IMG/VR virus record: IMGVR_UViG_3300031576_000002
Location: 124,001 to 188,000 of that record
Direction: 5' to 3' (one strand)
Length of the DNA stretch: 64,000 bases
Shown: positions 1 through 64,000 of the stretch, piece after piece
How the letters are laid out: each line of letters begins with the position of its first letter
Position numbering within the stretch: the first letter of the stretch is position 1
Position numbers and translations under genes: made by a program
Notes under the pieces: model-generated
The model's database searches: none
What the model saw: the letters and a program-made list of their open reading frames with translations, nothing else
Told to the model about the DNA's origin: nothing

Positions 1-421
1 TGACCTGTTCGACCGCGGTCTTGAACGCCTCGGTCCGGCTCTTCACCTCTGAAGGAGACAGATCGTGACGCGGAACGTAAGCGGCTAGCACCTCTGGATC
101 GGTGTAGCCCAGCACATCCACTTGCACCTTGTTGATGGTACTGCCGCGCTCCGCGCTCTTCGCCAGATCGATTGCGATTTCGGTAGGGGTAAAGTCGCTG
201 AGCTGGTACGCCCTCTGCCCTTCCGGGTCTGCCTCGCGCCCTAGCACTTCAAGGTACGCATCCTTCACACGACGGATGCGCTCCTCTGAGCCTTTCAGGA
301 TCAGCGTGAGCTTGTCTTCGGGAGTCTCGGCGTAGTATTCGATCGCACCGGGATCCGGCTCTCGCCCAAGAATGGCGAGAAAGTATCGGCGAACCTTGCC
401 CGCTTGCTCGTTCGTTACCAC
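1..421 (-). CDS. DUF4214-like repeat protein, 5' part (runs off window start; absent from ORF track)
   Basis: Manual translation from GTG 421: MVTNEQAGKVRRYFLAILGREPDPGAIEYY...VKDAYLEVLGREADPEGQRAY. Two Y/F-x2-3-LGRE-x-DP-x-G repeats typical of DUF4214; no stop before base 1. Confidence 0.65.
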   Translation of the reverse strand, partial: MVTNEQAGKVRRYFLAILGREPDPGAIEYYAETPEDKLTLILKGSEERIRRVKDAYLEVLGREADPEGQRAYQLSDFTPTEIAIDLAKSAERGSTINKVQVDVLGYTDPEVLAAYVPRHDLSPSEVKSRTEAFKTAVEQV

Positions 422-738
422 GTTGAGTTCCCTTTCTGCTGCTCGACCCGAACCCGTTCAAGGAGTGCGTAAACGGATCCCGGATCCTCTCTAGCGAGTA
501 GGACGAGAACGGAGTGCAGAACCTCACGGATCTGCGCGATGTTGACACCATACTTCTTGCCTTCCAGTCTCGCAACTTCCAGAGCTAGATCAGTACGATC
601 AATTCGACGCGCTTCGAGTGAAAAGTAGTCAAGCCTCTGGCGAACCTGGATGAGGGAGTAGAGAACAACCCCAAACCCGCCAAGAGCGCAGGAAAGCATT
701 GCCAGAAAGACAACTACCTGTCCGGGCGTGAGCGTCAC
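415..738 (-). CDS. Small membrane-anchored hypothetical protein
   Basis: N-terminal hydrophobic helix VVVFLAMLSCALGGFGVVLYSLI; stop overlaps the next start. Confidence 0.6.
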   Translation of the reverse strand: MTLTPGQVVVFLAMLSCALGGFGVVLYSLIQVRQRLDYFSLEARRIDRTDLALEVARLEGKKYGVNIAQIREVLHSVLVLLAREDPGSVYALLERVRVEQQKGNSTW

Positions 739-771
739 CCCTCAAACGTAGCCTGCAACGAGGCTTGCGAA

Positions 772-1512
772 TCAGCCTTCGTTGCGGATGCAGGCCAGGA
801 AGGCTTTGGCGCTCTTTCGCCGCAGGAACTCGTCCGGGTCTTTTCCTTCGGGAAGGTCGATTCCGGCCACTTGGAGGGAGGCTCTTTCCAACTCGATCCG
901 CGCTTTCTTCGTCGCCGCCTGACCGGCTTTATCAGAGTCCAAGGCCAGGACCGCATTCTCCGTGTAGCGCGCTAAGACGATTCCGTGGAGCGGTGTCACC
1001 GCAGTTCCCATCGTAGCCACTACGTTTCGGATGCCTCGTAGATAGCAGCGGATCGCGTCAAAGTACCCCTCGACCAAAAACACACGGCCCTCTTCCCGAA
1101 TCGCGTCTTTGGCGTGGTGCAGGCCGTAGAGCAGCAGTTTCTTGGAAAAGATGGAGCTTGTGGGCGAGTTCCGGTACTTTGGCTCTTCGCTGCCTAGAGC
1201 CCTTCCTGAGAATCCGACAACTCGGCCGACTGCGTCTTGAATGGGAAAGACCAGCCTGCCCTGGATCAGCCTGCTCAGGTTGGGGTGGATTCTGTCGAGG
1301 GCGTAGCAGTGCTCGCCGTAGCCGATTCGGTAGGGAGCCAGCTCATCGAGATCGTACTCGCGTCCATCAAGGTACTGTCTCGCCGTCCTCCCCTGCTTCT
1401 GGCGCAGGGCTCTCTCCATGAACTGCGTCGCTATCTCGTGATCCCTCAGCAGCCTGTGATTCCGCTTGAGCGCTGGCGATCTCTGCAAGGCGTTTTCCGA
1501 TCGAATTGTCAA
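772..1512 (-). CDS. dnaG: DnaG-type DNA primase, catalytic core/TOPRIM only
   Basis: GRLVFPIQDAVGRVVGFSGRAL, PKYRNSP, FLVEGYFD, ATMGTA, ALDSDKAG, GKDPDEF; no CHC2 zinc finger and no helicase-binding domain. Confidence 0.92.
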   Translation of the reverse strand: MTIRSENALQRSPALKRNHRLLRDHEIATQFMERALRQKQGRTARQYLDGREYDLDELAPYRIGYGEHCYALDRIHPNLSRLIQGRLVFPIQDAVGRVVGFSGRALGSEEPKYRNSPTSSIFSKKLLLYGLHHAKDAIREEGRVFLVEGYFDAIRCYLRGIRNVVATMGTAVTPLHGIVLARYTENAVLALDSDKAGQAATKKARIELERASLQVAGIDLPEGKDPDEFLRRKSAKAFLACIRNEG

Positions 1513-1735
1513 GGTGTTCGCGGACCTGGTTCAGAATCGCTTCCCAGGACGTACCCACGATTCCGACTACGGTCGCGTTCCTGACTATGTGCATAATACC
1601 ATCCACCGGAATCCTTCCTCCCGTCTCTCCGACGAACCCGCCACAGAAGATAAAGGCTCCGCCCAGTTTGCTCCCTTTGGGGTAGTGGCCCTGTACCAGG
1701 TCATCCACTGTGACTGTCCATGCGCGCTCTTCCAA
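1367..1735 (-). CDS. Hypothetical protein (3' tail overlaps primase 5' end)
   Basis: 122-aa ORF coupled to the upstream kinase stop; 146-nt overlap with the primase ORF. Confidence 0.5.
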   Translation of the reverse strand: MEERAWTVTVDDLVQGHYPKGSKLGGAFIFCGGFVGETGGRIPVDGIMHIVRNATVVGIVGTSWEAILNQVREHLDNSIGKRLAEIASAQAESQAAEGSRDSDAVHGESPAPEAGEDGETVP

Positions 1736-2339
1736 GCTGTTCTCCTCGGTAGGCTTTCAACCAGGTTTCTGGGTCTTGAACAGGAATACCTTCTTCTACT
1801 AGGGGAACTTCATAAGAATCTGCCAGCGCGCGAATCCGTTTTTCTCCCAGAGCCTTTTTTCGACGGTACAGGCTCTTCTCCAGCGTTACCTTGAATTCAA
1901 TCACACTCAGGGTAACAGCGGAGGGAAGAAGCTGCCGCAGGCCCTCTAGCTCTTTGCGCCAGTGCTCTCGTATGGACTGGGTCAGGTTGTAGTCGTCGAG
2001 GTAGACCGAAAACCCACTCCAGAGGGCTCCTCTGAAAATAGCTTCTGCTGCGATCTGAATAAGGTCGTCCTGCGCAGGACTCGACGCGGAAGACATCATC
2101 TCGCGCAAGTCTGCTGGACTGACACGGATCCACCCCGGTTCGGCAGATAGACAGTCTTGCCAAAAGACTGTCTTGCCAGAGCCGGGCAAACCTACGGCGA
2201 GAACGACATGGATTGGTGCTTCGTGCGCCGCATACACAACCCCCATAGTACACCCCGTTCTCGTCCACGATTCTTCCTCGATGAAGATAGGCAGGGTTAG
2301 ACGACCTAGTTGTGGTACCACAACTAGGTAGCATAACAC
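1701..2339 (-). CDS. AAA_33 / polynucleotide-kinase-like P-loop kinase
   Basis: VLAVGLPGSGKT Walker A, RVSPADLREMM, VYLDDYNLTQSIR. True start may be the downstream MGVVY. Confidence 0.8.
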   Translation of the reverse strand: MLCYLVVVPQLGRLTLPIFIEEESWTRTGCTMGVVYAAHEAPIHVVLAVGLPGSGKTVFWQDCLSAEPGWIRVSPADLREMMSSASSPAQDDLIQIAAEAIFRGALWSGFSVYLDDYNLTQSIREHWRKELEGLRQLLPSAVTLSVIEFKVTLEKSLYRRKKALGEKRIRALADSYEVPLVEEGIPVQDPETWLKAYRGEQLGRARMDSHSG

Positions 2340-2342
2340 GAC

Positions 2343-3101
2343 CTATCCTGTGCGCCGCTTCCTGTCCACAAGCGTGGCGCTTCTACGCTCTAGGTTCAGG
2401 TCGGCTTTGATGAGATTCCAGCCCCGTCCTTTCGGATCTTTCGGGTCTTGGGCCAGATGCTCTGCCCCTACATCCCCGCAAAAGCCATAACGGAATCCTG
2501 CTCTACGCATGTCGTGGCCGAAAAAAGCGTCGGAGAAGCCCTCGTACAAGCTCTCATCAAACCGGAACTCGATCAACTCCAAGACCTCCCGCTGGACGAG
2601 GGACAGCCCCATAAGCCAGAAGGGATCTTCGGGTCGTGCTCGAAACGCTGCCTCATCGAACTCGTCATAATAATACCCCTGAGCCGCATGCAACTGATTT
2701 TCGGAAAGGTATTGGCTGAGACGGATGAGCGCATCAGGCGGTGGTAGGACATCGGCTTCTACGCTTAGCCAGTAGTCAAATCCGCCTGTAAGTACCCGCT
2801 GCCGGATTCGATTCTGACTCGCAGCGATTCGTGCGTGAATGGGAAAGCGGGGGTGGGAGACTACACAACGCTCAATGTGAAAATCGGACAGGCTGGTTAG
2901 ACGGCGATTGTAGAAATCCTCGCTAGGCGTGTTGTCAACCAGAACTAGCTCGACCTCAAACTGTGACTTGGAAAATTCTCGAAGCTCTCGGAGCGAGGTA
3001 ACGTAGCGCTCCAGTGCGTACTCCTTGCACGCATGGATTGGAGCACCTGCTACTACTTTGAAGCTAGGCAAGCGGAAGATCACCGTTAAGAAGTCGTGCA
3101 A
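2343..3101 (-). CDS. GT-A fold glycosyltransferase (GT2-like)
   Basis: LVLVDNT, ASQNRIRQRVL..GFDYWLSVEADV, MGLSLVQREVLE, SDAFF. Confidence 0.75.
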   Translation of the reverse strand: MHDFLTVIFRLPSFKVVAGAPIHACKEYALERYVTSLRELREFSKSQFEVELVLVDNTPSEDFYNRRLTSLSDFHIERCVVSHPRFPIHARIAASQNRIRQRVLTGGFDYWLSVEADVLPPPDALIRLSQYLSENQLHAAQGYYYDEFDEAAFRARPEDPFWLMGLSLVQREVLELIEFRFDESLYEGFSDAFFGHDMRRAGFRYGFCGDVGAEHLAQDPKDPKGRGWNLIKADLNLERRSATLVDRKRRTG

Positions 3102-4113
3102 AAGTGTTTTCGTACAGAGGCTTCAGTCTTTCCCACGAGATAGAGTCGGCGTAGCGGTCAGACTGTGCAGAGAGCGCAGCTACCAATCCCGGCTCTTTGT
3201 AAAGCTCGACGATCTTTCTCGCGATCAACTGCGGCGTAGTCTCGTACACGTCCACCGATGTGCGTGCTACGAAGCTCTTACTCTTTCTCGCGGGCAGGAG
3301 CGCCCTTCCCGGCAAGTAGCGAATCTGTGGATCAATCGCAGGTGCGATAACAGGCATCCCACAGGAAGCTGCTTCTGCCATGGCTAGGCACAAGCCTCCA
3401 AACTTTCTCGGCATGATGAACACATCCTCTTGATTATACAACTTCCAGTATTCGTCTACGCTGGCATGAATCATTTCGATTCGGGCAGGACACGGATTGT
3501 CAAAACGTGCTTGTGTCCGAAGGCGTAAGCAAACGTCAACACCTGAAGGAAGTAGACGCATAGCTTCTAGCAAAAGCCCGGTACCATTCCGGTCGTGGAT
3601 TGCGGGAATTCCTGCAATGTGCAGGATCGTTCGTAATTGCTCCCTCTTCTGAAAAGGCAGCACGTCTCTACTCACAGGAACGGGCAGAAAGACTTTGTTC
3701 CGGAAAGGTACGTCTTCCCACCGCCACAGAGAGGGGGCTGCAAACAAGTCTGGCGCAGGGAGAGAGGAATCCGCCAGGTTGTCCAGAAATTCATAGTTAT
3801 ACTGAAGCACTGTCTTTACGCCACGCTCGCGGGCACGCACATAGAGCCAGAAGTTGTACGGAGTCTCGCACGTAAAGACTATGTCAAGCCCGACTAAGAA
3901 ATTGTCAAGTACAGGATCATTATCGACACGGTTAGCGGGGTAACAGGACTTGTATATCTCTGCACCAGGGTACATAGCAGGGTTAAAGACTAGACCTGGA
4001 TTCCAAGCAGGCTGGATTACAAGCGTCTTGTGCGGACGCATGTGTCTCCAAAATTCAAAGGTCTGTACTGCTAGACCCGTTTTGTCTGCACGCACGATAA
4101 GACCAATTTTCAA
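3064..4113 (-). CDS. GT-B fold glycosyltransferase (GT4-like)
   Basis: ILHIAG..RNGTGLLLEAM, DVFIMPRKFGGLCLAMAEAASCGMPVI. Confidence 0.85.
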   Translation of the reverse strand: MKIGLIVRADKTGLAVQTFEFWRHMRPHKTLVIQPAWNPGLVFNPAMYPGAEIYKSCYPANRVDNDPVLDNFLVGLDIVFTCETPYNFWLYVRARERGVKTVLQYNYEFLDNLADSSLPAPDLFAAPSLWRWEDVPFRNKVFLPVPVSRDVLPFQKREQLRTILHIAGIPAIHDRNGTGLLLEAMRLLPSGVDVCLRLRTQARFDNPCPARIEMIHASVDEYWKLYNQEDVFIMPRKFGGLCLAMAEAASCGMPVIAPAIDPQIRYLPGRALLPARKSKSFVARTSVDVYETTPQLIARKIVELYKEPGLVAALSAQSDRYADSISWERLKPLYENTFARLLNGDLPLA

Positions 4114-5831
4114 GGTATGTCCGCCGGAGGAGCACCAAGTGGAACTGGACCGTCGTAAGAATTGATTTGCGGAAGAGGCGGATCTGTCTCACGCCCGTCA
4201 AGATGAAAGCTCCGACGAATACTACCTGGCGGGGTATATACCCATGTCCCCCATTTCAACCAGTTAGACACTGAACCTTGAATGCTTCGCGCTACTACCC
4301 CGTACATAACATTCTCGATCATAGCGCGCGCACGAACTCCAAAATGGTTATGGATAATCCATCGATACCATTCCGTCTTGGCGATGTGAGGCTGCTGGCT
4401 CCACTGAATCGCTCGGATCATCGGCAGTCCATCCACATCGCGCGGATCCTTGTCAAGGTACATGTGAAGGCGATAAGGCGAAATCTCGTGCTCCCAGTTG
4501 AAACAAACGTAATTGACATCAGAACGGTTTTGCACGACGTCGCACACCTTCGTAAAAGGTATCTCTCCGAACGGGTGAAAATCGTGCTCGACGAAATAGA
4601 TCAACGGGGTTCTGACCAACGTAAGCGCGTAGCGGGTCATATTGGCTTGGTGCGTATGCCGGTCGAACACGAGTGGCAAACACCCATGAAACGCCGGATC
4701 CCAGTTGCACAGGTCAATTAGACGGCGAGTGTACTCTGCGTAATCAGCCGCTCGACTCTGATGTTCCTCCCGGACACCGTCGAGCATAATGATAATTTCG
4801 CACTCGGCGATTTCTGGGTAGGTCCGAATCTGGCGAATGGCTTCTGCAATCTTGTCCGTACTAGGGTGTGAAGGTATTGGGCTTGACGGCATAAGAATTG
4901 TGACACGATCGCGCAAGTCGTCCCGCACAGGACGCCCAGCAAATCGGGTAATGTCGTCACTAAGGCTCCAAGCCATCTGACGCTTCTTCCCGATCCACCA
5001 AGCAGCCGATCGATTGATAATATGCTGACTGCCAACTACGGAGTTAAGAACTTCGGGAAGCTCGGACCAATGATCTACGACGGGATAAGGGGGCTGCTCC
5101 CCCCATAAAAACTGCCAGTAGTCTTGCTCCTTCGACCAGGTCGGCATGCGTCGGTCACAAATGGGAAGAGCCCCCGCTTCGAGTGCTTCGTACACTCGAA
5201 ACGAATCGGGGCTGTCTGAACCCGCAGGACACAGTACAGTCTGAGATCGGAGCAAAATATCAACGTACTCCTGGTATGGATAGCCAGATGCAAATCCTTT
5301 GTTACTCACAAAGAGGTGTCCAGGGCGCGTAAGAGCTTGCGCCTGCCGGACACACTCACGCCGAAATTCATGCTGGACTTGTCCCGCAAAAGACCACACA
5401 TAGTCACGGGCTCGCGACACGGAACGCGCGACTTGAAGCGTAGAGCGCGTATCGCAGCGAAAGCCTGTGGGCAAGCGAAGGGGAATCAGGTCATGCACTC
5501 CAGGGCACGGGTACTGTACCCACGTACTACGATTGGCTCCGGTCGGAAGTACCTGCCACTGAAAGCCGTGCCCTTCGTCGCTGGTCAGAATACATACGCT
5601 CCACGGGTACGAATTCAGATGTTCAACTATTGTGCTCGCCTGCTCTCGGTACGCGCCCCCGCACACTACCAGTACAGACCCTTCTCCTGGATGATCCCGG
5701 GTCAACCGTTCGTCAAAATCTCGCGGCACAAGTCCGGCACCGTACAGGGTGCCATTTAGGAATTCAGCGACAATGCCGTGATCCCACATTCCCTTCGTTC
5801 CCTGATACCACAAAACCGGGATTCTGTTCAT
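4110..5831 (-). CDS. Exostosin/GT47-like domain fused to a GT-A-like domain
   Basis: RDYVWSFAGQ, YVDILLRSQTVLCPAGSDSPDSFRVYEALEAGALPI; second domain IIIMLDGVR...LIYFVEHDF. Confidence 0.75.
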   Translation of the reverse strand: MNRIPVLWYQGTKGMWDHGIVAEFLNGTLYGAGLVPRDFDERLTRDHPGEGSVLVVCGGAYREQASTIVEHLNSYPWSVCILTSDEGHGFQWQVLPTGANRSTWVQYPCPGVHDLIPLRLPTGFRCDTRSTLQVARSVSRARDYVWSFAGQVQHEFRRECVRQAQALTRPGHLFVSNKGFASGYPYQEYVDILLRSQTVLCPAGSDSPDSFRVYEALEAGALPICDRRMPTWSKEQDYWQFLWGEQPPYPVVDHWSELPEVLNSVVGSQHIINRSAAWWIGKKRQMAWSLSDDITRFAGRPVRDDLRDRVTILMPSSPIPSHPSTDKIAEAIRQIRTYPEIAECEIIIMLDGVREEHQSRAADYAEYTRRLIDLCNWDPAFHGCLPLVFDRHTHQANMTRYALTLVRTPLIYFVEHDFHPFGEIPFTKVCDVVQNRSDVNYVCFNWEHEISPYRLHMYLDKDPRDVDGLPMIRAIQWSQQPHIAKTEWYRWIIHNHFGVRARAMIENVMYGVVARSIQGSVSNWLKWGTWVYTPPGSIRRSFHLDGRETDPPLPQINSYDGPVPLGAPPADIP

Positions 5832-6463
5832 GGCACCGCCCTATGAGCAAACATGATACTTTTGTAAAAATGCACGCTATCCAGCGACTGCCGAAAGACA
5901 GAACAATCAGAAAAACCCGCCACCCGACGAACGTCGCCCACGCCAACCACGTCATCGCCGCGGAGATTCACGTCATCCACCAACCTCTTGAAAACGTCAA
6001 GCGCTGTGTCTGGTTTCATGTCCCGCCAAGGTCCAACTTCGGTGATGTACGAAGTGTGAAGATCTTCTACCGCGTAGATACCGTTCGGGTTGAGCCGCGG
6101 AAACAAATGGTAGAAAGATGCGACCTGGTGACTGTTGATGTGACTGCCATCGTCAATAATTATGTCAATGCCCAAGTCAGTAATTCGATTTCTCAGGTCG
6201 GCGTCAGTCTCGTCCCCGTAAAAGACATGGATCCGATCTTCGTCAAAAACCCACTCCGGGTTAGCCTCTAGCCCGTAAATCTGGGCATACGGAAAATAGT
6301 CCCGCCACATTCGTAGACTGCCGCCCTTAAAGACTCCGATTTCCAGCAGCTTGAGTGCCTCTTTACGGCGAGGCTCAAAGTGCTGCTCGTAGCGCCGTGT
6401 ATAGTTGTGCGTGTAGCTGCTCTTGTCCACTTGATAGTGGATTGCTAACTCGTCGAGATTCAT
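5828..6463 (-). CDS. Class I SAM-dependent (sugar O-)methyltransferase
   Basis: DKSSYTHNY, LLEIGVFKGGSLRMWRDYFP, DIIIDDGSH, GIYAVEDL. Confidence 0.88.
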   Translation of the reverse strand: MNLDELAIHYQVDKSSYTHNYTRRYEQHFEPRRKEALKLLEIGVFKGGSLRMWRDYFPYAQIYGLEANPEWVFDEDRIHVFYGDETDADLRNRITDLGIDIIIDDGSHINSHQVASFYHLFPRLNPNGIYAVEDLHTSYITEVGPWRDMKPDTALDVFKRLVDDVNLRGDDVVGVGDVRRVAGFSDCSVFRQSLDSVHFYKSIMFAHRAVP

Positions 6464-7155
6464 ATTCCATACCGTTGTCGCAAGACTTCGACGGAATTAG
6501 GCTCCCAGTAGTCAATCGGGACATTCATTCCAAACGGGGTTTCGTACACTTCTTGGTGAGTCTCTCCTCCCCATTTTCTCCGGTAGTAGTCGGCACATGC
6601 GCCATAGTTCACCTTTACTCCACTCTTCATCGCGTGAGCATCGGTTTGGCAAGAAGCATTTACTTCGATTTTCGGCAGCATAAACTCGCAGCCTGCTCGG
6701 TGCGGATGGAGCTTTTGAATGTGCGCGCGACGCATGAAGTCTGTATCTTCAAAGTACGCAGGGTAGAAGTTCTCGTCAAAGAACCCTACCCGCTTGACCA
6801 TCTCACGCCCAATCCCTACTAGGTGCCAAGCCTGATTCGTGAGCAGCCCGAACGTGTTTGCGTGGTACTCCTGGAGTCGGACGACCTGGCTGAAGCCCAT
6901 GTTAAAAATGAGAGACGCGGATACTAGCCAGGTAATGTCTCGATCTTCACGAAGCCCGATGTTCCAGCTACGGCCTACTCCTAGATTTTCAGGGTAGGAG
7001 CGAACCTGGATGCCGCGAGCATGGTACTTGGCAGCAAATCCACTAGGACTGTTGTCAACCACGAGAACATTATCCGTTGGAATATCTAGCGTTTCCACAC
7101 AGCGATCGGTCACACTTTCTACAATGGCTGGAATGACAACAAGGTAGGTCCGCAT
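6460..7155 (-). CDS. GT2 family glycosyltransferase
   Basis: LVVDNS, ENLGVGRSWNIG, VGFFDENFYPAYFEDTDF. Confidence 0.85.
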   Translation of the reverse strand: MRTYLVVIPAIVESVTDRCVETLDIPTDNVLVVDNSPSGFAAKYHARGIQVRSYPENLGVGRSWNIGLREDRDITWLVSASLIFNMGFSQVVRLQEYHANTFGLLTNQAWHLVGIGREMVKRVGFFDENFYPAYFEDTDFMRRAHIQKLHPHRAGCEFMLPKIEVNASCQTDAHAMKSGVKVNYGACADYYRRKWGGETHQEVYETPFGMNVPIDYWEPNSVEVLRQRYGI

Positions 7156-7160
7156 GACTG

Positions 7161-7769
7161 TTACAACACCTCAAGAAGAGTGATACCACGTGGAGTCGGC
7201 AGGCGGAGTAGGTTCACGTCTCGCAACTCGGCAATCTTACCGTGCAAGTCTTTCCCATCCGGAAAGTGCGCGCCGGCTCCATGTAGCGGAGCCGTATCGT
7301 GAAAACAGGCGATGCTCCCCCTTCGCATAAAGGGCCGGTACCGCTCGAACTCGGGGACGCGCAGATGAAACGCAGAATCTGAAAAGAGTAGATCAACTTG
7401 CCCTGTAGGATTGTAGTCCATTGAACTTTGGACTACCACCTTGACAGGTAATCCGTGGCAACGGCCCGCGGCGTACCCCGCCCGAAAAGGATCGATCTCC
7501 AGTGCTACGCACTGTCCATGTGAATTTCTGGTAAGCGCTAGCCCGATCTCGCGGGTCGTCTGCCCCCAGGCAGCTCCTGCCTCGACACACAAGGCTGGCT
7601 GAAGTACCCGTACCAACCCCCCTATGAACTCGCTAACCTCCAATTCCGTAGAATCGGAATCAGTCGAGTGCCAGTTCTCAGGAAGGGGGCAAAGCAGCGA
7701 AGGCGCTGTAAAGCGCCGCTCCGAGGCCAGCTCTTGCGGAAAATACGGATCGTCGCTACTCATGTTCAA
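7161..7769 (-). CDS. Class I SAM methyltransferase (Methyltransf_24-like)
   Basis: CVEAGAAWG, VALEIDP, VDLLFSDS, IACFHDT. Confidence 0.75.
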   Translation of the reverse strand: MNMSSDDPYFPQELASERRFTAPSLLCPLPENWHSTDSDSTELEVSEFIGGLVRVLQPALCVEAGAAWGQTTREIGLALTRNSHGQCVALEIDPFRAGYAAGRCHGLPVKVVVQSSMDYNPTGQVDLLFSDSAFHLRVPEFERYRPFMRRGSIACFHDTAPLHGAGAHFPDGKDLHGKIAELRDVNLLRLPTPRGITLLEVL

Positions 7770-8275
7770 AATTCCTTCCTTACGGCCTCAAAGAGAGACT
7801 GCTCTTGCCACACCCCAAACTCCACAGCTTTCAGGTCCGTATCGTCAAACACAACATCTAATTCCGCGCGCGTCATGTGACTGACCCATCCGTTTTTTAC
7901 ACGGTCTTCAATGTTTCCGGACGCCACGGCGTACGAAAGCAAAATTCGAGGCGCCCACTTCGCGACTGTAGCAAGTGCATGCCGCGGACCGTATAAATAC
8001 TCCAGAATTCCGCTCATCACGGCAGTGTCCGCCTTGAGGCAAGGGGGCGACCCTCTGCTATCAAAATCGTAAAAAATGGGAGAAGTCTCCACACAGTCCA
8101 GAGGAAGGTACAGGCAGTCGGGACTGATTAGCCCCCGCAAGGCGCGACTTCCTGCACCTACATCGATTACGACCTCCCCCGGAACTATCCGAGCGGCCAT
8201 AATTTTTAAGCGCTCTTCCCACGGCGAAAAGTCTTGTTCGGCAAGGCGTTCCCAACGAGTACGGTCGGTCATCAC
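7766..8275 (-). CDS. Class I SAM-dependent methyltransferase
   Basis: VIDVGAGS, YLPLD, DTAVMSGILEYL. Confidence 0.75.
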   Translation of the reverse strand: MMTDRTRWERLAEQDFSPWEERLKIMAARIVPGEVVIDVGAGSRALRGLISPDCLYLPLDCVETSPIFYDFDSRGSPPCLKADTAVMSGILEYLYGPRHALATVAKWAPRILLSYAVASGNIEDRVKNGWVSHMTRAELDVVFDDTDLKAVEFGVWQEQSLFEAVRKEF

Positions 8276-9048
8276 AGATCTCGAAGTTCCGCAGGAAATG
8301 CTGCTAAGAGCCCATCCCGAATACTGCTAACGGCAGCCCTTTCCCTGGTGCGCGTCTGAACTACCAAAGACTCAGTAGAACTGTCCTCTGCCACCACTAT
8401 AGGGGTTGGAACTTCATCTTGGTACAGACTGCTGTAATCGTGAAACTTGAAAGTCCCTCCGGAGAGTTTGTCTGATAGTTTTGTCCAGCCATTTCTTACC
8501 CCGTAAGCGTCCGCTACGATAAGCCCGTGAAGACTGGAGGATAATACTGCTTGAGAGCTTTGAATGTCCCGCAAGACTTGTAGAACAGGCTGGCATGGAT
8601 CGATCACATGCACGTCCGGATTCCGCCGCAAAAACTTACAAAGTTCATCATCATTCATGTCTACATAGTGAGGCAAGATAGAAAGTTCGTACTTCACGCA
8701 CTGATCCCATGAGGTTGGGATTAGGTTTGCCAAAAGCGCAGGATCTCCGAGGGCGCTCGGGGTGGCCTGCGGAATGCGGCAACGGGTAAGTAGTCCTCGC
8801 ACGGCTCGCACTTTTGCATCTGACAGGCTGATTGCGCTCTCCTCGAACATAGCCCCTGTTCCCCATACGAACTGGGAGTAGGAAACGGGGATCTCAGACA
8901 AAATGCTACCCACCGAAATCAAGTCGGCCTCTTCCATCGTGTGCGCACGCTCGACGACTACTCCCAGGACTTCCTGCAAGATGAAAGGTGTCAGCTCGTC
9001 CCCGAAGTTACCATGTCGGTAGCCGCAGGTGCGCCAGTAGGCTTTCAA
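8272..9048 (-). CDS. Polysaccharide pyruvyltransferase family protein
   Basis: NFGDEL, VGSIL, VWGTG, AVRGLLT, LGDPALL, ILPHY, SSSLHGLIVADAYG. Confidence 0.9.
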   Translation of the reverse strand: MKAYWRTCGYRHGNFGDELTPFILQEVLGVVVERAHTMEEADLISVGSILSEIPVSYSQFVWGTGAMFEESAISLSDAKVRAVRGLLTRCRIPQATPSALGDPALLANLIPTSWDQCVKYELSILPHYVDMNDDELCKFLRRNPDVHVIDPCQPVLQVLRDIQSSQAVLSSSLHGLIVADAYGVRNGWTKLSDKLSGGTFKFHDYSSLYQDEVPTPIVVAEDSSTESLVVQTRTRERAAVSSIRDGLLAAFPAELRDL

Positions 9049-10928
9049 AGGAGTTCCGACCAGCCTTCGCGCAAAGCTACATGGCGCAGCATTTCTTGAA
9101 GGCGATTCGTGTAGGTACAGTTAGCTTTCACGAATTCGTGCGCGGCGTCGCGAATTCGTAAGCGCTCGTCTTCATGAGCCAAGTAGTAGTCAATCTTGGC
9201 CTTGAGTTCATCCCATTGATTGTAGCGGTAAAAGACAATGGTCTTACCGTCTTCAAACTCTTCCTGCATGCCTTCAATAAAAGGGTGAATAATGAATCCG
9301 CCCCGCCCAAGAGTCTCGTAGACTCGGTCGCTCGTGTAGCGAGGATGATTGAATCCAGGACATAGTGTATCCCCCACTATGATCTTCACGCTCGCATACA
9401 GTGCATTCAGATCCTCGTTGCGCACAGCCGGCTGCCCAGGCTTGGGCCAGTACCGAAACTGTGGTCCGTACCAAGCTGTCAGGTTCTGCTTGATCTTCTG
9501 CCGATAGGGCAGCCACTCCGGATGGTAGTCGTCTAGCGCCCCGACAAAACCGACATCCGCTGTAAACCTACTGTCTGGGGCAGCCTTGTAACACTCTGGC
9601 TGGAAAACTCCAGCCCGCATGTGAATATGGTTGATACCTGCCAGCCTGAACTGATCCTCTGAACCTCCATCAGCCGTAAAGACGAATTTCGTATTCCAGA
9701 ATGGATCGCCCACGATCGAGTTCTGACGAGCAATTCCCCAGTACAAGTCAAGATGGTAAGAAGCCGTTGGCACGCCGACCGCGTGAAGATCACGGAAGAG
9801 CTTGTTTCCGTCTCCCGCAAAACCCCACGTCCGGGTGTAAAGCAGTAACCGTGTTCCAGTCTCTCGAACTCGCTGCCAGATCGTAGCCGCATCCACTTTG
9901 TTCTCTTGCAGCCGGTGGACGCGGTGCCCCAGCGTTTCAAGAGTCTGAGCTACATGATTTTCGGTCGAGTGCCGAGGCTCAAAATTGCCGATATAGGAAA
10001 TGTCCAACTGTTTTCCTCTTCGCGAACAAACGGCATCCATGAATGCAGCCGTTTCCGCCAGACTGCGCTCGGCTGTACTGAATCTCTGCTGGATCTTCTG
10101 CGCGGCCTCCTGCATGTTTTCCACCTGCTGATTACGACTTCCAGGTCGGCAGTGGGCTATATAAAGCGCTTTGGAGACAGGTTGAATGTCAGCACCGTCA
10201 AACTCTGCCTTTAGCCATAGTGCCCAGTCTTCCAGCGCGGCGTAGTCATCAAACCCGCCTAGCCGTAGGAATTGCTCACGCCGTATCATCGCGCCTATAA
10301 CGATGTAGTTACCGCTTAGAAGTGGACGCTTGCCTGCAATAAAGGGAGCGCCCTTCTTGTTATGTACTACCTTAACCAGAGACGGGTACCGCACATCTCC
10401 AGGTCCCGCAAGCATCTGCTGAATATACGCAGAATCAAGCTCATCGTCTGCGTCCAAAAAGATAAGCCACGCCGAAGTTGCTGCTTCTGCCCCTTTGTTA
10501 CGGGCAGTCTGAATGTTACTAGAATGCACACGGATGATCTCGTTCGGCTTGCGCGTCTGATTCTGCGCCGACAGTACCGCTCGCCCCGCTATCGCATTCC
10601 AGGTCGGCTCGTGCCCGTACGCGGCGATGATGACGGCAACTGTCTCTTCCGTAGGAGCATCCAAGCGCGTCACGGTCACGCGCGTCGCTTCAGGGGCGAC
10701 AGGTGGAACCGCTCCAGGCCGTACAGGCGGGATGAACGGCAGGCGGCCTTTAGGCGCTGACTTCGCCACACCTACGGCGATATTCTGAGCAGACTTCGCG
10801 GCTACATGCGCTTGGCGATCCGCTAGCAGTGCGCGGATCCTCGCGGCCTTGGCAGCGACCGCAGGAGATACGCCTCTACGAGTAGGAATGACAACGCCGC
10901 GCCGCGCCACGATTAGCTTTCTGCCCAT
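9045..10928 (-). CDS. GT2 domain fused to CgeB/Glyco_trans_1_2-type glycosyltransferase
   Basis: ARNKGA..WLIFLDADD, GGFDDYAALEDWALW; C-domain DVGFVG, RNEDLNALYASVKI, SDRVYETLGRGGF; basic Ala-rich N-terminal extension. Confidence 0.85.
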   Translation of the reverse strand: MGRKLIVARRGVVIPTRRGVSPAVAAKAARIRALLADRQAHVAAKSAQNIAVGVAKSAPKGRLPFIPPVRPGAVPPVAPEATRVTVTRLDAPTEETVAVIIAAYGHEPTWNAIAGRAVLSAQNQTRKPNEIIRVHSSNIQTARNKGAEAATSAWLIFLDADDELDSAYIQQMLAGPGDVRYPSLVKVVHNKKGAPFIAGKRPLLSGNYIVIGAMIRREQFLRLGGFDDYAALEDWALWLKAEFDGADIQPVSKALYIAHCRPGSRNQQVENMQEAAQKIQQRFSTAERSLAETAAFMDAVCSRRGKQLDISYIGNFEPRHSTENHVAQTLETLGHRVHRLQENKVDAATIWQRVRETGTRLLLYTRTWGFAGDGNKLFRDLHAVGVPTASYHLDLYWGIARQNSIVGDPFWNTKFVFTADGGSEDQFRLAGINHIHMRAGVFQPECYKAAPDSRFTADVGFVGALDDYHPEWLPYRQKIKQNLTAWYGPQFRYWPKPGQPAVRNEDLNALYASVKIIVGDTLCPGFNHPRYTSDRVYETLGRGGFIIHPFIEGMQEEFEDGKTIVFYRYNQWDELKAKIDYYLAHEDERLRIRDAAHEFVKANCTYTNRLQEMLRHVALREGWSELL

Positions 10929-11125
10929 CGCAGGTAGAGGTTATATTCGGCGCTAGTTCCGCTATAGATAGCGCGTTGCACGATCCGTGAAAGAATCACA
11001 TCCAGATCGTAGTGAGCGAGCAGATACTCTTCCGCCTCTTCCCGCGTTGAGAACGTCCCCACCCGCCGAAACAGCAGCTCGCTGAAGCGCTTCAACAGTG
11101 GCGCTGGACGGTAGCCCGCAGTCAT
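10913..11125 (-). CDS. Hypothetical protein
   Basis: 70-aa ORF with overlapping start/stop on both sides. Confidence 0.5.
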   Translation of the reverse strand: MTAGYRPAPLLKRFSELLFRRVGTFSTREEAEEYLLAHYDLDVILSRIVQRAIYSGTSAEYNLYLRWAES

Positions 11126-11358
11126 CGCTTTCGACGTTGGTTGATCGTATCGCGAAGGACATCGGCCACGTCCGCATGCTGCTCTTTGCGCGCCTTGATG
11201 CGCGGAGACCCACGTTCTCCCCGCTCTGGCAAGTTTGCAGGCTGGAAGTGATGCCCAACTGCTCTAGGCGTATTCCAGTTCTTGCACTCTTCCAGGATCG
11301 TGAGGCGGGCTACTTCGTTGACGGCCATGCCGAGATAGGTGAGATTCGTGCGGCTCAT
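11122..11358 (-). CDS. Hypothetical protein (start revised to ATG 11358)
   Basis: GAGG SD upstream of MSRTNL; the longer track ORF overlaps the Nudix remnant. Confidence 0.5.
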   Translation of the reverse strand: MSRTNLTYLGMAVNEVARLTILEECKNWNTPRAVGHHFQPANLPERGERGSPRIKARKEQHADVADVLRDTINQRRKR

Positions 11359-11371
11359 TTCCACTTTGACC

Positions 11372-11473
11372 TCAAAGCAAGTTGTTAACGGCGTAGGCGA
11401 CACCAGAATGGAGCGAACTGGGCAGGCTGTCAAGCTCAAACCACCCCCAGTCATCATTTTTCTTTTTCTGCAT
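11372..11473 (-). pseudogene. Displaced second copy of the Nudix gene 3' end (33-aa mini-ORF)
   Basis: MQKKKNDDWGWFELDSLPSSLHSGVAYAVNNLL vs Nudix C-terminus NSEWGWFSPEALPSPVHPNVKALL (N, WGWF, LPS, H, V shared); ATG overlaps the HNH stop (TGATG). Confidence 0.8.
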
Positions 11474-12033
11474 CAACCCGTCTGCTTCAATTTTAACGCT
11501 CTGTACCTAGCTCTTTGCCTTTGCTTAGCCTTTTCCCGAAATTCTGCACGGGTCTTGTACCATCGGTTTTTCTTATCTCTATCCCACTTTCTTACTTTTT
11601 CACGATACGCAGAATCTGTTAAAAACTTCTCTTTACGATCTGTACGAACTCTAGCGTTCCAGCAAGCAATGCAAGCTCTTCCGCCACTAACTGCGCGCAC
11701 ATTAGACCCTTCAAGCCTGTGCAAACCTTTCAAGCACATATTATTTAAGTGCGCTATAATAAAAGGATTCCTCCCTCGGTGACAATTTTCTCTCGGAGTT
11801 ACCGGCTCTAAGTGCTGCGGGTTTACGCATGCTGGAACTCGGCATAAATGGTCTATTTGAAGATTTACTGGAATCGGTCCCACCTGGACGGTGTAAGAGT
11901 AACGGTGTGCCCACACTGCTGTACCGTTTACAGAAGTTTTTCCGTAACCCTTTACATTAGTAGGACCTTTCCATAGCCAGCATCCGTCCGATTTCCGGAC
12001 CCTCGCCCAAAACCTTTCTTCCGATTCTGTCAT
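11473..12033 (-). CDS. Free-standing HNH homing endonuclease
   Basis: CWLWKG..GYG, AHRYSY..GPIP..IDHLCRVPACVNPQHLEPVTPREN; AT-richer than flanks. Confidence 0.92.
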   Translation of the reverse strand: MTESEERFWARVRKSDGCWLWKGPTNVKGYGKTSVNGTAVWAHRYSYTVQVGPIPVNLQIDHLCRVPACVNPQHLEPVTPRENCHRGRNPFIIAHLNNMCLKGLHRLEGSNVRAVSGGRACIACWNARVRTDRKEKFLTDSAYREKVRKWDRDKKNRWYKTRAEFREKAKQRQRARYRALKLKQTG

Positions 12034-12500
12034 AAGAGCGCTTTTACATTTGGGTGCACAGGAGATGGCAAAGCCTCTGGACTAAACCACCCCCACTCAG
12101 AATTTTCCCAGTTTAGTGCTACATTGCGCGACATCGCTTCCGCAGCGCCTTCTTCCACTTCGACCAGATAAGTAGTGTATGCGAAACCGCCGGAACGATA
12201 TACCGTCTCGCCCGCTCTATGCACTTCTGGCAGCCCGCCAAGCTCTTCCTCCGCTTCTGAAATTGCGCCTGCCCACTCGCTCTCACCAGGTTCTACTCTC
12301 CCGCCGGGAATGCCCCAGAGCCCTGGATCCATCACGTCTTGCGAGCGCTTCACGAGCAGGATTCTACCATCGCCTCGCCGGATCAAAAGTCCGGCTGCGC
12401 GCTTGCCCCACCGCACACGACCTTCCTCGTCACGAGAAAGCTCGCCGCCTTCATCGCGCGGAGCGCCCCACTTGCGTAGAATGGCGACTACTGGCGACAT
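12030..12500 (-). CDS. Nudix hydrolase
   Basis: Nudix box GGRVEPGESEWAGAISEAEEELG (RE replaced by SE); ILLVKRS..GLWGIPGG. Confidence 0.9.
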   Translation of the reverse strand: MSPVVAILRKWGAPRDEGGELSRDEEGRVRWGKRAAGLLIRRGDGRILLVKRSQDVMDPGLWGIPGGRVEPGESEWAGAISEAEEELGGLPEVHRAGETVYRSGGFAYTTYLVEVEEGAAEAMSRNVALNWENSEWGWFSPEALPSPVHPNVKALL

Positions 12501-13486
12501 GCCTGTCTCACCAAGAACCTGCCTGTCCGATCTCCAATCGTGAGCGTCTCTTCCTTGAATCCGTAGGACTTAGCCAAGTTTTTGTAGTAGATCGTGACTT
12601 TGTTTGCGTCCAGAGTAGGATCCCGCTGCCGCAGCGTCTCTTCCGTGTGGATCGCAACTCGATCAATTCCTTTCGATCTCGCCCACTGAAGCAGCGTCGC
12701 CATGCCTTCTTCAGCCCAGTCTGCAAAAAGTGAGAGCGCGTACCGCTTCATCTTGTCCAGCTCTTCGATCGTCAACCCTCTTCGCTCGAACTCGGCCTTG
12801 GTCGCTCCGAACCGCCACGGCTCCACCTTCTCCAGCACTTGCTCTCGGACCTTCACGTTCTCAATGCTCTCGACGAATTCCTCGTACGTCTCGTGCGTCA
12901 AGATCGTCTTGGCCTGATCGAACGCTGTGAATACGTCGCCCTGGATTTCGTCTACCAGGAGAAGATCGTTACTGACCTTGTCCAGCCGGATCCAGCCAAC
13001 AGTCTTCTCTCTAACCGGATGCTTGGAGTAATGGCTACCCTTGTAGATCACGTCAAGGAATTCCTCGAACTCTTCGTACTTGGCGACTAGCTCATCAAGA
13101 TGCGCGGAACGATTGATCTGCATGACGATCTGCTTCGCATCCCGGTAGCTAGTCTCGGGATCGTGATACTTGCCGTAGGATACTTCGTACCTTCCCGGCT
13201 CCAGGTGCTCTAGGTAGGCTTCAATATCTTCGCGCTTCACAACAGGCTGGTTTTTTCTCAGATCTGTGAGCTGCTGTGTATACCTCTGCGAGATGCTCTG
13301 GAACTTGCGCTGGAACTCCCGCCAAGGAAGTTGGTCGAGGTTTTCCCGCTCGTACACTCCAAGAACGTAGCGCAGAGAATCTTCCAGCCGGGAGAGCGTC
13401 TGCTGGGGAACGTCTTGGCCCCGGCGCTTGAGCCTAGTTGGAGTGCTCCCGCCTAAGCATTGAATGGCTTTACGCAATCGTTCCAT
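12488..13486 (-). CDS. Hypothetical protein with GNAT-like DEIQ(S/G)D module (start revised to ATG 13486)
   Basis: HPVREKTVGWIRLD..LVDEIQGD..LLQWARSKGIDRVAI..YYKNL..YGF; homologous to two modules of the 1156-aa ORF. Confidence 0.7.
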   Translation of the reverse strand: MERLRKAIQCLGGSTPTRLKRRGQDVPQQTLSRLEDSLRYVLGVYERENLDQLPWREFQRKFQSISQRYTQQLTDLRKNQPVVKREDIEAYLEHLEPGRYEVSYGKYHDPETSYRDAKQIVMQINRSAHLDELVAKYEEFEEFLDVIYKGSHYSKHPVREKTVGWIRLDKVSNDLLLVDEIQGDVFTAFDQAKTILTHETYEEFVESIENVKVREQVLEKVEPWRFGATKAEFERRGLTIEELDKMKRYALSLFADWAEEGMATLLQWARSKGIDRVAIHTEETLRQRDPTLDANKVTIYYKNLAKSYGFKEETLTIGDRTGRFLVRQACRQ

Positions 13487-13487
13487 A

Positions 13488-13823
13488 TCAGTAAACCGTA
13501 TCTCTTTCTGCGCGGCGGTATTGCGATTCCCAAGAAGTCGCCCAGATGTCGTACACATTCCTGTGACAGTGCGGATGGATCCAGGCGTACTGCAAAGTTT
13601 TTGTGTGCGGCTTTCTACAGATCAAGCAGTTAACGACTTTGGGGAAAGCACGAGGTTTCAGGGGTTTCTTGAAATTCCGCGCAATGCTCTGCGCGACCTT
13701 ACGAGCAGCTCTCTTGCGGCACGTCCTCGTACAACGCTTAACGGCAAAGCCTGCCTTGAACTTCTTCCCGCACATATCGCACACCTTCGTGTAGAGCGGG
13801 CGCTTCTTTTTCATCGGCGTCAC
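13488..13823 (-). CDS. Basic Cys-rich zinc-finger-like protein
   Basis: CDMCGKKF..CTRTC and CLIC..HPHC. Confidence 0.6.
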   Translation of the reverse strand: MTPMKKKRPLYTKVCDMCGKKFKAGFAVKRCTRTCRKRAARKVAQSIARNFKKPLKPRAFPKVVNCLICRKPHTKTLQYAWIHPHCHRNVYDIWATSWESQYRRAERDTVY

Positions 13824-13906
13824 TTTAGAGCGCGCAGCAGCGGACTGTCAGAACCGTCTTTGGCCTTTAGCGCGTAGTCTGGGTCGCAGTAAAAGGAGTA
13901 GTTCAC
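13820..13906 (-). pseudogene. Displaced second copy of the glycoside hydrolase 3' end (28-aa mini-ORF)
   Basis: (V)NYSFYCDPDYALKAKDGSDSPLLRALK vs GH C-terminus GYGLVGGADGDSQLLAELR; GTG overlaps the HNH stop and TGA overlaps the next start. Confidence 0.6.
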
Positions 13907-14493
13907 TTCTCCGAGAGTTTAAGCAGTCTACGCTTTTTCTTGTTTTTAACGGCAATAAATAGCTTATTATTTTCATAGTAGAGCTTAGAGGCGGCTCTTG
14001 CCTTTTCCCGGTAGACAGGGTCTTTAGCGTACCTCTCGCACTTTCTCGCGGCACTAGCCTGCAACCAGGCGTCCGTGCTTTTCTCGATCCGATCGCGCTC
14101 TGTACGACAGGCAATACAGGTCCTACGGCCTTGGTACCAGTATACGTTAGCACCTTCTAGCGCGTGCATACCTTTTTTACAGATATTGGTACGGTGTACA
14201 ATAGCCGAGGGGGCTTTCCCGCGCCCTATATTCTCTGCCTGTGTACACACCTGAAGATGATCTGGATTCACGCAGTCCCTCCGACCACAAACCATGTGAT
14301 CTATTACTAAGCCCGGTGGAATAGGCCCCATGAACATTTCCCACGCTACTCGATGCGCTCCAACCGGCCTGCCATTCTTAGAAAACTTTCCGTAACCTAA
14401 AGCCTTAGACCCGCTCCACAGAAGACAGCCTTCTTCGGACTCCTGGATATAACTCAAGAAGCGTTCTGCAAAGTTAGTAAGCCGTGGAGCCAT
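13903..14493 (-). CDS. Free-standing HNH homing endonuclease
   Basis: GCLLWSG..GYGKF, AHRVAW..GPIP..IDHMVCGRRDCVNPDHLQVCTQAEN. Confidence 0.92.
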   Translation of the reverse strand: MAPRLTNFAERFLSYIQESEEGCLLWSGSKALGYGKFSKNGRPVGAHRVAWEMFMGPIPPGLVIDHMVCGRRDCVNPDHLQVCTQAENIGRGKAPSAIVHRTNICKKGMHALEGANVYWYQGRRTCIACRTERDRIEKSTDAWLQASAARKCERYAKDPVYREKARAASKLYYENNKLFIAVKNKKKRRLLKLSEK

Positions 14494-14515
14494 TTATACC
14501 GTCCGGAGCAGCCGA

Positions 14516-15391
14516 TTAGGGCGCCCTACTCGTAGCTCTAAGCTCAGCTAAAAGTTGAGAATCACCGTCTGCTCCGCCTACAAGTCCGTAGCCGTTTTCT
14601 TCACGCCAGGCATACCACGTCCACAAATCCACTTTCACGCCCAGCCGTGCCCACACGGCGGGCGTCTGCCGGAAGTAGTCGAGATGCTCGTTGCGCTTCG
14701 GACGGCCAAATTCGGTCACCCAGACTTGTTTGCCCTTCTTCCACACATCGTCCACCAGCTCGGCAACCGCAGGCACCCTTTCCCATGAGTCCCCGTACAC
14801 ATGCAGCCCGAACACATCTACCAGGTCAAGACCTCCTCTTTTCACAAACTCTTCATTCAGCCGTAACTTTCCTTCATAGGTCGGTGGAAGCGTTGCCGCA
14901 GAAACGAGTAGTTTCCCCGGCGAGCGCCTGCGTATCTCAGGAGAGATCACACGCAACCAGTCTAGGTACTCCCCAAGTGACCAGCATAAAAATCCTGCCG
15001 CACAGTTGTCTACTTCGTTTTCAAGTTCCCACCCTATCACCCGGCTGTCGTCGCGAAATTTGTCCACCAGTGTAAGATCTGTAGAGGATGTAAGGATCAA
15101 CAAGAATCTGGCATTCAGTGGAGAGTTTTTTACCAGTCTTTCTACGAAACTCTCTGTATCTTTTGGAACTTGCATGCGAATCATCGAAGCGACTGCCATG
15201 ATAGCTGGAACATCTTCTGGTAGGGCTCCACTAGGGTGCAGGTGAATCCCCCGCTGCTTGTAGCTCAGCAGCGGCTGCTCGTCCGGGGGCACGAGAATAT
15301 CCGCAAGCTCAGCACAAGAAGCTGTCAGCGCAAGCGCGGTCAACAGAGATAGGAAGCGCTGCAAGGATCGGCCTTTCGGGTAAGTTGACAT
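14516..15391 (-). CDS. Clan GH-A glycoside hydrolase, predicted lipoprotein
   Basis: Lipobox-like LALTASC; acid/base WELENEV; FGLHVY; nucleophile VWVTEFG. Confidence 0.82.
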   Translation of the reverse strand: MSTYPKGRSLQRFLSLLTALALTASCAELADILVPPDEQPLLSYKQRGIHLHPSGALPEDVPAIMAVASMIRMQVPKDTESFVERLVKNSPLNARFLLILTSSTDLTLVDKFRDDSRVIGWELENEVDNCAAGFLCWSLGEYLDWLRVISPEIRRRSPGKLLVSAATLPPTYEGKLRLNEEFVKRGGLDLVDVFGLHVYGDSWERVPAVAELVDDVWKKGKQVWVTEFGRPKRNEHLDYFRQTPAVWARLGVKVDLWTWYAWREENGYGLVGGADGDSQLLAELRATSRAP

Positions 15392-15403
15392 TTTCAGGAT
15401 TCT

Positions 15404-15411
15404 TACTATAC
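15404..15411 (-). promoter_or_regulatory. GTATAGTA -10-like box
   Basis: Upstream of the GH gene; one of at least 8 copies. Confidence 0.6.
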
Positions 15412-15532
15412 TACTCTCGTGGAACTAGATCCAGAAGTTCTCCAGGAGATCGCTGAGCGCGCTGCTCGAATCTCTAGTCGTGCTCGGTCCATCAATGCCC
15501 GTCTCACTCAGGTAAACGCCAAGGTGGAGGCG

Positions 15533-15721
15533 CTAGCCCTCAAAGCCTCGGTACGTCGTGATAACCTTGAGCACCTCCTCGACGTTCGAGACTCGAAGGT
15601 CGATCCGCTCAAGGTCCGCGTCTAGCGTCCTCAAGACGCTCAAGACGTTGCTCAAGTCGTCCTCACTTACCGGCGCATCTACGGCAGTCAGCAGGCTCAG
15701 GACTGCTTGGATCTCTTTCAT
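15533..15721 (-). CDS. Small coiled-coil hypothetical protein
   Basis: 62-aa heptad-like ORF coupled (ATGA) to the upstream stop. Confidence 0.5.
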   Translation of the reverse strand: MKEIQAVLSLLTAVDAPVSEDDLSNVLSVLRTLDADLERIDLRVSNVEEVLKVITTYRGFEG

Positions 15722-16186
15722 CGTCGCTCCCAGCCGGGCCGATACACTACGTTGATCTGGCTCGCTTCAATCTTGCCAATGTAGATTGCAGAGTAGGCTC
15801 CGGTTTCATCATCAATGGCAGAGTTCCAAGATACTCCCGCCGCCTTTACCTGTTCAAGTATCTGCTCCCCGTTAAGGATTAAAAAATCTCGAATATCGTA
15901 TTGGGGCTCCTCTTCCCCAAAGACCTTCTCCCAGAGCGCAGAACCGCCCACGTTAAAATCTGGAATAAGCCGAGTAGCGTCTACTTCAACTTCAAGTACG
16001 GCAGCGTCCTTACCCCCCCGCACTAGAATACGCTCTAGCCCAGTGTTCGGCAGCATCCGGGTCGTCTACAAGAAACGGGTAGTACAGTCCTTTTTCTAGT
16101 TTCTCGTCGAGGAACTCTTCTCTGACGCCGTGATAGAGCGTAACCGTTCCGGCCAGGAGCTTGATGGATTGGCGGAGAGCACTCAT
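15718..16186 (-). pseudogene. ADP-ribosyltransferase-like gene split by a +1 frameshift at a G7 run
   Basis: VTLYHG..L..GL..PFLVDDPDAAEHWA..AGG(stop) continues as KDAAVLEVEVDATRLIPD in the +1 frame; run at 16013-16019. Confidence 0.55.
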
Positions 16187-16194
16187 ACACTGGC

Positions 16195-19100
16195 TCACCA
16201 GATCCGGGTTTCTATCCCGCTCGGCACGACCAAGAATGCGCGGAAGGGAGGACGCCCAATGCGGGCAGCCAAACGAGAAATCTTACTAGCAATCTTCTTC
16301 TGCCAGATACGGTACGTGTGCTCTTGCTCCTCTTCGTCACCACGCGGAACGAACGAAATCTCTCCCGGCTGGAATCCCATCTGCTGCGGCAGCTTCTCGT
16401 AGTAGCGCCGCACCTTTCTACTCTTTGGCATTCCACCCTCGGAGAGAAGGCCGCCGCGCGTAATGCGCAAAGTATCGTCCGTAGCAAGGTAGAGCATCTT
16501 GACGCCCTTCTCCCTTGCGGCCTCAGCAACGGCTTGAATGAGTGCGTACTCCCACTGCCCCAGCACTTTCTCGATCTGAGGCTTGACCTTGCGGTACATC
16601 GCACTAGGATCGGCTACATCTTGCCCCTTCTCCCAAAGTGTAGGCCAGCCTTTCGGCAAGTCCCTTGAATCATCTGCGACACCGGCTAGCACCTCGTCGA
16701 GCTTCAAAAACTGCTCGTACACATCCGACTGAATCTCGTCCACAAACCATTCCGTATCCGAGAGTGGGTCTATTCTCGCCCAGCCGATCGTCTCTTGACT
16801 CCGCACGGGATGACCCGCGTAAGTGCCCTCTTTCAGCAGGTACTCCATGACTTTCCGAGCAGGTGGCGTCATGCCCTCCAACATCTCTTCTGTCATGTCC
16901 AGGCGGAGAACGGTCTGCCTGACGTTCCTAGATCGCTGGAGTCCGGTCCAGCCCTTGTAAGAAACATCGAACGTATTGCCGGAGCTATCCAGGTAGGCTT
17001 GGATCGACTGCGTGGTGACGTTGTTGCCTTTGACAATACGATCTTTGAAAGACCAGTTCTCAATCCATGGATAGCGCTTCTTGATCTCCCGGAATGGAAT
17101 CGCACCGCCTGCCACTTCTACCTCTTTGAGAAGGGTGCGGAGGAATTCTTTTCCGGGGACGTACTCCACTTTTGAAGATGCTGCACCTGCACCGCCTATG
17201 GTCGCGGGCAGGAATGGATGCTTGCTCCTTAAACTGTTGTACTCCTCTTCTATGTGCTCTACGACATCGTCGAGTCCTGGCGCCAAAGCTGCGGATGAGT
17301 CCAAGATAGCGTGAGCCGCTGTAAGCAGCGGCGGAAGCGTGTCAAAGTGCTCGCATAGACTGCGCAGCTTCTCGTATTTCACGGGGAGTACATCGCCCAA
17401 TTCCTCGTCTAGCTGTTCCAGCAGTGATTCGACAGCAAAATCATGAGCCAACCCTCTGAGCCAGTCGCCCTGGCTGTCGCGTATGAACTTTTCTAGGTCC
17501 TCGTCACTGGCATAGTCGCCAATAAAAGCCGGCCATTCATTGCTGAATTCCTTGACCCAGTCAACATTGTAGCCTTTCGATAACCACTCCATCGTGCTGA
17601 CAACGCCGTAATTAGCGATCTCCTCCTGAAGCGACTCTCCTTCTAAAAAGTTAGCCTTCGCAGAAGGATCCAGTTTACCAAAAACTTTTTCTACGTCATC
17701 GGCGCTCACACGATTCTTAGCGAAGAGGTACTCGTAGAATCCCTCTAGCGCTCTTGCGTCTTCGGCCAGACTGTTATTTTCCGCGTACGTCTTATAGTCA
17801 GACTCGTCCATGTCTTCTACACGGCTCCGCACTTCCTGTTCAAAGTTGTCCTCTACAAGATCCTCGCTCGGATCCTCCATTCTGTACTTGCCCGGCTCTT
17901 CTTGGCAGAAAAGATCATAAAGATAGTCGTGGACTTCCGCGACAAAAGCTTGCTGGCGACGAGTCTCTTCCTGCTGCAAGCGCTCCTGCTCCGCAGGATT
18001 AAGCGGAATCAGTTCCAGTTGCCGCGAATCCGTCGGTATAAGGGGCTCGTACACAGGCGGCTGAAGATCTTCCTGCCCAAGAATGCCAAGCGCTGTCTTC
18101 AAGCGACTGGCGCCTTTACGGGCGCCCAAATCTTTCACCCACAAGTCCGCGTACACTTCCCCGTACAATTTGATCGGGTCTTCAATTTTCTTGAAGCCCT
18201 CTTCTGCGGGCAGCTTCTCGTAGAAGCGCTCCAGCGTCTCGTCTGATGCGCCGCCCCACCGATTCGCCTGGATCTCTGCATTCGTCCAGATCAGATAGCG
18301 AATGTTGTTACGCCGTGCAGCATCCTCCAAGTAATCAATAACCATATCGGTCCAGTCGGAGAATCGGTTAATCAGCGCATTTACAATCCGGTGGACTTTC
18401 TGCTTGCTCAGTTTGTAATCCACCGCCAACTTGCCAATCACTTCTTTATCGAGGTAGCGGTAGATGCTGCGCATGAAATCGCTTTGAATGTTCTCCACCA
18501 CCCACGCCTTGCCAGATTCCCCCACGCTCGGAACAGCAATCCACTCGGGTTCACCATCGATGCGGATGTAGGCAATGGCTTCGCCGTAGTGACCTGGCAA
18601 ACTTTGGCCGTACAGCTTTCGCGCCAGCACCCATCCCGGTTCGCCCGCAATCTGTTTTCCGTCTGCGACAACTGCATTCCAGATTTCATCGGTAGGGTAG
18701 AACGCAAACGTATAGGGCACGTCTGATATTGTAGCGCCCTTGTACTCCTTCTCGCCGCGCTCGACATGAAATGTCATCGGATCTAGGCGCGCTACCGCTT
18801 CCTGAAGCTCGGCTACGGTCGCCTCTGTTCCAATCCGTGCGATAATGTCGCGCCGGATGTAACCCGGCACGTTGCGGAGCAAAGCCTCGATGTCACTCTG
18901 GATGAGCTGTTCATCGGGAGTCCGGCCCTCAAGCTGCTTCTCTACTTCTTGCACACTACGCGGAAGGTGGTCGGCGCTACCGGCATGGTCAATGTCTATT
19001 TCTTCAATTCTTGCTTCTTCTGCCTCATCGCGCTTCTCTTGCGCGATCTCCATGAAACGCTCAAGAGTGGGAATGCCGCGGTTGGAGTAGCCTTGCGCCA

Positions 19101-19665
19101 AATTCATTACCACCCCAGCATCTGCACTGACTATCCAATTATGTTGACTATTAGCTAGAAACTCCTCTCCTAGTGCGTACATGGGATCAGCGTCCGGCCA
19201 GTCTACCCCGTTCCACCATTCCTCTTTCCACGCCCGCAAGCTATCAAATAGCAGGACGTCGATTTTCGCCTGATCCAGACTGGGCAGCACAACCTTCAAA
19301 GCTGCTTCAAGTTCATCGCCGTCAAACTTACTGCTTACGGGGTCTGCCTCTTCAAGAGCATTCCCCGCTTCCTCGCCATGATCTTTTCGGACAATGTCTA
19401 CCGCTGACGACCAAATATCTTTCCCGCCGTCAATGCTTGGACGGTCCTCATCATTCCAATACTCCCATACGTCAAACTCGACATCGGTGCGTCCTACGAC
19501 TACATCAGGAACAAGGTAACGTCCGTAGCGAGCGTCCGCCCCATGGTCCAAGTTCCAGATCGCCTCGTGGGGGAAGAGTTCCTCGATCGCTGCTACAACG
19601 TCTTCGCTACGAATCCCAGGCATTGGACCCTCGACGCAAAAAATCGGACACGGCATCTGCCGCAT
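16195..19665 (-). CDS. Large acidic multidomain (polyvalent-like) protein with two GNAT-like DEIQSD modules
   Basis: 1156 aa; YIRIDG..VVENIQSD..AARRNNIRYL..FYEKLP..GF and WARID..VDEIQSD..AAREKGVKMLYL..YYEKLP..GF. Confidence 0.8.
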   Translation of the reverse strand: MRQMPCPIFCVEGPMPGIRSEDVVAAIEELFPHEAIWNLDHGADARYGRYLVPDVVVGRTDVEFDVWEYWNDEDRPSIDGGKDIWSSAVDIVRKDHGEEAGNALEEADPVSSKFDGDELEAALKVVLPSLDQAKIDVLLFDSLRAWKEEWWNGVDWPDADPMYALGEEFLANSQHNWIVSADAGVVMNLAQGYSNRGIPTLERFMEIAQEKRDEAEEARIEEIDIDHAGSADHLPRSVQEVEKQLEGRTPDEQLIQSDIEALLRNVPGYIRRDIIARIGTEATVAELQEAVARLDPMTFHVERGEKEYKGATISDVPYTFAFYPTDEIWNAVVADGKQIAGEPGWVLARKLYGQSLPGHYGEAIAYIRIDGEPEWIAVPSVGESGKAWVVENIQSDFMRSIYRYLDKEVIGKLAVDYKLSKQKVHRIVNALINRFSDWTDMVIDYLEDAARRNNIRYLIWTNAEIQANRWGGASDETLERFYEKLPAEEGFKKIEDPIKLYGEVYADLWVKDLGARKGASRLKTALGILGQEDLQPPVYEPLIPTDSRQLELIPLNPAEQERLQQEETRRQQAFVAEVHDYLYDLFCQEEPGKYRMEDPSEDLVEDNFEQEVRSRVEDMDESDYKTYAENNSLAEDARALEGFYEYLFAKNRVSADDVEKVFGKLDPSAKANFLEGESLQEEIANYGVVSTMEWLSKGYNVDWVKEFSNEWPAFIGDYASDEDLEKFIRDSQGDWLRGLAHDFAVESLLEQLDEELGDVLPVKYEKLRSLCEHFDTLPPLLTAAHAILDSSAALAPGLDDVVEHIEEEYNSLRSKHPFLPATIGGAGAASSKVEYVPGKEFLRTLLKEVEVAGGAIPFREIKKRYPWIENWSFKDRIVKGNNVTTQSIQAYLDSSGNTFDVSYKGWTGLQRSRNVRQTVLRLDMTEEMLEGMTPPARKVMEYLLKEGTYAGHPVRSQETIGWARIDPLSDTEWFVDEIQSDVYEQFLKLDEVLAGVADDSRDLPKGWPTLWEKGQDVADPSAMYRKVKPQIEKVLGQWEYALIQAVAEAAREKGVKMLYLATDDTLRITRGGLLSEGGMPKSRKVRRYYEKLPQQMGFQPGEISFVPRGDEEEQEHTYRIWQKKIASKISRLAARIGRPPFRAFLVVPSGIETRIW

Positions 19666-19695
19666 CCGAGGCTACAGGACCGCAACTGAAAAGCG

Positions 19696-20403
19696 CTAAG
19701 TCGGGTTGGACTCGAAGGGAGCTTCTTCGGTCTCGGCTGCGTGAACAGCCTGCTGGAGCCTCTGAAGCAGGGTCGAGCCATTCGGCAACTTCTGGAGAAC
19801 AGCTTCTACTTCTCGACGTAGATCCGAATTCGGCTGGCGTAGCTCTGGATTGTGCAGGATCAACTGGATGGCGTCGGCCTGGTCCTTGACCCTCTTCGAG
19901 TCAAGCTTATAGCCCAGCAAGAGCCCCAGAGAGGGCACGAGAAGCTCCGTACCATGCACGGCCGTACGCGCGGACTCACCGCTCATCGCTGCATCGAGCT
20001 TGTCAGGATGGAACACCACTAGCTCGATTACAACGCCTTCCTTGGCGTGCCGCAACTTCACGGGATCCAGGTTACCGCCCTCCCCCGTGACTCGGTCGAA
20101 CCCGTACTTCTTGGAGAGCGCCATGATTGGAGTGAGCGCGTTGTAGTCCACGGCAAAGTCAATATCCTTCGTCGCTCGCGTATAGTTGTAGACGTGCAGC
20201 GCATTGGATCCGATCAAGACGAACTCAACTCCGGCAGCGTTCAAGAGTTTGACGGCATCCTTCATCGCTGCTGCGAAGTTGCCGCCCGCTCGGATATGGA
20301 GTCGTTGGAAAGACTCGCGGAGAAAGGTCGAGTTGAGCGCCATCACCTCATCGAGAGAGGCGGTGGGTGCCAAGCGATTCGCCAAGTTCTTGAGCCGTTC
20401 CAT
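19696..20403 (-). CDS. Nucleotidyltransferase (AbiEii/DUF6036-like)
   Basis: VEFVLIGSNAL..TRATKDIDFAV; GYKLDSKRVKDQAD. Confidence 0.8.
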   Translation of the reverse strand: MERLKNLANRLAPTASLDEVMALNSTFLRESFQRLHIRAGGNFAAAMKDAVKLLNAAGVEFVLIGSNALHVYNYTRATKDIDFAVDYNALTPIMALSKKYGFDRVTGEGGNLDPVKLRHAKEGVVIELVVFHPDKLDAAMSGESARTAVHGTELLVPSLGLLLGYKLDSKRVKDQADAIQLILHNPELRQPNSDLRREVEAVLQKLPNGSTLLQRLQQAVHAAETEEAPFESNPT

Positions 20404-20445
20404 AGCGTGCAGTCTAGCAGAGCTTGCCCAAAAACGTCTCCGGCC

Positions 20446-20856
20446 TTACCGTTCCCGCACAGAGGTCAGGTCAACGATTTCGGCCTGTCCAAACCCCGCT
20501 CTCACCATCCACGGCTTTGGCCTTGTCCAAAGGCTGAACCGGATGATTACATCTGAAATGCGCTTGGCTGCCTTCTTAGAATCTGCCAGGATCCGCTGAT
20601 CTACCACAATAACACCCAACTCATACTCCATTGCAAGAAACACGAAATCCCCTGCATTAGAAGTAATCACGATCTCCCCAGCAGCGACCGTCTTCGCGAT
20701 CTGAGGATCCTTCATTCCCCCCGGTACAGCCTTGACGGTGATGTTCACGGCCTGCAAGCTGTCCAGAATAGAAGAGACGTCTTCATCCAGGACCACACGG
20801 CCTAGGGCCATGCCGGCTCTATCAAGCACCGCCTGAACTTTGCGAAGACGTTTCAT
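20446..20856 (-). CDS. DUF5615/Mut7-C-like PIN-domain protein (start revised to ATG 20856)
   Basis: VVLDEDV, MKDPQI, IVITSNAGDF, GVIVV. Confidence 0.65.
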   Translation of the reverse strand: MKRLRKVQAVLDRAGMALGRVVLDEDVSSILDSLQAVNITVKAVPGGMKDPQIAKTVAAGEIVITSNAGDFVFLAMEYELGVIVVDQRILADSKKAAKRISDVIIRFSLWTRPKPWMVRAGFGQAEIVDLTSVRER

Positions 20857-20903
20857 CGCGATCTCAGAGATAGGCTTGGTGAGGTAGGCTAGAAGATAGT
20901 GCA

Positions 20904-21030
20904 AAGAGGGCGGCAGCATGCCACTTTCGTAGGCCCGGCTCCGCACCGGATCTACAGGAGTGTGTGGCTACATCCCGCTGCGCAGGCGCCAGGGCTTCCC
21001 AGTCCCCCGGGCACTTACTGCCGCCCTTCT
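20904..21030 (-). ncRNA. Putative structured RNA or 5' leader, family unidentified
   Basis: Begins just after a GTATAGTA box; closing stem AGGGCGGCAG/CUGCCGCCCU, inner UGCC/GGCA, and a CCUAC-GAAA-GUGG tetraloop hairpin. Confidence 0.4.
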
Positions 21031-21037
21031 ACTATAC
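21030..21037 (-). promoter_or_regulatory. GTATAGTA -10-like box
   Basis: Immediately upstream of the putative structured RNA. Confidence 0.6.
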
Positions 21038-21178
21038 CCCTCAGAATCACGATTACGCGCGGGCAGCCTCTACGGCCTCACCAGAAGCAACGATCTGCGT
21101 AGACTTGCGTCGAACCCTTTTTAGCGCCTCGACTTGAAGTTCGAGCGGCTGCCCGGCAGCATCGCAACCCTAACTTCT

Positions 21179-21802
21179 CTACGGCCCCAAAAGACGAATT
21201 GCTCTTCTGAGGTAGCCTGCTTGTACCGGCCCGTGCTCGCAATCATTCAGGCTCGGCCGCAAGCGGTGGTAGTAGTTCATGCGAATGGCCCAGTCCATCA
21301 CACTCTTGACTCTGGACGGCTCAGGCGACTCGCCAGGATCTCCCGTGCAGATGTAGCCTTGCAGATTGTCCTCGACGTCAAACACCTTGATTCCGTGCCC
21401 GCCCTCCCAGACAAGCCGGTGCCCGGTCTTCGGATCCTCGTCCTCGATGAGCGGCTCGACTTTGCCGTACTCACCCACGTTCGCGGGATCCGTTTCATCC
21501 CACCAGTGCGCGAGCAGATGCTTCAACCGCGACTCTCGCCGGTGAGGCCGAATCCTTGAAGTCGTGTCCATGTAGCCAAGCCTCCGGTAGTCGAACCCTG
21601 GCAGAATAGCAATCTTCTGCTCCGGGAAATATCCACGCCTTTCCGTTACCGCGGACTGCCCCACGACCTCCGTAAACAGCGCTGGCAGCGCGGCAGGAGG
21701 AACCGTCGCAGCATGCCGGTTGTAGGCTGCGACTTCTCCACGCCCTGAGAAATCAAAGGATCCGGCTAGATGTGCAAGGATGTCATGCACGCCGTTTATC
21801 AT
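21179..21802 (-). CDS. C-terminal half of HNH-split phage protein (..VHDILAH..F..RGE..A..H..TEVVGQ)
   Basis: Matches, from memory, the FR[AG]VHDxxGH...GE...H...TETxGQ motif of phage proteins; its ATG lies inside the HNH 3' end. Confidence 0.7.
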   Translation of the reverse strand: MINGVHDILAHLAGSFDFSGRGEVAAYNRHAATVPPAALPALFTEVVGQSAVTERRGYFPEQKIAILPGFDYRRLGYMDTTSRIRPHRRESRLKHLLAHWWDETDPANVGEYGKVEPLIEDEDPKTGHRLVWEGGHGIKVFDVEDNLQGYICTGDPGESPEPSRVKSVMDWAIRMNYYHRLRPSLNDCEHGPVQAGYLRRAIRLLGP

Positions 21803-22316
21803 GAGGGCAGTAACCGTACAAACCGAGACTCATATTGCAATTACAGCACAAAACCCGGTAACCCTCCGGATAGCCCTCTATTCTAAGCTCGTGAAATATC
21901 TCGCCCCTGTACCGAGATTTAGCTCTATGCTGCCCACCCCCTCCACGGACGTGATCTAAGCACAAAAATTCGAGTAGCTCTTCCCCGCAGCATGCGCAGG
22001 CAGGGTGATCCAGCTTGCTGTAATGGCATAGAGCTTCGTAGCGCTTGCTTCGCCGCCACTGCTTCAAATAAATTCGTCTCCTCTCCCGGAAAACAGGATC
22101 CTTTCCCCGTCGCCTGCTGTACTCTCGGAACTTCTCGGGACTAGCTTTGAAATACTCACGCGCCTGCCCCAAGACCTTCGCTCGAAACTCGGGCTCTTCG
22201 TGATACCGTTTGCGCTTGGCGGCAAGCATGCACGCCTTGCACTTCCCGTAGGTACGGTAAAATTCTCTGCGTAGCTTAGCCGTCCCGCACCGATTACATA
22301 TCTTTAGAGTGTCCAT
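21783..22316 (-). CDS. HNH endonuclease inserted within a gene
   Basis: ICNRCG..CKAC; CACCGE..LCLDHV..GG..YRVLCCNCN. Confidence 0.85.
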   Translation of the reverse strand: MDTLKICNRCGTAKLRREFYRTYGKCKACMLAAKRKRYHEEPEFRAKVLGQAREYFKASPEKFREYSRRRGKDPVFRERRRIYLKQWRRSKRYEALCHYSKLDHPACACCGEELLEFLCLDHVRGGGGQHRAKSRYRGEIFHELRIEGYPEGYRVLCCNCNMSLGLYGYCPHDKRRA

Positions 22317-22695
22317 GCACGTAGCATAACATGAAAATACCCCGAAAGTGAAGGTTCTGATCTTGGGTAAAGAAAGGGTGCTCCGGACCTCCGGTGAATA
22401 CCTTGAGCCGGTTGTTCTGCGTTACGTCCTCGACCATCTCCTCCGCATTGGCGTAAGGATTCTCGTCCACATACTCCACTTCAAACTTAGAAGTAATCCT
22501 GCGGAAAAGCTTGTCAAGATGAGCTACGAGTGCTTGGTAGGACGGCACCGCAGACGCATCGTGAGCAGGCGCTTTCTCGTAAGCAGTAGCAACGGCTTCG
22601 AGGTATTCATCCCAGTCCACTGGCATCAACTTGGCCAAACGCTCAAGTAACTGCGCGTTTTTCTCTGGCGCAGGTGTATAGTAGTCAGCATGCAT
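22294..22695 (-). CDS. N-terminal half of the split protein; start codon supplied by the element end
   Basis: NPYANAEEMVEDV..N.LKVF.GG.EHPFF..QNLHFRG; ATG 22695 lies inside the inverted repeat; original start probably ATG 23940. Confidence 0.7.
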   Translation of the reverse strand: MHADYYTPAPEKNAQLLERLAKLMPVDWDEYLEAVATAYEKAPAHDASAVPSYQALVAHLDKLFRRITSKFEVEYVDENPYANAEEMVEDVTQNNRLKVFTGGPEHPFFTQDQNLHFRGIFMLCYVHGHSKDM

Positions 22696-23914
22696 GACTG
22701 CTTAAGCCGCCACTTGCATAGCAGGTAAGCAGCCTTCTCGTTTCACAGAGGAACTTACAAGCGTATCCTCTCCACGAAGGGATAGCAGAGCCCGGTTTAA
22801 GACGTTTTTAGCCGCGTTGACATCTCTATCAAGGACCAAGCCACAAGCAGAGCAGATATGGACTCTTTCACTCAAACTCTTCTTCACAGTCATTCCACAT
22901 CCGCTGCACTCTTGGCTGGTGCCTCTGGGATTGACTTTTACCACTATCCTACCAGCTTCTTCCGCTTTGTAGGACAGCATGTGGAGCAACATCCCCATTC
23001 CAACATCTTTGAAGCTACGCCTGAATCCACGGCTGAGACCCTGGCTCATACCTTTCAGGTTCAAGTCTTCCACCGCAATCAGATCATACTCTTTGACCAA
23101 AGACTTAGACACTCCATCAAGAATATGCTTCCGAGTTCTTGTAACTTTCTGCCAAGCCTTAGCCAGTACCTTGACGGCTTTCCTTCTACGCTTAGATCCC
23201 TTCTGTCTCCTGGATACCGTTCTTTGAGCATGCTTGAGCTTCTTCTCGTTCTTGGCGTAAACACGTTGCCGCTCAATCAAGATGCCGTCTGAGGTAGCGA
23301 CTAGAGCTTGCATGCCTAGATCAATGCCAATGACTTTGCCAGTCTTGAGAAGAGGAGCTGGAAGCGGTAGCTCACAGGATAAGACGGCGTACCAGCCGTC
23401 AGCTTCTCTTTTGACTGTGACCTCTTTAACCTTGGCATCAGGCGGAAGCTCCCGATAAGGATTCCAGCGGAAGTGTCCCAGCTTGGAAAGATGTAGCTTT
23501 TTGCTGTCAAACTTGAAACCTGACTGATTGTATGTGAAGGAGTCGTACCGATCCCTACTCTTGAATCTGGGAAAGCCTGGCTTCTCTCCACGCTTGACTC
23601 TTCTGAAGAAAGCCTTGTACGTTTTGTCCAGTTTTTGAAGGACTGGGTGAAGAACTCTTGAATAGATCGTGTCATAGCCTTCTACCTGCTTTGAAACATA
23701 CTTAAGCTCTAGGCACTGATCGTAGAAGCTGAGAGTTCTATTATGCTGCTTCCACTCCAGGATTCGTTGTTCCAAAGCACAGTTGTAGAGGAAGCGGCAG
23801 AAATCCAGAAGCCGCTGGAGATTGATCTCCTGGGCCTTGGTAGGTTGGAGGCGGAACTTGTAGGAACGGCGCACGGCTAGAGTGTATCACAAGGGAGTTA
23901 AGGAATCACGCATG
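22689..23914 (-). mobile_element. tnpB-only cassette with terminal inverted repeats and 10-bp TSD (copy 1, 1226 bp)
   Basis: TIRs CATGCGTGATTCCTTAA / CATGCATGACTGCTTAA (14/17); flanks TAGTAGTCAG (22679-22688) and TAGTAGTTAG (23915-23924). Confidence 0.88.
22702..23874 (-). CDS. tnpB: RNA-guided endonuclease TnpB (390 aa)
   Basis: YKFRLQPT HTH; GIDLG, AVEDL, DRDVNAAKN RuvC residues intact; CSGCG/CSACG zinc finger. Confidence 0.95.
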   Translation of the reverse strand: MRRSYKFRLQPTKAQEINLQRLLDFCRFLYNCALEQRILEWKQHNRTLSFYDQCLELKYVSKQVEGYDTIYSRVLHPVLQKLDKTYKAFFRRVKRGEKPGFPRFKSRDRYDSFTYNQSGFKFDSKKLHLSKLGHFRWNPYRELPPDAKVKEVTVKREADGWYAVLSCELPLPAPLLKTGKVIGIDLGMQALVATSDGILIERQRVYAKNEKKLKHAQRTVSRRQKGSKRRRKAVKVLAKAWQKVTRTRKHILDGVSKSLVKEYDLIAVEDLNLKGMSQGLSRGFRRSFKDVGMGMLLHMLSYKAEEAGRIVVKVNPRGTSQECSGCGMTVKKSLSERVHICSACGLVLDRDVNAAKNVLNRALLSLRGEDTLVSSSVKREGCLPAMQVAA

Positions 23915-23938
23915 TAGTAGTTAGTGAAGGGCTCGGCC

Positions 23939-24406
23939 ATGAGTCAACCAGTAAAAAAAATCTCACACCGCTTCACTTGGAGCGACATCATCCGGGAGTC
24001 GGCATGGGCACAGTGGATTCGTATGACTCGGCCGCCAGGCTCGCGAATAACGCATACTCCGTGGGGGTGCATCCTCTCCGACATTCCTTCTGCCCAGCAG
24101 AAAATTGAAGCTCGAAAACTGCGCCGGGCTTACGAGTCTTGGATCGCCCAGGATGAAGAGCGTGCTCGTGACGCAGAGTTGTTCCGATTCTGGACCGCCG
24201 TGTTCCCTCCGCATCGCTTGCTCGTAGAGGTCACCGAAGCTTACGCGGCCGGCTTGCCGTACAAGAATATCCTCCGCGAGTACCGGCTACGGTTCAAAGT
24301 TCAGCCTCTCGGCTGGGCAAAGTGGGAAGCATTTGTTCGAGATCCGGAATCCGGCGGCGGAGTTCTCGTTCCATTCCGGGGTAGCCAAGAAGGAACGTCA
24401 CGATAG
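23939..24406 (+). CDS. Hypothetical protein (rare plus-strand gene)
   Basis: About 155 aa with protein-like composition; overlaps the minus-strand neighbour, so uncertain. Confidence 0.4.
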   Translation: MSQPVKKISHRFTWSDIIRESAWAQWIRMTRPPGSRITHTPWGCILSDIPSAQQKIEARKLRRAYESWIAQDEERARDAELFRFWTAVFPPHRLLVEVTEAYAAGLPYKNILREYRLRFKVQPLGWAKWEAFVRDPESGGGVLVPFRGSQEGTSR

Positions 24407-25499
24407 CGTCTGGACTCTGAAGTACCACGTCTCTCCAAGAGAGCGGGTACTTGGAGTAGGTGAGCTTGATCCCCAGCTCTTCAAAGTTCAATCCAAGCGC
24501 TGGACCGAATTTACGAAACCGGGAAGGAAACTTTCCTATCTCCTCTTCAGGGATGTGCCCTTTGACGTCAAAAGCGAGCGATACGATCACTTCGCTATCC
24601 CTGAGACGGTACATGCCCACGGGTCCGCCAGAGGGCTTGAAAATGATGGATTCTTGATCGAACCAGTTTCCCAGCTCCACCGCATCACGCCACTCCACCC
24701 CTTCTACTAGAATCGACCGCTCCCGCTCAGCGTAGAATCCGTAGACTGGCGTCCAGGAGTACCCTCGACGTTCAAGCTCTGAAGTCAACTCTCCGTGGCG
24801 ACGCCGGTTCTCGGCCCTCGACCTGTTTTCCTTTTCAGTGCGCTCCTCGATCTCCCGATCCCGCCAACGGATCCTCTCCGGTCGCGGAGAGGTCTGAAAC
24901 TCCTTCTCTCGGTCACGCTGTCTCTCCCACTGTTCCGGTACCTTTGGATCGAACTTCACGGCTCTGGGGTCGGGGCGGTAAGCAGACAGAACCGTGTAGG
25001 CTGCGCCCGGCCGCTGAAGGTACTCCAGATCCGTCACGCTAATCCCCAGCAAAGCTATCGCCCGTCCGAGAATGCCGGCCTGCACCTTGGGCACGTTAGA
25101 CCGCCATCCCGATCCGGGCGGCTTCTCGCGCGGATCTTTGCTGACAACCATCTCCTCCCAGAATTCCCTTACGCCAGGGCCTAGCAGTTGCCGCATCGGT
25201 CGCACGGCTTCCATGGGAACGGTTGGATAGATGCCGTCCCCACCAAGCTGACCGCTGAGAAGATCAACTTCGACTCCACCCGGCAATAGATTCCAGTTGT
25301 GGACTTGCCCGTCTGGGAGACGGCCATAGGCGATCTTGCCGCCTAGCTCTTGCTGCACGGCAAAGGCCACAGCAAGCGAATCCTTGGCCGTCGCTCCTTG
25401 GCTGTGAACGAGGCGCTGTACCTCTTGAAGTAGCGGCACAAAGTCGGCTGGAACTTCTCGCCCCTGCCCCAGCAGACTCAGAGCCCTGGCAAGAATCAT
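24294..25499 (-). CDS. YunG-like plus DUF3293-like fusion protein
   Basis: LAVAFAVQQELGG..HNWN.LP.G.EVDL..Q (YunG-like); VLSAY..ENRRRHGEL..L..GY...E.SILV..A.ELG..F.QESI (DUF3293-like). Confidence 0.65.
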   Translation of the reverse strand: MILARALSLLGQGREVPADFVPLLQEVQRLVHSQGATAKDSLAVAFAVQQELGGKIAYGRLPDGQVHNWNLLPGGVEVDLLSGQLGGDGIYPTVPMEAVRPMRQLLGPGVREFWEEMVVSKDPREKPPGSGWRSNVPKVQAGILGRAIALLGISVTDLEYLQRPGAAYTVLSAYRPDPRAVKFDPKVPEQWERQRDREKEFQTSPRPERIRWRDREIEERTEKENRSRAENRRRHGELTSELERRGYSWTPVYGFYAERERSILVEGVEWRDAVELGNWFDQESIIFKPSGGPVGMYRLRDSEVIVSLAFDVKGHIPEEEIGKFPSRFRKFGPALGLNFEELGIKLTYSKYPLSWRDVVLQSPDAIVTFLLGYPGMERELRRRIPDLEQMLPTLPSREAEL

Positions 25500-25521
25500 C
25501 ACGTCTCCCGAAAAGCCACGC

Positions 25522-25902
25522 TCAAGGCACAGGTAGGTAAGCCTTGGCCGCACTGACCAGGAGTACGCCAAAGGTCTGGCCTACCTTGCCGAGCAGCGCG
25601 TTCAGCTTCTCGCGGTCGCAGTTGCCCCGCTGAAGCGTCGCCAGGTCCGCCTTGGAGATCTCGATCCTGGCCTCGGGAGTCAGATTCTTCATGAGCAGGT
25701 CACGGGCTTCCTGGCTCATCTTGGCGCCGCGAATGGCGTGAACGATGTCAAACCAGATGTCCTGCGCGAACGCCTTGAGAAGATCCCGGATCTCAGGATC
25801 TTCAAGCATGCCCCCGATCTCGTCTTTGATCGTGTCCCGAAACCCGAGATCGTTGAGCAGAACGCCGAGCGTGCCCTTGATGTTGTCAAGCGAGTTAGCC
25901 AT
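25522..25902 (-). CDS. Hypothetical helical protein
   Basis: 126 aa with high codon bias; coupled to neighbours. Confidence 0.65.
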   Translation of the reverse strand: MANSLDNIKGTLGVLLNDLGFRDTIKDEIGGMLEDPEIRDLLKAFAQDIWFDIVHAIRGAKMSQEARDLLMKNLTPEARIEISKADLATLQRGNCDREKLNALLGKVGQTFGVLLVSAAKAYLPVP

Positions 25903-26476
25903 TCGATACCTCGGTTACGGGCTCCACGGCAGGAGCCGGCTCAGATGCAGGCGGGGGCTCCGCCGGTGGAATCGGCTCCACGGGTGCAGTTTCTTCCTTG
26001 AAGAGCAGATCAAACAGGCTCCCGAATACTCCGCCGAGGCCCTTATGGATACCGCCCCAGATCCCTCCCAGCAGCGCCAACGGGCCAGACTCGCGGTCCA
26101 AGTGCTCGACCACTTCCTTGGCCTTCAGCGCTTCAAGGCTCATCGCCTCCTTGGCTGGAGGGCACAGGTTGGAGTCTGCCGTACAGTCGCAGGCGGTCGC
26201 TTCCGTGCGAGCGGCGAGGTCATCGATCTCAACCGCGTAGATCCGGTAGGTCGATTCCTCTGGCATGGTCAGGGTGAGTACCTTCACCCTCGCCTCCCCG
26301 TACAGAGAGACGCGCGCTACGCACGAAGCGCACTCTTGGCAGTTCACCTCACTGTAGTCCTCTGCAAAGGCCCTGACGATGCTGACCGAGTTCGCAAAGC
26401 TCTCTTCCTGCTGAGCCGTGAACGCAGAACAGCTCGTGAGCAAAACGACGATGATCCCGGCGTAGATGGATCGCAC
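25895..26476 (-). CDS. Predicted lipoprotein with Cys pairs and Pro-rich tail
   Basis: (M)RSIYAGIIVVLLTSC lipobox after a G-rich SD; CQEC..C, CDC..C; Gly-rich amphipathic segment. Confidence 0.65.
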   Translation of the reverse strand: MRSIYAGIIVVLLTSCSAFTAQQEESFANSVSIVRAFAEDYSEVNCQECASCVARVSLYGEARVKVLTLTMPEESTYRIYAVEIDDLAARTEATACDCTADSNLCPPAKEAMSLEALKAKEVVEHLDRESGPLALLGGIWGGIHKGLGGVFGSLFDLLFKEETAPVEPIPPAEPPPASEPAPAVEPVTEVSNG

Positions 26477-26510
26477 GGCACCCCCCTTTACCCTAGTATC
26501 GAGGAGTTCG

Positions 26511-27077
26511 CTACTGCCGCTTCGACGGTCGTTTCCTAGGCTTCCGGGATTCCACAAGTAACCTAGCTATCTCGTCGAACTCTTTCACAGCGTCGGGATC
26601 TACGATCGCCAGCAGCGCTCTCACCGTCGCCGGCTCGAAGGCTCCGGCGTCGTGCAACGCTTGGATGTCCCACAGGTCAAGAGGCTGGTTGGCGTAGAAC
26701 TTTGCCATGACCAGCAGTTCCACGGGAAAGGTAGGAGCGTTCGTCCCCCACAACGTCTTCTGCACGGGATGGTCGATCGCCGAGGCTTCGGGTTCGTCCT
26801 CGGCGAAGAGCACGTCTACACGTTCCTTCACCCCACTAGCACCTGGAGGAAGGGCGATGTAGTGGTGCGGCGCAAAAACACGGTCCACTTGGAACCCGGC
26901 TTCCCGCAACGTCTTGAGCACTCGCCCCCTATCTCCCGGGCGGAAGAATGCGTCTACGTCCGCCGTGTACCGCGCAACGCCGTGCGCGTTCACAGCGGCT
27001 CCGCCTCCGACGGCATAGTCGATGCCCGCAGGCCCGACTGCTTGCACCAGGAGCTTCAGGATCTCTGCGGCTGTCAC
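26511..27077 (-). CDS. Nucleotidyltransferase family protein
   Basis: IDYAVGGGAAVNAHGVARYTADVDAFF; LLVMAKF....DLWDI. Confidence 0.8.
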   Translation of the reverse strand: MTAAEILKLLVQAVGPAGIDYAVGGGAAVNAHGVARYTADVDAFFRPGDRGRVLKTLREAGFQVDRVFAPHHYIALPPGASGVKERVDVLFAEDEPEASAIDHPVQKTLWGTNAPTFPVELLVMAKFYANQPLDLWDIQALHDAGAFEPATVRALLAIVDPDAVKEFDEIARLLVESRKPRKRPSKRQ

Positions 27078-27307
27078 GGTTCTTTCTTAGACGGCTTACT
27101 CACAGCCTTGGCCTGGAATGCCTGCATGACCTTCTGCCGGATGAGCTGGGGATTCACGGCGACATCCACGAACCCCAAAATCTCGTAGGCCGATGTGAAC
27201 CCCGACCAGGTAATGCTCACGCCCTTCCCGTCTTCTTCCGAGATCGTGATCTTGCGCGTCTTGCTGTCTTTCTTCAAGGTATCCTCCAAATAGAAACGGG
27301 GACGCAA
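27074..27307 (-). CDS. Hypothetical protein
   Basis: 77 aa, coupled to the NTase start. Confidence 0.55.
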   Translation of the reverse strand: MRPRFYLEDTLKKDSKTRKITISEEDGKGVSITWSGFTSAYEILGFVDVAVNPQLIRQKVMQAFQAKAVSKPSKKEP

Positions 27308-27339
27308 GCGTCCCCGTTTCTCAAGCGCTGATAGCGGAC

Positions 27340-28116
27340 TCAGTCGTCGCTACCGTCATCGCCATCATCATCGTCGGTGCTGTCGTCGTCGTCACCATCA
27401 TCGTCCGACGCCTCCGCCTTGGCAGTGCCCTCGTCGTCCTCTCCGCCTCCCTCGGCTGCCTCCTCTTCCTTCACCTTCTTGGCCTTCTTGACCTTCTTGG
27501 GAGCTTCCTCCTCCTCCTCAGCCTTGGCCTTCTTCACCTTCTTGGGGGCCTCCTCCGGCGCCTCAGCGGCCTTGGCCTTCTTACCCTTGCCCGTGTACTC
27601 GCCCCGGCCAACCTTCCTGAGTTCGCCCGCGTCACAGGCACGCTTGAGGTGGCCACTCGCACCCACGGCTTCGATCTCGAAGTGCTTCGCCACGTCGGTC
27701 GGGCTCACGACGTCCTTCTGCGCAGAGACCCACTCCACGACGGCCGACATCTTGAGCCGCTTCTTCTCACTCTTTGCAACCTTCGGCTTCTCCGTACCGG
27801 CTGCCTTCACCTTGGCAGGCCGTCCGCGCTTTTTCGGCGCCTCGGTCGTCTCCTCCACCTTCACCTTGGCGGGCCGCCCCCGACGCTTCACGGGTGCGTC
27901 GCCGTCTCCCGTGGACTCGGCCGAAGCCGCCTTCACGAACGCGGAGACGAGCCCCAGTGGAATGCTGGACGCTCCCACGGTCACGTTGCCGGTGCCGTTC
28001 GCGCTGAACAGCACTTCGTCGCCCGCGTGCAGGGTCACTCGGCCACCCTTGGAGGACACGAGGCCGACGCCCTTCTGGTACTCCTGGCTCTTCGCAACTT
28101 CGATCCTGAAATCCAT
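27340..28116 (-). CDS. Histone/HMGA-like nucleoid protein: two AT-hooks, winged helix, Lys-rich repeats, acidic tail
   Basis: KRRGRP and KKRGRP; SPTDVAKHF..ASGHLKRACDAGELRKVGRGEY; APKKVKKAK x2; poly-Asp C-terminus. Confidence 0.8.
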   Translation of the reverse strand: MDFRIEVAKSQEYQKGVGLVSSKGGRVTLHAGDEVLFSANGTGNVTVGASSIPLGLVSAFVKAASAESTGDGDAPVKRRGRPAKVKVEETTEAPKKRGRPAKVKAAGTEKPKVAKSEKKRLKMSAVVEWVSAQKDVVSPTDVAKHFEIEAVGASGHLKRACDAGELRKVGRGEYTGKGKKAKAAEAPEEAPKKVKKAKAEEEEEAPKKVKKAKKVKEEEAAEGGGEDDEGTAKAEASDDDGDDDDSTDDDDGDDGSDD

Positions 28117-28197
28117 GCTGCCTCCCGATTAGATGCGAACGACATGTTCGCTCTCACTATTGATTAGCTTGTACTCCCGTTGCTGTCAAGCCCAATC

Positions 28198-29216
28198 CTA
28201 GAAATTTCCTACATCGTGCTGATAGCCGAGGCTGTAGCGACGCGCAGAGGAATTGTTCGGGTAGCCTCGCTGCCCGGAAACGGTGGGACTCCCGTCCGTG
28301 TAGTAACACGGTACAAGCCAGATCGTGTCTACTCTCTGCTGCCGCCAGTACGCCAGCTCTCTGGCAACCTCTCCCGTCGGAATCTCGGCCCAGCCTGGAA
28401 TCTTGATGACAGGTGCGCTAGTCGTCATGCAGCCTCCGCGTACCACCCGCAGAACTGGCACCACGTTCCGCTTGAAGGATGGCGGTAGTTGTAGATCTTC
28501 TCCACGGGCTTACACTCTTCAGGAGTCGGGCGCGTCGCGTACCGCCCCCACCAATCCCCCGGGTAGCGCTGCGGGGGATTCTCGATCAGATCGAGACACG
28601 GCTGGTGCTCGGGGTAGAACTCTCGAATACGCCGGACAGCCTTGTGGTTATCCGGGTACACCAGCTTCCGCCGCGCCTCAATGATCTCGGAGTTGGCCTG
28701 CTCGATCGCAGCCTTCTCCTTCGTCCGCCGCTCATCAGAGAAGCGCGGATCATCGTGGAAGTGCTTCAACTCGTAGGAGGGTACCGGCCAGATTCCCGTA
28801 TACCCTCTCCGCGTACCGCTCGGGTCGTAGTAGCAGTGCTTGGAGTACTGGTAATGGCTGCTGATCCAAGCCTGAACGCGCGGATGGTCCTCGGGCAGAG
28901 GAATGTAGAGTTCCCGGTGCAGCGCGTCTCGCTTCGCCTTGTGAGCCTCCCAGGTCGTGAACGAGTCTCCGGCCGATTCGATCACAAGTCCGAGCAGGAT
29001 GAGCGTCGGACCTCTGGGAGGAGTGTTTCCAGCCGGGGTGTAGACGTTCTTTGTGAAGTAAGTCGGATAGCCCGGCGGGTCGCCGTAGCACCCATTTCCG
29101 GGATCCTGCTGGAGATGGTAGCTACCCGCAATCTTGGCGGTCGGGAGCTTCTCCAGGCGTTCCCGGTTGATCGTGCTCAAATCGTATTTCATGGAGTCTC
29201 CTTTCAAAAATATCAT
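28198..29216 (-). other. Two hypothetical CDS (28198-28428, 28425-29216)
   Basis: Coupled ORFs; AAGGAG SD before the downstream ATG (MKYDL) of the larger one; C-terminal WCQFC. Confidence 0.6.
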
Positions 29217-29241
29217 ACAACCGCATTCAAAAAATTTCCGG

Positions 29242-29315
29242 TGGGCACGGAAGGAATCGAACCTTCGACCACTCGGTTAAAAGCCGAATGCTCTAACCAA
29301 CTGAGCTACGCGCCC
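29242..29315 (-). tRNA. tRNA-Lys(UUU), CCA not encoded
   Basis: GGGCGCG TA GCTC AGTTGGTTA GAGC A TTCGG CTTTTAA CCGAG TGGTC GAAGG TTCGATT CCTTC CGTGCCC A; full cloverleaf, followed by CCG. Confidence 0.97.
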
Positions 29316-29548
29316 GTTTTGCGCGCCTTCAGCCACTGCTCGACGTAGCGTTTCGCAGGAGCGATCGTCTTGTAAGAACGCTGGGTCTCTTCCTTGTGGC
29401 ACCACGCATAGGCGCGGTAACCATAGAGTTTCCAGCACACCATTCCACCCGGCCGACCATTGGTGGTCTGGTAGCCGGTATAGTCGCCAACGCCATCATG
29501 CCGCCATCGCATACTATCCTCCGCATGCTTGCCCTTAGCTTTCTTCAA
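29306..29548 (-). CDS. Hypothetical protein; stop codon lies inside the tRNA 5' end
   Basis: 80 aa; TAG at 29306-29308 within the tRNA. Confidence 0.55.
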   Translation of the reverse strand: MKKAKGKHAEDSMRWRHDGVGDYTGYQTTNGRPGGMVCWKLYGYRAYAWCHKEETQRSYKTIAPAKRYVEQWLKARKTGA

Positions 29549-30490
29549 ATGTAGCCTCCTGCAAAGCCTCTCGCAGGATCCCCGTACTTATCCGTCAAAT
29601 CAGCAGCGATTCCCTCACCGCGAAGAAACGCTTCGATCGCTTCCGGCGGGGCACTCTGGAGTACGACCTTGCGCCGCTTGTCCGGCCCCGGACGGGGAAT
29701 AGCAAGGAACGGAATGCCCTCTCTCACTGACGCTTCCGGCAGTTCGGGCACATCGCCCCAACACTCTACAGAGTGCGGACACGCAGGAGCTTTGTTGGAC
29801 GGCAGGTTCGAGTGCGCCCCGCACTTGACTCCGAGCGCTCCCGGCAGAAGATACGCTACTACCGTGCCACCAAGCCGGGGGTGCTGGGCGGGATATTCTT
29901 CGGCCCGAATCCGTGCCAGACGTAGCACCTCACGCGCTCGCTCGACATCTACGAGCAACTCTTGTACGGAGCGCTTCTGGAACGCGGCACGCGAAGATAC
30001 GCGCCAGCTTCCCAGCAACTCCGGATCCACGCCCGGACACTCGCCCCGGTACGCTGCTCCAAGGCAATGGTCAGCAGCAGCGATCCAACGCTGCTCCAGA
30101 GTTGGCTCCTTCCCGAGCAAGGTAAGCGTCTGACCGAGCTAGGTACTCGACAGGAGGACGGCCGTAGCCGGGATCGCCCGGATGGTGATGGTCCACCATC
30201 CGAATCGAAATTCCCCGACAACTCGATACGTCATCAGCTTCGTCACGGTAGACCGGATTGAATCCGCACTCCACCAGGTATACGCTCGCGCCCGCAGGCA
30301 CCGTTGAGATCCACGTAGCGAGCGTCACCGTTCGTTCCGCATCCGCTACGCCTTCGCTGGCGTAGGCAACGCCCGAATGTACGCGGTACAAGCCCACGGT
30401 CGCGTACAGAACCCCCTGGCCGTGTTGCCGGAGCACGCTCTCGACCTCTTCCATCTCGGGGTCCGACGCTCCAAGAATGTAGATACTCAC
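29545..30490 (-). pseudogene. DHH-motif phage protein split by a +1 frameshift near 30140
   Basis: ILGASDPEM..RVHSGVAY..VECG..VDHHHPGDPGYG.PP.EYL continues as LGQTLTLLG..AAADHCL.AAY.G.CPGVDP in the +1 frame. Confidence 0.6.
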
Positions 30491-33148
30491 TGTTCTTTCT
30501 CCTGGCAGCCTGGACACCACTCGTCCGGGTGCGCCATGTAGGACCGGGCTACGGCTTGCGTGTCGAAGCAAATCACCCCGCCGTGTTCATTGCAGACAAG
30601 TTGCCACTTTCCCGCGTCTGGATCTTCGGACGGCTGGAGGCCGACCAGCGTGCCCGTACTGCGGGCGCGTGTAGCAGTCCTGATACCGTCCCAGTCTGCC
30701 GCAGCAGGATGTATTCTTGACATAAGCGGTCAGGGCGCAGCCTTGTGCGTAACGTAGTGCACCTTCATCGTCTTTCCCCGTCGCTCCATCTTTTCAAACA
30801 CGTACCCCTTCGGAGCACCCCCCAGAGCCAGAGCAGCTCCTCCCGCGTAGGGATCTACCGTGAACTCCTTCACGATCCGCTGTCTAACTTTCTCGCCCTT
30901 TTTCTTCACCGTTTCCCCTTTTAGCCCGTAGGCCGGTTCGCAACCTTACCGCCAGTATAGTCTTATGCGCCTATAGTGTCAAGTCCTTGTGCGTGGCTCT
31001 TAACTTCTCGCGAGCCTGCTCTGCCGTCATCGTCAGCGTCCGGACAGGATCCATCGCCTTCCCACACTTCCGGCAGGGGCGTTCTACGCCATCGTCTGAG
31101 AAGCGTACCCGGTGGCACTTCGGGTTGACGCACTGGAACATCAGACAGGCTTCCAACGTACCTTCCCTGCCCCGCTTCACCACGTCCATGAAGGATTTGA
31201 CCAGCGGGCGCGTACGCTGGATGAATTCAATTTCGTCTTCTACTGCGTCACGCACGATAAGGGGCTGGTTGCGCACGGAATTGATCGTGGTATTTCGGAC
31301 GCAGACTGGACACTTGATATGCCAGCGATCGGCGCGGTGCTCGAACTCCTTACCACAGTCGCAGCGCACCTGGAGAAAGTTGACCCGAGCCGTCCATCGA
31401 GCACCCAGTAGCTTCAAGGCTGCGGACTTTCCTCGCGCTTTTTGAACTGCCCTGACTTCTTACTGAAGGGATTCTTCCCCATCCGATAGGGATGTAGCGG
31501 ACACTCTTTGCTCGTACAACGCTTGACCTCGCTGGGAGCACCGCCCATGCACATCAAGCATAGCGCGCGAATCGCTTTCTTGCGGGACGTGTAGATCATT
31601 TTCCCTCACGCTTGCGCGGGCTTGATGACCATCACGGGTACACGACCGCCGCGCATCTTCAGGCATTCGTCTATCCGCTCTGCCACGTCTGCGAGCTTTT
31701 CCGCGTCCGCTTCTACTCTAGCCAGAGCTTTGGCATACTCTGCCCGCTCGAAATCTGGAAGATTGCGCAACACGATCGTCGCCGCGCTTCGGCCCAGATA
31801 CACCATAGTAAGAGCCAGGTCGGATAGATCCAGATGTCCCTCATCTATGCAGGTGTTGACAACTGCTTCAAGCCTACTCGTGGCGCGCTGCATGTCCTCC
31901 TGATAGACATCCTCTTCTGAATTCAAAACGTCCTCCGATCCTCAAACTTGAAGCCTGCGGCTGCAAGGTGGGCGCTTACCTGCGCAATCGCGCGTGCTTG
32001 GTGAGCTGCGTACTCTACCGCGGTTCTGGGGATGTCCAGCTCCCGCTCTGAATTCTCGATCGCGTTCTCCAGGATCTTCCACGGCATCGACTCGACCAAG
32101 GCGAGGGTGTCTTCACTCACACGGCGGAAGATGAGTCCCGCGCTCGGATAGCCCCACATTTCTCCAATAGCGAGGAGGTTGACCTGGTTCTTCGTCCAGG
32201 CTACATGGACAGGGTTGAGAGCTTCAGTCGGCATTTTTGACGGCCTCCCTGACGCTGTCCAGCGTCCGCTCGATATCGCTCAGACGATCTACGATCGGCT
32301 GGACGGCTTCGTTCACATCAGAAGGCTGAGCCGTACTTCCTATCTCGCCAGAGATGTCTTCAAGCCTTTCCAAAATCTTGTCGTAGTCACCCTCGACGCT
32401 GCGGATCCGGTCGCGCAGGTAGCTGAACTCCACCGCCATCCAGCGACGAAGTTGTTCGAGCGTCAGCTCTTCCGAATCGGCCGGCTGCACCGACGGCTGC
32501 AACGGCGACAGAACTGTAGGCTGGAGCTTTTCTGCTTTTTTCATCGAGCCCTCAGTGCGCCATACACGGCGCTGATTTTGGATGCTTAGAAGAATCGTAA
32601 CGCAGGCGCAAAGTCCGGTAGAGCACGGACAAGTCCGCGTCTTCTGCGCCTCCTACTAGAATACCGTTCTTGTACACGTCGGCGCGGAATACTCGATCTG
32701 CGCCATCCCACCAGACCTCGGCCCAGAATGCTGCCGCTGCTACGGGAGCCCAGACCGCTTGTGCCCGGAGTTGCTCTGCGGTACCAGCTTCTACTTCCAG
32801 GCCGGCGATGTCGGTCATGGTCAACGCACTCTCGGATAGCTGAGGAGGGCGCATGTAGTTGTGCCAGCACAACTAGGTAGGCTTAGCCTTTCTACTTTCT
32901 AACTGCTCCAGATCTTTATGCGCCGCTCTCAAGGCAACAACAGAGTCCTTCAGGAAGTCGGAGATCACTTCTCGCTCCACCTGAGTCGTCGCTGTATCGA
33001 ACTCTTGCCTGAGAAACTCCAACGCCTTCGTGTGCCGGTGGATCTGTCCAAGAATGCGTGCTCGTGCCTGGCGTATCTCAGATACTTTTCGCTTCTTCTT
33101 GGGCTCTTTCTTGGGCGGAAGTACCCGCGTGGACCCGAAGTCATTCAT
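30487..33148 (-). other. Run of small hypothetical CDS (30487-30723, 30730-30909, 30971-31417, 31414-31599, 31606-31926, 31923-32234, 32224-32544, 32552-32872, 32873-33148)
   Basis: Tightly packed and co-oriented; several are Cys-rich (CDCG..CPVC; CLMC..C..CPLHPYRMGKNP). 30730-30909 was translated manually. Confidence 0.65.
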
Positions 33149-33182
33149 GAAGTCTTCGGCGGCTGGAAACTATCACCTTTAT

Positions 33183-34394
33183 GCGACAGAAGAGGCCGCT
33201 CTGTGCTACAGTATCGGCTATGATTCAGCTCACCCTCCGACTCAAGCTCAGGCCAACTCCTGAGCAGAAGTCTATCTTCTATACCACCTCGGAGCAGCAT
33301 ACTCAATCTTACAACTACGCCTGCAACTTTGGCTGGAAGAACAGCACTGCCAACCGGATCGAGATTCATCATGGTGTCTACCGTGCCCAAAGAGAGGCGA
33401 CTCAGCTTCCTTCTCAACTTGTCGTATCCAGCATTACCAGGGCTTCTGAATCTCTAGCCTCTGCCAAAGCCTTGAGAAGGAAAAAGAAGAAAGTAGCCTG
33501 TCCAAAGTCCAAACTCTGCCCCATCCGATACGATTCAAGATCCTCCACAGTCAATCTCAAAGAAGGCTTTGCCGCTCTAGCAACCGTATCCGGCAGACAA
33601 AGAGTCCAGTTCAAAGTCCCTGACTTTCAACTTCCATACATTGACTGGAAAGTCTGCTCTTCCGATCTTATCCGGAATAGGAAGGGTAACTACTTCCTTC
33701 ATGTCGTAGTCAGCCGTGAAGAGGAACCGTTCATACCCGTTAAGAGAACAGTCGGAGTCGATCTTGGTATCACGCATCCAGCCGTAACTTCCAAGAACAA
33801 GTTTTTGGGTAAGAGGAGCTGGAAGAACGTAGAAAGGAGAAACTTCAAACTGAGGCGTTCCCTTCAAGCCAAAGGCACAAAATCTGCCAAGAGACATCTT
33901 CAAAAGCTCTCTGGTAGACAGAAACGTTTCCGGCGTGACTGTGACCGTGTCTTGAGTAAGCAGTTGGTCCAGTCTTGTAAGAAGGGTTCTACCTTGGTAT
34001 TTGAAAACTTGAAAGAGATCCGATCCGGTAACTCCAAAGGCAAGAGGTTCAACCGGAAGCTCCACGGTTGGAGCTTTGACCAACTTCAAGCCTTTGTAGA
34101 GTACAAAGCAAAGATGAGAGGTATCCAAGTTGTTTACGTGGATCCCCGGTACACCTCTCAGAAATGCTCCAAGTGTAAGTTCAGGAGCAAGAAAAACCGG
34201 ATCTCTCAAAGTAGCTTCCAGTGTCGAAGCTGCGGGTTCAGGATTCATGCTGATCTCAATGCAGCTAGAAACATACGGAAGCGGTATCTTTTTACTCAGG
34301 CTAAAAGTTTGGGTAACGGGCTTATGTCAACAAGCCTAGTGCAGAGGTCAAAAGATCATCTGCAAGCTGCCTGCTTCGGCCGGTAGTAGTTGAT
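33183..34394 (+). mobile_element. IS200/IS605-family (IS1341-like) tnpB-only element
   Basis: Left flank TTTAT with an imperfect hairpin; right end GCAAGC..GGTAGTAGTTGAT; no TIRs; removal restores a TAA stop in the minus-strand gene. Confidence 0.75.
33220..34386 (+). CDS. tnpB: RNA-guided endonuclease TnpB (388 aa; divergent from the other two)
   Basis: LKLRPT; GVDLG, VFENL, HADLNAARNI; CSKC/CRSC. Confidence 0.93.
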   Translation: MIQLTLRLKLRPTPEQKSIFYTTSEQHTQSYNYACNFGWKNSTANRIEIHHGVYRAQREATQLPSQLVVSSITRASESLASAKALRRKKKKVACPKSKLCPIRYDSRSSTVNLKEGFAALATVSGRQRVQFKVPDFQLPYIDWKVCSSDLIRNRKGNYFLHVVVSREEEPFIPVKRTVGVDLGITHPAVTSKNKFLGKRSWKNVERRNFKLRRSLQAKGTKSAKRHLQKLSGRQKRFRRDCDRVLSKQLVQSCKKGSTLVFENLKEIRSGNSKGKRFNRKLHGWSFDQLQAFVEYKAKMRGIQVVYVDPRYTSQKCSKCKFRSKKNRISQSSFQCRSCGFRIHADLNAARNIRKRYLFTQAKSLGNGLMSTSLVQRSKDHLQAACFGR

Positions 34395-34885
34395 GCCAGA
34401 AAGCACTCCGGCTCTTCCGTCGCGTTCAGGTACAGGCAGCACACCTCCGTCCAGGGTCTGCCATCCGTATCGACCACTTCGGATTGCCAGCAAACCTTCT
34501 CCGGCTGGATCTCGGGACTATCGGTGTGGCAATCGAACGTACAATTCGGATTGACTCGATCGCAAGCGGACAAGAAGATCAGCAAACTGATGACCTTCAC
34601 CCACCTCATCCCGTTCCAGTACATTCCCTTCCCCCGCACTTCTGCCCACCAGCGTTCCACTACAGAATTGTTAAGATACGTCTCGGCCGAGTTGTGATTC
34701 AAGACTTCCTCTCCTCCTGCCGTGAAGACTCGAATCCGATTCCCGTAGCGTCCCTTTCCAGGAATCCGCCACCGGACGCCTCGCGGTTTCCGATCGGTGT
34801 TGCAGTAGCCTTGATCTATCTCAGCCCGCAGACCAAGGCCAGCCCCATTGATTTCGGCCGCGATAGTTTTCAATCGGCGCGACAT
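34322..34885 (-). CDS. Apparent in-frame fusion of a basic phage protein and a Cys-rich lipoprotein; last 23 codons read into the tnpB element
   Basis: Internal SD plus ATG 34609 (MRWVKVISLLIFLSAC); the natural end would be ..ECFLA-stop. Confidence 0.55.
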   Translation of the reverse strand: MSRRLKTIAAEINGAGLGLRAEIDQGYCNTDRKPRGVRWRIPGKGRYGNRIRVFTAGGEEVLNHNSAETYLNNSVVERWWAEVRGKGMYWNGMRWVKVISLLIFLSACDRVNPNCTFDCHTDSPEIQPEKVCWQSEVVDTDGRPWTEVCCLYLNATEEPECFLASTTTGRSRQLADDLLTSALGLLT

Positions 34886-34895
34886 GTTTTCAGCA

Positions 34896-35138
34896 CTAGG
34901 CGGCCGACTGCTCTTCCGTTGCCAATGCGCTAGCCGCGTTCTCTGCTTCCCACCGTTCCAGATCCACTTCGAACAGGCAGGTCTGCACGAACCCGATCAC
35001 GGCTTCGGCACCCCGCCGCTCCAGCTCGCTGTTCCACTTCGCCTTGCGCTTGTGCTCGACCTTGCCCTCTTCCCGGATGCGTCGGGCTTCCTTGGCCTTC
35101 TTCACCTTCTCCTGCTTGCGCGACTTGGACTTTCGCAT
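34896..35138 (-). CDS. Basic hypothetical protein
   Basis: GGAGG SD and GTATAGTA box upstream. Confidence 0.6.
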   Translation of the reverse strand: MRKSKSRKQEKVKKAKEARRIREEGKVEHKRKAKWNSELERRGAEAVIGFVQTCLFEVDLERWEAENAASALATEEQSAA

Positions 35139-35157
35139 TTCAGTTGCCTCCTGATTC

Positions 35158-35165
35158 TACTATAC
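35158..35165 (-). promoter_or_regulatory. GTATAGTA -10-like box
   Basis: Followed by GGAGG SD and ATG 35138. Confidence 0.65.
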
Positions 35166-35195
35166 CGCGCCAATCTTAGAATTCCGCACCCCTGG

Positions 35196-35996
35196 CTATA
35201 TTTCTGTCCAGGCTCGAACCCGTTCTCGGCACTCCGCCAGATACCCCTCTTGCAGGTCCAGGAAGTGCCAGGACTTGTAAAGAATGAAAGGACTGTGCGA
35301 GGTTGCGATGACCTGGAAACGCTTCGCCAGTTTGGGAACGATCTCATTCCAGAGAACCATTTGATTCGGCAGGCTCAGGCTCATGTCAGGTTCATCGAGC
35401 AGAATCGTACTCGGGCCTGTCCGTGGAAGCGTCTTCACGTACTCCGAGAACGCTGTCCAGCCCTCTACCCACAGGCTGTTATATTTCCGATCTGGATTTT
35501 TTGTAAGGTCCGGAACTTGATCCAGCAACTCTGCGATTCTTTCAATCTTATGGATTCGCCGCTGTCCCTCGCTCGGCTTTTGCGCGATCTCCTGAATCTG
35601 GTCCTTCATCGAAGTCATGCCATCGGCAGAATTCTCGGCCCGGTCCACGAAGAAGGAAAGCCCGTCTCGATCCGCGGCTGCATTGAGAAAGGTTGGAGTC
35701 CCGTCCCATTCTATATTTGCAGTACACTGGCCCGGTGCTCGTATGGCTAAGCAGTCTGGAAGATTGGGCGGCTTCCTCCGCAAAACCCCGATCTCGATAA
35801 TGTCTCCGGGGTCAGGGTGTTTCGACCAGCCTCCTGTCGTGATCCCGCAGTAGACCCCCGTGATCTTGAGCGCAGTCGTCTTCCCGCACCCGTTCGGCCC
35901 AAAGAGAATGTTGACTCCGGGCTTGAACTTGAGCTTGCCCTTGAACGCAGGAAGCTGCGCGGCAAAGCCCGTCTTGACTCGGAAGGACTGGATCAT
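35196..35996 (-). CDS. ABC-type (AAA_21-like) ATPase, leaderless start ATG 35996
   Basis: GPNGCGKT, SEGQ, LLDEPD, ATSHSPF. Confidence 0.88.
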   Translation of the reverse strand: MIQSFRVKTGFAAQLPAFKGKLKFKPGVNILFGPNGCGKTTALKITGVYCGITTGGWSKHPDPGDIIEIGVLRRKPPNLPDCLAIRAPGQCTANIEWDGTPTFLNAAADRDGLSFFVDRAENSADGMTSMKDQIQEIAQKPSEGQRRIHKIERIAELLDQVPDLTKNPDRKYNSLWVEGWTAFSEYVKTLPRTGPSTILLDEPDMSLSLPNQMVLWNEIVPKLAKRFQVIATSHSPFILYKSWHFLDLQEGYLAECRERVRAWTEI

Positions 35997-36002
35997 CGGA
36001 CG

Positions 36003-36010
36003 TACTATAC
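36003..36010 (-). promoter_or_regulatory. GTATAGTA box, leaderless
   Basis: TATAGT 7 nt before ATG 35996. Confidence 0.65.
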
Positions 36011-36047
36011 AGCGCGCTTCCAAAAATACGCACCTATCCCGTCGAGC

Positions 36048-37273
36048 CATGCGTGACTCCTTAAGCCCTCTGTGCTACCATCCAGCCATGCGGCGTTCCT
36101 ACAAGTTCCGGCTTCAACCGACCAAGGCTCAGGAGATCAATCTCCAGAGGCTCCTGGACTACTGCCGCTTTCTCTACAACTGCGCTTTGGAGCAGCGTAT
36201 TACAGAATACAAACAGCATAAGAGGACTCTCAGCTACTACGATCAAGCCTTAGAACTTAAGCACGTATCCAAGCAGGTAGAAGGCTACGACACAGTCTAC
36301 GCCAAAGTCTTGCAGGTTGTCCTTCAAAAACTGGATCTAGCTTACAAGGCTTTCTTCAGAAGGATCAAGCGTGGAGAGAAGCCGGGCTTTCCACGGTTCA
36401 AGAGTAGGGATCGGTACGACTCCTTTACCTACAACCAGTCTGGTTTCAAGTTTGACAGTCAAAGGCTGCATCTTTCCAAGCTGGGCCATTTCCGCTGGAA
36501 TCCTTATCGACAACTTCCACCAGACGATAAGGTCAAAGAGGTCACAGTCAAAAGAGAAGCCGACGGTTGGTACGCAGTCTTATCCTGTGAGCTACCCCTT
36601 CCAGAACCTCTTCCCGCGACTGGAAAGGTCGTTGGTATTGATCTAGGCATGCAAGCTCTAGTTGCTACCTCAGATGGAATCGTAATTGAACGCCAACGTG
36701 TCTACGCCAAGAATGAGAAGAAGCTCAAGCATGCTCAGAGAACGGTTTCCAGAAGAAAGAAAGGCTCTAACCGTAGAAGAAAAGCAGTCAAGGTATTGGC
36801 TAAGGCTTGGCAGAAAGCTACAAGAACTCGGAAGCATATTCTTGATGGAGTGTCTAAGCAGTTGGTACAGAACTATGATCTGATTGCGGTTGAAGACCTG
36901 AACCTGAAAGGGATGAGTCAAGGGCTCAACCGTGGATTCAGGCGTAGCTTCAAGGATGTCGGAATGGGGATGTTGCTTCACATGCTGTCCTACAAAGCGG
37001 AAGAAGCTGGTAGGATAGTGGTGAAAGTAGATCCCAGAGGAACCAGCCAGGAATGTAGTGGATGCGGAGCAACTGTGAAGAAGAGTTTGAAAGAAAGAGT
37101 TCATAACTGCTCTGCTTGTGGCTTGGTCCTTGATAGAGATGTCAACGCGGCTAAAAACGTCTTAAGCAGGGCTCTGCTATCCCTTCGTGGAGAGGATACG
37201 CTTGTAAGTTCCTCTGTGAAGCGAGAAGATTTCTTAAGTGCTGCTCAGGCAGCGGCTTAAGCAATCACGCATG
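36048..37273 (+). mobile_element. tnpB-only cassette with terminal inverted repeats and 10-bp TSD (copy 2, 1226 bp)
   Basis: TIRs CATGCGTGACTCCTTAAGCC / CATGCGTGATTGCTTAAGCC (18/20); flanks CCCGTCGAGC (36038-36047) and CCCGTCGAAT (37274-37283). Confidence 0.9.
36088..37260 (+). CDS. tnpB: RNA-guided endonuclease TnpB (390 aa), close paralog of 22702-23874
   Basis: Same length and motifs as copy 1; stop TAA lies inside the right TIR. Confidence 0.95.
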   Translation: MRRSYKFRLQPTKAQEINLQRLLDYCRFLYNCALEQRITEYKQHKRTLSYYDQALELKHVSKQVEGYDTVYAKVLQVVLQKLDLAYKAFFRRIKRGEKPGFPRFKSRDRYDSFTYNQSGFKFDSQRLHLSKLGHFRWNPYRQLPPDDKVKEVTVKREADGWYAVLSCELPLPEPLPATGKVVGIDLGMQALVATSDGIVIERQRVYAKNEKKLKHAQRTVSRRKKGSNRRRKAVKVLAKAWQKATRTRKHILDGVSKQLVQNYDLIAVEDLNLKGMSQGLNRGFRRSFKDVGMGMLLHMLSYKAEEAGRIVVKVDPRGTSQECSGCGATVKKSLKERVHNCSACGLVLDRDVNAAKNVLSRALLSLRGEDTLVSSSVKREDFLSAAQAAA

Positions 37274-37602
37274 CCCGTCGAATCGCCGCCTGCCCAGGGA
37301 CTTCGCCAGTGGGGGAGGGGTAGGAGGTCATCCGACCGCAGCTCGATCGACATCTCTAGGGCTTGGTACTCGTAGCACTCCAAGCCCGCCAGCCACCAGC
37401 CAGAGGCAATCAGCTCCTCTTCCGAGGCGTCGGTAGGATCCTGCATGCAAACGTCGAATACGATCTGCGGCTCGTCAGCCATACCGCAGGTCGTCCGCTG
37501 AAGGGCCAGGATGGCGCAGAAGAAACCGGCCGGCGCCTTGGCCTCCGCCAACATCGGAATCCGCAAGGTGTGCGCAAGTAGGAGTAAGGCTAAGGCACGC
37601 AT
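37234..37602 (-). CDS. Hypothetical protein whose last codons are replaced by the cassette end
   Basis: Excising the cassette gives ..DSTG-TAG. Confidence 0.5.
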   Translation of the reverse strand: MRALALLLLAHTLRIPMLAEAKAPAGFFCAILALQRTTCGMADEPQIVFDVCMQDPTDASEEELIASGWWLAGLECYEYQALEMSIELRSDDLLPLPHWRSPWAGGDSTGMRDCLSRCLSST

Positions 37603-37661
37603 GCACCTATGTTACTTGAAGCGGGAGTACAGGACTAACTTACATGGCGCTGCTTCGCTTC

Positions 37662-39161
37662 TCAGCGAATTCCCGGTCGGGCAACTGAAAGGCCAAGGCG
37701 AATCTGTAGTGCCGCCTCTACCATGCCCAGGTCGTCAGCAATCATGCGCTCATGCAAATCAGGAAAGACGCGCACGGTGTCCGGTAGATTGAATGCGCGC
37801 CAAATCCTACTGACCCCTGCCCCTCCTTCCGGTGTGTCGCCACCGTGGTAGATAGCTGGAACAGGACGACCTTCCCCCATCGTCATCGACACTCTACCTC
37901 GTGGGATTCCGGCGTAGTGGCCTTCCAGACCCCGTAACTGTTTCTCCCAGAGCATCCGTAGCTCTTCCAGCACAACCGGCCAAAGACTTGCGTGGTCAGA
38001 ATCGGGATAGTCGCCTTCGTGAAAAGACGTCAGATCCCAGACAAACCCATCCTCAGCCGGAATAGGCAGCCACCAGTAAATCCCTACCGCAGCTCTGCCC
38101 TTCAAGCGTAAGCGTGCAAGCCGCGCTCGCCGCAGAGAATCGCGTATTCTACTTTTTGGCGGTTCCCGCGTGGAAGGCTAGAGGCGGGGCCGCTCCAGAT
38201 AGTGCAGCTTCAGCGGCTTCGGGAATTCCTGGAGGAACGTGAATCCTGCTTCTTGCACAGGAAGCTCCGCAGAGCTTGCAACTCGTAGCTTCTTCAGCAA
38301 GCGCATCGCCTGCCCGAGCGCCTTCTTCTGCCCGACCTTCTTGCTGTAGGTATCCATGTCGGTGCAAAAAGAGTAGCCGTACAGCTCGATGCCTTCGGGC
38401 GTGGTGATCCGGCATTCCGTGATCGCGGTAATGCCGCGCTCTCTGCCCGTGATCTTCAACCAGACTTGGAGTGGCTGAAAGGGTCCAGCAACGTGCTTTT
38501 TGTTTTTGTCGTAGAAGTTGAGCCCCGACCGGAAGCATGTCCGGTAGCGGACCTTCAACCCATCGTAGTTCTCGACCTCCATGATGTCTCCTCGGATTGG
38601 ACTTACTATTCCCCTGGCCTGAACTGCTCGAACGCTTCGGCGGCTTCGTAGAATGCGGGTATCTTCTCCCACAATCGTTTCAGAGCCTCTTTCTTCGTCT
38701 TTCCTCTACCCTGCAAGATCGCGCCGCTCTTTCCCCCAGCCACGCTCTTCAAGACAAGGTCGGCGTACCAACGCCTCGACTTCGGATACGCCTGCCAGAA
38801 GTTGACTTCCAGCTTGTAGGAGAGTTCGGTTTTCGCCATGGTTGTACTATACCCCACGCTTTCAAGAATTCCACACTTCGGTGTCTTCCTGCGGCCAGCC
38901 TCGCTCGTAGTAGATCAGGCGCAGCCGAGTCTCGCAGCGGGCACAGAGAAGGGCCGGAGGATCGCGGCGTGGCGCGTCTACGGCTACGCGCTCACTCATA
39001 CTCTCGCCGTACCCGCAGTTACACCCCCAGCGGTAAATATCGACGCGATAGCTTGTCATTAGAAAAACAGGAAGGCGACGAGAAAGATCCAGAGCAGGAT
39101 GTAGAGAACCGCTAGTACGTTCTCCACAAAGTCCCAAACTGCTTTCTTGAACCGCGCCCAA
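37662..39161 (-). other. Hypothetical CDS run (37662-38105, 38178-38582, 38606-38839, 38862-39050 region)
   Basis: Co-oriented ORFs; 38839 is a leaderless start 6 nt after TATAGT. Confidence 0.55.
38845..38852 (-). promoter_or_regulatory. GTATAGTA box, leaderless
   Basis: TATAGT 6 nt before ATG 38839. Confidence 0.65.
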
Positions 39162-39172
39162 GTTGTCATCAT

Positions 39173-39736
39173 TCAGCCCAGTACGATCAAGAGCGCGAGA
39201 GCGATGAACATCAGGCCCACCCCGGCTTCCACGGCTGTTCGCCAGAACTCCTCCTGCCGCTGCTCTCTGTAGTAGAGCCGGGACGGGACTGCTTCCGGGA
39301 TTCTATACCGGAACGGATCGTAGCGAAACGGTCTCGCGTCTCTCCTGCTTGCTGCCCACCACCAGGTCGGCTTACCCGGCTCGGCATCTGGGTGAGTCCG
39401 CATGTAGTTGTTTTCCTCGATCATGTCTTCCAGGAATGCCTCCCACCCGTAGACATGCTCAAAGCCTTTCGGCGGATCGCGGAAGTAACTGGGCTGGGTT
39501 CCGCCCCCGCTTTCGGCGGCAGAACCCGCCAGCAATTCGCAGCCTGCAAAACGATCGCTAGTCCGAGTCGGAGTTCCTGGATCTCCCGGCTCGCCGCCAG
39601 AGAAAAAGTGAAGGCGGCTCTCCCTCCAAGACACAGAAGCGGAAGTCCCGTGGATCTTCTCCAGAGCGTAGACTTCCTCGTGCTGGTGGAGAAACTGAGG
39701 ACAACGGTAGAGATTCTGAATGTGTAGGTAACTCAT
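39173..39736 (-). pseudogene. Rnl2-like RNA ligase N-terminal fragment (about 49 aa) fused to unrelated membrane-anchored sequence
   Basis: MSYLHIQNLY..VYALEKIHGTS (motif I KxHG)..FFSGGE; later ligase motifs absent; C-terminal TM helix. Confidence 0.6.
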
Positions 39737-39751
39737 TGGTGCTCCGTTATG

Positions 39752-42700
39752 TCAGCGCTTCCAGTCCGGTTTGCCGCGAAAGAAGTACATGACGTGGATT
39801 GGACACATTTCGTCCATCATGTTCTTTACGACTGTCATCCAGTACCTGCCGCGCATACGGTAATCGTCCAGTTTCACTTTGCCCGTGCATACTAAGCACT
39901 GGGCTCGCTTAGGGCGTTTGGCAGTTTTATTTTTCGCGGCCATCAGTTCCCTCTGCGCGCAGCATCGCAGCCATCTGGTCATCTCCCTGTTGCTCGATCG
40001 CGTGCTGCGATCTATAAGCGCATGTCCGCAAACAACTCCACTCTGATATAGACGCGCAGAGCAGCAGGCCCAGCGTAGGGTCATCGCAGAAGAAAAGGGC
40101 GCGGAAGAGGAGATCGTACATGCTACCCTTGATGTTCAGAACACGGCTTGGACAAATCACCGTAGGACTTCACCTCTTTGTGGCAACGCTCACAGTAGGT
40201 TCTAAAAAGCGTTGGCATCTTCTCGACTTCTTCACGATCAAGCCCTTCCTGCAACGCGCCCATTAGCACCAACCGCTCCACGGTGCTGAGACGCGGAATG
40301 GATGCGAGGATTTCCTGTAGCGTCATGGCTTGCTTCCCCCGAGAACTACTCAAACTTCCGCTCTCGCTCCGTGCGTCGCAAAGTATCATACGCGGTTTCC
40401 CCTCGTCTCATCAGATAACTGCACCCCATGGTTCCGCCCTTCCATGAACCTGAGCCTTCTCCCACTTCGTCACAAAACTTCACATTGATACTACGCCTGA
40501 TCTTTCGCGGAAAGGGAATTTGTAGCTTCCTCGAAAGCAGGGGACGCCACTCCAGCTCATCCACCGTGACCTCTGCGCAACGTCTCTGGACTTCCCCGCT
40601 GCGCAGCGTGTAGCGATAGGGGAATTCTTCGCGGTAGAGATCATTGCGTTTGTAGTCGCTCCAGGTCTTGAATGGAACCCAAGTTCCATCCTTACGAAGA
40701 AGGTCGTAACGTATGGCTGCACCCATATCCCAGGGCATGTGAATCAGCCACGTTCGTGAGCCCCAGTTAAGATACAGATCGCCAAGAAAGAACCCGAACC
40801 CCCAAGAGTCCATCGTCTCTTTTGGTTTCCGCCAAGCTGAGCAAACACGGAAGAATACCGACAGCCCAAACAGATCGGTGTGAAGGCCAAAGGCTTCTTC
40901 AGACAGATAGAACTTGATACTGAAGGTTGCCTGCTTCCGGAGTGTCAGCTCGCCCCAACTCATACGGTGGGTACCGTCTGCCTCCCATCGCTTTCCGCCG
41001 AGGGCGTGAAACCACTTCGGGGCTTCGTACAGACTCGCGTCACTCATAGCCCGTCCCCCCGTACCCAGTCCTGTCCTTCGCTGTTACCTACTTCGCGCGC
41101 CTCTTCCAGCCAGCAGAGGGTGCGATACCTACGCACTCCGCCAATCGGCCATGTCTTGATCTCGGACTCCACTTCATCATGTAACCGCCACCACGGCGTT
41201 CTCGGGTCCACCGCAGTCCACTTCTTCTCCCAGTATTCCACACGACCCTCACGCTTGAGTGCGCGTAGCGTACTGCTGATGCGGCGGTCGGGTACATGAA
41301 CAACGCGCCGCAAGTCCGCCAGAGTGCTAGCACCCCCCTTGAGGGCTGCGAGCACCAAGTCTTGGAGTACGATCACTTGCACGACACCGCCACGCCCTCG
41401 CGGCTCTTGCTTACCACCACTAGACAGACGGTCCCCTTCCAAGTTTCACACTCGTACACACGCGCATCCCGCAAGTCCTTGACATCCGAACAGATGGGAG
41501 AGTCCGAGTGGGGATCCTCTTCCACGGCAATCGCCTGCGGTTCAGTCAAATTCAGCCACACAGCCCAGATCACCACCGCTAAGAGAACGAGTGCAAGAAT
41601 GCCCGGAACGCGCTCTGGAAGCTTTTCCATCATCTCCTCCACCACCGGATGAACCGGCGGATCAACCCCGAGAGCCCCACGTTGCGCCCGCACCCAAGAC
41701 AATAGGCCGCAGCCCATTCGCCCTGCGGGTCATCCTCGTAACTGGTGAACCCGAACCACCAGGACCCGACGATAGGGTCGCCGTACTTGCAGTTGTGTCT
41801 CATGCCCACCTCCACGGCTGCAAGCCAAGCAATCTTAAAAGCATCCGTTCCAAGTATCCGTTTTCCACATTATACCCCACCAACCTGGCCCACTCCTCCC
41901 CGCCTCGCTTCGACATCCGCTTTTCTTCCGCAAACCATCCGGCGCATAATTCACGCCTATCCGCAAATTCCGCCAGAACCCCACGCGCCTCCGCGACAGC
42001 AAGATAGGTACGCTTGCTGGCGCATATTTGACCGTCTCCTACAAGAAGGGCACCGCGAAGCTCAACCCTAGCGACAACAGTGCCGTACCCGTACCGGAGT
42101 GCATCAATCGCCCGGTTACTACCAGTGAGCGCACGGGGGCCATAACTGGTTGGCGCCGCAACCGTGTGCGTATCACCGCTAACAATCTTCTGGCCGTCGT
42201 AGTTACCATCACTAAAATGCCAACCGCCCGTGTACCCTGCTTCAACCCGTTGAAAATTTTGGCTTTTCATGACGACTTGAGCCTCTCGTACAGTCTGTTG
42301 TCCAGTAGTTCGGCCGGCGCCGGATTACCCCACCCCAGGTCAAGCGATACAACGGGCACCTCTTCCGCCCCTGTCGCGAATATCCAGATATGGAAGAACG
42401 CGGTCCAGTGATGCTTTGGTACATTTGCACTCTTCCGAAACGGCTGCCGCACAATTGCCCTGCCCGTGTACTCTGCGCTCACAACTTGGACCCGTAGGCC
42501 ATACTCACGGCAGTCCGCGGCCTGCTGTTCCAACTTCTGGATGAAGTCGGCAGCATCGCTAGCCGCTAGAAGGCGGGGCCAGAACTGAGTCATGGGGTGT
42601 AGTCCCCGCTGGGATTCTTGGCGAATCGGGGTTTGAGTTCGCGCATGCGATCTTCAAACCACCGGGCGTTATCTTCTTGCGATTCTTTGCAAGCTTCAAT

Positions 42701-43139
42701 CGCTTGCTCCTGGGCTTGCCGGAAGCCTTCGGCAAGGGCTCGCTCATGGGCAAGGGTCGCCCGCTCAGTGACGTAGCGGCAGTATTCACATCTTTCGACA
42801 TAGTGACATTCGCCGGAGCGGGCGTGGGAAAAGCACGGGATCATCTTACACCTCCGGTACTACCTTCCAGGCACGAAATTCCGTCTTGCCCTCTAGCGGG
42901 TGCGAAAACTTCTGGCCCGGCCTTGGGGGTGGAACCTCTAGCGGCGGCATTTCTTCTACCTCGTAGCCGCGCCCCATCAGGTACCGGATCACGCTGGCGG
43001 CGTAGTCTGTCGGCACCGAACGCAGCACCTTCTCCCCGGGGTCGGAATAGCTGACGGCAAACTCGGCCGCCATCGCCAGCGCCACGACGTCTGGGTCGAT
43101 GTATGGTTGCCGTGTGCCCCAATAGGTAGATTTCGGCAT
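39752..43139 (-). other. Hypothetical CDS run including 40346-41047, wHTH 41044-41442, Cys-rich membrane protein 41373-41717, DUF7666-like 41800-42270, 42267-42593, 42590-42844, 42846-43139
   Basis: Dense co-oriented ORFs with start/stop overlaps; the DUF7666 resemblance (DALRY..VARVELRG..ASKRTYL) is from memory. Confidence 0.55.
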
Positions 43140-43141
43140 CG

Positions 43142-44539
43142 CTACACCTCCATCAGCGCGCGCAGCTCGGGATCCTGCGTGTCGGCGCGGAACGTGAAGC
43201 CTGTAGAATGGGGATGTCCACCCCCGCCATAGCGCTTGGCCAAGAGGCTGATGTCGAGGCGCTCCGGCTTGGAGCGAAGCGAGGCTTCGTACTGCGGTAT
43301 TACCTCCCTGCCAACGAACTGGTACGCTTCTGCGTATTCAGTACAACCACAATTCTCTACCATGCACTTGACCTTGGCATCCAAAAACAATTGATGCCCT
43401 CCGTTCCTATGGCCACAGATACAGAACTTCAAAGCTTCTAAATCGTCAGTTTCCTCCAAATACCGCTCAAACGCAGTCTTCGGTTGTCCTTCTGCCGCCA
43501 CGTCCTCCACCCGCCGAATGCACGCGGCGAAGTCGATGTCGTGCTTCAGGTAGAGGTGCTCGCATACCTCGTCCCGGAGGACGGACGTGCGGACCGCGAG
43601 ACCACTCAATCTGGCGAACACTTCCCTTGGTTTGAATGGGTCACCGGGACACCCACATATACAGCCCGCTACTGTACACTTAAGAGTCTGCAAGCTTTTC
43701 GTTCCCCGGTACTTGTCCTGCATCTCGTGCTCACTAATTTTATGGTGGCAGAGACAGACACCAGTTCCGCTCCCCCGCAGGGTTACGGGCCTCGCCCCCT
43801 GGGCGATCTGCTCGACGAGTTTCTGCTGAGCCCGCAGGATGGCGGTGCCCTGTTCCGCCAGTCGGGCCATCAGGTAGCTATCTCCATCCGGAGTCGGATC
43901 GTTCGTTTGCGTGAGGTTTTCCCACCACGACTGGAACGTCATGGGAAAGCTGCGGATCGCCGCGTTGACCTCGCGCGAATTGGGAAGTTTCCATCGCCAC
44001 AAGTCTCGATCTTGGACGACCCGGACGAGCAAAGGGGAAGGATGGCCATACTCCTCTGGCATGTACCCCGTCTCGTAAACTACACGCTTCATCCACTCGA
44101 CGAAGGATTCGGCAGCCGAGCCTATCGAAGATGGTTCGTCGCCGAACGACAGCAGAACTCCCGATTTGATGTCCCGAATCCACGTAGCGTACTGCCACGC
44201 CAGCCACGCGCCCGAATGATCCATGTCGAAAAAGCAGAAGTCCAAGTCTTTCAACTCATCGGCCGCGCTTTTGTGGTGGTCCAGCACGACCAGGCTCCTG
44301 GCCCGCTGCTTCATATCCAGCAGGGTGACGCGCGGGTAGCTAAGGTCCACGATGATGACGTCGCGGCCCTGCACGTCGGGAGGAGGCAGGTGGTAGCCGC
44401 CGGGGACGAATTCGGCGTCCTTGAGGCCACCCCACATTTCCAAAACGAACCTGGCGCAGTAGCCATCCTGACAACCAATGTCCTCCCCTTTTTCGTTCTT
44501 GGTGCCGTGGTAGAGGACGAGTGTGTTCTTGTCATTCAT
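43142..44539 (-). CDS. DHH/DHHA1 phosphoesterase with inserted Cys/His modules
   Basis: LYH..CQDG, IVDLS, VLDHHKS, QDRDLWRW, SLRS..DISLLAKRYGGGGHPHSTGF. Confidence 0.88.
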   Translation of the reverse strand: MNDKNTLVLYHGTKNEKGEDIGCQDGYCARFVLEMWGGLKDAEFVPGGYHLPPPDVQGRDVIIVDLSYPRVTLLDMKQRARSLVVLDHHKSAADELKDLDFCFFDMDHSGAWLAWQYATWIRDIKSGVLLSFGDEPSSIGSAAESFVEWMKRVVYETGYMPEEYGHPSPLLVRVVQDRDLWRWKLPNSREVNAAIRSFPMTFQSWWENLTQTNDPTPDGDSYLMARLAEQGTAILRAQQKLVEQIAQGARPVTLRGSGTGVCLCHHKISEHEMQDKYRGTKSLQTLKCTVAGCICGCPGDPFKPREVFARLSGLAVRTSVLRDEVCEHLYLKHDIDFAACIRRVEDVAAEGQPKTAFERYLEETDDLEALKFCICGHRNGGHQLFLDAKVKCMVENCGCTEYAEAYQFVGREVIPQYEASLRSKPERLDISLLAKRYGGGGHPHSTGFTFRADTQDPELRALMEV

Positions 44540-46205
44540 TTTGGTTGGTCTTTCCAGCCCGCACTGAAGTCGTCCAATACAAAAAGGACTTCAGACTTGC
44601 ACATGATCGGCTCTGTGGCGGCCCGCATCTTAGTCATGAAGGCGGCGTCCTCCGCCTCCATTTCCTTCCCTACTTCATCAGCCCGCACCATGCCGTCGAT
44701 CGCCATGAACATCAGGGAATCGTCTACCTCGATGGTGTTGCCCCCAAGGTCGATGAACGAATGCAAGGTTCCTTGTTTGTCCACCCCTCGGAACACCATG
44801 AGGTTGATTGATGGAACCGAGAAGCCGACGCCTTGGTAGCACTTGTCCTCACACTCGATCTCGGGGGAGAGGTAGACCATCAGCGGGCCTTCATTTTCGT
44901 TCATGTTTCTTTCCGCGGGATTAACCTGGCGCACAACGTCTCTAGAATGCGATGGTCCTCCAGGTACTCGATCTAAGCCACCATGGATTTGGCCCGATAC
45001 CAAGCATAGTGCTCCGCCAAAATTTCGAGCCAAAGCTCGAAGTAGCTCATCCTGATTTCCTCTGGGCATCCCACATGTCCACCCCCACGACGATACCGTG
45101 CAGGTAGATCATGAGGCTTGCGGCTAGCGCAATAACCGCCTTGGGTAACTCCGGCACGACCTCGGGTTCCCGAAGCATCAGCGCTAGGTACATCGTCCAG
45201 CACGAAACGAACAACACCACCGTGACGCCGCGTAGCCAGCGGCCCAGCAACTTTGTCTCTTTCGGTGTCATGCTCATCTCAGGACCAAGCCGTTCGACCA
45301 AATGGTCACAGATTTCATTATCGTGTCGAAGACCGCCCGCTCCTGTCGGACCGCACGATGAAACTCCTCCACATCATCCCGACACAAATCCACGGGGCGA
45401 CGCCCATCCATGATCGCGTCCCAGACCTTGATACGTCGGGCCTCCAACACCCACATGAGACGATCTCTCAAGACGGCCCCGAACACCAAGGCCTCGGATT
45501 TACTCACGGTCGGTACCATTTGATTCCCCCCAATCCCTTCCGTCGTACTGCCCCACCAGAGATAATACACCAACCAGTAGTGCAACCAGACCTACACTAC
45601 CGTCTCGAACAACCGCTTAGTGTCTTCGGTCTCGTCGATCCAAGTGGCGCCACACCAGTAGCAGTGGCGGTGCAGATGCTCGCGCCCAGGGCAGTCCGAG
45701 CAGCACCTTTCCCACGGGCGGAAGAGGAAGCGCTCGATCAAGCGGCTGAGCCACCAGGGTTGTCCAGGCGCCCAGCAGGTCGCGAGTTCCGATTCGACCC
45801 CGCACTTGCGACACTGGCCCTGGGTGCCGGGCAGCCCCCGATAGCCCCAGGGGTAGCCCACGGGGGCCAGCGGGGGGATGCGCTCGACAAACGATGGGCG
45901 TGGCCCCTGGATCGTCACGGTAGAATCCTTCCCCAGTACCGTCCGTGCGACCGCTGGACCGCCGCCAAGGACTCGCCCCGCAGCACCACGACCTCGACAT
46001 GGGACTTGTCCCTAGCCTCCTCGCGATCAATCCGGAAGCGCTCTGCCAGAGCTTCACGGCCCCGCGTACCGAAGTCTTCCAGCCGCAGGAGCTTGCCCGC
46101 GGGCCGGTCGTACACGATGAGGAAGTTGAGCATCTCCATAGATAATACACCAGCGCACGCCGGAATATGCGCCGTGCTTCGCGCTACGCCTGGTATTTGC
46201 GCCAC
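44536..46205 (-). other. Hypothetical CDS run (44536-44904, 45047-45301, 45274-45585, 45592-45918, 45915-46140 region)
   Basis: Co-oriented small ORFs; one has two TM helices and one is Cys-rich. Confidence 0.5.
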
Positions 46206-46483
46206 AATCGGCTACTCACAGTCTTGGAGGGTTTCCAAGCTGAGCACGCGCGAAACAGTTCTGCTTCCGTCGCGTTCCGGACGTTATCCCCGTTGCCCGT
46301 GCCCTTTAGCTGGTTGCACCAGCCATGCACCGCCTGTGTGTTCTCTAGCGTGTCCTTGCCGCCTTGCGATCTTGGAATGATGTGATCTACGGTAGCGTTG
46401 CGCCGATGCAGCTTTCTACCGCACAGGGCGCACACGTTCCCTTGATCTTTCATATTCTTGTCTAGCAAGTGTCGGTAGCTCAA
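46184..46483 (-). CDS. Small HNH endonuclease
   Basis: CALCG..TVDHIIPRSQGGKD..N..AVHGWCNQLKG. Confidence 0.9.
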   Translation of the reverse strand: MSYRHLLDKNMKDQGNVCALCGRKLHRRNATVDHIIPRSQGGKDTLENTQAVHGWCNQLKGTGNGDNVRNATEAELFRACSAWKPSKTVSSRLWRKYQA

Positions 46484-46772
46484 GCCTCAGTTCTCTCGTG
46501 GTGGCAGATCCCGCTGGTACGTGACCAACTCGCCAGCACCATTACGGAAAATGATCTCGATACAATCGTCCACTACTTTGAACAGTGCAGCTATGTGGCC
46601 ATCCGTACCGAGCAGCACAGCCGCCTGGTACTCCCTGGAATCAAGTGCGGCGTAGATGCGGGCCAGGGCGGCGTCGAGCGGAAGCGACTCGCTCTCTTGC
46701 ACCGTCAGGCAGACGCGCTTCCCGTCGCGGAAGAACGGGACCGTCAGGGGACCTTCGTCTTCATTCACGGCA

Positions 46773-47837
46773 CTAGGCCACCTTGTAAATGAGATGCCCG
46801 AACTCAGGGCGAAGAAACTTTCCTTCTTGCCGACTGCTGAACAGTCCCTGCCGCATCTCGAATTTCTCACCTGTTTCAAGCTGCTTGTACTTGACGGAAG
46901 CAGCGTGAGCTGGGAATCTGCTCGGGTCACTGGACTCCCTCACGGTAGAGAACAGTTGCACGATCCAGCCGTCCACCTCCGTCTCCGTATGACCCGACCC
47001 ACGCCCGCAGTCCAACTTGTACATCTGACCCCAGAAGGTCGGATCCTGCCACGAATCGGCAATGCGGTGGATCAAAGATGCAACCCGCTTGATCCAATAG
47101 AGTTGCGTCTTTGTCTGATCGTAAGTATCAAGAATGTTGATGTCCCTGCCAGACCAGCTACCGCTGTGCTTGCTGTACGGGACGGCCGCCACTTCGTACT
47201 GGTTCTCCATTCGCGGAAAAAAGATTGACTGCAACTTGTCCCACGAACTACGCAACAGCTCCCAGTCATCCCGCGACCCTTGGACGTCAATTGCGGGAAA
47301 ACCGCACAAAGTCGTGGAGTAGTAGTAGTAAGGACTCACCATGTCGGCGAGAGCGGCGTACCGTGCGAATCGTTCGCGCTCACCTGAAGTCGTGAACTCG
47401 GGGAAAAAAGTGCTGGTGTCGGTAGGAACGTACTTCTTCAGTTCCTCAATCAAACTGTCCATCGGCATCGTGTCCATGGAGCCCGATACGACTACTACCA
47501 AGGCTTTGTCCTCCCGTGTCGTAAACAAATCCCGAAAGGCAGCAGGATCTTTCGATACCATCTCCGTCAGCTCGCACAGGATCGTGTACCAGATGATGTC
47601 CGGCGTCACAACGATTCCTTGGTGCGTTGCCCAAGCGTATGTGAGGTAGTCCACCCAGTTGCGGTGAAAGACTTCGCCCGTCAGGTTGTGCTTGATTAGG
47701 TTTGGCTTCTTGCCTTTTGGCTTTTCGCGATGTCGCTGACTGAACAGATCCAGCGTTTCCGATGCCCGTCCCAGCGCTCGCTTTGAACCGTGTTTCCGAG
47801 GCACAACTTCCAGGTTTTCATCCAAGTTCAGAATCAT
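46773..47837 (-). CDS. DUF4419-domain protein
   Basis: HQGIVVTPDIIWYTIL; FPEFTTS; TLCGFPAIDVQGSRDDW. Confidence 0.75.
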   Translation of the reverse strand: MILNLDENLEVVPRKHGSKRALGRASETLDLFSQRHREKPKGKKPNLIKHNLTGEVFHRNWVDYLTYAWATHQGIVVTPDIIWYTILCELTEMVSKDPAAFRDLFTTREDKALVVVVSGSMDTMPMDSLIEELKKYVPTDTSTFFPEFTTSGERERFARYAALADMVSPYYYYSTTLCGFPAIDVQGSRDDWELLRSSWDKLQSIFFPRMENQYEVAAVPYSKHSGSWSGRDINILDTYDQTKTQLYWIKRVASLIHRIADSWQDPTFWGQMYKLDCGRGSGHTETEVDGWIVQLFSTVRESSDPSRFPAHAASVKYKQLETGEKFEMRQGLFSSRQEGKFLRPEFGHLIYKVA

Positions 47838-47859
47838 TTCAATCTCCTATCGTTGACTG

Positions 47860-50748
47860 TCACCATCCCAAGTCCTTCTTGACGTCTTCTGGGTCGCATC
47901 CCCAGCGCTTGCGGAACCCGATCCTGAGTCGATCCGCCAGTGAGAAGAGGAACAAAGAGATACCGAAATGAACCCCCATCAAGACGCCAGCAGTACGATC
48001 CCGCAGACCGAGCCACACGACAAACGCAAGCACCGCCCCAAAGGCCCCCACGTTGAGCCCCAGGCACGCGAGGCCCGTCCGCCGCACGTCGCGCTGGAGG
48101 GATCGGGTCTTGATGCCGTCAGGCTTCATCGTCCCACTTGCCCTCCGGCCATCCCGTAGCGTCGCCCCACTCTTCCCGCTTCCATCCGTTTTCGCCATCA
48201 ACTGGGTCCAGCAGCGCCCGGTGGGTTGCGCAGGCGTCGGGTGGATCGCAGGCGTCCGCCTTCGACTTCGCGGCAATATCCGCGAGGATAGCGCGTTTCT
48301 CGTCTTCGAGTTTGGACTCGTCGATCCCGAAGAATTCGGCCAGCAATGACTTGATGCTGAAGGGCACCGGAATCAGTTCGTCCTGCCGCAGCCCGCAGCG
48401 CCGCTCTCCATCTTGGTCACAACGGTCGTCATGCCGATGGTACTTCGCCAGCGTGAGGCCCTTGCGGAAACTCGACACGAGCCAGTCGAGTAACTCCCCA
48501 CATGCCTGGGACTTGTCCGCCACCAGGCGCAGCTTATCGTGTTCAGTCATTCTACCTCTCGCCTACTTCGGGCGAGCGTGCGCCAAACCAGAAGATACAT
48601 CCGCCGCTCTATGGCGTTCGTGCTCTGACATTCGATTCCAAAGTTTATCCATCTGGCCCAGTATTGCATCCACGGCTTCGGACTCGTCCTCATCTATCGG
48701 CACCAACTCGTGCAGCAGCTTGATGTATTCTTCGTAGTCAGCGTTCATGTCTTCCCGGCGCAACTCGGGCTCCGCTCGAATATCGGGCAGCTCGCCAAAG
48801 TCCTTTTGGGTAGAGCTGCCCGAATAGGAGGGTTCTCTTCATCTCGTAACTCGATCGGGGAGTTGGCAACGCACCAACTCGGCTGCGTCGTGCGCCCGCA
48901 CCCGGGACTCACCCTTGAACCAGACGCAGTCAGGATCATACAACTGATCCTCCAGTTGGTTTTCTGCCTTCCTCCAGACTTGCTCTTCGTCCTCTCCCCA
49001 CCACAGTTGCAACTCAGTGATTCCTAGTCCACCAGTTCCTCGTGCCACAACCCACATGTCGCCCCCTATTTCTTCTTCGCCGCCTTCGGCTTCGCTGCCT
49101 TGACGAGCGCACGGCACAGCGCCTCATTCAGCGTCTTGCCCTGGACCCAATCCGTAAGTGCGTCGTGGGAATGGCAGGATCCAACCTTCCACTCATCGCG
49201 CAGGTGCGAAATATGGAGGTCGCCATCGGGCAAGCGGTAGACGAGTTCTTCGATCAGGTCAGGAATCGTACTCGGATCTCTGGACGGCCAGCGTGCGCAC
49301 ATGTTTGGGTACACTTTCCAAACGTCGCGATCAAGCTTTATCGGATCTGGAATCTTCATGTGGTATGTCTTTCCTGCCCCGTAAAGGATTATACACCGAC
49401 AGACCGCCAAAGTAGCGGTCGTAGAACTCGTGGATCTTGTCGTCAGCTTCCAGCACCGGCAGCACGTCCTGGGGGTTGTAGTAGCGCGGCGCCAGGACAA
49501 GGGCTGCCGGGGCTGCGTCCGCGCTTCTATCGGCGATGAGTTTCATCGGCGTGGTCGGGTAGACTTCTTACGGTCGCGCCAACTCTGCACCCAGAACACC
49601 GATAGCTGCACCGGATTCACCAGGTAGAAAGTGAAACCATCATCGGCTGGAACATTGAGGAAATTCCAGTCCTGCTCTCGCTTGCACCACTCCCTGTATG
49701 AAACTAGGGAACCCTTGTCTACTTGAGTTTGGTAATGATAGTCGCGAAACCACCTCTGTCCTCGGAACCACTCATACCGCGCGTGATCCTGAATGAAATA
49801 GGTGCCAAGAATCTTTTTCTCGAAAAAGTAGATGATGACATCGGCCATGAGACGGTATTGATAGAGGGCTGCAAGCGCGGCTTCGTTCTTCCCGTACTCA
49901 GAGGAATCCAGCACTGCCGGCAAATACGCACTGGCTTCCGCAAGCGCCCACTCCGTATGCTGGAGCTGGAGTTTCTTGAGTTGCTTCATCAGACGCGCAG
50001 GATTCCCGTGGCTGACCCAAAAGCCTGTGGGTATCTTGGTGCTCATTTTTCGTCATCCTGGAAGATCAACCACAGGATCTCGCGTGCCGCGGCGTTCCGA
50101 ACCGAGATGTCGGTCAAGCCGTAGCGATCGTGCAGCAACATCGCGACGTTCGCGACGTAGCCCTGGAAGAACCCGGGGTCCGCTTCGAAGGCGTCGCGCA
50201 TCACTTGGCATGCTTCAGCCTCGCGCCACGCTTGCGCGGCCCATCCTCGTGCTTCCGATTCGGTCATGACCTCTCCTCCACAGTTCGCACTTGAAGTATC
50301 GAGCGCATTATGCTGGGCACATTTGTGCAATCGGACAGAAAGTCTACGGTAAGCTTCCCAAGCACTTCCCCATCAGTCGGTTCCCGCCGCAACTTTTTCG
50401 CCATCTGGGTGCGAACACCTTGAACGTGAAGGCGCGCCATACCTTCCCGGAGCAAGAGTTCGCGCTGTTCTTCCGGAGTCAGTAAAAGTTGTAGAAGATC
50501 GAACGGACGAACCAAGTAGCGCCAGCTCACAAGACGGCCATGCTCAAACCGGAGGGCTACATCGAAGTAGGTTGTCTTTGCGTGGGCATCGCACCACACG
50601 GTCGCGTCCTCTTCAAACGCTTCCGTGTCGGGCAGTCGGGTCTTAACCCGCGCACGTAGCACTTGAACTGGGCCTCGACGTTATCTCGTGCCATACCGCA
50701 GGTAGGGCACTTCCACCCGTCGATGAAGGCACTGTCAAACATTCCCAT
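47860..50748 (-). other. Hypothetical CDS run (membrane protein near 47860-48115, 48119-48550, 48563-48748, 48839-49060, 49066-49359, 49331-49546, 49543-50046, 50043-50330, 50264-50748 probably frameshifted)
   Basis: Co-oriented ORFs; TGTATAAT box at 49388-49395 upstream of 49359. Confidence 0.5.
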
Positions 50749-50901
50749 GGTTCACCTCGGCTTTCGGTTCTGGAGGAGGACATACACAGCACGAATCGTC
50801 TTGGTCCTCCGGCCGTCCATCGCGGCACTCAGGACACATCAAGCCGCACCGATACCCACCATCCCCGATCCGGTGCTGCCCTCGCCCGCAATCTTCCTGC
50901 T

Positions 50902-51726
50902 TCACGGTGGAATAATCGGATCCGCCTCGTGAAAAATGACGTCTACACGGTTGGTAACGGAACTGAATTTGGGAAGAGTCAGAAGAACAACGTCCGATCT
51001 TTCGACTGACAGATTTGGATTCTGACGGGCGTCATGTTTGGGCGGCAGTCGATCAATTTCTTCTGGGGCAAATGGGCGATTGACGGTCCGCCGTTGGTAG
51101 AAACTACCGCGTTTGAGAGGCGCTGCCAGATCATTCCAATTGTAACCCTTCTGGAACAGCATTTCTTGCATGTCTGACTGCTTCTTACCGTGCAGCTCTT
51201 TGTGAGAAAAATGAGCACGAGCCAGCATCTGGACGCTGTTTTTGGCAGCGTCTTGCTCTCGCCACAATACCGCGTTCGCGGCCTCCCACAACGTAGGCAC
51301 TGTGTAAGCTCGGCAATCAAACGAAACTCTCGCCCATTCTTCATCGTGACGTCTAATAAATAGCGGCCCCTGGAGGACAAAGGCGGTGGTTGCCATTGAA
51401 GCGATGACCGATACCAATTTCTGGATTCGGCCGTTGAAGAAAATCTCACTCGCGTAGGAGTCGGAGTACAGCACCAAGGTGATTTCGTCGGACTGGCAGT
51501 ATCCGATTCGAGCGTTGGTTTGTTCGACGAGATGACGAGTGACCGCCCTCATCAAGTTGACAAATCCGACGTCAAAGGGACGCTCTAGGCCAACGGTGAA
51601 AGTATGAAAAGAACGGCCGTCGATACGAACAATAACAGGCAGCAAAGGCATAAACTTCTCACCTGCATGGATACTTTCCAGCATTTTCATCCGGTCGCCC
51701 AAATCATCGGGGCCTGGATAACCCAT
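50902..51726 (-). CDS. thg1: tRNA(His) guanylyltransferase Thg1 family protein
   Basis: LGDRMK, IVRIDGRSFHTFT, GYCQSDEITL, FNGRIQK, FDCR, WREQDAAKNS, GYNWN. Confidence 0.93.
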   Translation of the reverse strand: MGYPGPDDLGDRMKMLESIHAGEKFMPLLPVIVRIDGRSFHTFTVGLERPFDVGFVNLMRAVTRHLVEQTNARIGYCQSDEITLVLYSDSYASEIFFNGRIQKLVSVIASMATTAFVLQGPLFIRRHDEEWARVSFDCRAYTVPTLWEAANAVLWREQDAAKNSVQMLARAHFSHKELHGKKQSDMQEMLFQKGYNWNDLAAPLKRGSFYQRRTVNRPFAPEEIDRLPPKHDARQNPNLSVERSDVVLLTLPKFSSVTNRVDVIFHEADPIIPP

Positions 51727-51754
51727 GTTTCTCACGGAGTCTCTCCCTCCTGCT

Positions 51755-54095
51755 TCACTTGAACACCAGGACAGCCTTCTGGTCACCCGGGATCTTATCG
51801 AGCACGTCCTGCATCTTGATGTTGCGCCCGCTCAGGATCTCGGCCACCAGCGGGTGGGGATCCTTCCCGAAAGACCCCAACTCGTGCGTCCAGACGGACC
51901 GTCCAACCAGCGCTTCTAAGCGCTCGTGCACCAGCTCAAACGGAACCGTCAGGGGGGTCATGAACAAGAGGCTCAGCTCTTCGGCCCGCTCTTCACGAGG
52001 CGCCGCCCGGACCGACTCCATCGTGCTGCGCAGCCGCGCTCGGCAAGCCTCGCACCACTCCTTCGCCCCTACCTTCTGGTTGCAAATCCCACAGGTTCTC
52101 GTGCCCAGTTCGGCGCTCATGTCAGCGCTCCATTCCGTTTTGTTAGTTTCGTTACAGCGTCAAGGACTCGAAGCAAGAAATCATTTCTCTGTTTATACTC
52201 CGGAAATAGACGATCCCACACTTTGCACTCTTTCGACGTTCGGTCTGCCTCTGCATGACAGTCCGTAAAATCCAATTCTTCCACATGACGGAGCAGACTT
52301 GCGTCTTTTTCTACGCAAGACAGACAGTGTTCAACTACCGTAGCAACGTAGTCGTCTCTCTTCCTTGTTCTTGGCCAGTAGAATTTAGTCTCTCCGGCGC
52401 TATCAACGAGGAAGAACGAAAATGATCTCAAAGTGACGAACACTGGACTGCCAACTTCTATCGCGGCGCCACATCCCGAGCAGAAATGTTTCTTGCCAGA
52501 TGGATCCATGTCAGTTCTCCAACGGGTTCGGCTCGACAATCTTGGTTCGGAAGGGCCACCAGCAGGGCGCCACCCACACGACTCCGGTTGGCCCCGCGGC
52601 CCGCTCGATTCTCTTGCCATCGGGCAGGTAGGCAACGCCTGGCCCTCGTAGAAACTCTACCAGGTGCCACCCCAGCCAAATCTTCAGGCGAGGGAACCGG
52701 CCGAGGCTGGAATGTTGGTACATGCCCGGTGCCCCCTCACCAGTCACAGGGCGTGACCTTCCCGCTCTTGATGTGCTTCTCTGCCCGAAGTATCACTTCA
52801 CGCAGCATCTTTGCACGCGCGGCTAGGTCGTCCAGCGCATCCTTCCTCGTGTCGCCCTCGCCTTCGATCAACGCCATCCCTACGGGATTCATGATGGCGG
52901 CTCGCCACCACGTCTGCCTTCGCCCTACGACTACTTCCCCGAGGGTCTTGTCTAAAAAATCAATGAACACGCTACTTGGCTTCTTCATGGCTCGTCCTCT
53001 CGCTCAGTCAGCTCGAACCGAATCGAGTCGCCCAGCACGATAACTTGACCGCAGCCCTCGACAGGACACACGCCCCCAACACCCGGATCCTTGAACGCTT
53101 CCGACTTGCTCTGCTCTCTGTGAGCCGGGCAGTAGTTCTCGTACTTCGCCACCACGTAGCTCCAACCCTTCGTCTTGCCTGCGGACTCGGGTAGCGTGCC
53201 GGTGAGGCCCAAGAGGATGCCGACGAGCCCTTCATGCCCGGGTGGTCGCCGTTCATGCGTCAGGCCGGTCTTGAGATCGTGGTAAGGAGCGAGTCGGCAA
53301 TCCTGCACCTGAATGGCCGGATCCATCAGCAATGTTTCGTTGCACCAAACTCGCTGCTGGATCAGACTCGCTATTGCGTCGCGGTCCGTTTTGGTTGCCC
53401 GGTTCATCACCTCGATGATGCGGCGGGCGATCAGGCGGTTGACGGAGTCGGGTGTAGGGGAGTCGCGCGTCATGCCTTCTACGCAACCACGATACCCTCC
53501 TCCACACTCGTGAACTACTATGGCGCAACCATCTGCAATCTTGCGCTGCTCCTCATCACAGGCATGGCAATCGGCTATCAAACCGGAAAGAGACTCACGT
53601 TTTACCGCCACGAACTCGTGGTTCAACTGGTCCATCAGTGGGTCAGCCATTGGGCGTTCCTTTCCCGGCCAAGATGCCATACGCAAGACACCCAAACCGC
53701 ATATCGTCATCGGTCTCGCCCGGCACGAACCTCTTGCGGCAAAGGTTGATGTCTACTATCTCAAAGCCTGCGGGAATTGCGTGGTACCATTCGCCTGGAA
53801 ACAGCAGCAACACACCGCCACTAGCGTCCAGTTCATCCCAAGGGCGCAGCCCCATCTCGCACAACGCAAGATATGACATGGTGCGGAGCGACTCCCAGTC
53901 GCAGGGAGCGCACGCTGGGATCGGAGCACCGGCCTCGCGCTCAAACTGCGGCGTCACGATGTTGACTGGATCGTCAGGGCCAGCGCCAATAGCACGCCGA
54001 AGCCGGGCGGCCAACTTGGACTCCCGTCCACTCTGTAGTAGATCAGCCATGATTCTCACAGTTTTCCTTTCGCCGGCCGCAGCAGAAGCAAACAC
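51755..54095 (-). other. Hypothetical CDS run (51755-52120, 52117-52509, 52737-52988, 52985-53710, 53643-54050 region)
   Basis: Co-oriented ORFs, several with CxxC pairs. Confidence 0.5.
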
Positions 54096-54435
54096 CTATC
54101 AAGGACAAATTCTCTTCATCCTCTGCCAACCTCTTAGCAAAGGCTGCGTCTTCTTCCGGGGTGTAGCTTTCTGGACTCGGGTTCCAGATACTAAGTTCAT
54201 TGTGAAACTTGCCGACATCAAACGCGCTCCACCCGGAAGGAATCTCTTTTCCCGTCTTAGTCCAGTTTCTTCTAGCGTCAGATTTGCTCTTGAAGGCCAT
54301 CAGCATAACCAGCAAGTCGTACATATCAGTAGTTGGCTCCACCGTAATTACTTCTTCTTCGTCGGGAAAAATCAGCTTTTTATCCCCTTCTTTGAGATTT
54401 CCAAGTACCATCACGTTCAACACACGCTTTTTCAT
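54043..54435 (-). CDS. S4-like RNA-binding domain protein (resembles TyrRS C-terminal domain)
   Basis: MYDLLV..AFKSKSDARRN...IPSG. Confidence 0.5.
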   Translation of the reverse strand: MKKRVLNVMVLGNLKEGDKKLIFPDEEEVITVEPTTDMYDLLVMLMAFKSKSDARRNWTKTGKEIPSGWSAFDVGKFHNELSIWNPSPESYTPEEDAAFAKRLAEDEENLSLIGVCFCCGRRKENCENHG

Positions 54436-54752
54436 TTCGGCATTTCGGCTGGCAGTACGGGCCGTGGGAAGCACGACAGCGTGATACCCGACGAATCGCT
54501 AACGAAGAAACATACTTCTGCGTCCGACCAACATCTCGTAATCACTGCTCCAAATCTTCCACCCTGTTGCACCCATTCGTCGCACTGTCTACCCCCCGCG
54601 ACCTCGGGCTGGGGCGCTGGCGCAGCAGGGGGCTGATTCAACTTGCTCGTGTCCAGGGTTGAACGTGGCGCGACGACGGCCTGGACCAGCATGCCACCAC
54701 CCGCGGCGAACAAGGTTAACCCAAAAACTAAGAAATACTCGGTGCGTTTCAT
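54432..54752 (-). CDS. Cys-rich membrane-anchored small protein
   Basis: N-terminal TM; C..TRC..VC..GITLSC; paralog of 41373-41717. Confidence 0.6.
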   Translation of the reverse strand: MKRTEYFLVFGLTLFAAGGGMLVQAVVAPRSTLDTSKLNQPPAAPAPQPEVAGGRQCDEWVQQGGRFGAVITRCWSDAEVCFFVSDSSGITLSCFPRPVLPAEMPK

Positions 54753-55204
54753 TTTGCCCTCCGCTTCCTCAGTTCTGCCGCACGATCGGCTGCCTTCGTA
54801 AGCCGTGCGCTGGCCCGCGTGAATTGATGAGCCCGGTAACGCAGGGATACTTCCAGCTTGCGCAGAGCCGCGACTTCAGTGTCGGCGTATTCAACCGCTG
54901 TCTCCGGTCTGTTTGAGTGTGTTCTCGCAGTAGCCGCCCAATCAAGTTTCGACCAGCCAGGTATACGATTATAATTCTTTGTCCAAACTTTCATGTGCGC
55001 CGCTTTCTCGGTTGAAAGTCTTGCCAGTACTCCGACCGTATCCCGGGCTTCACTCCGCTCAGAGCCAGCAGAGCGTCCTGGAGTCCAGCCGCGTACCCAC
55101 CCTCAAACCCTTCACGTGCGAACCCGCGGGGATAAATCAAATATGCATTGCGGGAGGCCGCGATTGACTCGTCTACACGCTTGATCGCTTTCAGGATGTT
55201 GCGC

Positions 55205-55772
55205 TTAGACATCGGTCTTTAGCTCCAGTGGCCGTGCGCCAATGCGCTCAACCCGCGTGATGGCCGCCACGTCCCAGATGCAACCCGAGGCGCAATCCCA
55301 GCCGTAGTACCACAGCATTCCAGGGTGCAGCCGCAGACCCCACTGGTACGGCGCGATTTCGATCCCGGCATACCGCTCGGCTACCGCGTGCCAGTCCGGC
55401 GGATCCGAATAATACGGCCGGGCCTGGGGAACAAACTCGTGGTGGAATGCGAGCAAACTCCTCCTCGCTGCGGATCACCAAGATCCGGTCCAGCGCGACC
55501 TCGAAGCGGTACCAGTGGGGGCGGAGGCCAGAGAGGAAACTCTCGGCCTGGCACCACTCTATCCATGAGTTACCGACGCCGTACCAGACACCTGGCGGCT
55601 TTCCATTTGGCCGCGCCTTGAACTCCGCGAGAGACTGGAGCACCAGCGCGTCCTCATCGGAGCTATGGATCCTGTCGTCTGGCCCCACGGCTTCCGGCAC
55701 CATGCAGAAGCGGTTCTCTCCCTGCGCGGAAGGACACGCGACGTAGGCCACAGGGTTAACCTCCGGCTGCAT
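55205..55772 (-). pseudogene. Conserved viral hypothetical gene with a +1 frameshift at 55455-55457
   Basis: KPPGVWY..WIEWC..ILVIRSEEE / LLAFHHEF..DW..VA..YAGIEIAPY..WYYGWDCASGCIWD; one extra T (GAG TTT G). Confidence 0.7.
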
Positions 55773-55941
55773 CAACGTCCTCACACACGGTCGAGTTCCC
55801 CTCGGTGCAGCACTCGGAAGCCCAAGTAGTTCCATCCACACGCTCCCCTGAGTAGATAATACACCGCGCAGGATCAGATTCTACGCCGCAGCCAAGCAGG
55901 AGCACTACCACCGCCCAGCAAATAACATCAATCACATTCAT
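55756..55941 (-). CDS. Small Cys-rich lipoprotein
   Basis: VVVLLLGC lipobox; DG..W...CC...N.T motif shared with the 34609 ORF. Confidence 0.6.
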   Translation of the reverse strand: MNVIDVICWAVVVLLLGCGVESDPARCIIYSGERVDGTTWASECCTEGNSTVCEDVDAAGG

Positions 55942-57671
55942 ACCACATCTCCCCTCGGCGCCGCTCGACAAGAACTCCACCTTCGTCGAACAGTCCGAGA
56001 TCAAGATTCGTCGTGCGGCATAGGTGACGGTATGCCAACCACGCCTGTTTGAGATCATCTGCAAGAACAAGATCGACGGGGAACTCGGCCAGCGGAGAGT
56101 TCCAAGCGATACGGATGGGATAAATCAAACTGTTTACCGGGTAGTGCCCCTTGGGCCTGATAGCGAACATCACTTCCTCGGCAGTACCAGCTTACGGATT
56201 TTGGGGCGTATCTGCTGACGTATCTTCCAAAGATCAAAGGATCCTTGCGCGTTTAGCCACACATCAGGCGACGTGCGGAAGGCTACCCCCAGCCGAGATG
56301 GTCGCGGATCTTGGCCTGCATCTGGGCGAGGTCGCGTTCAGTTGGAACGCTATCCTCAGAACTCTTGGCCGGTTCTACTCCATGTGCCCCGTACTTCTCC
56401 TTCCAGCACTCCAAGCAGAGCCCGTCGAATTCAACGTGGAACCGCTCATACTCTCCGGAAGAAAAACCACAGGCATGGCAGGTAACCCGGCGGGCACGAG
56501 GCTGACTACTGGAGGACTCTTTCAAATCGCTCATGGCTCCCTCGGATACAACCGTGCTAACTCTTTCACTGCCCACCGAATTCGACCTACATCGTACAAA
56601 GTCAGAGGCTCTCCGGTTAACGCCAGGCCCGTCGTATACGTTTTGTACGGAGCGATCAGAGTCACCAACTGCTTCAGTTCTTCCGGCACTCCAGCGGCCT
56701 CAATCGCTTCAGCAATAGACATAGACGGATGCTCACGGCTAACCCAATTTGTACCCGCAAGAAGTAGTTTTTCGTGCCTAGTCATGGCTTCCTCGACAGA
56801 GTTGACCGATGCGCTGCTTCAATCCCTCGCGCAGCATCCCCTTGATTGTCTCGATCGCAGTATCCGGATTCGCCAGTACCTCGCGCGTCCATGTCTTCGT
56901 GGCTTCTCGCTCCGCTCGCAAGCTCGCCACCTTGGCCCCGTGGTAGGCGGGATCAAGGCAAAGATAGATCGGATGCAGGTTCATCTCTTGGAGCATGGGC
57001 TTGCAGAGATTCAGCAACGCTTGTACGAATCGCTCTTCGCGTGCCCCGACATTACAATACAATTCAAATACGTCGATTCGGCAGCCGGGTGGATCCTCAA
57101 TCCTGCGGTACCCTACGAGCACCTCTTCATCAAGTAGCAGGCGAACGGCATTCCGCACGATCTCAAGTCCAGCTTCGATGGCGGGTGATTTATTCATGGG
57201 CCGATCCTATCTGTGCGACCGTGGCGACGTGCTGGACCGTACACCTGTTCCCAGCACACGCGCTTTGAGTTTCCGCTAGCCCGGCAATGGTCGTAGGCAT
57301 CACGCGACGGGTTCACGACTTTGGGCGCCAACACACACAGCACGAGTAGAACGAAGAGCGCCGCTACCAGGAGCGCACACGCTTTGAACTGTTCTCGTGC
57401 GCGTGTATCCATATTTACTTTGTAGACGCCCAACCAGCCGCCCGTACTTCTGCCATCCACGGTGGATCTTCGTCAGGCAGTCCCAGCGCCTTCCGAATTG
57501 GCTTCCGGTCTTCGTAACTTTCAGCCGTAGCGAGCAGCACTTTCTTAGGCACTGGACGCAACGGAGGCCCATGGGCGTTGTCCGCCCAGCACTTTCCATC
57601 TGCGTCAATCGCCCACGTAGAAGGAATGTCCCAGCCTTTGTGGTGAAGAAATCCATGCCCGCGCAGAGGAA

Positions 57672-57686
57672 GGGGGGGGGGGGGGG
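57672..57686. repeat. G15/C15 homopolymer within ORF 57300-57875 (encodes PPPPP)
   Basis: Direct count of 15 G on the plus strand. Confidence 0.9.
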
Positions 57687-58368
57687 AAACTTCTTGCTGA
57701 TGTCGAACACGACGCGGCCGCCTGGTACCGGAAGTCGTGCCAACCCCTCCTGCACGTGTCCATTTACACGATCCCGCGCGTAGTTCATGACGGGATCGAA
57801 TCCGAGCGGTAGCTTGACAGCCATCTCAGCCTCCGTTCTCTTCCGCCTGCATTTCATCGGCACAGTCCGCAGCATTCAGAAGCTGCTTGGCAAACGCACG
57901 AACTGCGGGCGTAGAAGCGGTCCAAGTCATCGAAGCAGAGCCAGACTGAATCTGGAACTGGACGCCTTGGACGCCGAGGATCCGCATGATCTTGATGGAA
58001 GGAAAATCGCAGCCGCGTGAAGGAGGGGACGGCGGAGAGAGAGGCGGCTTCACCTCTTCCGGCTTGGTGCTTTTCTCTCTAATCATGGCGCTTGGCCCCG
58101 TAGACCCGCTCGACAAAGTGCCGCGCCTCCGAGGCGCACTCCTTATCCATTTGCCGCTTCTCCGCTTCCGCTGCCTTCTTGGTCGCCACGATATAGCACG
58201 GCTCCCGGCCTGGACCGTAACGCAGGGCCGCCTCACAGTAGATGCCCCATCCCAAGGCAACAAGCTCTGGCGCAGGCACTTGGCGACTACGTTTCGACTT
58301 GGAGGTGGACTTGCGACTGCGTGAAAGAGAGGGCTTCAATCCTCCCGGCTTGATGTTCTTTTCTTTGG

Positions 58369-58677
58369 TCATGTCTTTCTCGTACGCACAGGCAAGGCAC
58401 AACAGTCGGAAAAATTTACAAGGTCGCGGAAGAAATAGCGACCGGATAAGGCAACGGCAGCCGCTTCATCCATGCCACGCAAAGTTGAAGTCCAAATCCA
58501 ATTTGGTTGCGGATTGATTCTAACAATCACTACGGCTTCATCAACAGTAGGCAATCGCCAGTCCGAGAAGCCTCCTTCCCGATAAGACTTGGCGTACCTC
58601 TTGGCAGCATTCCAGTCCAAACGATGGCTTGAAAAAGTTGCTACCTGCAACTCGGTCTTGATTGCGCTCTTGGTCAT
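58369..58677 (-). CDS. DUF1566 (Lcl-like) domain protein
   Basis: LDWNAAKRYA....GGFSDWRLPTVDE..WIWTST..LPVR. Confidence 0.85.
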   Translation of the reverse strand: MTKSAIKTELQVATFSSHRLDWNAAKRYAKSYREGGFSDWRLPTVDEAVVIVRINPQPNWIWTSTLRGMDEAAAVALSGRYFFRDLVNFSDCCALPVRTRKT

Positions 58678-59246
58678 ACTCTTGCCCCATCCGCGCTATA
58701 CCCCCGCCCATGAACCGCGACTGAGAAATAGGTTCCATCATCCGCACGGAACTCAGCTCGTTCCGTGCTGGGATTGTCTGAGAGGATCTGCTGAAGCAGC
58801 GACACCGCGAGCATCTGAGCATTGCGCTGGTCCACCCGAACCATGATGTTATTGGGGCCTTTCCTATCCTTCCACTGCACGATCTCCAGCTTGAGGACCG
58901 GCTTCGGCATGGGCTCGGTAGAGGCGCGCTTCGGCTTTTCCGAGGACTTGCAACTGCGCACCGGCAAAGCGCGGCCGTCGTAGGAGTGGCCCTGGTCGAA
59001 GAAGCCGGAGTAGCCAAAGCTGAGGCCGACGTAAGCCGCCTCCGAGCCGCGCGATTCGGAGGTCCAAACCCACACTGGTTGTGGATTGGTTCTGGCGATC
59101 TCTTTCGCCTCAGCAATAGTAGGAAGACGCCAATCAGTATGACCGCCTTCTCGGTAGTCCTTGGCGTATTCCGCCGCCTGCTTCCAAGTCAGATAGACGC
59201 TCGTCGTGGGCGCTACCTGCAATTCAGCCTTTGCTCGCTTAGTCAT
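58674..59246 (-). CDS. DUF1566 domain protein with C-terminal extension (tandem paralog)
   Basis: LTWKQAAEYA....GGHTDWRLPTIAE..WVWTSE..ALPVR. Confidence 0.85.
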   Translation of the reverse strand: MTKRAKAELQVAPTTSVYLTWKQAAEYAKDYREGGHTDWRLPTIAEAKEIARTNPQPVWVWTSESRGSEAAYVGLSFGYSGFFDQGHSYDGRALPVRSCKSSEKPKRASTEPMPKPVLKLEIVQWKDRKGPNNIMVRVDQRNAQMLAVSLLQQILSDNPSTERAEFRADDGTYFSVAVHGRGYSADGARV

Positions 59247-59287
59247 CTCAATCCTTCCAGTTGCAGTCGAACACGGATCTGCCCTTT

Positions 59288-59732
59288 TTACACCTGAACT
59301 TCTTGCAAAGAATCGGGCGGACCAGAAGGATCAAGTGCAGGATCGAGCGCCAGCACGATGTCGCCATCCTTGATCGGGATTGAAGCTCGCCCCCCAACCA
59401 CCGGCTCCGCCACCGACGCGATCTCATTGTTCCGCATGTTGCTCAGCAGGATCGAGTCCTCGGGGCGGGCATCCTGCTCGACCTGCTGGAGCGTCCGTAC
59501 CCGACACCCGATAAAGTACCGCGGGCTCCGCGCGCGGCTCGAAGTCCTCTGGCCCTCTTGCCCTCGTGGTGAACTGGAAGCAGTAGGGAGTGGCTCCGTA
59601 GCGCTCGACAATCCCACGGGCCATATGACGAGCTGAATCGACATCCCACTGATCGATCTCGCGAGACGTCTCCTCCGCGAAGAGGGCGCCGGGGCTGTAG
59701 AACGTGACAAAGTGCTTTGTAGGGCTAGACAT
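59288..59732 (-). pseudogene. Conserved phage hypothetical gene frameshifted in a (CG)4 tract near 59530-59538
   Basis: KHFVTFYSPG..WDVD.A...ERYGATPY.FQFTTR in one frame; SPRYFIG..VRTL..ILLSNMRNN..DIVL in the +1 frame. Confidence 0.65.
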
Positions 59733-59754
59733 TGAAGTCTCCTTGGCTCGAACT

Positions 59755-59762
59755 TACTATAC
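59755..59762 (-). promoter_or_regulatory. GTATAGTA box
   Basis: Followed by AAGGAG SD and ATG 59732. Confidence 0.65.
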
Positions 59763-59919
59763 CGGCGCGATCTTATTTTTACACATCTGTCTTTCAGAAG
59801 ACTTGAAGGAGCGCAGAAGTGAGCCCCGGTCGCGGCCCGTTCAACAACACTCACTTGTCGGCTGCGCCACTATCCACCAGTGCCGCAATTCACCGGTTAT
59901 CGGAAACTCATGGCGAAAC

Positions 59920-60848
59920 CTATCCGCGCTCCTTCAAATCCTCTGTGTAGCCTGGAATCGGATTCTCTTCCCGCCACGCGACCAATTCGACGTATGGGGG
60001 CTTAACATCGCTCCAAACCGCGTTTAGCCGCAGTTCAACCGTTTCTTTTATCGCAGCTTCAAAAAATTGGAGCGTAGTATCCCGGGCTGCGGGAAACTCC
60101 TTTCGCGCAATCCGCTCAAATCTCACCCAGCCAAAACTAAGATCTGAGCAGCGATGAATGAAATGCCCCCGCTCAAACTGCGCCCCGTAGTAACTCGGGG
60201 CGCCATCCTTCTCAGGATCGTAGGGGCGCGTCAGGATCCTTTCGTCCTCGATCATATCGTTGAGCACGTCAGAATAGGCCGCGCTCACGCCGCAGCCAGA
60301 GCACTTGAGGAAGATGCGCCAGTGATCGCCTTTGGCCAGCATCAGGACTCCTTGAGTGGAAACAACTTCTCCCACTCTGCCCCCGAGCACTCTTTGCAGG
60401 TACGGATGCAACCGTCGGGGTGGTCAGCCCGCAATCCGGCTCGGCGGAACCAGTCGCCACAGTAGAAGCGGTGGAGAAATCCCAACGCAACGACGACTTT
60501 CTCCAATCGGTCGATGCGATCTTCAATCTTCATAGGACTTCCCCTTCCTACTACCCGCGCTAACTACTATACAACTCGATTCTTATTTTTACGCACGGGC
60601 TTGCAATTCTTTTTTGGGATCGTCCTCGCTGCCATGTGGCCGCCCGGAAGCGTACCCACGTAGTACAGCAGCTCCACCTCCGCCATGACAATCTGGAGTC
60701 GCAAGCGATTCTCTGCTTCCGCCTTGGTACTGCCAGAACTGCTGATAATGCCCTCTCCCGTTTCTGCTACGGTGAGCGCCGCGTTCCACCGGAAGGCCGC
60801 TGCGGGGGGTTCCCCCGTCTTCCACGTTTCAACTTGAAAGAGTGGCAT
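59920..60848 (-). other. Hypothetical CDS (59920-60411 region, 60342-60533, 60567-60848)
   Basis: Co-oriented ORFs with CxxC motifs. Confidence 0.5.
60565..60572 (-). promoter_or_regulatory. GTATAGTA box
   Basis: Upstream of ATG 60533; shares TAAAAATAAGA-N9 with the 59755 site. Confidence 0.6.
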
Positions 60849-61668
60849 TCGCGCCTCCGCCTTTGTTAGTTACGATCACGCTGTAGGTTCCAGTTCCGAT
60901 CGCCTGCGGTCGCGTCTCTACCTTGCACGCTTCGCTCTTCTCCAACGTATAAACCGCAAGCTTGCGCTGCTCGTCCGTCCAGTAGTGGAAGCGGACATTC
61001 ATAAAGTTCCGGTAGAACGGCCCCAGGTAGACTTCCTTGCCGTACTCTTGCGTAGCTCGCTGCACGAGCTTCAAACATTCCGCCTGGCTCTCGGGACTGG
61101 TGGGATCCAGCAGCGGCGAACCTGGCAGCGGAATCTCGGCGGGTGCGACACCTGCAACCCGCACAGCGGTCTTCGCTTTGACCCGCTCCGTCACGTCAAA
61201 GAAATCCCAGCAGTTCTCCTCGCCGACCAAGTTGAGAAGATCCGTGGACAGCGTGTCTTGTCCCGCGACCACGATCAGGCTCAGCCCCGCTTCCAAAATC
61301 CTACGAGCCAGCGGCATGTAGTCGCGGTCCCCGCCCACGATCACGAACTGATCGCAGAGTCCAGCTCGCAGCGAATCTTGCGCGTCCAGCGATAGCTCGA
61401 TGTCGGCACTCGACTTGCCCCGCTTCGCCTGCACGTAGATCGGCGTCACGCCAATGGTTTGGAGCGCACCTTGCGCTCCTACCATGCCCACGTCCTCCCA
61501 GTCAGCGTACGCTCTCCTCAGCACCACCTTCTCTACCTCTCCCGTCAGAGTACGGAGCAGCTTTCGGATCTGCTCAATCGTGTAGCCTCCAGGTTGCGGT
61601 AGCTGCGCGCGTAGGTTCTGCACTGCCCGAAGTACATTCTCGTAGTCGATGTAAACCGCAGTACGCAT
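60829..61668 (-). CDS. NYN (LabA/DUF88) PIN-fold nuclease with C-terminal extension
   Basis: AVYIDYEN, RAYADW, KSSADIELSLD, IVGGDRDYMPL. Confidence 0.92.
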   Translation of the reverse strand: MRTAVYIDYENVLRAVQNLRAQLPQPGGYTIEQIRKLLRTLTGEVEKVVLRRAYADWEDVGMVGAQGALQTIGVTPIYVQAKRGKSSADIELSLDAQDSLRAGLCDQFVIVGGDRDYMPLARRILEAGLSLIVVAGQDTLSTDLLNLVGEENCWDFFDVTERVKAKTAVRVAGVAPAEIPLPGSPLLDPTSPESQAECLKLVQRATQEYGKEVYLGPFYRNFMNVRFHYWTDEQRKLAVYTLEKSEACKVETRPQAIGTGTYSVIVTNKGGGANATLSS

Positions 61669-61669
61669 A

Positions 61670-63620
61670 TTAGACACCCCTCTTGGCTTGAGCCTCGCAC
61701 TCGTCGAGTGCATCAATCACGTCGATCCAGGCTGTCGCGTTCTCGTTCTCGACCTCCTCCAGCTCCTTCCTCCAGTCCGGGTTGCGTTGGTCAAGCGTCT
61801 CCAGCAGGACTCTGGCCGCTTCCACCAGCCGGTCGCAGGGAGACGGTTCCTTCTGGGGCTCAACAATCGACGGCAATGGCGTCGATTTTGGGCCGTAGAC
61901 TGCTTTCTGCGGCTGGGCCGGACTACGACGGCCACTTCGCGGTGACTGCCTCCCCAGGGCCTGGCCTGGCCGCACTTTCGCCTCTGCACGCTTCTTGGTC
62001 ATTTCTTGCCTCGTTTTATTTTGGCTAGGGTGGTACCAACACTTTTTCGTGCCCATCCCGTCCGTTCCGCGATCTGCTGAATCTTCAATCCTTCTGCTTT
62101 CAGTTTCTTCAGCTTCTCGATTTCCACAATGCGGCGGTGCGGTTCAACGCCGAGCTGGGGTAGCCGCTCACGGATCGCGGAAATCTGCGATCCGTCCATG
62201 CACGCAGTCTTGAGGAGGGAGAGACCCGCTCTATGCAACTTCAGAATTTCTTCGTCTGGCAGCATTCTTAGTCTTTCTCTCGCACGCACCCTGTCGCGCA
62301 TCAACCGCTTTCAGAATCAACACAAAACGGTCTGAATCATCTTTTCCTCGCCACCGTGTACACCAGCGGCGATAAGCTCCTGTGACCAGCGCCATATCCT
62401 CTAGCATTCCACAGACTCTGAGATCTTCAAGTGCTTCTGGCATCAGAGATGTTACAACTTCTTTTTGGCGTAGATAGGTCTTCCGGACCTCGCTCAACTT
62501 TCGCGGGGCTCTCTTTTTAGCTGGGCGCTTTGTTGCCATTACTCACGCCCCTTAATCAACTTCTTGAGCTTGGACAGCGTCCGTTCCAGCCGCTCCATTC
62601 GGTGCTCGACCAGGTGACTCTTCATCATCGCACCGACTAGCGTGTCGTTCCCCTGAGCGCTGTCAATCGTGTACCCACAGTAGCGACAGCGCAGCCAGAA
62701 CTTCTCTGCACTCCCCCCGTCTTGAACCACGTTTCGGTCGGGAGAGGAGTCGTGCGTTTCGTACCGCCAGCGGAAATCTACATAGCCCGCTCCGACGCGG
62801 AACTCATAGGCACAGGGAGAACTCGTCAAATGCTCCAGCACTTTCCGATCCGTCAGCGGTAGCCGCGCCCAAACTTTCTCACCGGGGTCGAGGAACTTCG
62901 TAGACTTGGAATCTTGCCGAAGCGCTGCGCGGATTGCTACGTCGCACGCAATCGCATACTTCTCTGTCGCGTGCCTGGACTCGGCAGGTAGCTCGACTTT
63001 GAGGATTTTTTCAGCCACGGTCGAGTACCTGGTCGATGAGCGCGTGAAGCTGCTCTCGCAGCAGAGCACGCTGAACCGGATCTTTCAAGGCAGCGTCTGG
63101 AATTTCGGCGCGGAACTTGAGCACTCGCCCCGTACCTAGAAAGAGAGATCCGTCCCATCCGTGGGAGAACGCTTTGGGAACTGGCACATCTTCTACCCGA
63201 GCCGGCGATTCCATGTCAATCCTCCAATCTGATCTTGGGCAGCGGATCCGGCGCAGTCTTCATCGGCGTGTCAAAGCAGACTTTCACTCCACCTTCGGGG
63301 TGTTCCTTCCAGCTAACGGCGTGCCGAATCACCTGGAGTAGGTCGTAGGAGCGTTTCGCCTCCACGGCGAGAGCAGACTCCGTACACCCCAAGGAGCCGC
63401 TGTCCAGCCCGTACAGGACCTTCCTCAAAAGAGCGAACGCCTCGTTCACCTCCCACGAGTACATCTTATCCAGGTCCGGCCACTGTCCATTCGACATGGG
63501 ACGGTTAGAACGGATATATCTGATCTCGACTAGCTGCCCCATGTGAATGCGGCCGTGCAGGTCCAGCGCATTCAACAGTGCGTCTACCTGCTCTCGCGTG
63601 AGTTCCAGAGTGATCTTCAT
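61670..63620 (-). other. Hypothetical CDS run (61670-62022, HTH protein 61999-62304, 62231-62539, 62539-63069, 63216-63620)
   Basis: HTH LKIQQIAERTGWARKSV; 63620 is a leaderless start. Confidence 0.55.
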
Positions 63621-63625
63621 AATTG

Positions 63626-63633
63626 TACTATAC
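63626..63633 (-). promoter_or_regulatory. GTATAGTA box, leaderless
   Basis: TATAGT 6 nt before ATG 63620. Confidence 0.65.
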
Positions 63634-63656
63634 AACCCGCGTCAGAATTTTTCCCA

Positions 63657-63854
63657 CTACCCGCCTTCCAGCTCGCGCTCCTCGGCCAGCCATCCGGGAA
63701 TCGTAACTGACTCTCCGTCGCGGTCTACGATCTGGGAGAGTGGAATCCAGACCTGACGGCCGTCCTGCTCAACTAGCAGGGCTCGATCCGTCTCGCGAAC
63801 GATTCGTACTTCGCAGCGCACGCTGGCGTCATCTTCAAATCCATTGAATCTCAT
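63657..63854 (-). CDS. Small conserved phage protein
   Basis: ETDRALLV..VWIPLSQI..IPGWLAEE. Confidence 0.75.
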   Translation of the reverse strand: MRFNGFEDDASVRCEVRIVRETDRALLVEQDGRQVWIPLSQIVDRDGESVTIPGWLAEERELEGG

Positions 63855-64000
63855 TTGGGCACCTCCTTGTGGAGCATGTCTGCGGCTCTTACGCGCTTCT
63901 TGGCAATCTTGGCGTAGCTCTCATCCTGCTCGATGCCATAGTACCGGAAGCCTTCCAAGAGAGCTGCTACTCCAATCGAACCTGAACCTGCGAACGGATC
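63851..64000 (-). CDS. N4/N6 DNA methyltransferase, 3' end (runs off window end)
   Basis: Manual translation DPFAGSGSIGVAALLEGFRYYGIEQDESYAKIAKKR (motif I near C-terminus, beta class). Confidence 0.9.
   Translation of the reverse strand, partial: DPFAGSGSIGVAALLEGFRYYGIEQDESYAKIAKKRVRAADMLHKEVPK

Follow-up and report, generated by a model that had tools for sequence, protein, structure and literature searches.

An HNH endonuclease gene between two versions of a Nudix gene end in a cave phage: an apparent replacement gene end of the type described for fungal mitochondria

The end of a Nudix gene was analysed in a 64,000-nucleotide window (positions 124,001 to 188,000) of the 205,227-bp viral contig IMGVR_UViG_3300031576_000002, which derives from a cave metagenome. 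All relevant genes lie on the minus strand (Table 1). The Nudix gene (Pfam NUDIX, E 7.9e-18) is followed by an HNH_3 endonuclease gene, HNH1 (Pfam HNH_3, E 1e-10), whose ATG overlaps the Nudix TGA as ATGA. Behind HNH1 lies a mini-ORF of 34 codons when read from a TTG, or 33 codons when read from the ATG that overlaps the HNH1 stop as TGATG, and this mini-ORF repeats the last 25 codons of the Nudix gene. The recognisable stub starts at the codon equivalent to E132, a few codons after the HNH1 stop, and its own stop lies 13 nt before the next gene, which has no Pfam match. A paralogue of HNH1, termed HNH2 (42% identical, BLASTP E 8e-39; Pfam HNH_3, E 9e-15), lies 2 kb away and starts 22 nt behind a glycoside-hydrolase-like gene.

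Table 1. Features of the two HNH loci in window coordinates, with GC3 and, in brackets, its percentile among same-size windows in the other long ORFs of the window (mean GC3 0.61).
Feature	Coordinates	Strand	Size	GC3
356-aa gene upstream of the Nudix gene	12488..13558	-	356 aa	
Nudix hydrolase gene, read as a hybrid of a resident 5' part and a carried-in 3' end	12030..12500	-	156 aa	codons 1-105, 0.58 (39th); codons 106-156, 0.45 (4.7th)
In-frame (current) version of the duplicated 3' end; the low-GC tract may reach back to about 12185 (codon 106)	12030..12107	-	codons 132-156 plus stop	0.40 (5th)
HNH1, free-standing HNH_3 endonuclease gene (predicted His-Me finger)	11473..12033	-	186 aa	0.41 (0th, below every background window)
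Open mini-ORF containing the Nudix stub	11372..11476	-	34 codons from TTG	
Displaced stub of the Nudix 3' end	11372..11461	-	equivalent of codon 132 to the stop	0.64 (66th)
Next gene, ATG at 11358	11122..11358	-	78 aa	
Glycoside-hydrolase-like gene upstream of HNH2	14516..15391	-	291 aa	last 30 codons, 0.37 (2nd)
HNH2, paralogue of HNH1	13903..14493	-	196 aa	0.52 (3rd)
Probable displaced stub of the hydrolase-like gene's 3' end; next ATG at 13814	13820..13900	-	26 codons (13823..13900) plus stop	0.65

The similarity between the Nudix gene end and the mini-ORF was assessed with several methods. BLASTP aligned Nudix residues 132-152 with mini-ORF residues 6-26 (10/21 identical, 15/21 similar, E 2e-7); an earlier note, made from the sequence alone, had counted 10 of 20. 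None of 5000 shuffles reached the Smith-Waterman score of 69 (shuffle mean 23.5, sd 4.2), and in the six-frame translation of the whole window each of the two was the other's best non-self match. The Nudix protein has 32 homologues in a search of 5.8 billion proteins, none above 59% identity, which share the C-terminal pattern LNWEND.W.WF....LP...HP[GN]V; both the in-frame end and the stub fit this pattern, although the stub departs from the family at a nearly invariant position (HS instead of HP). A profile HMM built only from these 32 homologues, with the window's own protein left out, found the stub as the second-best of 2113 window fragments (E 1.8e-5, profile positions 118-145 of 148). 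The stub alone also hit the C-termini of 27 metagenomic Nudix genes, with E-values down to 1e-8. An independent Logan contig of 42 kb from the source run spans the region at even depth with no differences, so the arrangement is not a join made by one assembler. The observation put forward in the earlier note, namely an HNH gene flanked by two versions of the Nudix 3' end, is thus confirmed.

We then asked which of the two ends came with the HNH gene. The current end and HNH1 share an unusually low GC3, whereas the stub has the value typical of the genome (Table 1), with the reservation that GC3 is measured on only 25-30 codons for the gene ends and stubs. The gene boundaries agree with this, as the current end overlaps the HNH1 start while the stub keeps a short spacer in front of the next gene. 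Of the eight identical residues that have a choice of codon (the identical non-Trp residues), five use different codons in the two copies, indicating that the copies diverged for a long time under selection on the protein. Phylogeny did not discriminate. In a comparison with 31 homologues, 23 scored closer to the current end, and the closest homologue (61% identical) resembles both ends but looks slightly more like the current one, sharing with it rather than with the stub the stretch LPSP.HPNVK. After calibration, however, a test of N-terminal against C-terminal identity found the current end and the stub equally compatible with the gene body (residuals of −0.21 and −0.23 sd). For the window's own Nudix gene, which end is native is therefore inferred from composition, gene boundaries and analogy, not shown.

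Close HNH-less relatives of this phage were searched for in several collections. A DNA search of the region against 50,697 phage records gave no match, and scans of IMG/VR with the Nudix protein and with the 356-aa neighbour returned only the source contig. The protein search and a metagenome scan yielded nothing closer than 59–61% identity, and the best Nudix homologue (61%) shares no neighbouring genes. None of 79 metagenomic Nudix loci has a relative of either window HNH within the fetched flanks of up to 3 kb, and the three contexts of distant Nudix homologues that were inspected show no HNH after the Nudix gene and no synteny downstream. This is the patchy distribution expected of a mobile element. 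For the source sample only Logan contigs were compared, which can show presence but not absence; they contained no joints and no HNH-less variant. The HNH family itself is huge (more than 3199 hits), but no member is closer than 49–60%, so no sister copy of the cassette turned up.

The second HNH locus probably has the same layout. The hydrolase-like gene has a weak Pfam match (Glyco_hydro_cc, E 0.0014, below the family cut-off) and 36 homologues. In three homologue-only profiles the fragment behind the HNH2 stop was the best non-self hit among the 2113 fragments (E 0.057, 0.076 and 0.52; conditional E 8e-5), and it always aligned to the extreme C-terminus and stopped where the profile stops. 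Pairwise tests were weak: BLASTP found nothing between the hydrolase-like protein and the ORF after HNH2, 26 of 5000 shuffles reached the score against the last 45 aa, and the pairwise z was 1.5, so that only profiles detect this copy. The GC3 contrast seen at the Nudix locus is repeated here, and the stub ends 5 nt before the next gene.

To find out whether the layout occurs elsewhere, 80 HNH_3 loci were fetched from IMG/VR and, for each, the last 50 residues of the upstream gene were compared with the three frames just after the HNH stop. This gene-aware screen replaced a first flank-against-flank tblastn screen, which was swamped by low-complexity off-frame matches in high-GC loci; one further locus (z 3.0) turned out to be such an artefact. 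The window's Nudix locus scored z 10.8, and among 62 other loci only one, termed L043, stood out (z 12). A second set of 65 loci gave no further case, so that the layout is clear in 1 of about 127 other viral HNH_3 loci. The screen, being pairwise, misses diverged copies such as the one behind HNH2. A mirrored screen, in which a repeat of the 5' end of the downstream gene was sought in front of the HNH, found nothing.

In L043 a 99-aa gene (about 45% identical to proteins annotated as Holliday junction resolvase in Streptomyces phages) is followed by a 137-aa HNH_3 gene and then by a 17-codon copy of the gene's end, which overlaps the next gene. The two copies share 14/17 residues but only 36/54 bases, and 9 of the 14 identical residues use different codons. 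The earlier note had predicted that HNH-less Nudix alleles would end with the downstream remnant; for L043 the corresponding comparison could be made. Seventy-nine relatives of the gene (72–96% identical) were fetched and none has the HNH. The 33 closest end with the stub version (48–54 of 54 nt identical to the stub, 35–38 of 54 to the in-frame end) and have the same 19-nt overlap with the next gene, whereas the in-frame version resembles a more distant clade. Homology to the HNH-less allele L091 resumes exactly at the first base of the stub, while on the other side it fades over the last 50–90 nt of the gene. The region to the right of the insertion point is almost invariant among the 33 HNH-less alleles, and the carried-in copy differs from it at 18 of 54 positions. 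The prediction was thus fulfilled in a parallel case with the same enzyme family and the same layout, though not for the window's own gene.

Our preferred explanation, in which we have fairly high confidence, is that each HNH gene is the endonuclease of a composite homing element that consists of a replacement 3' end for the invaded gene followed directly by the HNH ORF. The analysis itself demonstrates that two versions of the gene end flank the HNH, that only the upstream version is in frame with the gene and gives an intact, family-typical hybrid gene, that this version and the HNH share an atypical composition, that the downstream version has the composition of the genome and keeps the junction with the next gene, and that in L043 the closest HNH-less relatives carry the downstream version. 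The remainder is inference. In this view, the HNH would cut or nick HNH-less alleles within the conserved 3' coding region, near the left edge of the stub, and the break would be repaired from an HNH-bearing genome during co-infection, with the body of the gene as left homology arm and the stub plus the next gene as right arm. The host gene would stay functional because the element supplies a full, in-frame, family-typical C-terminus and stop. The element-bearing genome would be immune both because the carried-in end is heavily recoded and because the stub lacks the left half of the site. The arrangement probably arose when an HNH lying just behind the gene in a diverged donor was copied into a genome with no homology downstream, so that repair closed at the break. 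The core interpretation of the earlier note, that an endonuclease element brings in a replacement 3' end and displaces the original, is supported by the composition, by the probable second copy and by L043. Its further proposal of a cleavage-resistant end rests only on heavy divergence at synonymous sites, as neither cleavage nor resistance was assayed. The promoter and terminator scan was not above chance.

Of the alternatives, a repair scar without further mobility survives best, although we consider it unlikely. In this case the HNH would be an ordinary intergenic free-standing endonuclease gene, and one inaccurate repair event would have copied the donor's gene end together with the HNH and left the recipient's end behind as a decaying by-product, without the block moving as a unit. 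The rarity of the layout among HNH_3 loci, the HS at a nearly invariant position of the stub and the failure to find a second phage with the same cassette, for the window or for L043, are in line with this possibility. However, the layout recurs with three different target genes, twice (once probably) within 3 kb of one genome beside paralogous HNH genes; the stubs are still open and keep most family-conserved residues; and once formed, the block has homology arms on both sides, so nothing prevents it from homing.

Reverse polarity, in which the in-frame end is the phage's own and the HNH arrived with the stub as a fragment of a previous host's Nudix gene, also remains but is very unlikely. 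The resemblance of the closest homologue and of 23 of 31 homologues to the current end would favour it, but calibration removes this distinction, GC3 groups the current end with the HNH and the stub with the genome at both loci, the gene boundaries point the same way, and in L043 the polarity is shown directly and runs opposite to this reading. Local duplication, either of the gene end in tandem or as a second tandem Nudix gene largely overwritten by the HNH, is less likely still. The two copies do lie 0.6 kb apart on the same strand, but synonymous sites are close to saturation while the family-conserved residues are kept in both copies, which is not the behaviour of a silent copy drifting in place; the copies differ in GC3, none of the Nudix loci examined shows a tandem pair, and the L043 alleles exclude this reading for the parallel case. 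Chance similarity, an assembly chimera or an intron joining the gene body to the stub can be dismissed, despite the shortness of the stub and the metagenomic origin of the contig, given the alignment statistics, the independent Logan contig, the absence of any Rfam match, introns included, in 10800..15600 at E up to 1, and the fact that the gene reads on in frame into a complete family-typical C-terminus.

The closest described system is that of the mobile endonuclease ORF elements (mORFs) of fungal mitochondria that carry a replacement C-terminus, as in Allomyces macrogynus atp6, Glomus atp6, atp9, cox2 and nad3, Rhizopus atp9 and Mortierella cox2 (Paquin et al. 1994, as described in PMC3630166). 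There too, an endonuclease ORF is inserted at the 3' end of a conserved gene, a foreign C-terminus in phase with the gene lies in front of the ORF, and the native C-terminus, which matches endonuclease-free relatives, is displaced behind it, while the inserted copy is diverged; that the downstream copy is the native one is shown here for L043 and only inferred for the window. The present case differs in that the host is a phage genome rather than an organelle and the enzyme is an HNH_3 protein. PMC3630166 says only that the mORFs encode endonucleases; the fungal enzymes are of the LAGLIDADG or GIY-YIG type. The phage ORFs are separate from the host gene, with HNH1 in another frame than the Nudix gene, rather than fused in phase as in some of the fungal cases, and the duplicated part is short (17–26 codons).

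The free-standing seg and mob genes of T4-like phages (reviewed in PMC2988022) likewise are stand-alone endonuclease genes between phage genes, with a patchy distribution, that are expected to cut a neighbouring conserved gene in endonuclease-free phages and to spread by break repair with co-conversion of flanking markers. In the T4 cases, as reviewed, the endonuclease gene sits between intact genes and no duplicated or displaced gene end is mentioned, whereas HNH1 lies inside the coding region, supplies the missing part and is flanked by two versions of the target gene's end. The T4 mobA plus gene 60 bypass cassette (Bonocora et al. 2011) and the mobE insertion that splits nrdA of phage Aeh1 (Friedrich et al. 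2007) are also entries of a phage endonuclease gene into a coding region without an intron or intein, with gene function kept through extra sequence carried with the element or through a split gene; they give a translational bypass or a gene in two pieces, not a replacement end plus a stub.

Homing endonuclease genes are thought to enter coding sequence only when hidden in an intron or intein, and otherwise to stay between genes or to split the gene. A replacement gene end is a third route, documented for fungal mitochondria; no description of it for phages was found in our literature search, which covered few subscription papers, so that an earlier description cannot be excluded. It is about as likely as not that phage HNH_3 endonucleases have a previously undescribed way of homing, in which they invade the conserved 3' coding ends of genes, with no intron or intein, by carrying a recoded replacement end that both keeps the gene working and makes the carrier immune, with the displaced native end serving as the right-hand homology arm and with hybrid genes and swapped C-termini between diverged phages as a side effect. 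If confirmed, this would explain short orphan ORFs behind phage HNH genes, show how endonucleases create hybrid genes between distant phages, give annotators a simple signature (a gene end repeated just after an HNH gene) and point directly to the likely target site, because the left edge of the stub marks where to look. The L043 family already offers natural HNH-less substrates.

The HNH proteins of the window have the sequence features of the HNH_3 family, including its conserved catalytic and zinc-binding residues: D61, H62, C64, C69, H74 and N83 are invariant in an 81-sequence alignment and present in both HNH1 and HNH2. No PDB chain was matched at the sequence level by HNH1. An AlphaFold model of HNH1 was confident (pLDDT 95), and its top Foldseek hits in the PDB were the His-Me finger homing endonucleases I-PpoI (prob 0.99) and I-HmuI (prob 0.96), but E-values were only 4e-3 to 0.1 and TM-scores 0.2–0.3, so that the predicted His-Me finger fold is neither secured nor contradicted by the structural comparison. 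Both solved enzymes are intron-encoded. The model of HNH1 shows a small beta-rich core and ends in one predicted 64-residue helix (residues 122-185).

A second HNH_3 gene, 42% identical to the first (HNH1), was found 2 kb away. It shows the same layout behind a glycoside-hydrolase-like gene, with a probable 26-codon stub of that gene's end right after the HNH stop. The same arrangement (gene end, HNH_3 gene, repeated gene end) is present in an unrelated viral contig, locus L043. Here, HNH-less alleles could be compared in the way the earlier note had proposed for the Nudix gene: all 79 HNH-less relatives were examined, and the closest carry the downstream version. Both stubs of the window are open from a start codon that overlaps the HNH stop (TGATG after HNH1 and GTGA after the second gene, HNH2). 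The stubs might therefore be translated by coupling; whether that matters for expression of the next gene is unknown. The C-terminal third of HNH1 (residues 122-185) is predicted with high confidence as one uninterrupted, very basic helix of 64 residues, to which no top structural match has a counterpart.

Positions of the additional features in the window and in other contigs
Feature	Sequence	Coordinates	Strand
Second HNH_3 gene with probable stub, and glycoside-hydrolase-like gene	window	13820..14493 and 14516..15391	minus
Gene end, HNH_3 gene and repeated gene end	L043 (IMGVR_UViG_3300033182_000410)	2081-2986
Overlaps of HNH stop and stub start codon (HNH1 and HNH2)	window	11473..11476 and 13903..13906
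C-terminal helix of HNH1	window	11476..11670
Nudix homologue P0030 with TAA in place of GAA	L008 (Ga0062594_100197536)	1285-1372
Nudix homologue with extra N-terminal region	L006	6001-6756
356-aa protein and 1156-aa protein	window	12488..13558 and 16195..19665	minus
Protein with two glycosyltransferase domains	window	9045..10928	minus
Inverted gene pair	window	22705..23886 and 35854..37257	minus and plus
Third paralogue of the inverted pair	window	33151..34383	plus
Adjacent paralogous ORFs	window	58372..58695 and 58677..59330	minus

Two features were seen among the homologues of the Nudix protein. In a soil-metagenome homologue (P0030, on contig L008), TAA replaces the GAA codon that corresponds to E132, the codon where the window's stub begins, while the rest of the C-terminus is still readable in frame; this could be a nonsense mutation, a sequencing error or a coincidence. 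Some homologues, among them the one on contig L006 and P0018 (251 and 247 aa), carry an extra N-terminal region of about 100 residues. In those contigs the gene follows a DUF192 gene, and NIF phosphatase and DNA ligase genes lie nearby.

Elsewhere in the window, the 356-aa protein next to the Nudix gene resembles the C-terminal 285 residues or so of the 1156-aa protein (23% identity, E 6e-11); neither has a Pfam match. The members of the inverted gene pair lie 12 kb apart and are 89% identical over 394 aa, whereas the third paralogue is about 30% identical; the function of these genes was not examined. The two adjacent paralogous ORFs are 56% identical over 103 aa. Finally, a protein of 627 aa has two glycosyltransferase domains (Glyco_trans_1_2, E 3e-21; Glycos_transf_2, E 1e-7), which together with the hydrolase-like gene suggests a sugar-related module around the HNH insertions.

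Follow-up and report, generated by a model that had tools for sequence, protein, structure and literature searches.

A GNAT-fold module present three times in two genes of a metagenomic virus points to a large unnamed domain family of phage polyvalent proteins

Introduction

What is the protein module that two minus-strand genes of an uncultivated jumbo phage share, and what might it do during infection? The genes lie in a 64-kb stretch (the window, i.e., the whole stretch of DNA analyzed) of a 205-kb viral record. A first-pass annotation, made from the letters of this stretch, had described three copies of a divergent GNAT-like module and proposed that they are injected, acyltransferase-like effectors akin to the domains of phage polyvalent proteins. 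Polyvalent proteins are described as embedded in the virion and predicted to be injected (PMC5512222, PMC9503650), and host RNA polymerase is acetylated by phage GNATs, Rac being an example (PMC7824862). Two RimI-like GNAT families of polyvalent proteins, one of them found beside ART domains, were described by Iyer et al. 2017 (PMC5512222).

Results

Two genes carry three copies of one module

The first gene, P0001 (12488..13558, minus strand), is the solo form of the module and encodes 356 aa when its first ATG is used; the start taken by other gene callers and by the first-pass annotation, the Met at 13486, gives 332 aa. The second, P0002 (16195..19665, minus strand), holds two modules and encodes 1156 aa. 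A terminator-like hairpin (19644..19669, minus strand), made of 11 pairs with a T-run after them, overlies the first ATG in this long reading frame, and for this reason the true start is probably at 19623 (1142 aa), as another gene caller also has it.

The full match of module 1 to the family profile spans 12500..13345 (minus strand; about residues 72-353 of P0001; E 2.5e-69 on the genome). The module has an N-terminal helical sub-domain (13196..13381, minus strand; residues 60-121), which contains PWREF and IEAYL and is kept across the family, and a GNAT-fold core (12491..13195, minus strand; residues 122-356; Z 9.8-9.9, with 114-122 residues aligned). Within the core, DEIQGD (12935..12952, minus strand; residues 203-208) lies at the end of strand β4 and a five-helix insert (12719..12937, minus strand; residues 208-280) leads from β4 to α3, in place of the CoA pyrophosphate loop. 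In P0002, module 2 (18127..18822, minus strand; about residues 282-513) is a divergent copy, and module 3 (16294..17109, minus strand; about residues 853-1124) is a full one, with the N-terminal helical sub-domain, GHP, W-x-R-x-D and DEIQSD.

Several lines of sequence evidence show that the repeat is real, with one copy in P0001 and two in P0002, as had been proposed. When compared by BLASTP, P0001 77-344 matched P0002 856-1108 with E 4e-13, and the helical region previously noted upstream in modules 1 and 3 (PWREF/PFREI; IEAYL/IQAYL) falls inside this alignment. A five-row alignment of modules retained an invariant S, R-x-D, Q-x-D, W, A-R, Y and G-F. Moreover, an independent profile, built from 135 homologues from other sources with the window's own proteins left out, matched P0001 73-343 (218 bits, E 9e-63), P0002 853-1115 (155 bits, E 1e-43) and P0002 385-494 (62 bits, E 3e-15; all at Z = 1e6). 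The family profile, run against the six-frame translation of the 205-kb record, found three places, exactly modules 1, 2 and 3, and the pattern [DE][EN]IQ[SG]D occurred three times in that of the window, every time within a module. The longer motif of the first-pass annotation is likewise present three times, but its spacing between the H and the W/Y is 8, 6 and 9 residues in modules 1, 2 and 3, respectively, and not 4-7. That chance resemblance or sequence composition lies behind the shared motifs is a negligible prospect, ruled out by the E-values of the independent profile (3e-15 to 9e-63); the 688 related cluster representatives and the two confident models of the same topology described below also speak against it.

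Module 2 departs from the other copies in having GHY for GHP, Y for W, VENIQSD (E to N) and N for G after α3, and has the GNAT fold but is probably catalytically impaired. As for the origin of the copies, the earlier suggestion of an expansion by duplication holds for modules 2 and 3 at most, which plausibly arose by duplication within one gene; it does not extend to module 1, which is closer to the modules of other phages (39-44% identity) than to modules 2 and 3 (16-23%). Constraining all three modules to a single clade lowered lnL by 30.7 and gave no decisive result (p-AU 0.24).

The module belongs to a large family without a name

The family comprises 688 or more clusters at 50% identity, counted as representatives with E<=1e-3; 365 of these reach E<=1e-10. 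Each family module consists of a helical sub-domain of ~60 aa followed by the GNAT core, and stands alone (about 300 aa) or within polyvalent proteins of 1000-3000 aa. Pfam, PHROGs and NCBIfam provided no family name for the whole proteins, their parts or all 138 members aligned, with Pfam empty up to E = 1. Equally, 50,697 GenBank phage records held no match when queried by tblastn with three family members, nor was one found by blastn of the locus, and pattern scans of 185,579 species genomes yielded no relative; these scans used the alignments of two sub-families (close clades), since the full family alignment was too diverse to be scanned as patterns. In the PDB, searches by sequence produced chance-level matches only, besides the GNAT YsnE at E 0.18. 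We hold with high confidence that the module is a member of a large, unnamed GNAT-fold domain family in uncultivated tailed phages, alone or in polyvalent proteins, a confidence that covers the demonstrated part of our reading, namely a GNAT-fold family of polyvalent-protein domains.

Homologues reside in polyvalent proteins

Among the architectures inspected for fusion partners (about 30 of the 688 representatives), the module was found fused to ART-PolyVal, classic GNAT, 2H, NUDIX, SprT, M91 and Tpt1/PARP-like domains. Homologues of 2839 to 3089 aa carry 2H, ART-PolyVal, SprT, GNAT and NUDIX, and in the homologue P0008 a NUDIX domain is fused to the module. Several polypeptides bear more than one copy (P0002, P0048, P0056, P0062, P0098 and P0110), and relatives in BFVD are named 'large polyvalent protein associated'. 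The proposed link to phage polyvalent proteins thus holds, given homologous modules in 1000-3000-aa proteins with ART-PolyVal, GNAT, 2H, NUDIX and SprT.

Within P0002 itself, Pfam and word searches of its parts detected no recognised polyvalent hallmark domain, and residues 1-285 and 520-850 have no relatives detectable by word search, within its length limits. A search of the genome for ART-PolyVal was silent, as was its control, and is hence uninformative. Profiles of terminase, sheath, MuF and HK97 capsid found no match in the 205-kb record. By analogy with Iyer et al. 2017, the modules may be packaged in the virion and injected, a suggestion that the window's own phage leaves unsupported.

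The genes near P0001 and P0002 include HNH, NUDIX, glycosyltransferase, TnpB-like and SAM-lyase-like genes. A conflict context is suggested by the fusions described above, together with neighbors among which are SLT, mCpol and SAM-lyase-like genes. The NUDIX hydrolase gene (12030..12500, minus strand) overlaps the end of P0001 with its start codon, by 13 nt, and owing to this overlap the two are probably co-translated. No conserved neighborhood emerged: none of 13 neighboring or non-module window segments had a relative in 12 related viral loci. A small gene downstream of the module in two of the related loci (L020 and L021) was considered as a further NUDIX and rejected, as it encodes an HNH protein.

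Structure models adopt the GNAT fold

Structure prediction followed by a fold search had been named in advance as the check that could separate a GNAT fold from a PD-(D/E)xK nuclease, and it was the GNAT fold that came out. AlphaFold2 modeled module 1 with pLDDT 95.1 and pTM 0.85, and module 2 with pLDDT 83.9. Both models fit the mixed α/β fold of GNATs, a seven-stranded sheet with α1-α4 in which β4 and β5 run into α3 and α4, and both matched GNAT structures alone. When module 1 was compared by VIA with 48,161 PDB representatives, the top 50 matches were all GNAT-fold chains, the best being 3lod_A (Z 9.8, rmsd 3.4, 122/145 residues aligned), where a Z of 9-10 is only moderately over background for this aligner. 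A second comparison of module 1 with the PDB returned 112 chains at Z>=8, topped by human GCN5 (Z 9.9), RimI, Elp3 and Ard1. For module 2, the top 50 VIA matches were again all GNAT folds (Z 8.8), among them the tRNA-acetylating toxins AtaT and TacT. Alignments of the two models to GNAT folds covered 114-138 residues. In the Atlas, classic GNAT clusters matched with a TM of 0.6 across about 120 residues; no PDB entry reached E<=1e-3 in Foldseek, whose weak matches were all GNATs.

A PD-(D/E)xK nuclease is, by these results, very improbable: the top 50 of either model hold no nuclease-fold chain, and Pfam and PHROGs gave no nuclease match. A superficial D ... (D/E)-x-Q resemblance on two adjacent strands, with R-x-D ... 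D-E-x-Q as the metal site, is the sole feature of the module that recalls such nucleases.

The core superposes on acetyltransferases of the GCN5/PCAF, RimI, Ard1/Naa and Elp3-KAT types (5trm, 2cnm, 5isv, 4pv6, 5l7j) and on small bacterial GNATs (3lod, 1y9k, 1yx0) over about 115-122 residues (Z 8.9-9.9, rmsd 3.1-3.8), and the α3-β5 segment and the Y...GF tail on α4 are alike in the module and in classic GNATs. The module differs from them in its additional N-terminal helical sub-domain, in the strands flanking α1-α2 (two before and two after by DSSP, versus one and three), and in the distance of the Tyr from GF (8 residues before it, versus 4).

An insert replaces the CoA loop beside a conserved candidate active site

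The classic R/Q-x-x-G-x-G/A motif, already reported as not visible in the window, is missing from all 138 members examined. Instead of this loop, β4 ends in Q-S-D in the 138 members and is followed by a helical insert of 24 to 109 aa and then by a conserved Trp at the start of α3; in the weak YsnE alignment, which runs from α3 to β5, this Trp takes the position of the loop Gly. No profile similarity was detected between the module family and the Pfam GNAT families (clan Acetyltrans). The two GNAT families of Iyer et al. resemble the module in their ART-PolyVal polyvalent carriers, in the superfamily fold and in a presumed early modification of the host; they differ in belonging to Pfam Acetyltransf_1, with R-G-x-G-x-G, and have no profile similarity to it. 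Such classic Acetyltransf_1 GNATs occur elsewhere in module-bearing polypeptides (P0010, P0012, P0013, L006, L011 and L015), and when the module family was compared by hhalign with the classic GNATs that share its polyvalent proteins, the probability was 0.4%, i.e., no similarity.

Conservation nevertheless centers on a few residues. In 138 family sequences with a mean column identity of 20%, H, Q, D and Y are invariant, and conservation reaches 90% or more at P, W, R, E, W, A, G and GF; in P0001, Q206 and D208 are among the invariant positions and E204 among those conserved in at least 90%. According to predicted secondary structure, the near-invariant Glu lies on β4 and the invariant Tyr on α4. 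In GNAT enzymes, the general base sits on β4 or β5 and the general acid is a Tyr on α4. By their place in the sequence and secondary structure, the two residues of the module are candidates for these roles. Judged from the alignment, such a pattern at ~20% identity appears enzyme-like, of the active-site type.

This pattern also bears on whether the module is a non-catalytic GNAT-fold scaffold for binding or assembly that has lost cofactor binding, in the manner of antizyme or of an inactive half in a tandem GNAT. The missing cofactor motif, the frequent presence of several copies per polypeptide and the appearance of activity-less GNAT folds among the structural matches (e.g., antizyme, at rank 49) are what a scaffold would explain; an invariant His, Gln, Asp and Tyr with a near-invariant Arg, Glu and Trp in so diverse a family, from which module 2 alone departs, are not, and we find a scaffold improbable for the family as a whole. 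For module 2, a comparison with tandem GNATs is apt: the clavulanate-pathway enzyme 2wpw, which is among the matches, holds two GNAT copies per chain, as does P0002, in which one copy has a degenerate motif. MshD and N-myristoyltransferase are further examples of tandem GNATs with one inactive half. Unlike in tandem GNATs, the copies of P0002 are 330 residues apart, with a region without relatives between them.

Discussion

What is demonstrated is a repeated module, the family to which it belongs, its fold, the absence of the classic motif and the domains fused to it; beyond this, we infer a mechanism involving catalysis, a donor, a target and delivery by the virion. Modules 1 and 3 would be active acyl-transfer enzymes that act early in infection on a molecule of the host, in all likelihood an amine of a protein. 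The candidate catalytic center comprises the invariant His (of GHP), the (D/E)-E-x-Q-S-D at the end of β4 and the invariant Tyr on α4. The acyl donor would probably be acyl-CoA, unusually held, since the helical insert and the conserved Trp replace the canonical pyrophosphate loop. The degenerate module 2 (E to N, P to Y, W to Y, G to N) may have the role of a partner, structural or binding, on the model of tandem-GNAT enzymes. Taken as a whole, with CoA-dependent catalysis included, this is the account that we cautiously prefer.

Another possibility is that the GNAT fold is retained while the donor is not CoA, and is instead a charged tRNA (as for Mom, FemX and L/F-transferase) or an acyl-ACP, with a host protein, nucleic acid or nucleotide as the target. 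Every member has the insert instead of the CoA pyrophosphate loop, and the Mom protein of phage Mu, which carries out a Gly-tRNA-dependent modification of DNA adenine, offers a precedent (PMC13219725, PMC7261163): it, too, is a GNAT-fold protein of a phage, its helical insertion is atypical, and its donor is other than CoA. Essential His, Trp, Arg and Tyr residues are a further likeness (PMC13219725). However, the insertion of Mom lies toward the end of the fold (at about residues 175-209 in a protein of roughly 230), unlike that of the module, and Mom is a late, DNA-protecting enzyme and not a polyvalent-protein domain. No sequence match to Mom, and no similarity to FemX or L/F-transferase, was found; the best structural matches are all CoA-dependent, with no Mom structure named among the top ones and Mom, Fem and L/F-transferase outside the top 50, even if AtaT and TacT are among the neighbors of module 2.

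The genomic context and the charge of the modules likewise point both ways. In one related contig (L014), a gene resembling the catalytic core of alanyl-tRNA synthetase lies directly upstream of a solo module (E 3e-22), as a tRNA donor might lead one to expect, but this is a single occurrence, and the genes that precede different solo modules share no relationship. Isoelectric points across the family are bimodal and do not discriminate between targets: about half of the modules are basic (pI above 8), in keeping with a donor such as tRNA, whereas modules 1 and 2 of the window are acidic. On balance, we consider a donor other than CoA unlikely.

A broader version of this idea, which we entertain tentatively and with more doubt than belief, is that the family constitutes a new class of GNAT-fold enzymes, in which the variable helical insert that replaces the CoA pyrophosphate loop serves a donor other than acyl-CoA (e.g., charged tRNA, as in Mom) or a new mode of cofactor binding, and which uncultivated large phages deliver, alone or in polyvalent proteins, to modify a component of host defense or gene expression.

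Polyvalent proteins are presumed to be multi-tools that phages and plasmids bring into cells, and many of their domains still lack a name. To one such domain, widespread in metagenomic phages, a fold and a conserved candidate active site are now assigned. Should the module prove to be merely an odd acetyltransferase, this would be a useful annotation and no surprise. If it is an active transferase, it would add a host-modifying activity, comparable to Rac, to the early-infection repertoire of phages. If it turned out to use a donor other than acyl-CoA, the range of reactions known for this fold would widen, as it recently did with Mom, an example from which it follows that phage GNAT folds can leave acyl-CoA chemistry.

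A module present three times in two genes

With its 205,227 bases, its linear IMG/VR class and a CheckV-estimated completeness of 85%, the source record is a metagenomic genome of jumbo-phage size, and the DNA of the region studied here showed no similarity to GenBank phages (50,697 records). The genes around the modules form a single long minus-strand run. P0001 (window 12488-13558, minus strand) encodes 356 aa; the first-pass annotation and other gene callers begin it at Met 13486, which gives 332 aa. P0002 (16195-19665, minus strand) is an open reading frame of 1156 aa, whose first ATG lies within a strong terminator-like hairpin (19669-19644, minus strand; 11 pairs, 7 of them G-C, then a T-run) situated 3' of the gene at 19696-20403. 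Judging from the sequence, translation therefore probably begins at 19623, for a product of 1142 aa that matches an independently recorded gene call. Of note, the 235-aa product of the gene immediately upstream of P0002 (19696-20403, minus strand) weakly resembles DUF6036 (nucleotidyltransferase), at a below-threshold E of 6e-4.

The first-pass annotation had described three copies of a module in these two genes, a description that held up in BLASTP, independent-profile and six-frame searches. Module 1 (P0001 77-344) aligned with module 3 (P0002 856-1108) at a BLASTP E of 4e-13, and the alignment included the upstream helical stretch that these two copies had been said to share. Module 2, the middle copy, was weaker in pairwise comparison, yet its R-x-D, Q-x-D, W, A-R, Y and G-F positions align. 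To avoid circularity, we used an independent profile of 135 homologous modules, all from other sources, with the database size set nominally to one million sequences; it matched P0001 73-343 (218 bits, E 9e-63), P0002 853-1115 (155 bits, E 1e-43) and P0002 385-494 (62 bits, E 3e-15). Translated in six frames and searched with the family profile, the whole record gave window 12500-13345, 16294-17109 and 18127-18822 only; in the six-frame translation of the window, all three instances of the motif [DE][EN]IQ[SG]D lie within the modules. The His to Trp/Tyr spacing, previously given as 4-7 residues, is actually 8, 6 and 9.

We next consider how the copies arose. Module 1 shares 39-44% identity with the modules of other phages, versus 16-23% with modules 2 and 3, and lies within a well-supported 40-sequence clade that excludes both. 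Constraining modules 2 and 3 together gave a likelihood 34 units better (p-AU 0.80; both are long branches), consistent with an old intragenic duplication; constraining all three together was 30.7 units worse and not rejected (p-AU 0.24). Expansion by duplication, as originally proposed, is thus at best half right: it is plausible for modules 2 and 3 but not for module 1, which is closer to the modules of other phages.

An unannotated family in solo and polyvalent proteins

Neither P0001 and P0002, nor their parts, nor any of 138 family members matched Pfam, PHROGs or NCBIfam. In a word-based search P0001 had just two relatives. Profile searching, run exhaustively over 1.84 billion cluster representatives, was far more productive: 688 proteins scored E<=1e-3, of which 365 reached <=1e-10 and 46 <=1e-30. 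These are either solo proteins of ~270-350 aa or segments within proteins of 1000-3089 aa, where the module's companions include ART-PolyVal, classic GNAT (Acetyltransf_1), 2H phosphoesterase, NUDIX, SprT-like and M91 peptidase, Tpt1/PARP-like and LRV/HEAT segments; none of the Pfam matches on these large proteins overlaps the module itself. They are polyvalent proteins in the sense of Iyer et al. 2017 (PMC5512222), and BFVD relatives from uncultured Caudovirales are named 'large polyvalent protein associated domain-containing protein'. The suggested polyvalent-protein link is thus supported, through homologues. Chains with two or three modules recur in the family, in several proteins, so P0002 is not alone in its two-copy design. 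No member turned up in GenBank phages by tblastn with three family proteins, or in 185,579 species genomes scanned with two sub-families; close relatives reside on 12 IMG/VR contigs of 28-314 kb.

Across the 138 modules (mean column identity 20%), H180, Q206, D208 and Y325 (P0001 numbering) are invariant, and P181, W189, R191, E204, W281, A293, G297, G333 and F334 are at least 90% conserved. The resulting signature runs S-G-H-P ... G-W-x-R-x-D ... (D/E)-E-x-Q-S-D, continues through an insert of 24 to 109 residues, and ends with W ... A-(K/R)-x-x-G ... H-(S/T)-x-E ... Y ... G-F. The conservation of modules 1 and 3 makes a purely structural role unlikely for them. In module 2, GHP is replaced by GHY and Trp by Tyr, and Asn stands in for both the beta4 Glu and the Gly that follows alpha3, substitutions that make a structural role plausible for this copy.

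The module is predicted to adopt a GNAT fold

An AlphaFold2 model of P0001 60-356, built on the family alignment (mean pLDDT 95.1, pTM 0.85), comprises a small helical sub-domain (model residues 1-62) and an alpha/beta domain (63-297). Foldseek against the PDB gave no match below E 1e-3 for this model, and its weak matches were all GNATs. In an exhaustive VIA comparison with 48,161 PDB representatives, GNAT-fold chains took all 50 top places, the best being 3lod_A (Z 9.8, rmsd 3.4, 122/145 residues aligned); among Foldseek's best 1000 chains, 112 reached Z>=8, led by human GCN5 (Z 9.9), RimI, Elp3 and Ard1. Module 2 modelled alone (pLDDT 83.9, pTM 0.80) showed the same element order and matched GNAT folds only, including the tRNA-acetylating toxins AtaT and TacT (best Z 8.8; the Z values of both models are moderate for VIA). 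Moreover, both the ESM Atlas's own model and the AlphaFold2 model matched classic GNAT clusters in the Atlas, with TM ~0.6 over ~120 residues. Given these uniform lists, the coverage of near-whole GNAT domains and the agreement of two models and three libraries, the GNAT assignment is secure at the level of the predicted fold, as the first-pass annotation had proposed. The alternative raised there, a PD-(D/E)xK nuclease, is rejected on the predicted fold, the top 50 VIA matches of either model being all GNAT.

The fold nonetheless departs from standard GNATs. Whereas these hold the CoA pyrophosphate in a Q/R-x-x-G-x-G/A loop, the module has no such loop after the beta4 Q-S-D; one to five extra helices take its place, followed by a near-invariant Trp that opens alpha3. 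The absence of the cofactor motif, noted before for the three copies, extends to the whole family (all 138 members). By DSSP, two strands precede and two follow alpha1-alpha2, versus one and three in a standard GNAT, and the invariant Tyr lies 8 residues before G-F rather than 4. The sole detectable sequence echo was a weak alpha3-beta5 alignment with the GNAT YsnE, in which the Trp aligns at the loop Gly; the family showed no profile similarity to classic GNATs of the same polyvalent proteins. Since the predicted fold is that of a GNAT but the defining cofactor motif was not found, we filed the module as one that probably 'works like a GNAT' and did not place it in the acyl-CoA N-acyltransferase families.

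Genomic neighbourhood

The last 13 nt of P0001 are shared with the start of a NUDIX gene, and one giant homologue carries NUDIX and the module in a single chain. The P0001-NUDIX pair is flanked by two paralogous HNH endonuclease genes (11473-12033 and 13903-14493, minus strand; phrog_826, 42% identical), which look like homing endonucleases. On contigs L020 and L021 a small HNH-motif protein likewise lies 3' of the module gene. A glycosyltransferase run (3064-10928, minus strand), with a 627-aa GT2 + Glyco_trans_1_2 protein and a 573-aa RXYLT1_C-like protein, may serve DNA or surface glycosylation. The gene at 22702-23874 (minus strand, 390 aa; phrog_506 'transposase', E 2.6e-106) reads as TnpB/IS605-like; G+C in this stretch is 0.50, versus about 0.55-0.59 nearby. 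A 425-aa protein (24294-25571, minus strand) has DUF3293, S-AdoMet-lyase-like and YunG-like matches, and on contig L019 a SAM-lyase-like gene lies directly upstream of a 1617-aa module-bearing protein; such genes near modules may mark an anti-restriction context. A single tRNA gene was found in the window, tRNA-Lys (anticodon TTT; 29240-29315, minus strand).

No conservation emerged when the gene neighbourhoods of relatives were compared. Their neighbours include SAM-lyase-like, mCpol, SLT, Peptidase_C92 and classic GNAT genes, which are typical early or conflict genes. Incidentally, on the metagenomic contig L022 a 273-aa gene with weak classic-GNAT matches (1083-1904, plus strand) follows the solo module gene P0109 by 10 nt, an arrangement that echoes the module/classic-GNAT pairing inside giant proteins. 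Terminase, sheath, MuF and HK97-capsid profiles found no match in the 205,227-base record, so packaging of the modules into the virion and their injection are proposed by analogy with the polyvalent-protein literature (PMC5512222, PMC9503650).

Proposed function

In Gcn5, RimI and the TacT/AtaT toxins, the general base is an acid on a core strand and the general acid a Tyr on alpha4. On beta4 the module carries a near-invariant Glu and on alpha4 an invariant Tyr, with the invariant His, Gln and Asp near in sequence, residues that fit a candidate active site. The chief rival to acyl-CoA chemistry is a different donor. Charged tRNA serves FemX and L/F-transferase, and directly upstream of the solo module on L014 (a 125-kb viral contig) lies a 306-aa gene (6897-7817, plus strand) whose sole match is to the beginning of the class II alanyl-tRNA synthetase catalytic core (tRNA-synt_2c, E 3e-22). 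However, this is one case only, with no counterpart found in the other loci or the window's genome, and tRNA-dependent folds are absent from the best structural matches. A phage case of another donor is Mom of Mu, a GNAT fold with an atypical insertion, which moves glycine from Gly-tRNA to DNA (PMC13219725).

Taken together, the GCN5/RimI/Naa-like structural neighbours and the company of ART domains suggest acyl transfer: the module would bind acyl-CoA in an unusual way and pass the acyl group to a host amine, most likely on a protein, P0001 and P0002 presumably acting on bacteria. The modules belong to a GNAT-fold family that is widespread and unannotated and in which the cofactor loop has been replaced.

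Follow-up and report, generated by a model that had tools for sequence, protein, structure and literature searches.

A short helical peptide at the termini and module junctions of effector-type proteins in an uncultivated phage: a candidate docking leader

The window analysed here is a stretch of 64,000 nucleotides from a 205-kb uncultivated phage record (IMG/VR IMGVR_UViG_3300031576_000002, positions 124,001 to 188,000). Several of its minus-strand genes encode a short peptide with the consensus L-[RKQ]-x-[AS]-[IL]-x-[LIC]-L-[GA], approximately 10 to 12 residues long and capped by Gly or Ala (Table 1). All of the peptides quoted in a first-pass annotation of this region (9/9) translate from the minus strand at the coordinates it gave, and its claim that they lie at termini or domain junctions of unrelated proteins was upheld. 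The N-terminal copies ending at 13486, 16186, and 25499 start at ATG codons, with plausible ribosome-binding sites for most.

The carrier proteins are diverse. The 332-aa protein is paralogous (E=2e-13) to the C-terminal third of the 1156-aa protein, which itself contains two of the three paralogous GNAT-like modules in the window; fold matches of the 332-aa module to GNAT enzymes are weak. The 401-aa protein fuses a YunG domain (match at residues 44-92) with a DUF3293/SAM-lyase domain (residues 223-290), and a junction copy of the peptide lies between the two. The 207-aa protein has homologues for its first 90 residues only, and these do not have the C-terminal tag, which here is preceded by ∼115 residues without homologues in the searches run. 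Within the 58/62-aa ORF, the LYHG region bears a weak resemblance to ART-like modules; this was the sole genome-wide HMM match to such modules, but at E=5.4 it is not significant, and the identity was rejected. The region is also rich in HNH genes and contains a TnpB gene, and an HNH ORF clearly interrupts one of the genes. The phage further encodes a weak J-domain-like protein (E=0.0013, below the Pfam cut-off).

Table 1. Peptide copies and associated features in the window
Feature	Coordinates	Strand	Context
Stand-alone GNAT-like polyvalent-protein module gene	12488..13486	-	161 relatives found
N-terminal copy MERLRKAIQCLG	13451..13486	-	332-aa GNAT-like module protein (12488-13486)
N-terminal look-alike MKEIQAVLSLLTA	15683..15721	-	62-aa ORF (15533-15721); profile score 9.5
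N-terminal copy MSALRQSIKLLAG	16148..16186	-	58/62-aa ORF (16010-16198); followed by TVTLYHGV
Weak copy KISRLAARIG	16255..16284	-	After second GNAT-like module of 1156-aa protein; profile score 7.3, within noise
Junction copy ASRLKTALGILG	18076..18111	-	Directly after first GNAT-like module of 1156-aa protein (16195-19665); profile score 22.3
Weak N-terminal copy MERLKNLANRLA	20368..20403	-	235-aa nucleotidyltransferase-like protein; profile score 5.3, noise; only M-x-x-L register in common
Weak N-terminal copy MKRLRKVQAVL	20824..20856	-	Internal ATG of 166-aa ORF; profile score 9.3, within noise
C-terminal copy VQAGYLRRAIRLLGP	21182..21226	-	End of 207-aa protein (21179-21802); top profile score, 28.5
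Junction copy VQAGILGRAIALLGI	25041..25085	-	Between YunG and DUF3293/SAM-lyase modules of 401/425-aa protein (24294-25499/25571)
N-terminal copy MILARALSLLG	25467..25499	-	Same 401/425-aa protein; profile score 25.5; GGGAGA 6 nt upstream of ATG

The best peptide pair, VQAGYLRRAIRLLG (21185-21226) and VQAGILGRAIALLG (25044-25085), is identical at 11/14 residues, as first reported. In an all-against-all scan of 14-mers from a gene call of 286 proteins for the 205-kb record, this was one of only two isolated pairs with at least 11 identities; the remaining 11 such pairs were paralogues or internal repeats. Shuffled proteomes (n = 12) contained no pair with at least 11 identities and 0.5 pairs per proteome with 10, and BLASTP of the best pair alone gave an E value of 0.005. 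At the DNA level, 26/42 nucleotides are identical, and the codons differ at 8 of the 11 shared residues, confirming that conservation is at the protein level. A comparison of gene starts revealed no DNA common to the tags, neither upstream nor inside, and an Rfam search of 11-27.5 kb of the window returned no matches; on these grounds, a DNA or RNA element at the gene starts was rejected. Retention of the tag in the face of saturated synonymous change argues for selection acting on the peptide. The motif is real and more than a chance resemblance.

A regular expression of the six strong copies (6 matches versus 0.04 expected) was rejected as circular because it was built from those copies, as is a six-copy HMM. 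The main search replaced small HMMs with a BLOSUM profile of the six strong copies, using reversed and column-permuted profiles and real proteomes as controls. Across the other 281 proteins, the profile retrieved 20 matches at a score of at least 15, half of which (10/20) were terminal; the reversed profile retrieved 11 (2 terminal), and 60 column-permuted profiles averaged 8.1 (1.4 terminal; maximum, 6). In two control jumbo phages with genes called the same way, there were 10 matches (1 terminal) in RSL1 and 16 (2 terminal) in Rctr197k. Terminal position was therefore more frequent here than in the controls (10/20 versus 3/26; Fisher p=0.005), as was Met at position -3 (5/20 versus 0/26; Fisher p=0.011); the significance of the terminal excess is moderate (p about 0.002-0.01), and the thresholds were set after the data had been seen.

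The terminal look-alikes are mostly at extreme N-termini in an M-x-x-L register, with a few at C-termini. Examples include MQSIQRALSLLA, MSFLQNAIALLA, MKHLRNALHLLA, MYALIRAIRILT, and MQRLSRIIRAIG, as well as the C-terminal LQRAIRILKVG and LKRAIRMLEAGNHG. The start M-x-x-[LI]-x-x-[AS]-[IL]-x-[LI]-[LI] is found on at least nine otherwise unrelated proteins, a common N-terminal leader being a trait of the T4 capsid-targeting sequence (CTS). An unbiased comparison of N-termini found the same class of look-alikes: it paired MSALRQSIKLLAG de novo with MSFLQNAIALLAG of a protein encoded elsewhere in the genome, and it alone detected MKEIQAVLSLLTA, which scores 26 against MQSIQRALSLLAS. Rather than being limited to the head module, the tagged genes are spread along the genome.

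Could the pattern reflect chance, with commonplace helices ending in LLG picked out by eye? The control phages do show ∼10-15 internal matches per 60,000 residues (including LRRALRLIG in RSL1), leave-one-out HMMs recovered only the VQAG pair well and failed for 4/6 copies, and the weak copies are noise by score. We nevertheless regard this explanation as very unlikely. No shuffle reached an 11/14 pair, matches scoring at least 19 number 10 in this genome versus 1 and 0 in the control phages, and the excess of terminal matches and of Met at -3 lies outside the seed set. The three copies already described as weaker in the first-pass annotation do not rise above chance; with scores inside the noise, what places them in the set is the M-x-x-L register or a position after a module. 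For KISRLAARIG, the sole support is a position after the duplicated module that is equivalent to that of the 18076-18111 copy. The latter depends mainly on position as well, because the RSL1 control has an equally strong single internal match.

Among the relatives found, the trait could be followed only in this one genome. Rctr197k, the nearest relative (MCP, 41% identical), shows no terminal enrichment, and both Rctr197k and RSL1 have almost none of the tagged proteins in common with this phage. A megablast search of 15 kb against phages gave no match, and tblastn for relatives returned only the DUF3293 part, in Rctr197k. The 401-aa protein retrieved only itself from 5.8 billion proteins; IMG/VR scans with this protein and with the MCP gave no matches, and a metagenome scan for relatives found only the contig itself.

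The AF2 model of the 332-aa protein, built with an alignment (pLDDT 88), places the tag in a helix at residues 2-10, predicts disorder at residues 9-23, and shows a confident fold from residue ∼29; homologue alignments of this protein begin at residues 25-32. As modelled, the tag would thus be a free helix on a flexible linker, as is expected of a leader peptide. A helix was also predicted for the tag in the 401-aa protein modelled without an alignment; only secondary structure is usable from this model because its pLDDT is 43. Positions 1, 4, 5, and 8 of the motif are hydrophobic and positions 2, 3, and 6 basic, an amphipathic pattern. Judged from the sequences, its net charge ranges from 0 to +3, with few aromatic residues.

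Such a helix might dock to a partner other than the prohead, such as the inner membrane (as an amphipathic targeting helix of the MinD/FtsA kind), a chaperone, or a phage hub protein, and thereby concentrate or regulate accessory enzymes. Its amphipathic character and charge are compatible with this idea, as is its placement at termini or on linkers, since short docking motifs typically work at either terminus. Sites of the DnaK type consist of a Leu-rich core with basic flanks, and the J-domain-like protein could be counted here. In style, the C-terminal GYLRRAIRLLGP may also resemble the MinD tail. However, several copies are nearly uncharged (MSFLQNAIALLAG and MKEIQAVLSLLTA), copies lack the aromatics usual in membrane-targeting helices, and no candidate partner was found. 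The link to polyvalent modules likewise points to delivery over localisation, and we consider non-prohead docking improbable.

That link comes from the carriers. Many of the 161 relatives of the 332-aa protein lie inside proteins of 991 to 3089 aa that carry ART-PolyVal, Tpt1/KptA, LigT, and GNAT domains, i.e., phage proteins in which numerous unrelated effector domains are joined. The carriers, which had been taken for host-takeover enzymes, are accessory modules of the polyvalent-protein kind (the 332-aa GNAT-like protein and the YunG plus DUF3293/SAM-lyase fusion). Polyvalent proteins as a class are predicted to be packaged and injected and have been proposed to be processed into units (Iyer et al. 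2017, PMC5512222). They comprise the same kinds of modules as the carriers (ART-PolyVal, GNAT-like, nucleotidyltransferase, and anti-restriction), whereas most of the modules here have genes of their own. No conserved peptide at junctions or as a leader is described in that study, in which the word "linker" never appears, and P1 Dar protein N-termini have no common consensus (PMC9024508).

Related peptides occur at equivalent places in other phages. In the 923-aa polyvalent protein of Rctr197k that contains the DUF3293 homologue, DLARTALGPLG lies ∼20 aa before the DUF3293 module, and P0057 has GKALRLVGGKTAAVPDD before a GNAT-like module where this phage has MERLRKAIQCLGG leading to QDVPQQ. These helices, together with the paralogy of the three GNAT-like modules, would also fit an inherited cap helix without a common function, whereby modules descended from polyvalent ancestors through duplication, fission, and fusion and retained helix and linker for folding or solubility. 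The HNH and TnpB genes could have fragmented larger genes, as in the one gene split by an HNH ORF. Inheritance of this kind appears unlikely to us, as the tag is borne by unrelated folds (GNAT-like, YunG, DUF3293, nucleotidyltransferase, and orphans), stands apart from the folded part in the 332-aa model, and has been retained through saturated synonymous change.

Giant polyvalent relatives of the 332-aa module carry an analogous peptide, [S/N]LLKKA, at junctions and N-termini. LLKKA occurs 12 times versus 0.4 expected; one protein has it at several junctions, and it is also found at N-termini, e.g., MSLLKKADVP and MSLLTKK. Because the module is embedded in polyvalent giants, their junctions carry LLKKA, and the model shows a helix plus linker, we read the peptide, on sequence and model grounds, as a boundary mark of polyvalent-type effector modules.

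A boundary may also be a cutting site. Under a processing signature, a protease (head-maturation or host) would cut polyvalent precursors into modules, for instance at small residues before the helix, and the N-terminal copies of stand-alone genes would be remnants of gene fission. A pre-motif K/V-x-[AG]-[SG] precedes internal copies here (KGAS/RLKTALGILG, VQAG/YLRRAIRLLG, VQAG/ILGRAIALLG, and KKIAS/KISRLAARIG) and in other lineages (KTGS/LLKKA, KSAS/LLKKA, and KIAS/LLKKA). Without their Met, MSLLKKADVP and MSLLTKK would equal the product of a cut before SLLKK. Unit-wise processing is what Iyer et al. propose, and a head-maturation protease is encoded (phrog_18299; E=8e-36). Yet a pure cleavage site needs no fixed M-x-x-L register at the exact N-terminus of ten or more stand-alone proteins, and what is conserved is an amphipathic helical pattern and not an extended P4-P1' site. 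In addition, no MPTase or other peptidase domain was detected in the window proteins scanned, including the tagged ones. We consider the processing reading rather unlikely.

One of the closest known parallels is the T4 CTS, a short N-terminal peptide on the otherwise unrelated proteins IPI-III and Alt that is sufficient for prohead loading; as summarized in PMC9024508 and PMC10052503 (after Mullaney & Black 1996), the CTS cargo for injection includes anti-restriction and host-modifying enzymes. The parallel drawn with T4 in the first-pass annotation fails in its specifics. The T4 CTS occurs only at N-termini and terminates in the gp21 site L/I-x-E, whereas the peptide here is unrelated in sequence, lies also at C-termini and domain junctions, and ends in LL[GA], after which comes G, S, T, Q, D, or P but no Glu. 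Searches for gp21 (PF03420) and gp23 (PF07068) found no match in the 205-kb record, and the search controls found nothing either. The head-maturation protease belongs to another family than gp21; an HK97-type major head protein (phrog_2522; E=2e-47) and an acidic scaffold-like protein are also encoded. Of the packaging-tag interpretation as a whole, a real, conserved, terminal or junctional peptide stands, while the T4-specific features and three weak copies do not.

Other systems share parts of the pattern. In P1, the first 30 residues of DarB direct a large multidomain anti-restriction protein of the polyvalent type to the capsid (PMC9024508); the Dar N-termini have no shared consensus, whereas one consensus occurs here on many proteins. 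SPN3US and phiKZ are jumbo phages that package many proteins; substrates of their prohead proteases (gp245 and gp175) have N-terminal propeptides of 20-254 aa that the protease removes, and the protease itself bears a C-terminal propeptide that is also removed (PMC10052503). These propeptides have only the cleavage motif A/S/G-x-E in common and no common helix, and the protease here is of another PHROG family. Turning to HK97-fold shells, encapsulin cargo-loading peptides and the C-terminal targeting tail of the HK97 protease are short terminal peptides that dock cargo inside the shell, with the terminus dependent on the cargo. The major head protein here is HK97-type, and the tag consensus differs from LTVGSLKG-like peptides. 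Pre-toxin motifs of polymorphic toxins (VENN, PT-TG, and others) are short conserved peptides that demarcate exchangeable effector modules; they either serve recombination through DNA-level conservation or act as autocleavage sites, whereas the DNA of the tag is not conserved.

By analogy with the T4 CTS and P1 DarB, our tentative preference is for a docking leader peptide with one common partner, for which the prohead interior is the best candidate. In this phage, most such modules are separate genes with the helix at the extreme N-terminus, in the M-x-x-L register and flexibly linked to the fold; in fused modules the helix lies in the junction, and in a few proteins it forms the C-terminal end. 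The helix would allow unrelated modules to bind a single partner, possibly the scaffold or the capsid inner surface of the assembling prohead, such that anti-defence and host-takeover enzymes would be loaded for injection. The head-maturation protease may then trim the tag at small residues flanking the helix. We infer the docking, the prohead as partner, and any cleavage. C-terminal and junction tags do not fit a T4-type leader, and one tag per polyprotein would suffice for packaging. A broader version, which we think rather unlikely, is that jumbo phages mark injected modules with a lineage-specific peptide (L-R-x-A-I-x-L-L-G here and S-L-L-K-K-A elsewhere) that both docks to the prohead and delimits precursor cuts.

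Injected phage proteins are known for only a handful of model phages, via virion proteomics. If jumbo phages do mark their injected modules in the broader way, sequence alone would reveal which proteins of an uncultivated phage are packaged and injected, and the tag could be put to use for loading foreign cargo. With a recognisable tag on anti-defence modules of the polyvalent type, the cargo of metagenomic phages would become predictable; such a tag would also explain how modules fuse or split without loss of delivery and would provide a small handle for bringing proteins into capsids. Whatever its function, a conserved boundary peptide aids annotation by parsing giant multidomain phage proteins into units.

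One further match, KARTIAMLG, follows DVPDPAD in the head-maturation protease itself. Its score of 15 is within background, and we set it aside as evidence for capsid targeting. The segment looks like the conserved end of the catalytic domain because it aligns with DMPADPKALQVEILK of the Rctr197k protease.

The tag, a short helical peptide shared by unrelated phage proteins (consensus L-[RKQ]-x-[AS]-[IL]-x-[LIC]-L-[GA]), was found at every position at which the first-pass annotation had placed a copy. Its claim of conservation at the protein level with differing codons was borne out as well. In the best two copies (the VQAG pair, window 21185-21226 and 25044-25085), 11/14 residues and 26/42 nucleotides are identical, and 8 of those 11 shared residues have different codons. 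When all 14-mers in the 286-protein gene call of the whole genome were compared exhaustively, only 13 protein pairs reached 11/14; 11 of these are paralogues or internal repeats, while the VQAG pair is one of two isolated matches. In 12 shuffled proteomes, no pair attained 11/14, and 10/14 was seen just 0.5 times per proteome. Given the differing codons, the 14-mer scan, and the shuffles, the VQAG pair is not a chance match and is conserved as protein.

The remaining copies required a different approach. Counts of matches to a pattern built from the six strong copies in the window (the seeds) are circular, and the HMM check proposed earlier succeeded only in part, as small leave-one-out HMMs recovered the VQAG pair and none of the other copies. 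Thus, the seeds were tested for predictions outside themselves. Three weaker copies listed with them gave profile scores of 5 to 9, which are not separable from noise, and have only an M-x-x-L register in common. One of these, KISRLAARIG, ends the 1156-aa protein (16195-19665), in which a GNAT-like module is present twice; it follows the second module at a position equivalent to that of the junction copy after the first.

The nine core columns were turned into a BLOSUM62 profile, which was run on the 281 proteins without a seed; any stretch scoring at least 15 was counted as a match. This genome yielded 20 matches, of which 7 lie in the first 20 residues and 3 in the last ~12 residues of a protein. 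The reversed profile gave 11 matches (2 terminal), and 60 column-permuted profiles gave a mean of 8.1 (1.4 terminal; maximum, 6). Among control jumbo phages processed with the same gene caller, 1/10 matches was terminal in RSL1 (58% GC) and 2/16 in Rctr197k (63% GC). The placement at protein ends noted in the first-pass annotation therefore extends genome-wide (10/20 non-seed matches versus 3/26 in controls; Fisher p=0.005), and a Met exactly three residues ahead of the motif occurs in 5/20 matches versus 0/26 (p=0.011). Internal matches occur at about equal rates in all three genomes, and an internal LRRALRLIG of RSL1 scores 25.8; thus, a single internal copy carries little weight. Strong copies (score of at least 19) number ten here versus 1 and 0 in the control phages. 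Peculiar to this genome are the number of strong copies and their placement at protein ends. An unbiased all-against-all comparison of N-termini also returned the same tag class among the best non-paralogous pairs, while no common DNA sequence was found upstream of or inside the tags. The motif is real and constrained at the protein level, and it clusters at the ends and junctions of accessory modules that are unrelated to one another.

A 291-aa glycosyl-hydrolase-like protein (window 14516-15391, minus strand) carries a lipoprotein-type signal (…LTALALTASC). Its profile match, LQRFLSLLT, was rejected as a tag, being a false positive that belongs to the signal peptide.

Features of the phage genome, of the flagged region, and of tag and boundary-peptide matches
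Feature	Coordinates	Remark
Major head protein	genome 115116-116303	
Head-maturation protease	genome 118755-119624	
HNH endonuclease genes (three or four) and one TnpB	window 11.4-27 kb	
Nudix protein	window 11.4-27 kb	
Nucleotidyltransferase-like proteins	window 11.4-27 kb	
Lipoprotein glycosyl hydrolase	window 11.4-27 kb	
YunG + DUF3293/SAM-lyase fusion	window 11.4-27 kb	
GNAT-like module, three copies	window 11.4-27 kb	
N-terminal MQSIQRALSLLA	genome 20425-21108	profile
N-terminal MSFLQNAIALLA	genome 29531-30463	profile; nucleotidyltransferase-like
N-terminal MKHLRNALHLLA	genome 102095-102412	profile
N-terminal MQRLSRIIRAIG	genome 104312-104680	profile; acidic repeat protein
N-terminal MYALIRAIRILT	genome 107754-108023	profile
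C-terminal ...LQRAIRILKVG*	genome 112590-112820	profile; within head module
C-terminal ...LKRAIRMLEAGNHG*	genome 204497-204745	profile
C-terminal ...LQRAISMLERYAG...	genome 6924-7607	profile
LLKKA at second, unrelated junctions	P0054 129, 256; P0055 188, 291; P0056 394, 548; P0072 1665	foreign polyvalent proteins

The window spans bases 124001-188000 of a 205,227-bp viral contig that is linear per IMG/VR and ~85% complete per CheckV. Almost all genes lie on the minus strand. The phage encodes T4-like replication proteins (DNA polymerase, UvsX-like recombinase, DnaB-like helicase, and SbcC), a baseplate wedge, a tail sheath, a head decoration protein, and a scaffold-like protein of 547 aa (genome 117115-118758). 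By major capsid protein, the closest GenBank relative is Virus Rctr197k (41% identity), followed by the PaBG/Lu11/RSL1 group (~25-27%); searches of phage nucleotide, protein, IMG/VR, and metagenome data found no close relatives. The flagged stretch is an accessory region. Just downstream of it by transcription direction, glycosyltransferase and methyltransferase genes form a block (window 1-11000, minus strand) that may have a role in DNA or surface modification.

Among 1.84 billion representative proteins, the 332-aa tag carrier (12488-13486) has 161 relatives, many of them 991 to 3089 residues long and with the module placed internally, at no fixed position; alignment starts at query residues 25 to 32, i.e., past the tag. 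The giant relatives, one of which is encoded on a 454-kb contig, contain ART-PolyVal, Tpt1/KptA, LigT, and GNAT domains. They qualify as polyvalent proteins as defined by Iyer et al. 2017 (PMC5512222), a class predicted there to be packaged and injected and to undergo processing into units. The tag carriers belong among effectors of the polyvalent type. A sober alternative to a functional tag would be a cap helix inherited as polyvalent genes split and fused, in a region full of HNH and TnpB genes.

In an AF2 model of the 332-aa protein (25 homologues; pLDDT, 88), the fold matches are weak and all to GNAT acetyltransferases. The tag is modeled as a lone helix (residues 2-10; pLDDT, ~54), followed by disorder (residues 9-23; pLDDT, <50) and a confident fold from about residue 29. 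In this one good model, the tag is thus predicted to be a helix free of the fold and flexibly tethered to it. As the tag is amphipathic and weakly basic, docking to a membrane or chaperone is a live alternative. The 401-aa YunG + DUF3293/SAM-lyase protein has two tags, one N-terminal and one between the domains; the Rctr197k DUF3293 homologue lies inside a 923-aa protein, with DLARTALGPLG upstream of DUF3293 at equal distance.

At window 15718-16198 (minus strand), a tagged 62-aa ORF (TVTLYHGV...) overlaps the next ORF, of 112 aa, by 47 nt in another frame. They could be either separate genes or a single frameshifted ART-like module. The 62-aa ORF was the sole genome-wide match to an HMM built on the ART-like modules of polyvalent homologues, but at a non-significant E=5.4.

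Foreign polyvalent proteins related to the 332-aa module carry [S/N]-L-L-K-K-A-[D/E]-V-P-E directly upstream of the GNAT-like module; GKALRLVGGKTAAVPDD of one of them (P0057) corresponds to MERLRKAIQCLGG...QDVPQQ of this phage. LLKKA occurs 12 times versus 0.4 expected in 149 relatives, and related peptides stand at exact N-termini (MSLLKKADVP, MSLLTKK, MSLLDKH, MSLLHKK, and MNKLLKKGG). LL falls within the first ten residues in 15/130 proteins versus 5.2% internally, i.e., twice as frequently. Because LLKKA lies at both junctions and N-termini of foreign polyvalent proteins, a boundary peptide usable in N-terminal, internal, or C-terminal position is not unique to this genome; its sequence varies by lineage. 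The conserved boundary peptide is not discussed by Iyer et al. (PMC5512222). In both lineages, K/V-x-[AG]-[SG] precedes internal copies; this small-residue pre-motif and the tag copies at junctions keep alive the possibility that the tag is a processing site.

The peptide is probably a genuine boundary or leader element. Ranked highest is a docking or leader function that unrelated modules would share through the tag; the likeliest partner would be the prohead during assembly. Prohead docking is preferred because polyvalent-type proteins are expected to enter the cell along with the DNA, because short N-terminal signals deliver proteins in this way in T4 and P1 DarB (PMC9024508), because many head proteins of giant phages have short N- or C-terminal propeptides cleaved off (PMC10052503), and because both a protease and a scaffold-like protein are encoded by this phage. 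A capsid tag is a plausible but tentative reading, at somewhat less than even chances, and its mode of action is one that we infer. A packaging tag of this kind would be a variation on an already known tag type. The parallel drawn earlier with the T4 capsid-targeting sequence does not extend to family membership: the tag differs in sequence and lacks the L/I-x-E site of the T4 leader, and gp21 and gp23 were not detected in the phage genome.

Other N-terminal peptides are shared as well. A different N-terminal peptide (MKMSNPYLQLGAA / MAAPNPYRDLGAW) is common to the major head protein and the 141-aa product of a gene adjoining the protease gene (genome 119846-120271, outside the window); it could be a second leader for proteins of the head module. 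In RSL1 (AB366653; 67803-77828 and 148377-148697), an N-terminal M-x-Y-[DN]-I-x-A-A-V-x-R-L is common to five small proteins, which may simply be paralogues.

Split and mobile genes were also observed. At window 21179-22695 (minus strand), a gene family represented by a single ~210-aa gene in cyanophage-like contigs is in two parts: a 133-aa ORF (22294-22695) aligns with homologue residues 9 to 118, and residues 1 to 90 of the tagged 207-aa ORF (21179-21802) align with residues 116 to 207. Between them lies a Cys-rich 177-aa ORF (21783-22316), HNH-like by eye and with no Pfam match; no Rfam intron was found at this locus. TnpB (OrfB_IS605/Cas12f-like TNB) is present in two near-identical copies ~144 kb apart (window 22702-23874, minus strand, and genome 2747-3919). 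Outside the window (genome 102423-104296), the N-terminus of a SAM-decarboxylase-like gene (MQTGLHLLFDCRVR...) recurs, with 11/14 residues identical, in a 46-aa ORF (METGIHLLFDCRTR...); two paralogous HNH genes separate the two. Here, too, insertion of a homing endonuclease seems to have duplicated or displaced a gene start. Finally, two genes at window 26511-28116 (minus strand) look like an AbiE-like pair. The upstream one encodes a 258-aa protein that combines a weak AbiEi_4 winged helix with two RGRP (AT-hook-like) motifs, KK/AP-rich repeats, and a poly-Asp tail; the downstream one encodes an AbiEii-like nucleotidyltransferase of 188 aa. Both Pfam matches fall below curated cutoffs.

What the first reader, a model, noticed from the sequence alone, without database searches (positions are those of the whole stretch)
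13820..14620. Second case: HNH after the glycoside hydrolase is followed by a remnant GH C-terminus
Seen: the 28-codon ORF 13906-13820 (..DYALKAKDGSDSPLLRALK) resembles the GH end (..GYGLVGGADGDSQLLAELR). It bridges the HNH stop to the next gene's start by GTGA overlaps. The current GH 3' codons are A/T-ending like the HNH, whereas the remnant's are more G/C-ending like the genome. Two independent cases within 3 kb suggest a recurring mechanism (inference).
Basis: partly seen in the sequence, partly recalled or inferred. Interest (0 to 1): 0.7.

Follow-up and report, generated by a model that had tools for sequence, protein, structure and literature searches.

The report
Homing endonuclease displaced a gene end
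In this 205-kb cave-metagenome phage, a selfish HNH endonuclease gene sits just after a glycoside hydrolase gene and is followed by an orphaned second copy of that gene's last ~20-30 codons, an arrangement already known from fungal mitochondria and noted beside phage homing endonucleases, so it is a clean but ordinary example.

Summary
On the minus strand lie a complete glycoside hydrolase gene (14516-15391), an intact HNH_3 endonuclease gene (13903-14493) and a short open frame (13820-13918).

- **Profile test.** The short frame's last 19 residues match the C-terminus of the hydrolase family. A family profile built without this phage's own gene ranks it as the best non-self hit among all 6613 six-frame ORFs of the genome. 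It aligns to profile positions 266-284 of 287, and 0 of 20,000 shuffles reach its score.
- **Pairwise similarity.** The match to the phage's own hydrolase end is weak.
- **Second case.** The same architecture lies 2.4 kb away (NUDIX gene, paralogous HNH, NUDIX-end remnant) and is highly significant.
- **Rivals excluded.** No intron model matches, and both upstream genes already carry complete family-like ends. This rules out an intron, an intein or a split gene.

Best explanation: a free-standing homing endonuclease entered with a replacement 3' end, and the earlier end was stranded downstream. The direction (current end foreign, remnant native) has only weak codon-usage support. No HNH-less allele could be found.

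The architecture matches the mobile-ORF C-terminal replacements of Allomyces and Glomus mitochondria. Gene fragments beside phage homing endonucleases have also been reported. This is a new member of a known kind, of modest interest.

The parts
14516..15391 (-). Glycoside hydrolase gene (291 aa), a clan GH-A type (beta/alpha)8 barrel with the WELENE and VWVTEFG motifs; complete, including strand beta8 and helix alpha8
   Evidence: ORF list. Weak Pfam Glyco_hydro_cc hit. 36 homologs besides the gene's own database entry, with E as low as 1e-52, aligned. AlphaFold2 model with pLDDT 91. Foldseek matches to GH39, GH30, GH5, GH2 and GH79 barrels.
14519..14605 (-). Current 3' end of the GH gene (last 29 codons, REENGYGLVGG...RATSRAP); candidate replacement segment that arrived with the HNH gene
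   Evidence: Family-like C-terminus: 8.9 bits for the last 32 residues against the host-free profile. GC3 0.34 and codon adaptation 0.67, against 0.58 and 0.71 for the gene body. The change-point test is not significant.
14494..14515 (-). 22-nt spacer between the GH stop codon and the HNH1 start codon
   Evidence: Sequence.
13903..14493 (-). HNH1: intact free-standing HNH_3 endonuclease gene (196 aa) with an IDH...CVNP...AEN motif and a C-terminal Cys-rich region
   Evidence: Pfam HNH_3 9e-15. phrog_826 HNH endonuclease 3e-42. 446 homologs, the closest non-self one about 45% identical. More than 1000 phage records hold relatives.
13820..13918 (-). Orphan GH C-terminus (remnant). The frame is open over 13823-13918; the ORF from the GTG is 13820-13906; the profile-supported part is 13823-13879 (DYALKAKDGSDSPLLRALK); the stop codon is 13820-13822
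   Evidence: Translation. Host-free GH profile: 7.4 bits, HMM positions 266-284 of 287, best non-self ORF of 6613, 0 of 20,000 shuffles reach it. GC3 0.68 and codon adaptation 0.78.
13488..13814 (-). Next gene (108 aa from the ATG at 13814; a GTG at 13823 overlaps the remnant's stop). Cys-rich small protein with a weak match to the zinc-finger part of an HNH endonuclease family
   Evidence: phrog_1271 E 2e-4. No similarity to HNH1.
12030..12500 (-). NUDIX hydrolase gene (156 aa), complete; the parallel case
   Evidence: Pfam NUDIX 8e-18. Homologs 52-59% identical.
11473..12033 (-). HNH2: paralogous HNH_3 endonuclease gene (186 aa). Its start overlaps the NUDIX stop (ATGA)
   Evidence: Pfam HNH_3 1e-10. 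phrog_826 4e-40. 42% identical to HNH1. GC3 0.41, below all 117 long ORFs of the genome.
11372..11461 (-). Orphan NUDIX C-terminus (KNDDWGWFELDSLPSSLHSGVAYAVNNLL*), starting 12 nt after the HNH2 stop
   Evidence: Pairwise score 69, 0 of 5000 shuffles reach it. Host-free NUDIX profile: 19.2 bits, genome-wide E 2.9e-4, HMM positions 119-145 of 147. NDDWGWF equals the family consensus.
11122..11358 (-). Gene downstream of the NUDIX remnant (78 aa; its ATG lies 13 nt after the remnant's stop)

Best explanation
**What it is.** The locus is a gene hybrid made by a free-standing homing endonuclease gene. It has four parts, in order on the minus strand:

- the glycoside hydrolase core;
- a functional C-terminal segment;
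- the HNH_3 endonuclease gene;
- an orphaned second copy of the hydrolase's last ~20-30 codons, still butted against the next gene.

**Most likely history (inferred).**

1. An HNH-less ancestor had the hydrolase ending in the remnant sequence (...DYALKAKDGSDSPLLRALK*), directly followed by the next gene.
2. The endonuclease cut or nicked within the conserved beta8-alpha8 coding region.
3. Repair copied from a donor in which the endonuclease gene followed a diverged homolog of the hydrolase.
4. The left crossover fell inside the hydrolase gene.
5. The right junction formed at or near the break, just past the endonuclease stop codon.
6. The result is that the donor's 3' end plus the endonuclease gene were inserted, and the resident 3' end was stranded downstream.

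**Consequences (inferred).** The diverged replacement end keeps the hydrolase intact and probably makes the locus immune to re-cutting. The remnant could serve as the right-hand homology arm in later homing events. The same process happened at the NUDIX gene with a paralogous endonuclease.

**Shown versus inferred.** Shown here: the architecture, the homology of both remnants to their gene families, intact endonuclease motifs, and the absence of an intron model match. Inferred: the cleavage site, the donor, the order of events and the immunity.
For: - **Architecture and coordinates**.
- **The remnant is a genuine family C-terminus.** With a host-free GH profile it is rank 2 of 6613 ORFs, aligns to HMM positions 266-284 of 287, and 0 of 20,000 shuffles reach its score.
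- **The upstream GH is complete.** It has beta8 (residues 256-259) and alpha8 (279-287) in a pLDDT 91 model and folds like clan GH-A hydrolases.
- **HNH1 and HNH2 are intact HNH_3 / phrog_826 endonucleases**, 42% identical to each other.
- **The identical architecture at NUDIX is highly significant**. It ranks 4th of 936 in a genome-wide scan, above every reverse-strand control.
- **The two copies share no DNA similarity in the GH case**. This argues for import of a diverged end rather than a local duplication.
- **Codon usage agrees in both cases.** Current ends have GC3 0.33 and 0.40 with codon adaptation 0.62-0.63, like the HNH genes. Remnants have GC3 0.68 and 0.62 with codon adaptation 0.78, like the genome. 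Pooled Fisher p is 0.012.
- **Both remnants keep a tight junction with the next gene**, 5 and 13 nt before its ATG.
- **The same architecture with a proven foreign inserted C-terminus is documented** for mobile endonuclease ORFs in Allomyces and Glomus mitochondria (PMC3630166). Fragments of neighbouring genes beside phage homing endonucleases are reported (PMC10055350).
Against: - Only 19 residues of the GH remnant are confidently aligned, and the genome-wide E-value is 0.93.
- Pairwise similarity to the phage's own GH end is weak.
- Codon evidence for the GH case alone is not significant: Fisher p 0.12 and change-point p 0.36. GC3 also varies widely within the GH gene, from 0.27 to 0.87 per 15 codons.
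- No HNH-less allele, donor or close relative was found in any collection. Insertion point, direction and mobility are therefore untested.
- Three sampled loci of HNH1 homologs elsewhere show no gene-end duplication.
- The third HNH_3 gene of this genome did not surface among the top scores of the genome-wide tail scan.
Confidence: 0.72

Rival explanations
1. The architecture is real but the polarity is the opposite, or it arose locally. Either the current GH end is native and the HNH gene arrived together with a foreign GH-end fragment picked up in an earlier host, or a local tandem duplication of the 3' end came first and the endonuclease gene landed between the copies.
For: The GC3 change-point on GH+HNH1 is not significant, and GC3 inside the GH gene is very uneven. 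Both copies score about equally against the family profile, at 8.9 and 7.4 bits. In the NUDIX case, 19 of 23 bases are shared at the WGWF codons. That could be a vestige of a local duplication.
Against: In both cases the remnant has the genome-like codon usage and the current end the HNH-like one (pooled p 0.012). There is no DNA similarity between the two GH copies. Both remnants keep a tight junction to the downstream gene, as expected of the resident end. In the mitochondrial precedents, the copy downstream of the endonuclease is the native one.
Confidence: 0.16
2. The GH 'remnant' is a chance resemblance in a short spacer ORF between the HNH gene and the next gene. Only the NUDIX case would then be real.
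For: The pairwise score of 27 is reached by 1-10% of shuffles. The pair ranks 708 of 936 in the genome-wide pairwise scan. The profile E-value is 0.93 over the genome, and only 19 residues align.
Against: The ORF was specified before the test, yet it is the single best non-self hit of 6613. It aligns to the very end of the profile and terminates there. 0 of 20,000 shuffles reach its score. It sits in exactly the position predicted from the independent, highly significant NUDIX case.
Confidence: 0.09
3. The HNH gene lies in a self-splicing intron or an intein, or splits the gene into two functional pieces. The downstream ORF would then be the true last exon or a needed second polypeptide.
For: HNH_3 endonucleases are often intron-encoded in phages, and homing endonuclease insertions can split genes that stay functional (established knowledge; PMC3045599 was listed).
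Against: No Rfam family, including the group I and II intron models, matches 10500-16500 even at E up to 1. The GH and NUDIX ORFs upstream already contain complete, family-like C-termini before their stop codons. The HNH genes are separate ORFs with their own start and stop codons.
Confidence: 0.03

Closest known systems
Mobile-ORF (homing endonuclease) mediated C-terminal replacement in fungal mitochondrial genes: atp6 of Allomyces macrogynus; atp6, atp9, cox2 and nad3 of Glomus sp. (PMC3630166, read). C-terminal duplications of atp6 and cob beside endonuclease ORFs in Endoconidiophora (PMC6279837)
   Same: The order of parts is the same: gene core, inserted C-terminus, endonuclease ORF, native C-terminus left downstream. 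The two C-terminal copies are diverged. The event recurs at several genes of one genome.
   Different: Here the host is a 205-kb dsDNA phage, not a mitochondrion. The endonuclease is HNH_3 rather than LAGLIDADG or GIY-YIG. It is a separate ORF, not in phase with the host gene. The targets are accessory genes (a glycoside hydrolase and a NUDIX hydrolase). The foreign origin of the inserted end is not demonstrated, because no relatives are available.
Free-standing homing endonucleases of phages and their 'HEG-islands' (Barth et al., PMC10055350); T4 Mob-class HNH endonucleases (PMC2790892 and PMC2988022, listed; details from my own knowledge)
   Same: An N-terminal HNH_3 domain is followed by a Cys-rich C-terminal part. 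The genes are intergenic and sit directly after a conserved gene. Small ORFs that are fragments of neighbouring genes lie beside them, and these have been suggested to act as recombination substrates.
   Different: The published fragments retain nucleotide homology to full-length essential genes. Here the GH copies share no DNA similarity, and the targets are not essential replication or structural genes. Cleavage and homing are untested here.
T4 mobA / gene 60 cassette and Aeh1 mobE-split nrdA (my own knowledge; PMC3045599 listed)
   Same: A homing endonuclease gene invades a coding sequence, and the cassette carries sequence that keeps the host function and alters the target site.
   Different: Those cases leave a gene in two functional pieces, or need translational bypassing. 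Here the upstream gene is complete, and the downstream piece looks like a redundant leftover.

Membership tests
Free-standing HNH_3 homing endonuclease gene | HNH_3 (His-Me finger) nuclease domain with intact catalytic motif | tested here: met
   Pfam HNH_3 9e-15 for HNH1 and 1e-10 for HNH2. phrog_826 at e-42 and e-40. The IDH...CVNP...EN residues are conserved in both.
Free-standing HNH_3 homing endonuclease gene | Own ORF outside any intron or intein, next to a conserved target gene | tested here: met
   Separate start and stop codons. No intron model match. Homologs elsewhere sit directly after DNA methylase or DNA polymerase genes.
Free-standing HNH_3 homing endonuclease gene | Presence/absence polymorphism among related genomes | not testable with these tools
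   No relative of this phage was found in the phage, viral, metagenome or protein collections. The contigs of the source sample show one form only.
Free-standing HNH_3 homing endonuclease gene | Site-specific cleavage of the endonuclease-less allele and resistance of the endonuclease-bearing allele | not testable with these tools
   This needs an enzyme assay.
Endonuclease-mediated C-terminal replacement (Allomyces/Glomus-type gene hybrid) | Complete gene, then endonuclease ORF, then a truncated second copy of that gene's C-terminus on the same strand | tested here: met
   GH case. NUDIX case.
Endonuclease-mediated C-terminal replacement (Allomyces/Glomus-type gene hybrid) | The copy upstream of the endonuclease is foreign and the downstream copy is native | tested here: inconclusive
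   GC3 and codon adaptation point this way in both cases (pooled p 0.012). The single cases are not significant, and the GH change-point test fails. No relatives are available for a phylogenetic test.
Endonuclease-mediated C-terminal replacement (Allomyces/Glomus-type gene hybrid) | Only the upstream copy is expressed as part of the gene | not testable with these tools
   No RNA run holds this sequence.
Group I/II intron carrying an HNH ORF | Intron RNA structure flanking the ORF, and an upstream exon lacking the gene's end | tested here: not met
   No Rfam match at E up to 1 in 10500-16500. The upstream ORFs have complete family-like ends.
Clan GH-A glycoside hydrolase (the host gene) | (beta/alpha)8 barrel with catalytic Glu after strand 4 (NE motif) and strand 7 (TE motif) | tested here: met
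   N125, E126 and E227 are invariant or nearly invariant in the family alignment. The model has pLDDT 91. Foldseek probability is 1.00 to GH39, GH30, GH5, GH2 and GH79. The Pfam hit is below its cut-off, so no specific GH family is assigned.

The most novel reading that the evidence does not exclude
These HNH_3 elements may be specialised 'gene-end replacement' cassettes. Such a cassette would be a third way, besides introns and inteins, for a homing endonuclease to live inside a phage coding sequence. Two further points would follow. First, the orphan ends would be kept open and chained by start/stop overlaps (ATGA, GTGA, TTGA). Second, this would make them both the right-hand homology arm for further homing and a relay for translational coupling to the downstream gene.
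Probability: 0.15. Interest if true: 0.55.

Novelty: new member of a known kind. Interest (0 to 1): 0.35.

Why it matters
- **Same solution in two systems.** The finding shows that the mitochondrial solution to invading a coding sequence also operates in a large environmental phage, twice within 3 kb. That solution is to bring a substitute gene end and strand the old one.
- **Annotation.** Short ORFs after phage endonuclease genes may be displaced gene ends. The last codons of the upstream gene may be foreign, which can mislead phylogenies and recombination analyses.
- **Target site.** The start of each remnant marks a candidate endonuclease target: the beta8-alpha8 region of the hydrolase and the invariant LNWEN/WGWF motif of the NUDIX protein. 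This could guide specificity assays.
- **Scope.** The finding does not open a new question.

Tried and rejected
**Searches for an HNH-less allele or a close relative. All were negative.**
- blastn of 11000-16200 against phage records.
- Related loci of the GH, NUDIX and orf356 proteins in viral contigs.
- Word-indexed search with the GH protein: only its own database entry.
- Exhaustive HMMER search: the nearest GH homolog is 40-42% identical and sits in unrelated contexts without any HNH gene.
- A degenerate DNA pattern for DYALKAKDG in viral and metagenome contigs: only the phage's own contig and six chance hits.
- Contigs of the two cave-metagenome runs: one form only. Contigs drop rare variants, so this does not show absence.

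**Other tests.**
- Intron hypothesis: no Rfam match.
- GC3 change-point as a way to place the left junction: not significant for the GH case and imprecise for the NUDIX case.
- Generality across the HNH clade: three homolog loci with an adjacent upstream gene show no tail duplication.
- A possible third case was rejected as not significant. The tail sheath gene end (...NFAFVASFE) resembles the ends of two tandem HNH genes downstream (...EFAATAASFE), but the score of 21 is reached by 1053 of 5000 shuffles.
- PDB sequence search with HNH1 found nothing.
- The zinc-rich gene downstream of the remnant is not similar to HNH1.
Full report
**Setting.** The window is bases 124001-188000 of a 205,227-base virus record with 56% G+C. 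The record was assembled from a cave metagenome. Near the finding every gene lies on the minus strand. The order is:

- a glycoside hydrolase (GH) gene, 14516-15391;
- a 22-nt spacer;
- an HNH gene (HNH1), 13903-14493;
- a short open frame, 13820-13918;
- a small Cys-rich gene starting at the ATG at 13814.

**Check of the observation.**

- The 28-codon ORF 13906-13820 is there. Its frame is open from 13918.
- Its GTG overlaps the HNH1 stop codon, and its TGA overlaps a GTG of the next ORF.
- Pairwise similarity to the phage's own GH end is weak. The local score is 27. It is reached by 53 of 5000 shuffles against the last 45 residues, and by 484 of 5000 against the whole protein.
- A genome-wide scan compared each long ORF's tail with its downstream 1.5 kb. 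The GH pair ranks only 708 of 936 there.

- The GH has no close relatives.
- An exhaustive HMMER search found 36 homologs down to E 1e-52. I aligned 17 of them with the GH.
- Their C-termini share the pattern W.WYAW.D..LGY.L...dG...SPLL..L. The remnant (DYALKAKDGSDSPLLRALK) fits this pattern better than it fits the phage's current end.
- I built a profile from the 17 homologs without the phage's own gene. I searched it, with filters off, against all 6613 stop-to-stop six-frame ORFs of the genome.
- The GH comes first and the remnant ORF second, at 7.4 bits (E 0.93 genome-wide, 1.4e-4 as a single pre-specified test).
- The remnant aligns to profile positions 266-284 of 287 and ends at its stop codon.
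- The authentic last 32 residues of the GH score 8.9 bits. None of 20,000 shuffles of the remnant exceeds 5.2 bits.

The remnant is therefore a family-like GH C-terminus, in the right place and with the right register. I count the observation as confirmed.

**The host gene.**

- An AlphaFold2 model built with the alignment has mean pLDDT 91. It is a (beta/alpha)8 barrel.
- Foldseek matches GH39, GH30, GH5, GH2, GH79 and other clan GH-A enzymes at probability 1.00.
- The NE and TE catalytic motifs are conserved.
- Strand beta8 is residues 256-259 and helix alpha8 is residues 279-287. The upstream gene is thus complete.
- The remnant duplicates the loop and alpha8, and possibly beta8.

**The endonuclease.**

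- HNH1 is an intact HNH_3 protein: Pfam 9e-15 and phrog_826 3e-42.
- It has hundreds of relatives at 50% identity or less. More than 1000 phage records hold a relative.
- It is 42% identical to HNH2 (11473-12033), including the catalytic IDH...CVNP...EN residues and a Cys-rich segment.

**The parallel case.**

- HNH2 follows a NUDIX gene (12030-12500) with an ATGA overlap.
- Twelve nucleotides after the HNH2 stop begins a second NUDIX end, KNDDWGWFELDSLPSSLHSGVAYAVNNLL*, at 11372-11461. The next gene's ATG follows 13 nt later.
- Against the current NUDIX end the remnant scores 69, and 0 of 5000 shuffles reach it.
- A host-free NUDIX profile gives 19.2 bits, genome-wide E 2.9e-4, at positions 119-145 of 147.
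- In the genome-wide tail scan the case ranks 4th of 936 and exceeds every reverse-strand control.
- The remnant begins inside the invariant LNWEN/WGWF motif. Its NDDWGWF equals the family consensus.

The architecture therefore recurs with a paralogous endonuclease.

**What it is not.**

- An Rfam search of 10500-16500 at E up to 1 finds nothing, so there is no recognisable group I or II intron.
- Both upstream genes carry complete family-like ends before their stop codons. The HNH genes are separate ORFs.
- An intron, an intein or a genes-in-pieces arrangement is therefore not supported.

**Direction of the event.**

- In both cases the current end has few G/C-ending codons. GC3 is 0.33 for the last 21 GH codons and 0.40 for the last 25 NUDIX codons. 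Codon adaptation to the genome's long ORFs is 0.62-0.63.
- This resembles the HNH genes (GC3 0.52 and 0.41).
- The remnants have GC3 0.68 and 0.62 and codon adaptation 0.78, like the genome (mean GC3 0.63).
- The contrast is not significant for either case alone (p 0.12 and 0.09). It is significant pooled (p 0.012).
- A single change-point test on GC3 is not significant for GH+HNH1 (p 0.36). For NUDIX+HNH2 (p 0.043) it places the change anywhere between codons 67 and 125.
- The two GH copies share no DNA similarity. The two NUDIX copies share 19 of 23 bases at the WGWF codons and nothing beyond.

I read this as modest support for 'current end imported with the endonuclease, remnant native'. 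It is not proof.

**Mechanism.** The best-supported explanation has four steps, all inferred:

1. The resident gene was cut in its conserved 3' region.
2. Repair copied from a donor that had the endonuclease gene after a diverged homolog.
3. One crossover fell inside the gene.
4. The other junction formed at or near the break, just past the endonuclease stop codon.

This inserts 'replacement end plus endonuclease gene' and strands the resident end against the downstream gene. Whether they matter for translational coupling is unknown.

**Comparison with what is known.**

- Exactly this order of parts is described for mobile endonuclease ORFs in fungal mitochondria: gene core, inserted foreign C-terminus, mobile endonuclease ORF, native C-terminus.
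- The mitochondrial examples are atp6 of Allomyces macrogynus, and atp6, atp9, cox2 and nad3 of a Glomus species. There, close relatives prove that the downstream copy is the native one (PMC3630166). C-terminal duplications of atp6 and cob lie beside endonuclease ORFs in Endoconidiophora (PMC6279837).
- For phages, Barth and colleagues note that small genes in 'HEG-islands' can be fragments of neighbouring essential genes. They suggest these act as recombination substrates (PMC10055350).
- The present locus is thus a new member of a known kind. It involves an HNH_3 endonuclease, accessory hydrolase genes and a large environmental phage.
- It is not a general property of this HNH clade. Three homolog loci with an adjacent upstream gene show no tail duplication. 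The third HNH_3 gene of this genome did not surface among the top scores of the genome-wide tail scan.

**Limits.**

- No relative of this phage and no HNH-less allele was found in any collection.
- The contigs of the two runs from the source sample show one form only.
- The insertion point, the donor, mobility and cleavage specificity therefore remain untested.

**Verdict.** The novelty is low to moderate. Interest 0.35.

Noticed in passing
It is much stronger statistically than the GH case. The start of the remnant marks a candidate endonuclease target.
   Followed up: yes
L008 2738-6318 (genome 84738-88318, outside the window): A tail sheath gene (543 aa) is followed by two tandem paralogous HTH/NUMOD3/HNH genes (305 and 321 aa), then a 147-aa ORF of unknown family. 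Both HNH proteins end in ...AVEFAAT(A)ASFE-like residues, resembling the sheath end ...NFAFVASFE. This might be an in-frame variant of the same phenomenon, but the similarity is not significant.
   Followed up: partly
L009 2911-4140 (genome 102911-104140, outside the window): There are two tandem paralogous ~200-aa genes with CxxC...DHI.GGGN...C.NCNAGK motifs (His-Me finger-like). Each has a Lys/Arg-rich N-terminal half. This is a whole-gene duplication, not a gene-end remnant.
   Followed up: partly
L007 3540-4379 (genome 16540-17379, outside the window): A third HNH_3 gene lies between a GT2 and a GT4/GT1 glycosyltransferase gene. The protein has a degenerate extra HNH_3-like half at its N-terminus. 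The downstream glycosyltransferase matches only the end of the GT4 N-domain profile, so it may be truncated at its 5' end. The gene pair did not surface among the top scores of the genome-wide tail scan.
   Followed up: partly
window 12488-13558 and 16195-19665: The 356-aa protein between the two HNH cassettes and the 1156-aa protein upstream share a ~280-residue C-terminal domain (BLASTP E 4e-13; motif GW.R.D...VDEIQ.DV). The domain has no Pfam or PHROG match, and neither protein has relatives in viral contigs.
   Followed up: partly
window 13488-13814: The gene just after the GH remnant is a small protein with two CxxC pairs. It has a weak match (E 2e-4) to the zinc-finger part of another HNH endonuclease family (phrog_1271). 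It might be a leftover of an older endonuclease gene. It has no similarity to HNH1.
   Followed up: partly
window 9045-10928 and 14516-15391; L007 2702-5152: The phage carries several glycosyltransferase genes (a GT2 plus Glyco_trans_1_2 fusion, a GT2, and a GT4/GT1). Its GH family also has a lipoprotein-like signal sequence (Cys near residue 26 in most homologs). This suggests a glycan-modifying gene set.
   Followed up: no
L009 4312-4680 (genome 104312-104680): A 122-aa ORF contains an acidic MEES(T/M)EES repeat tract.
   Followed up: no
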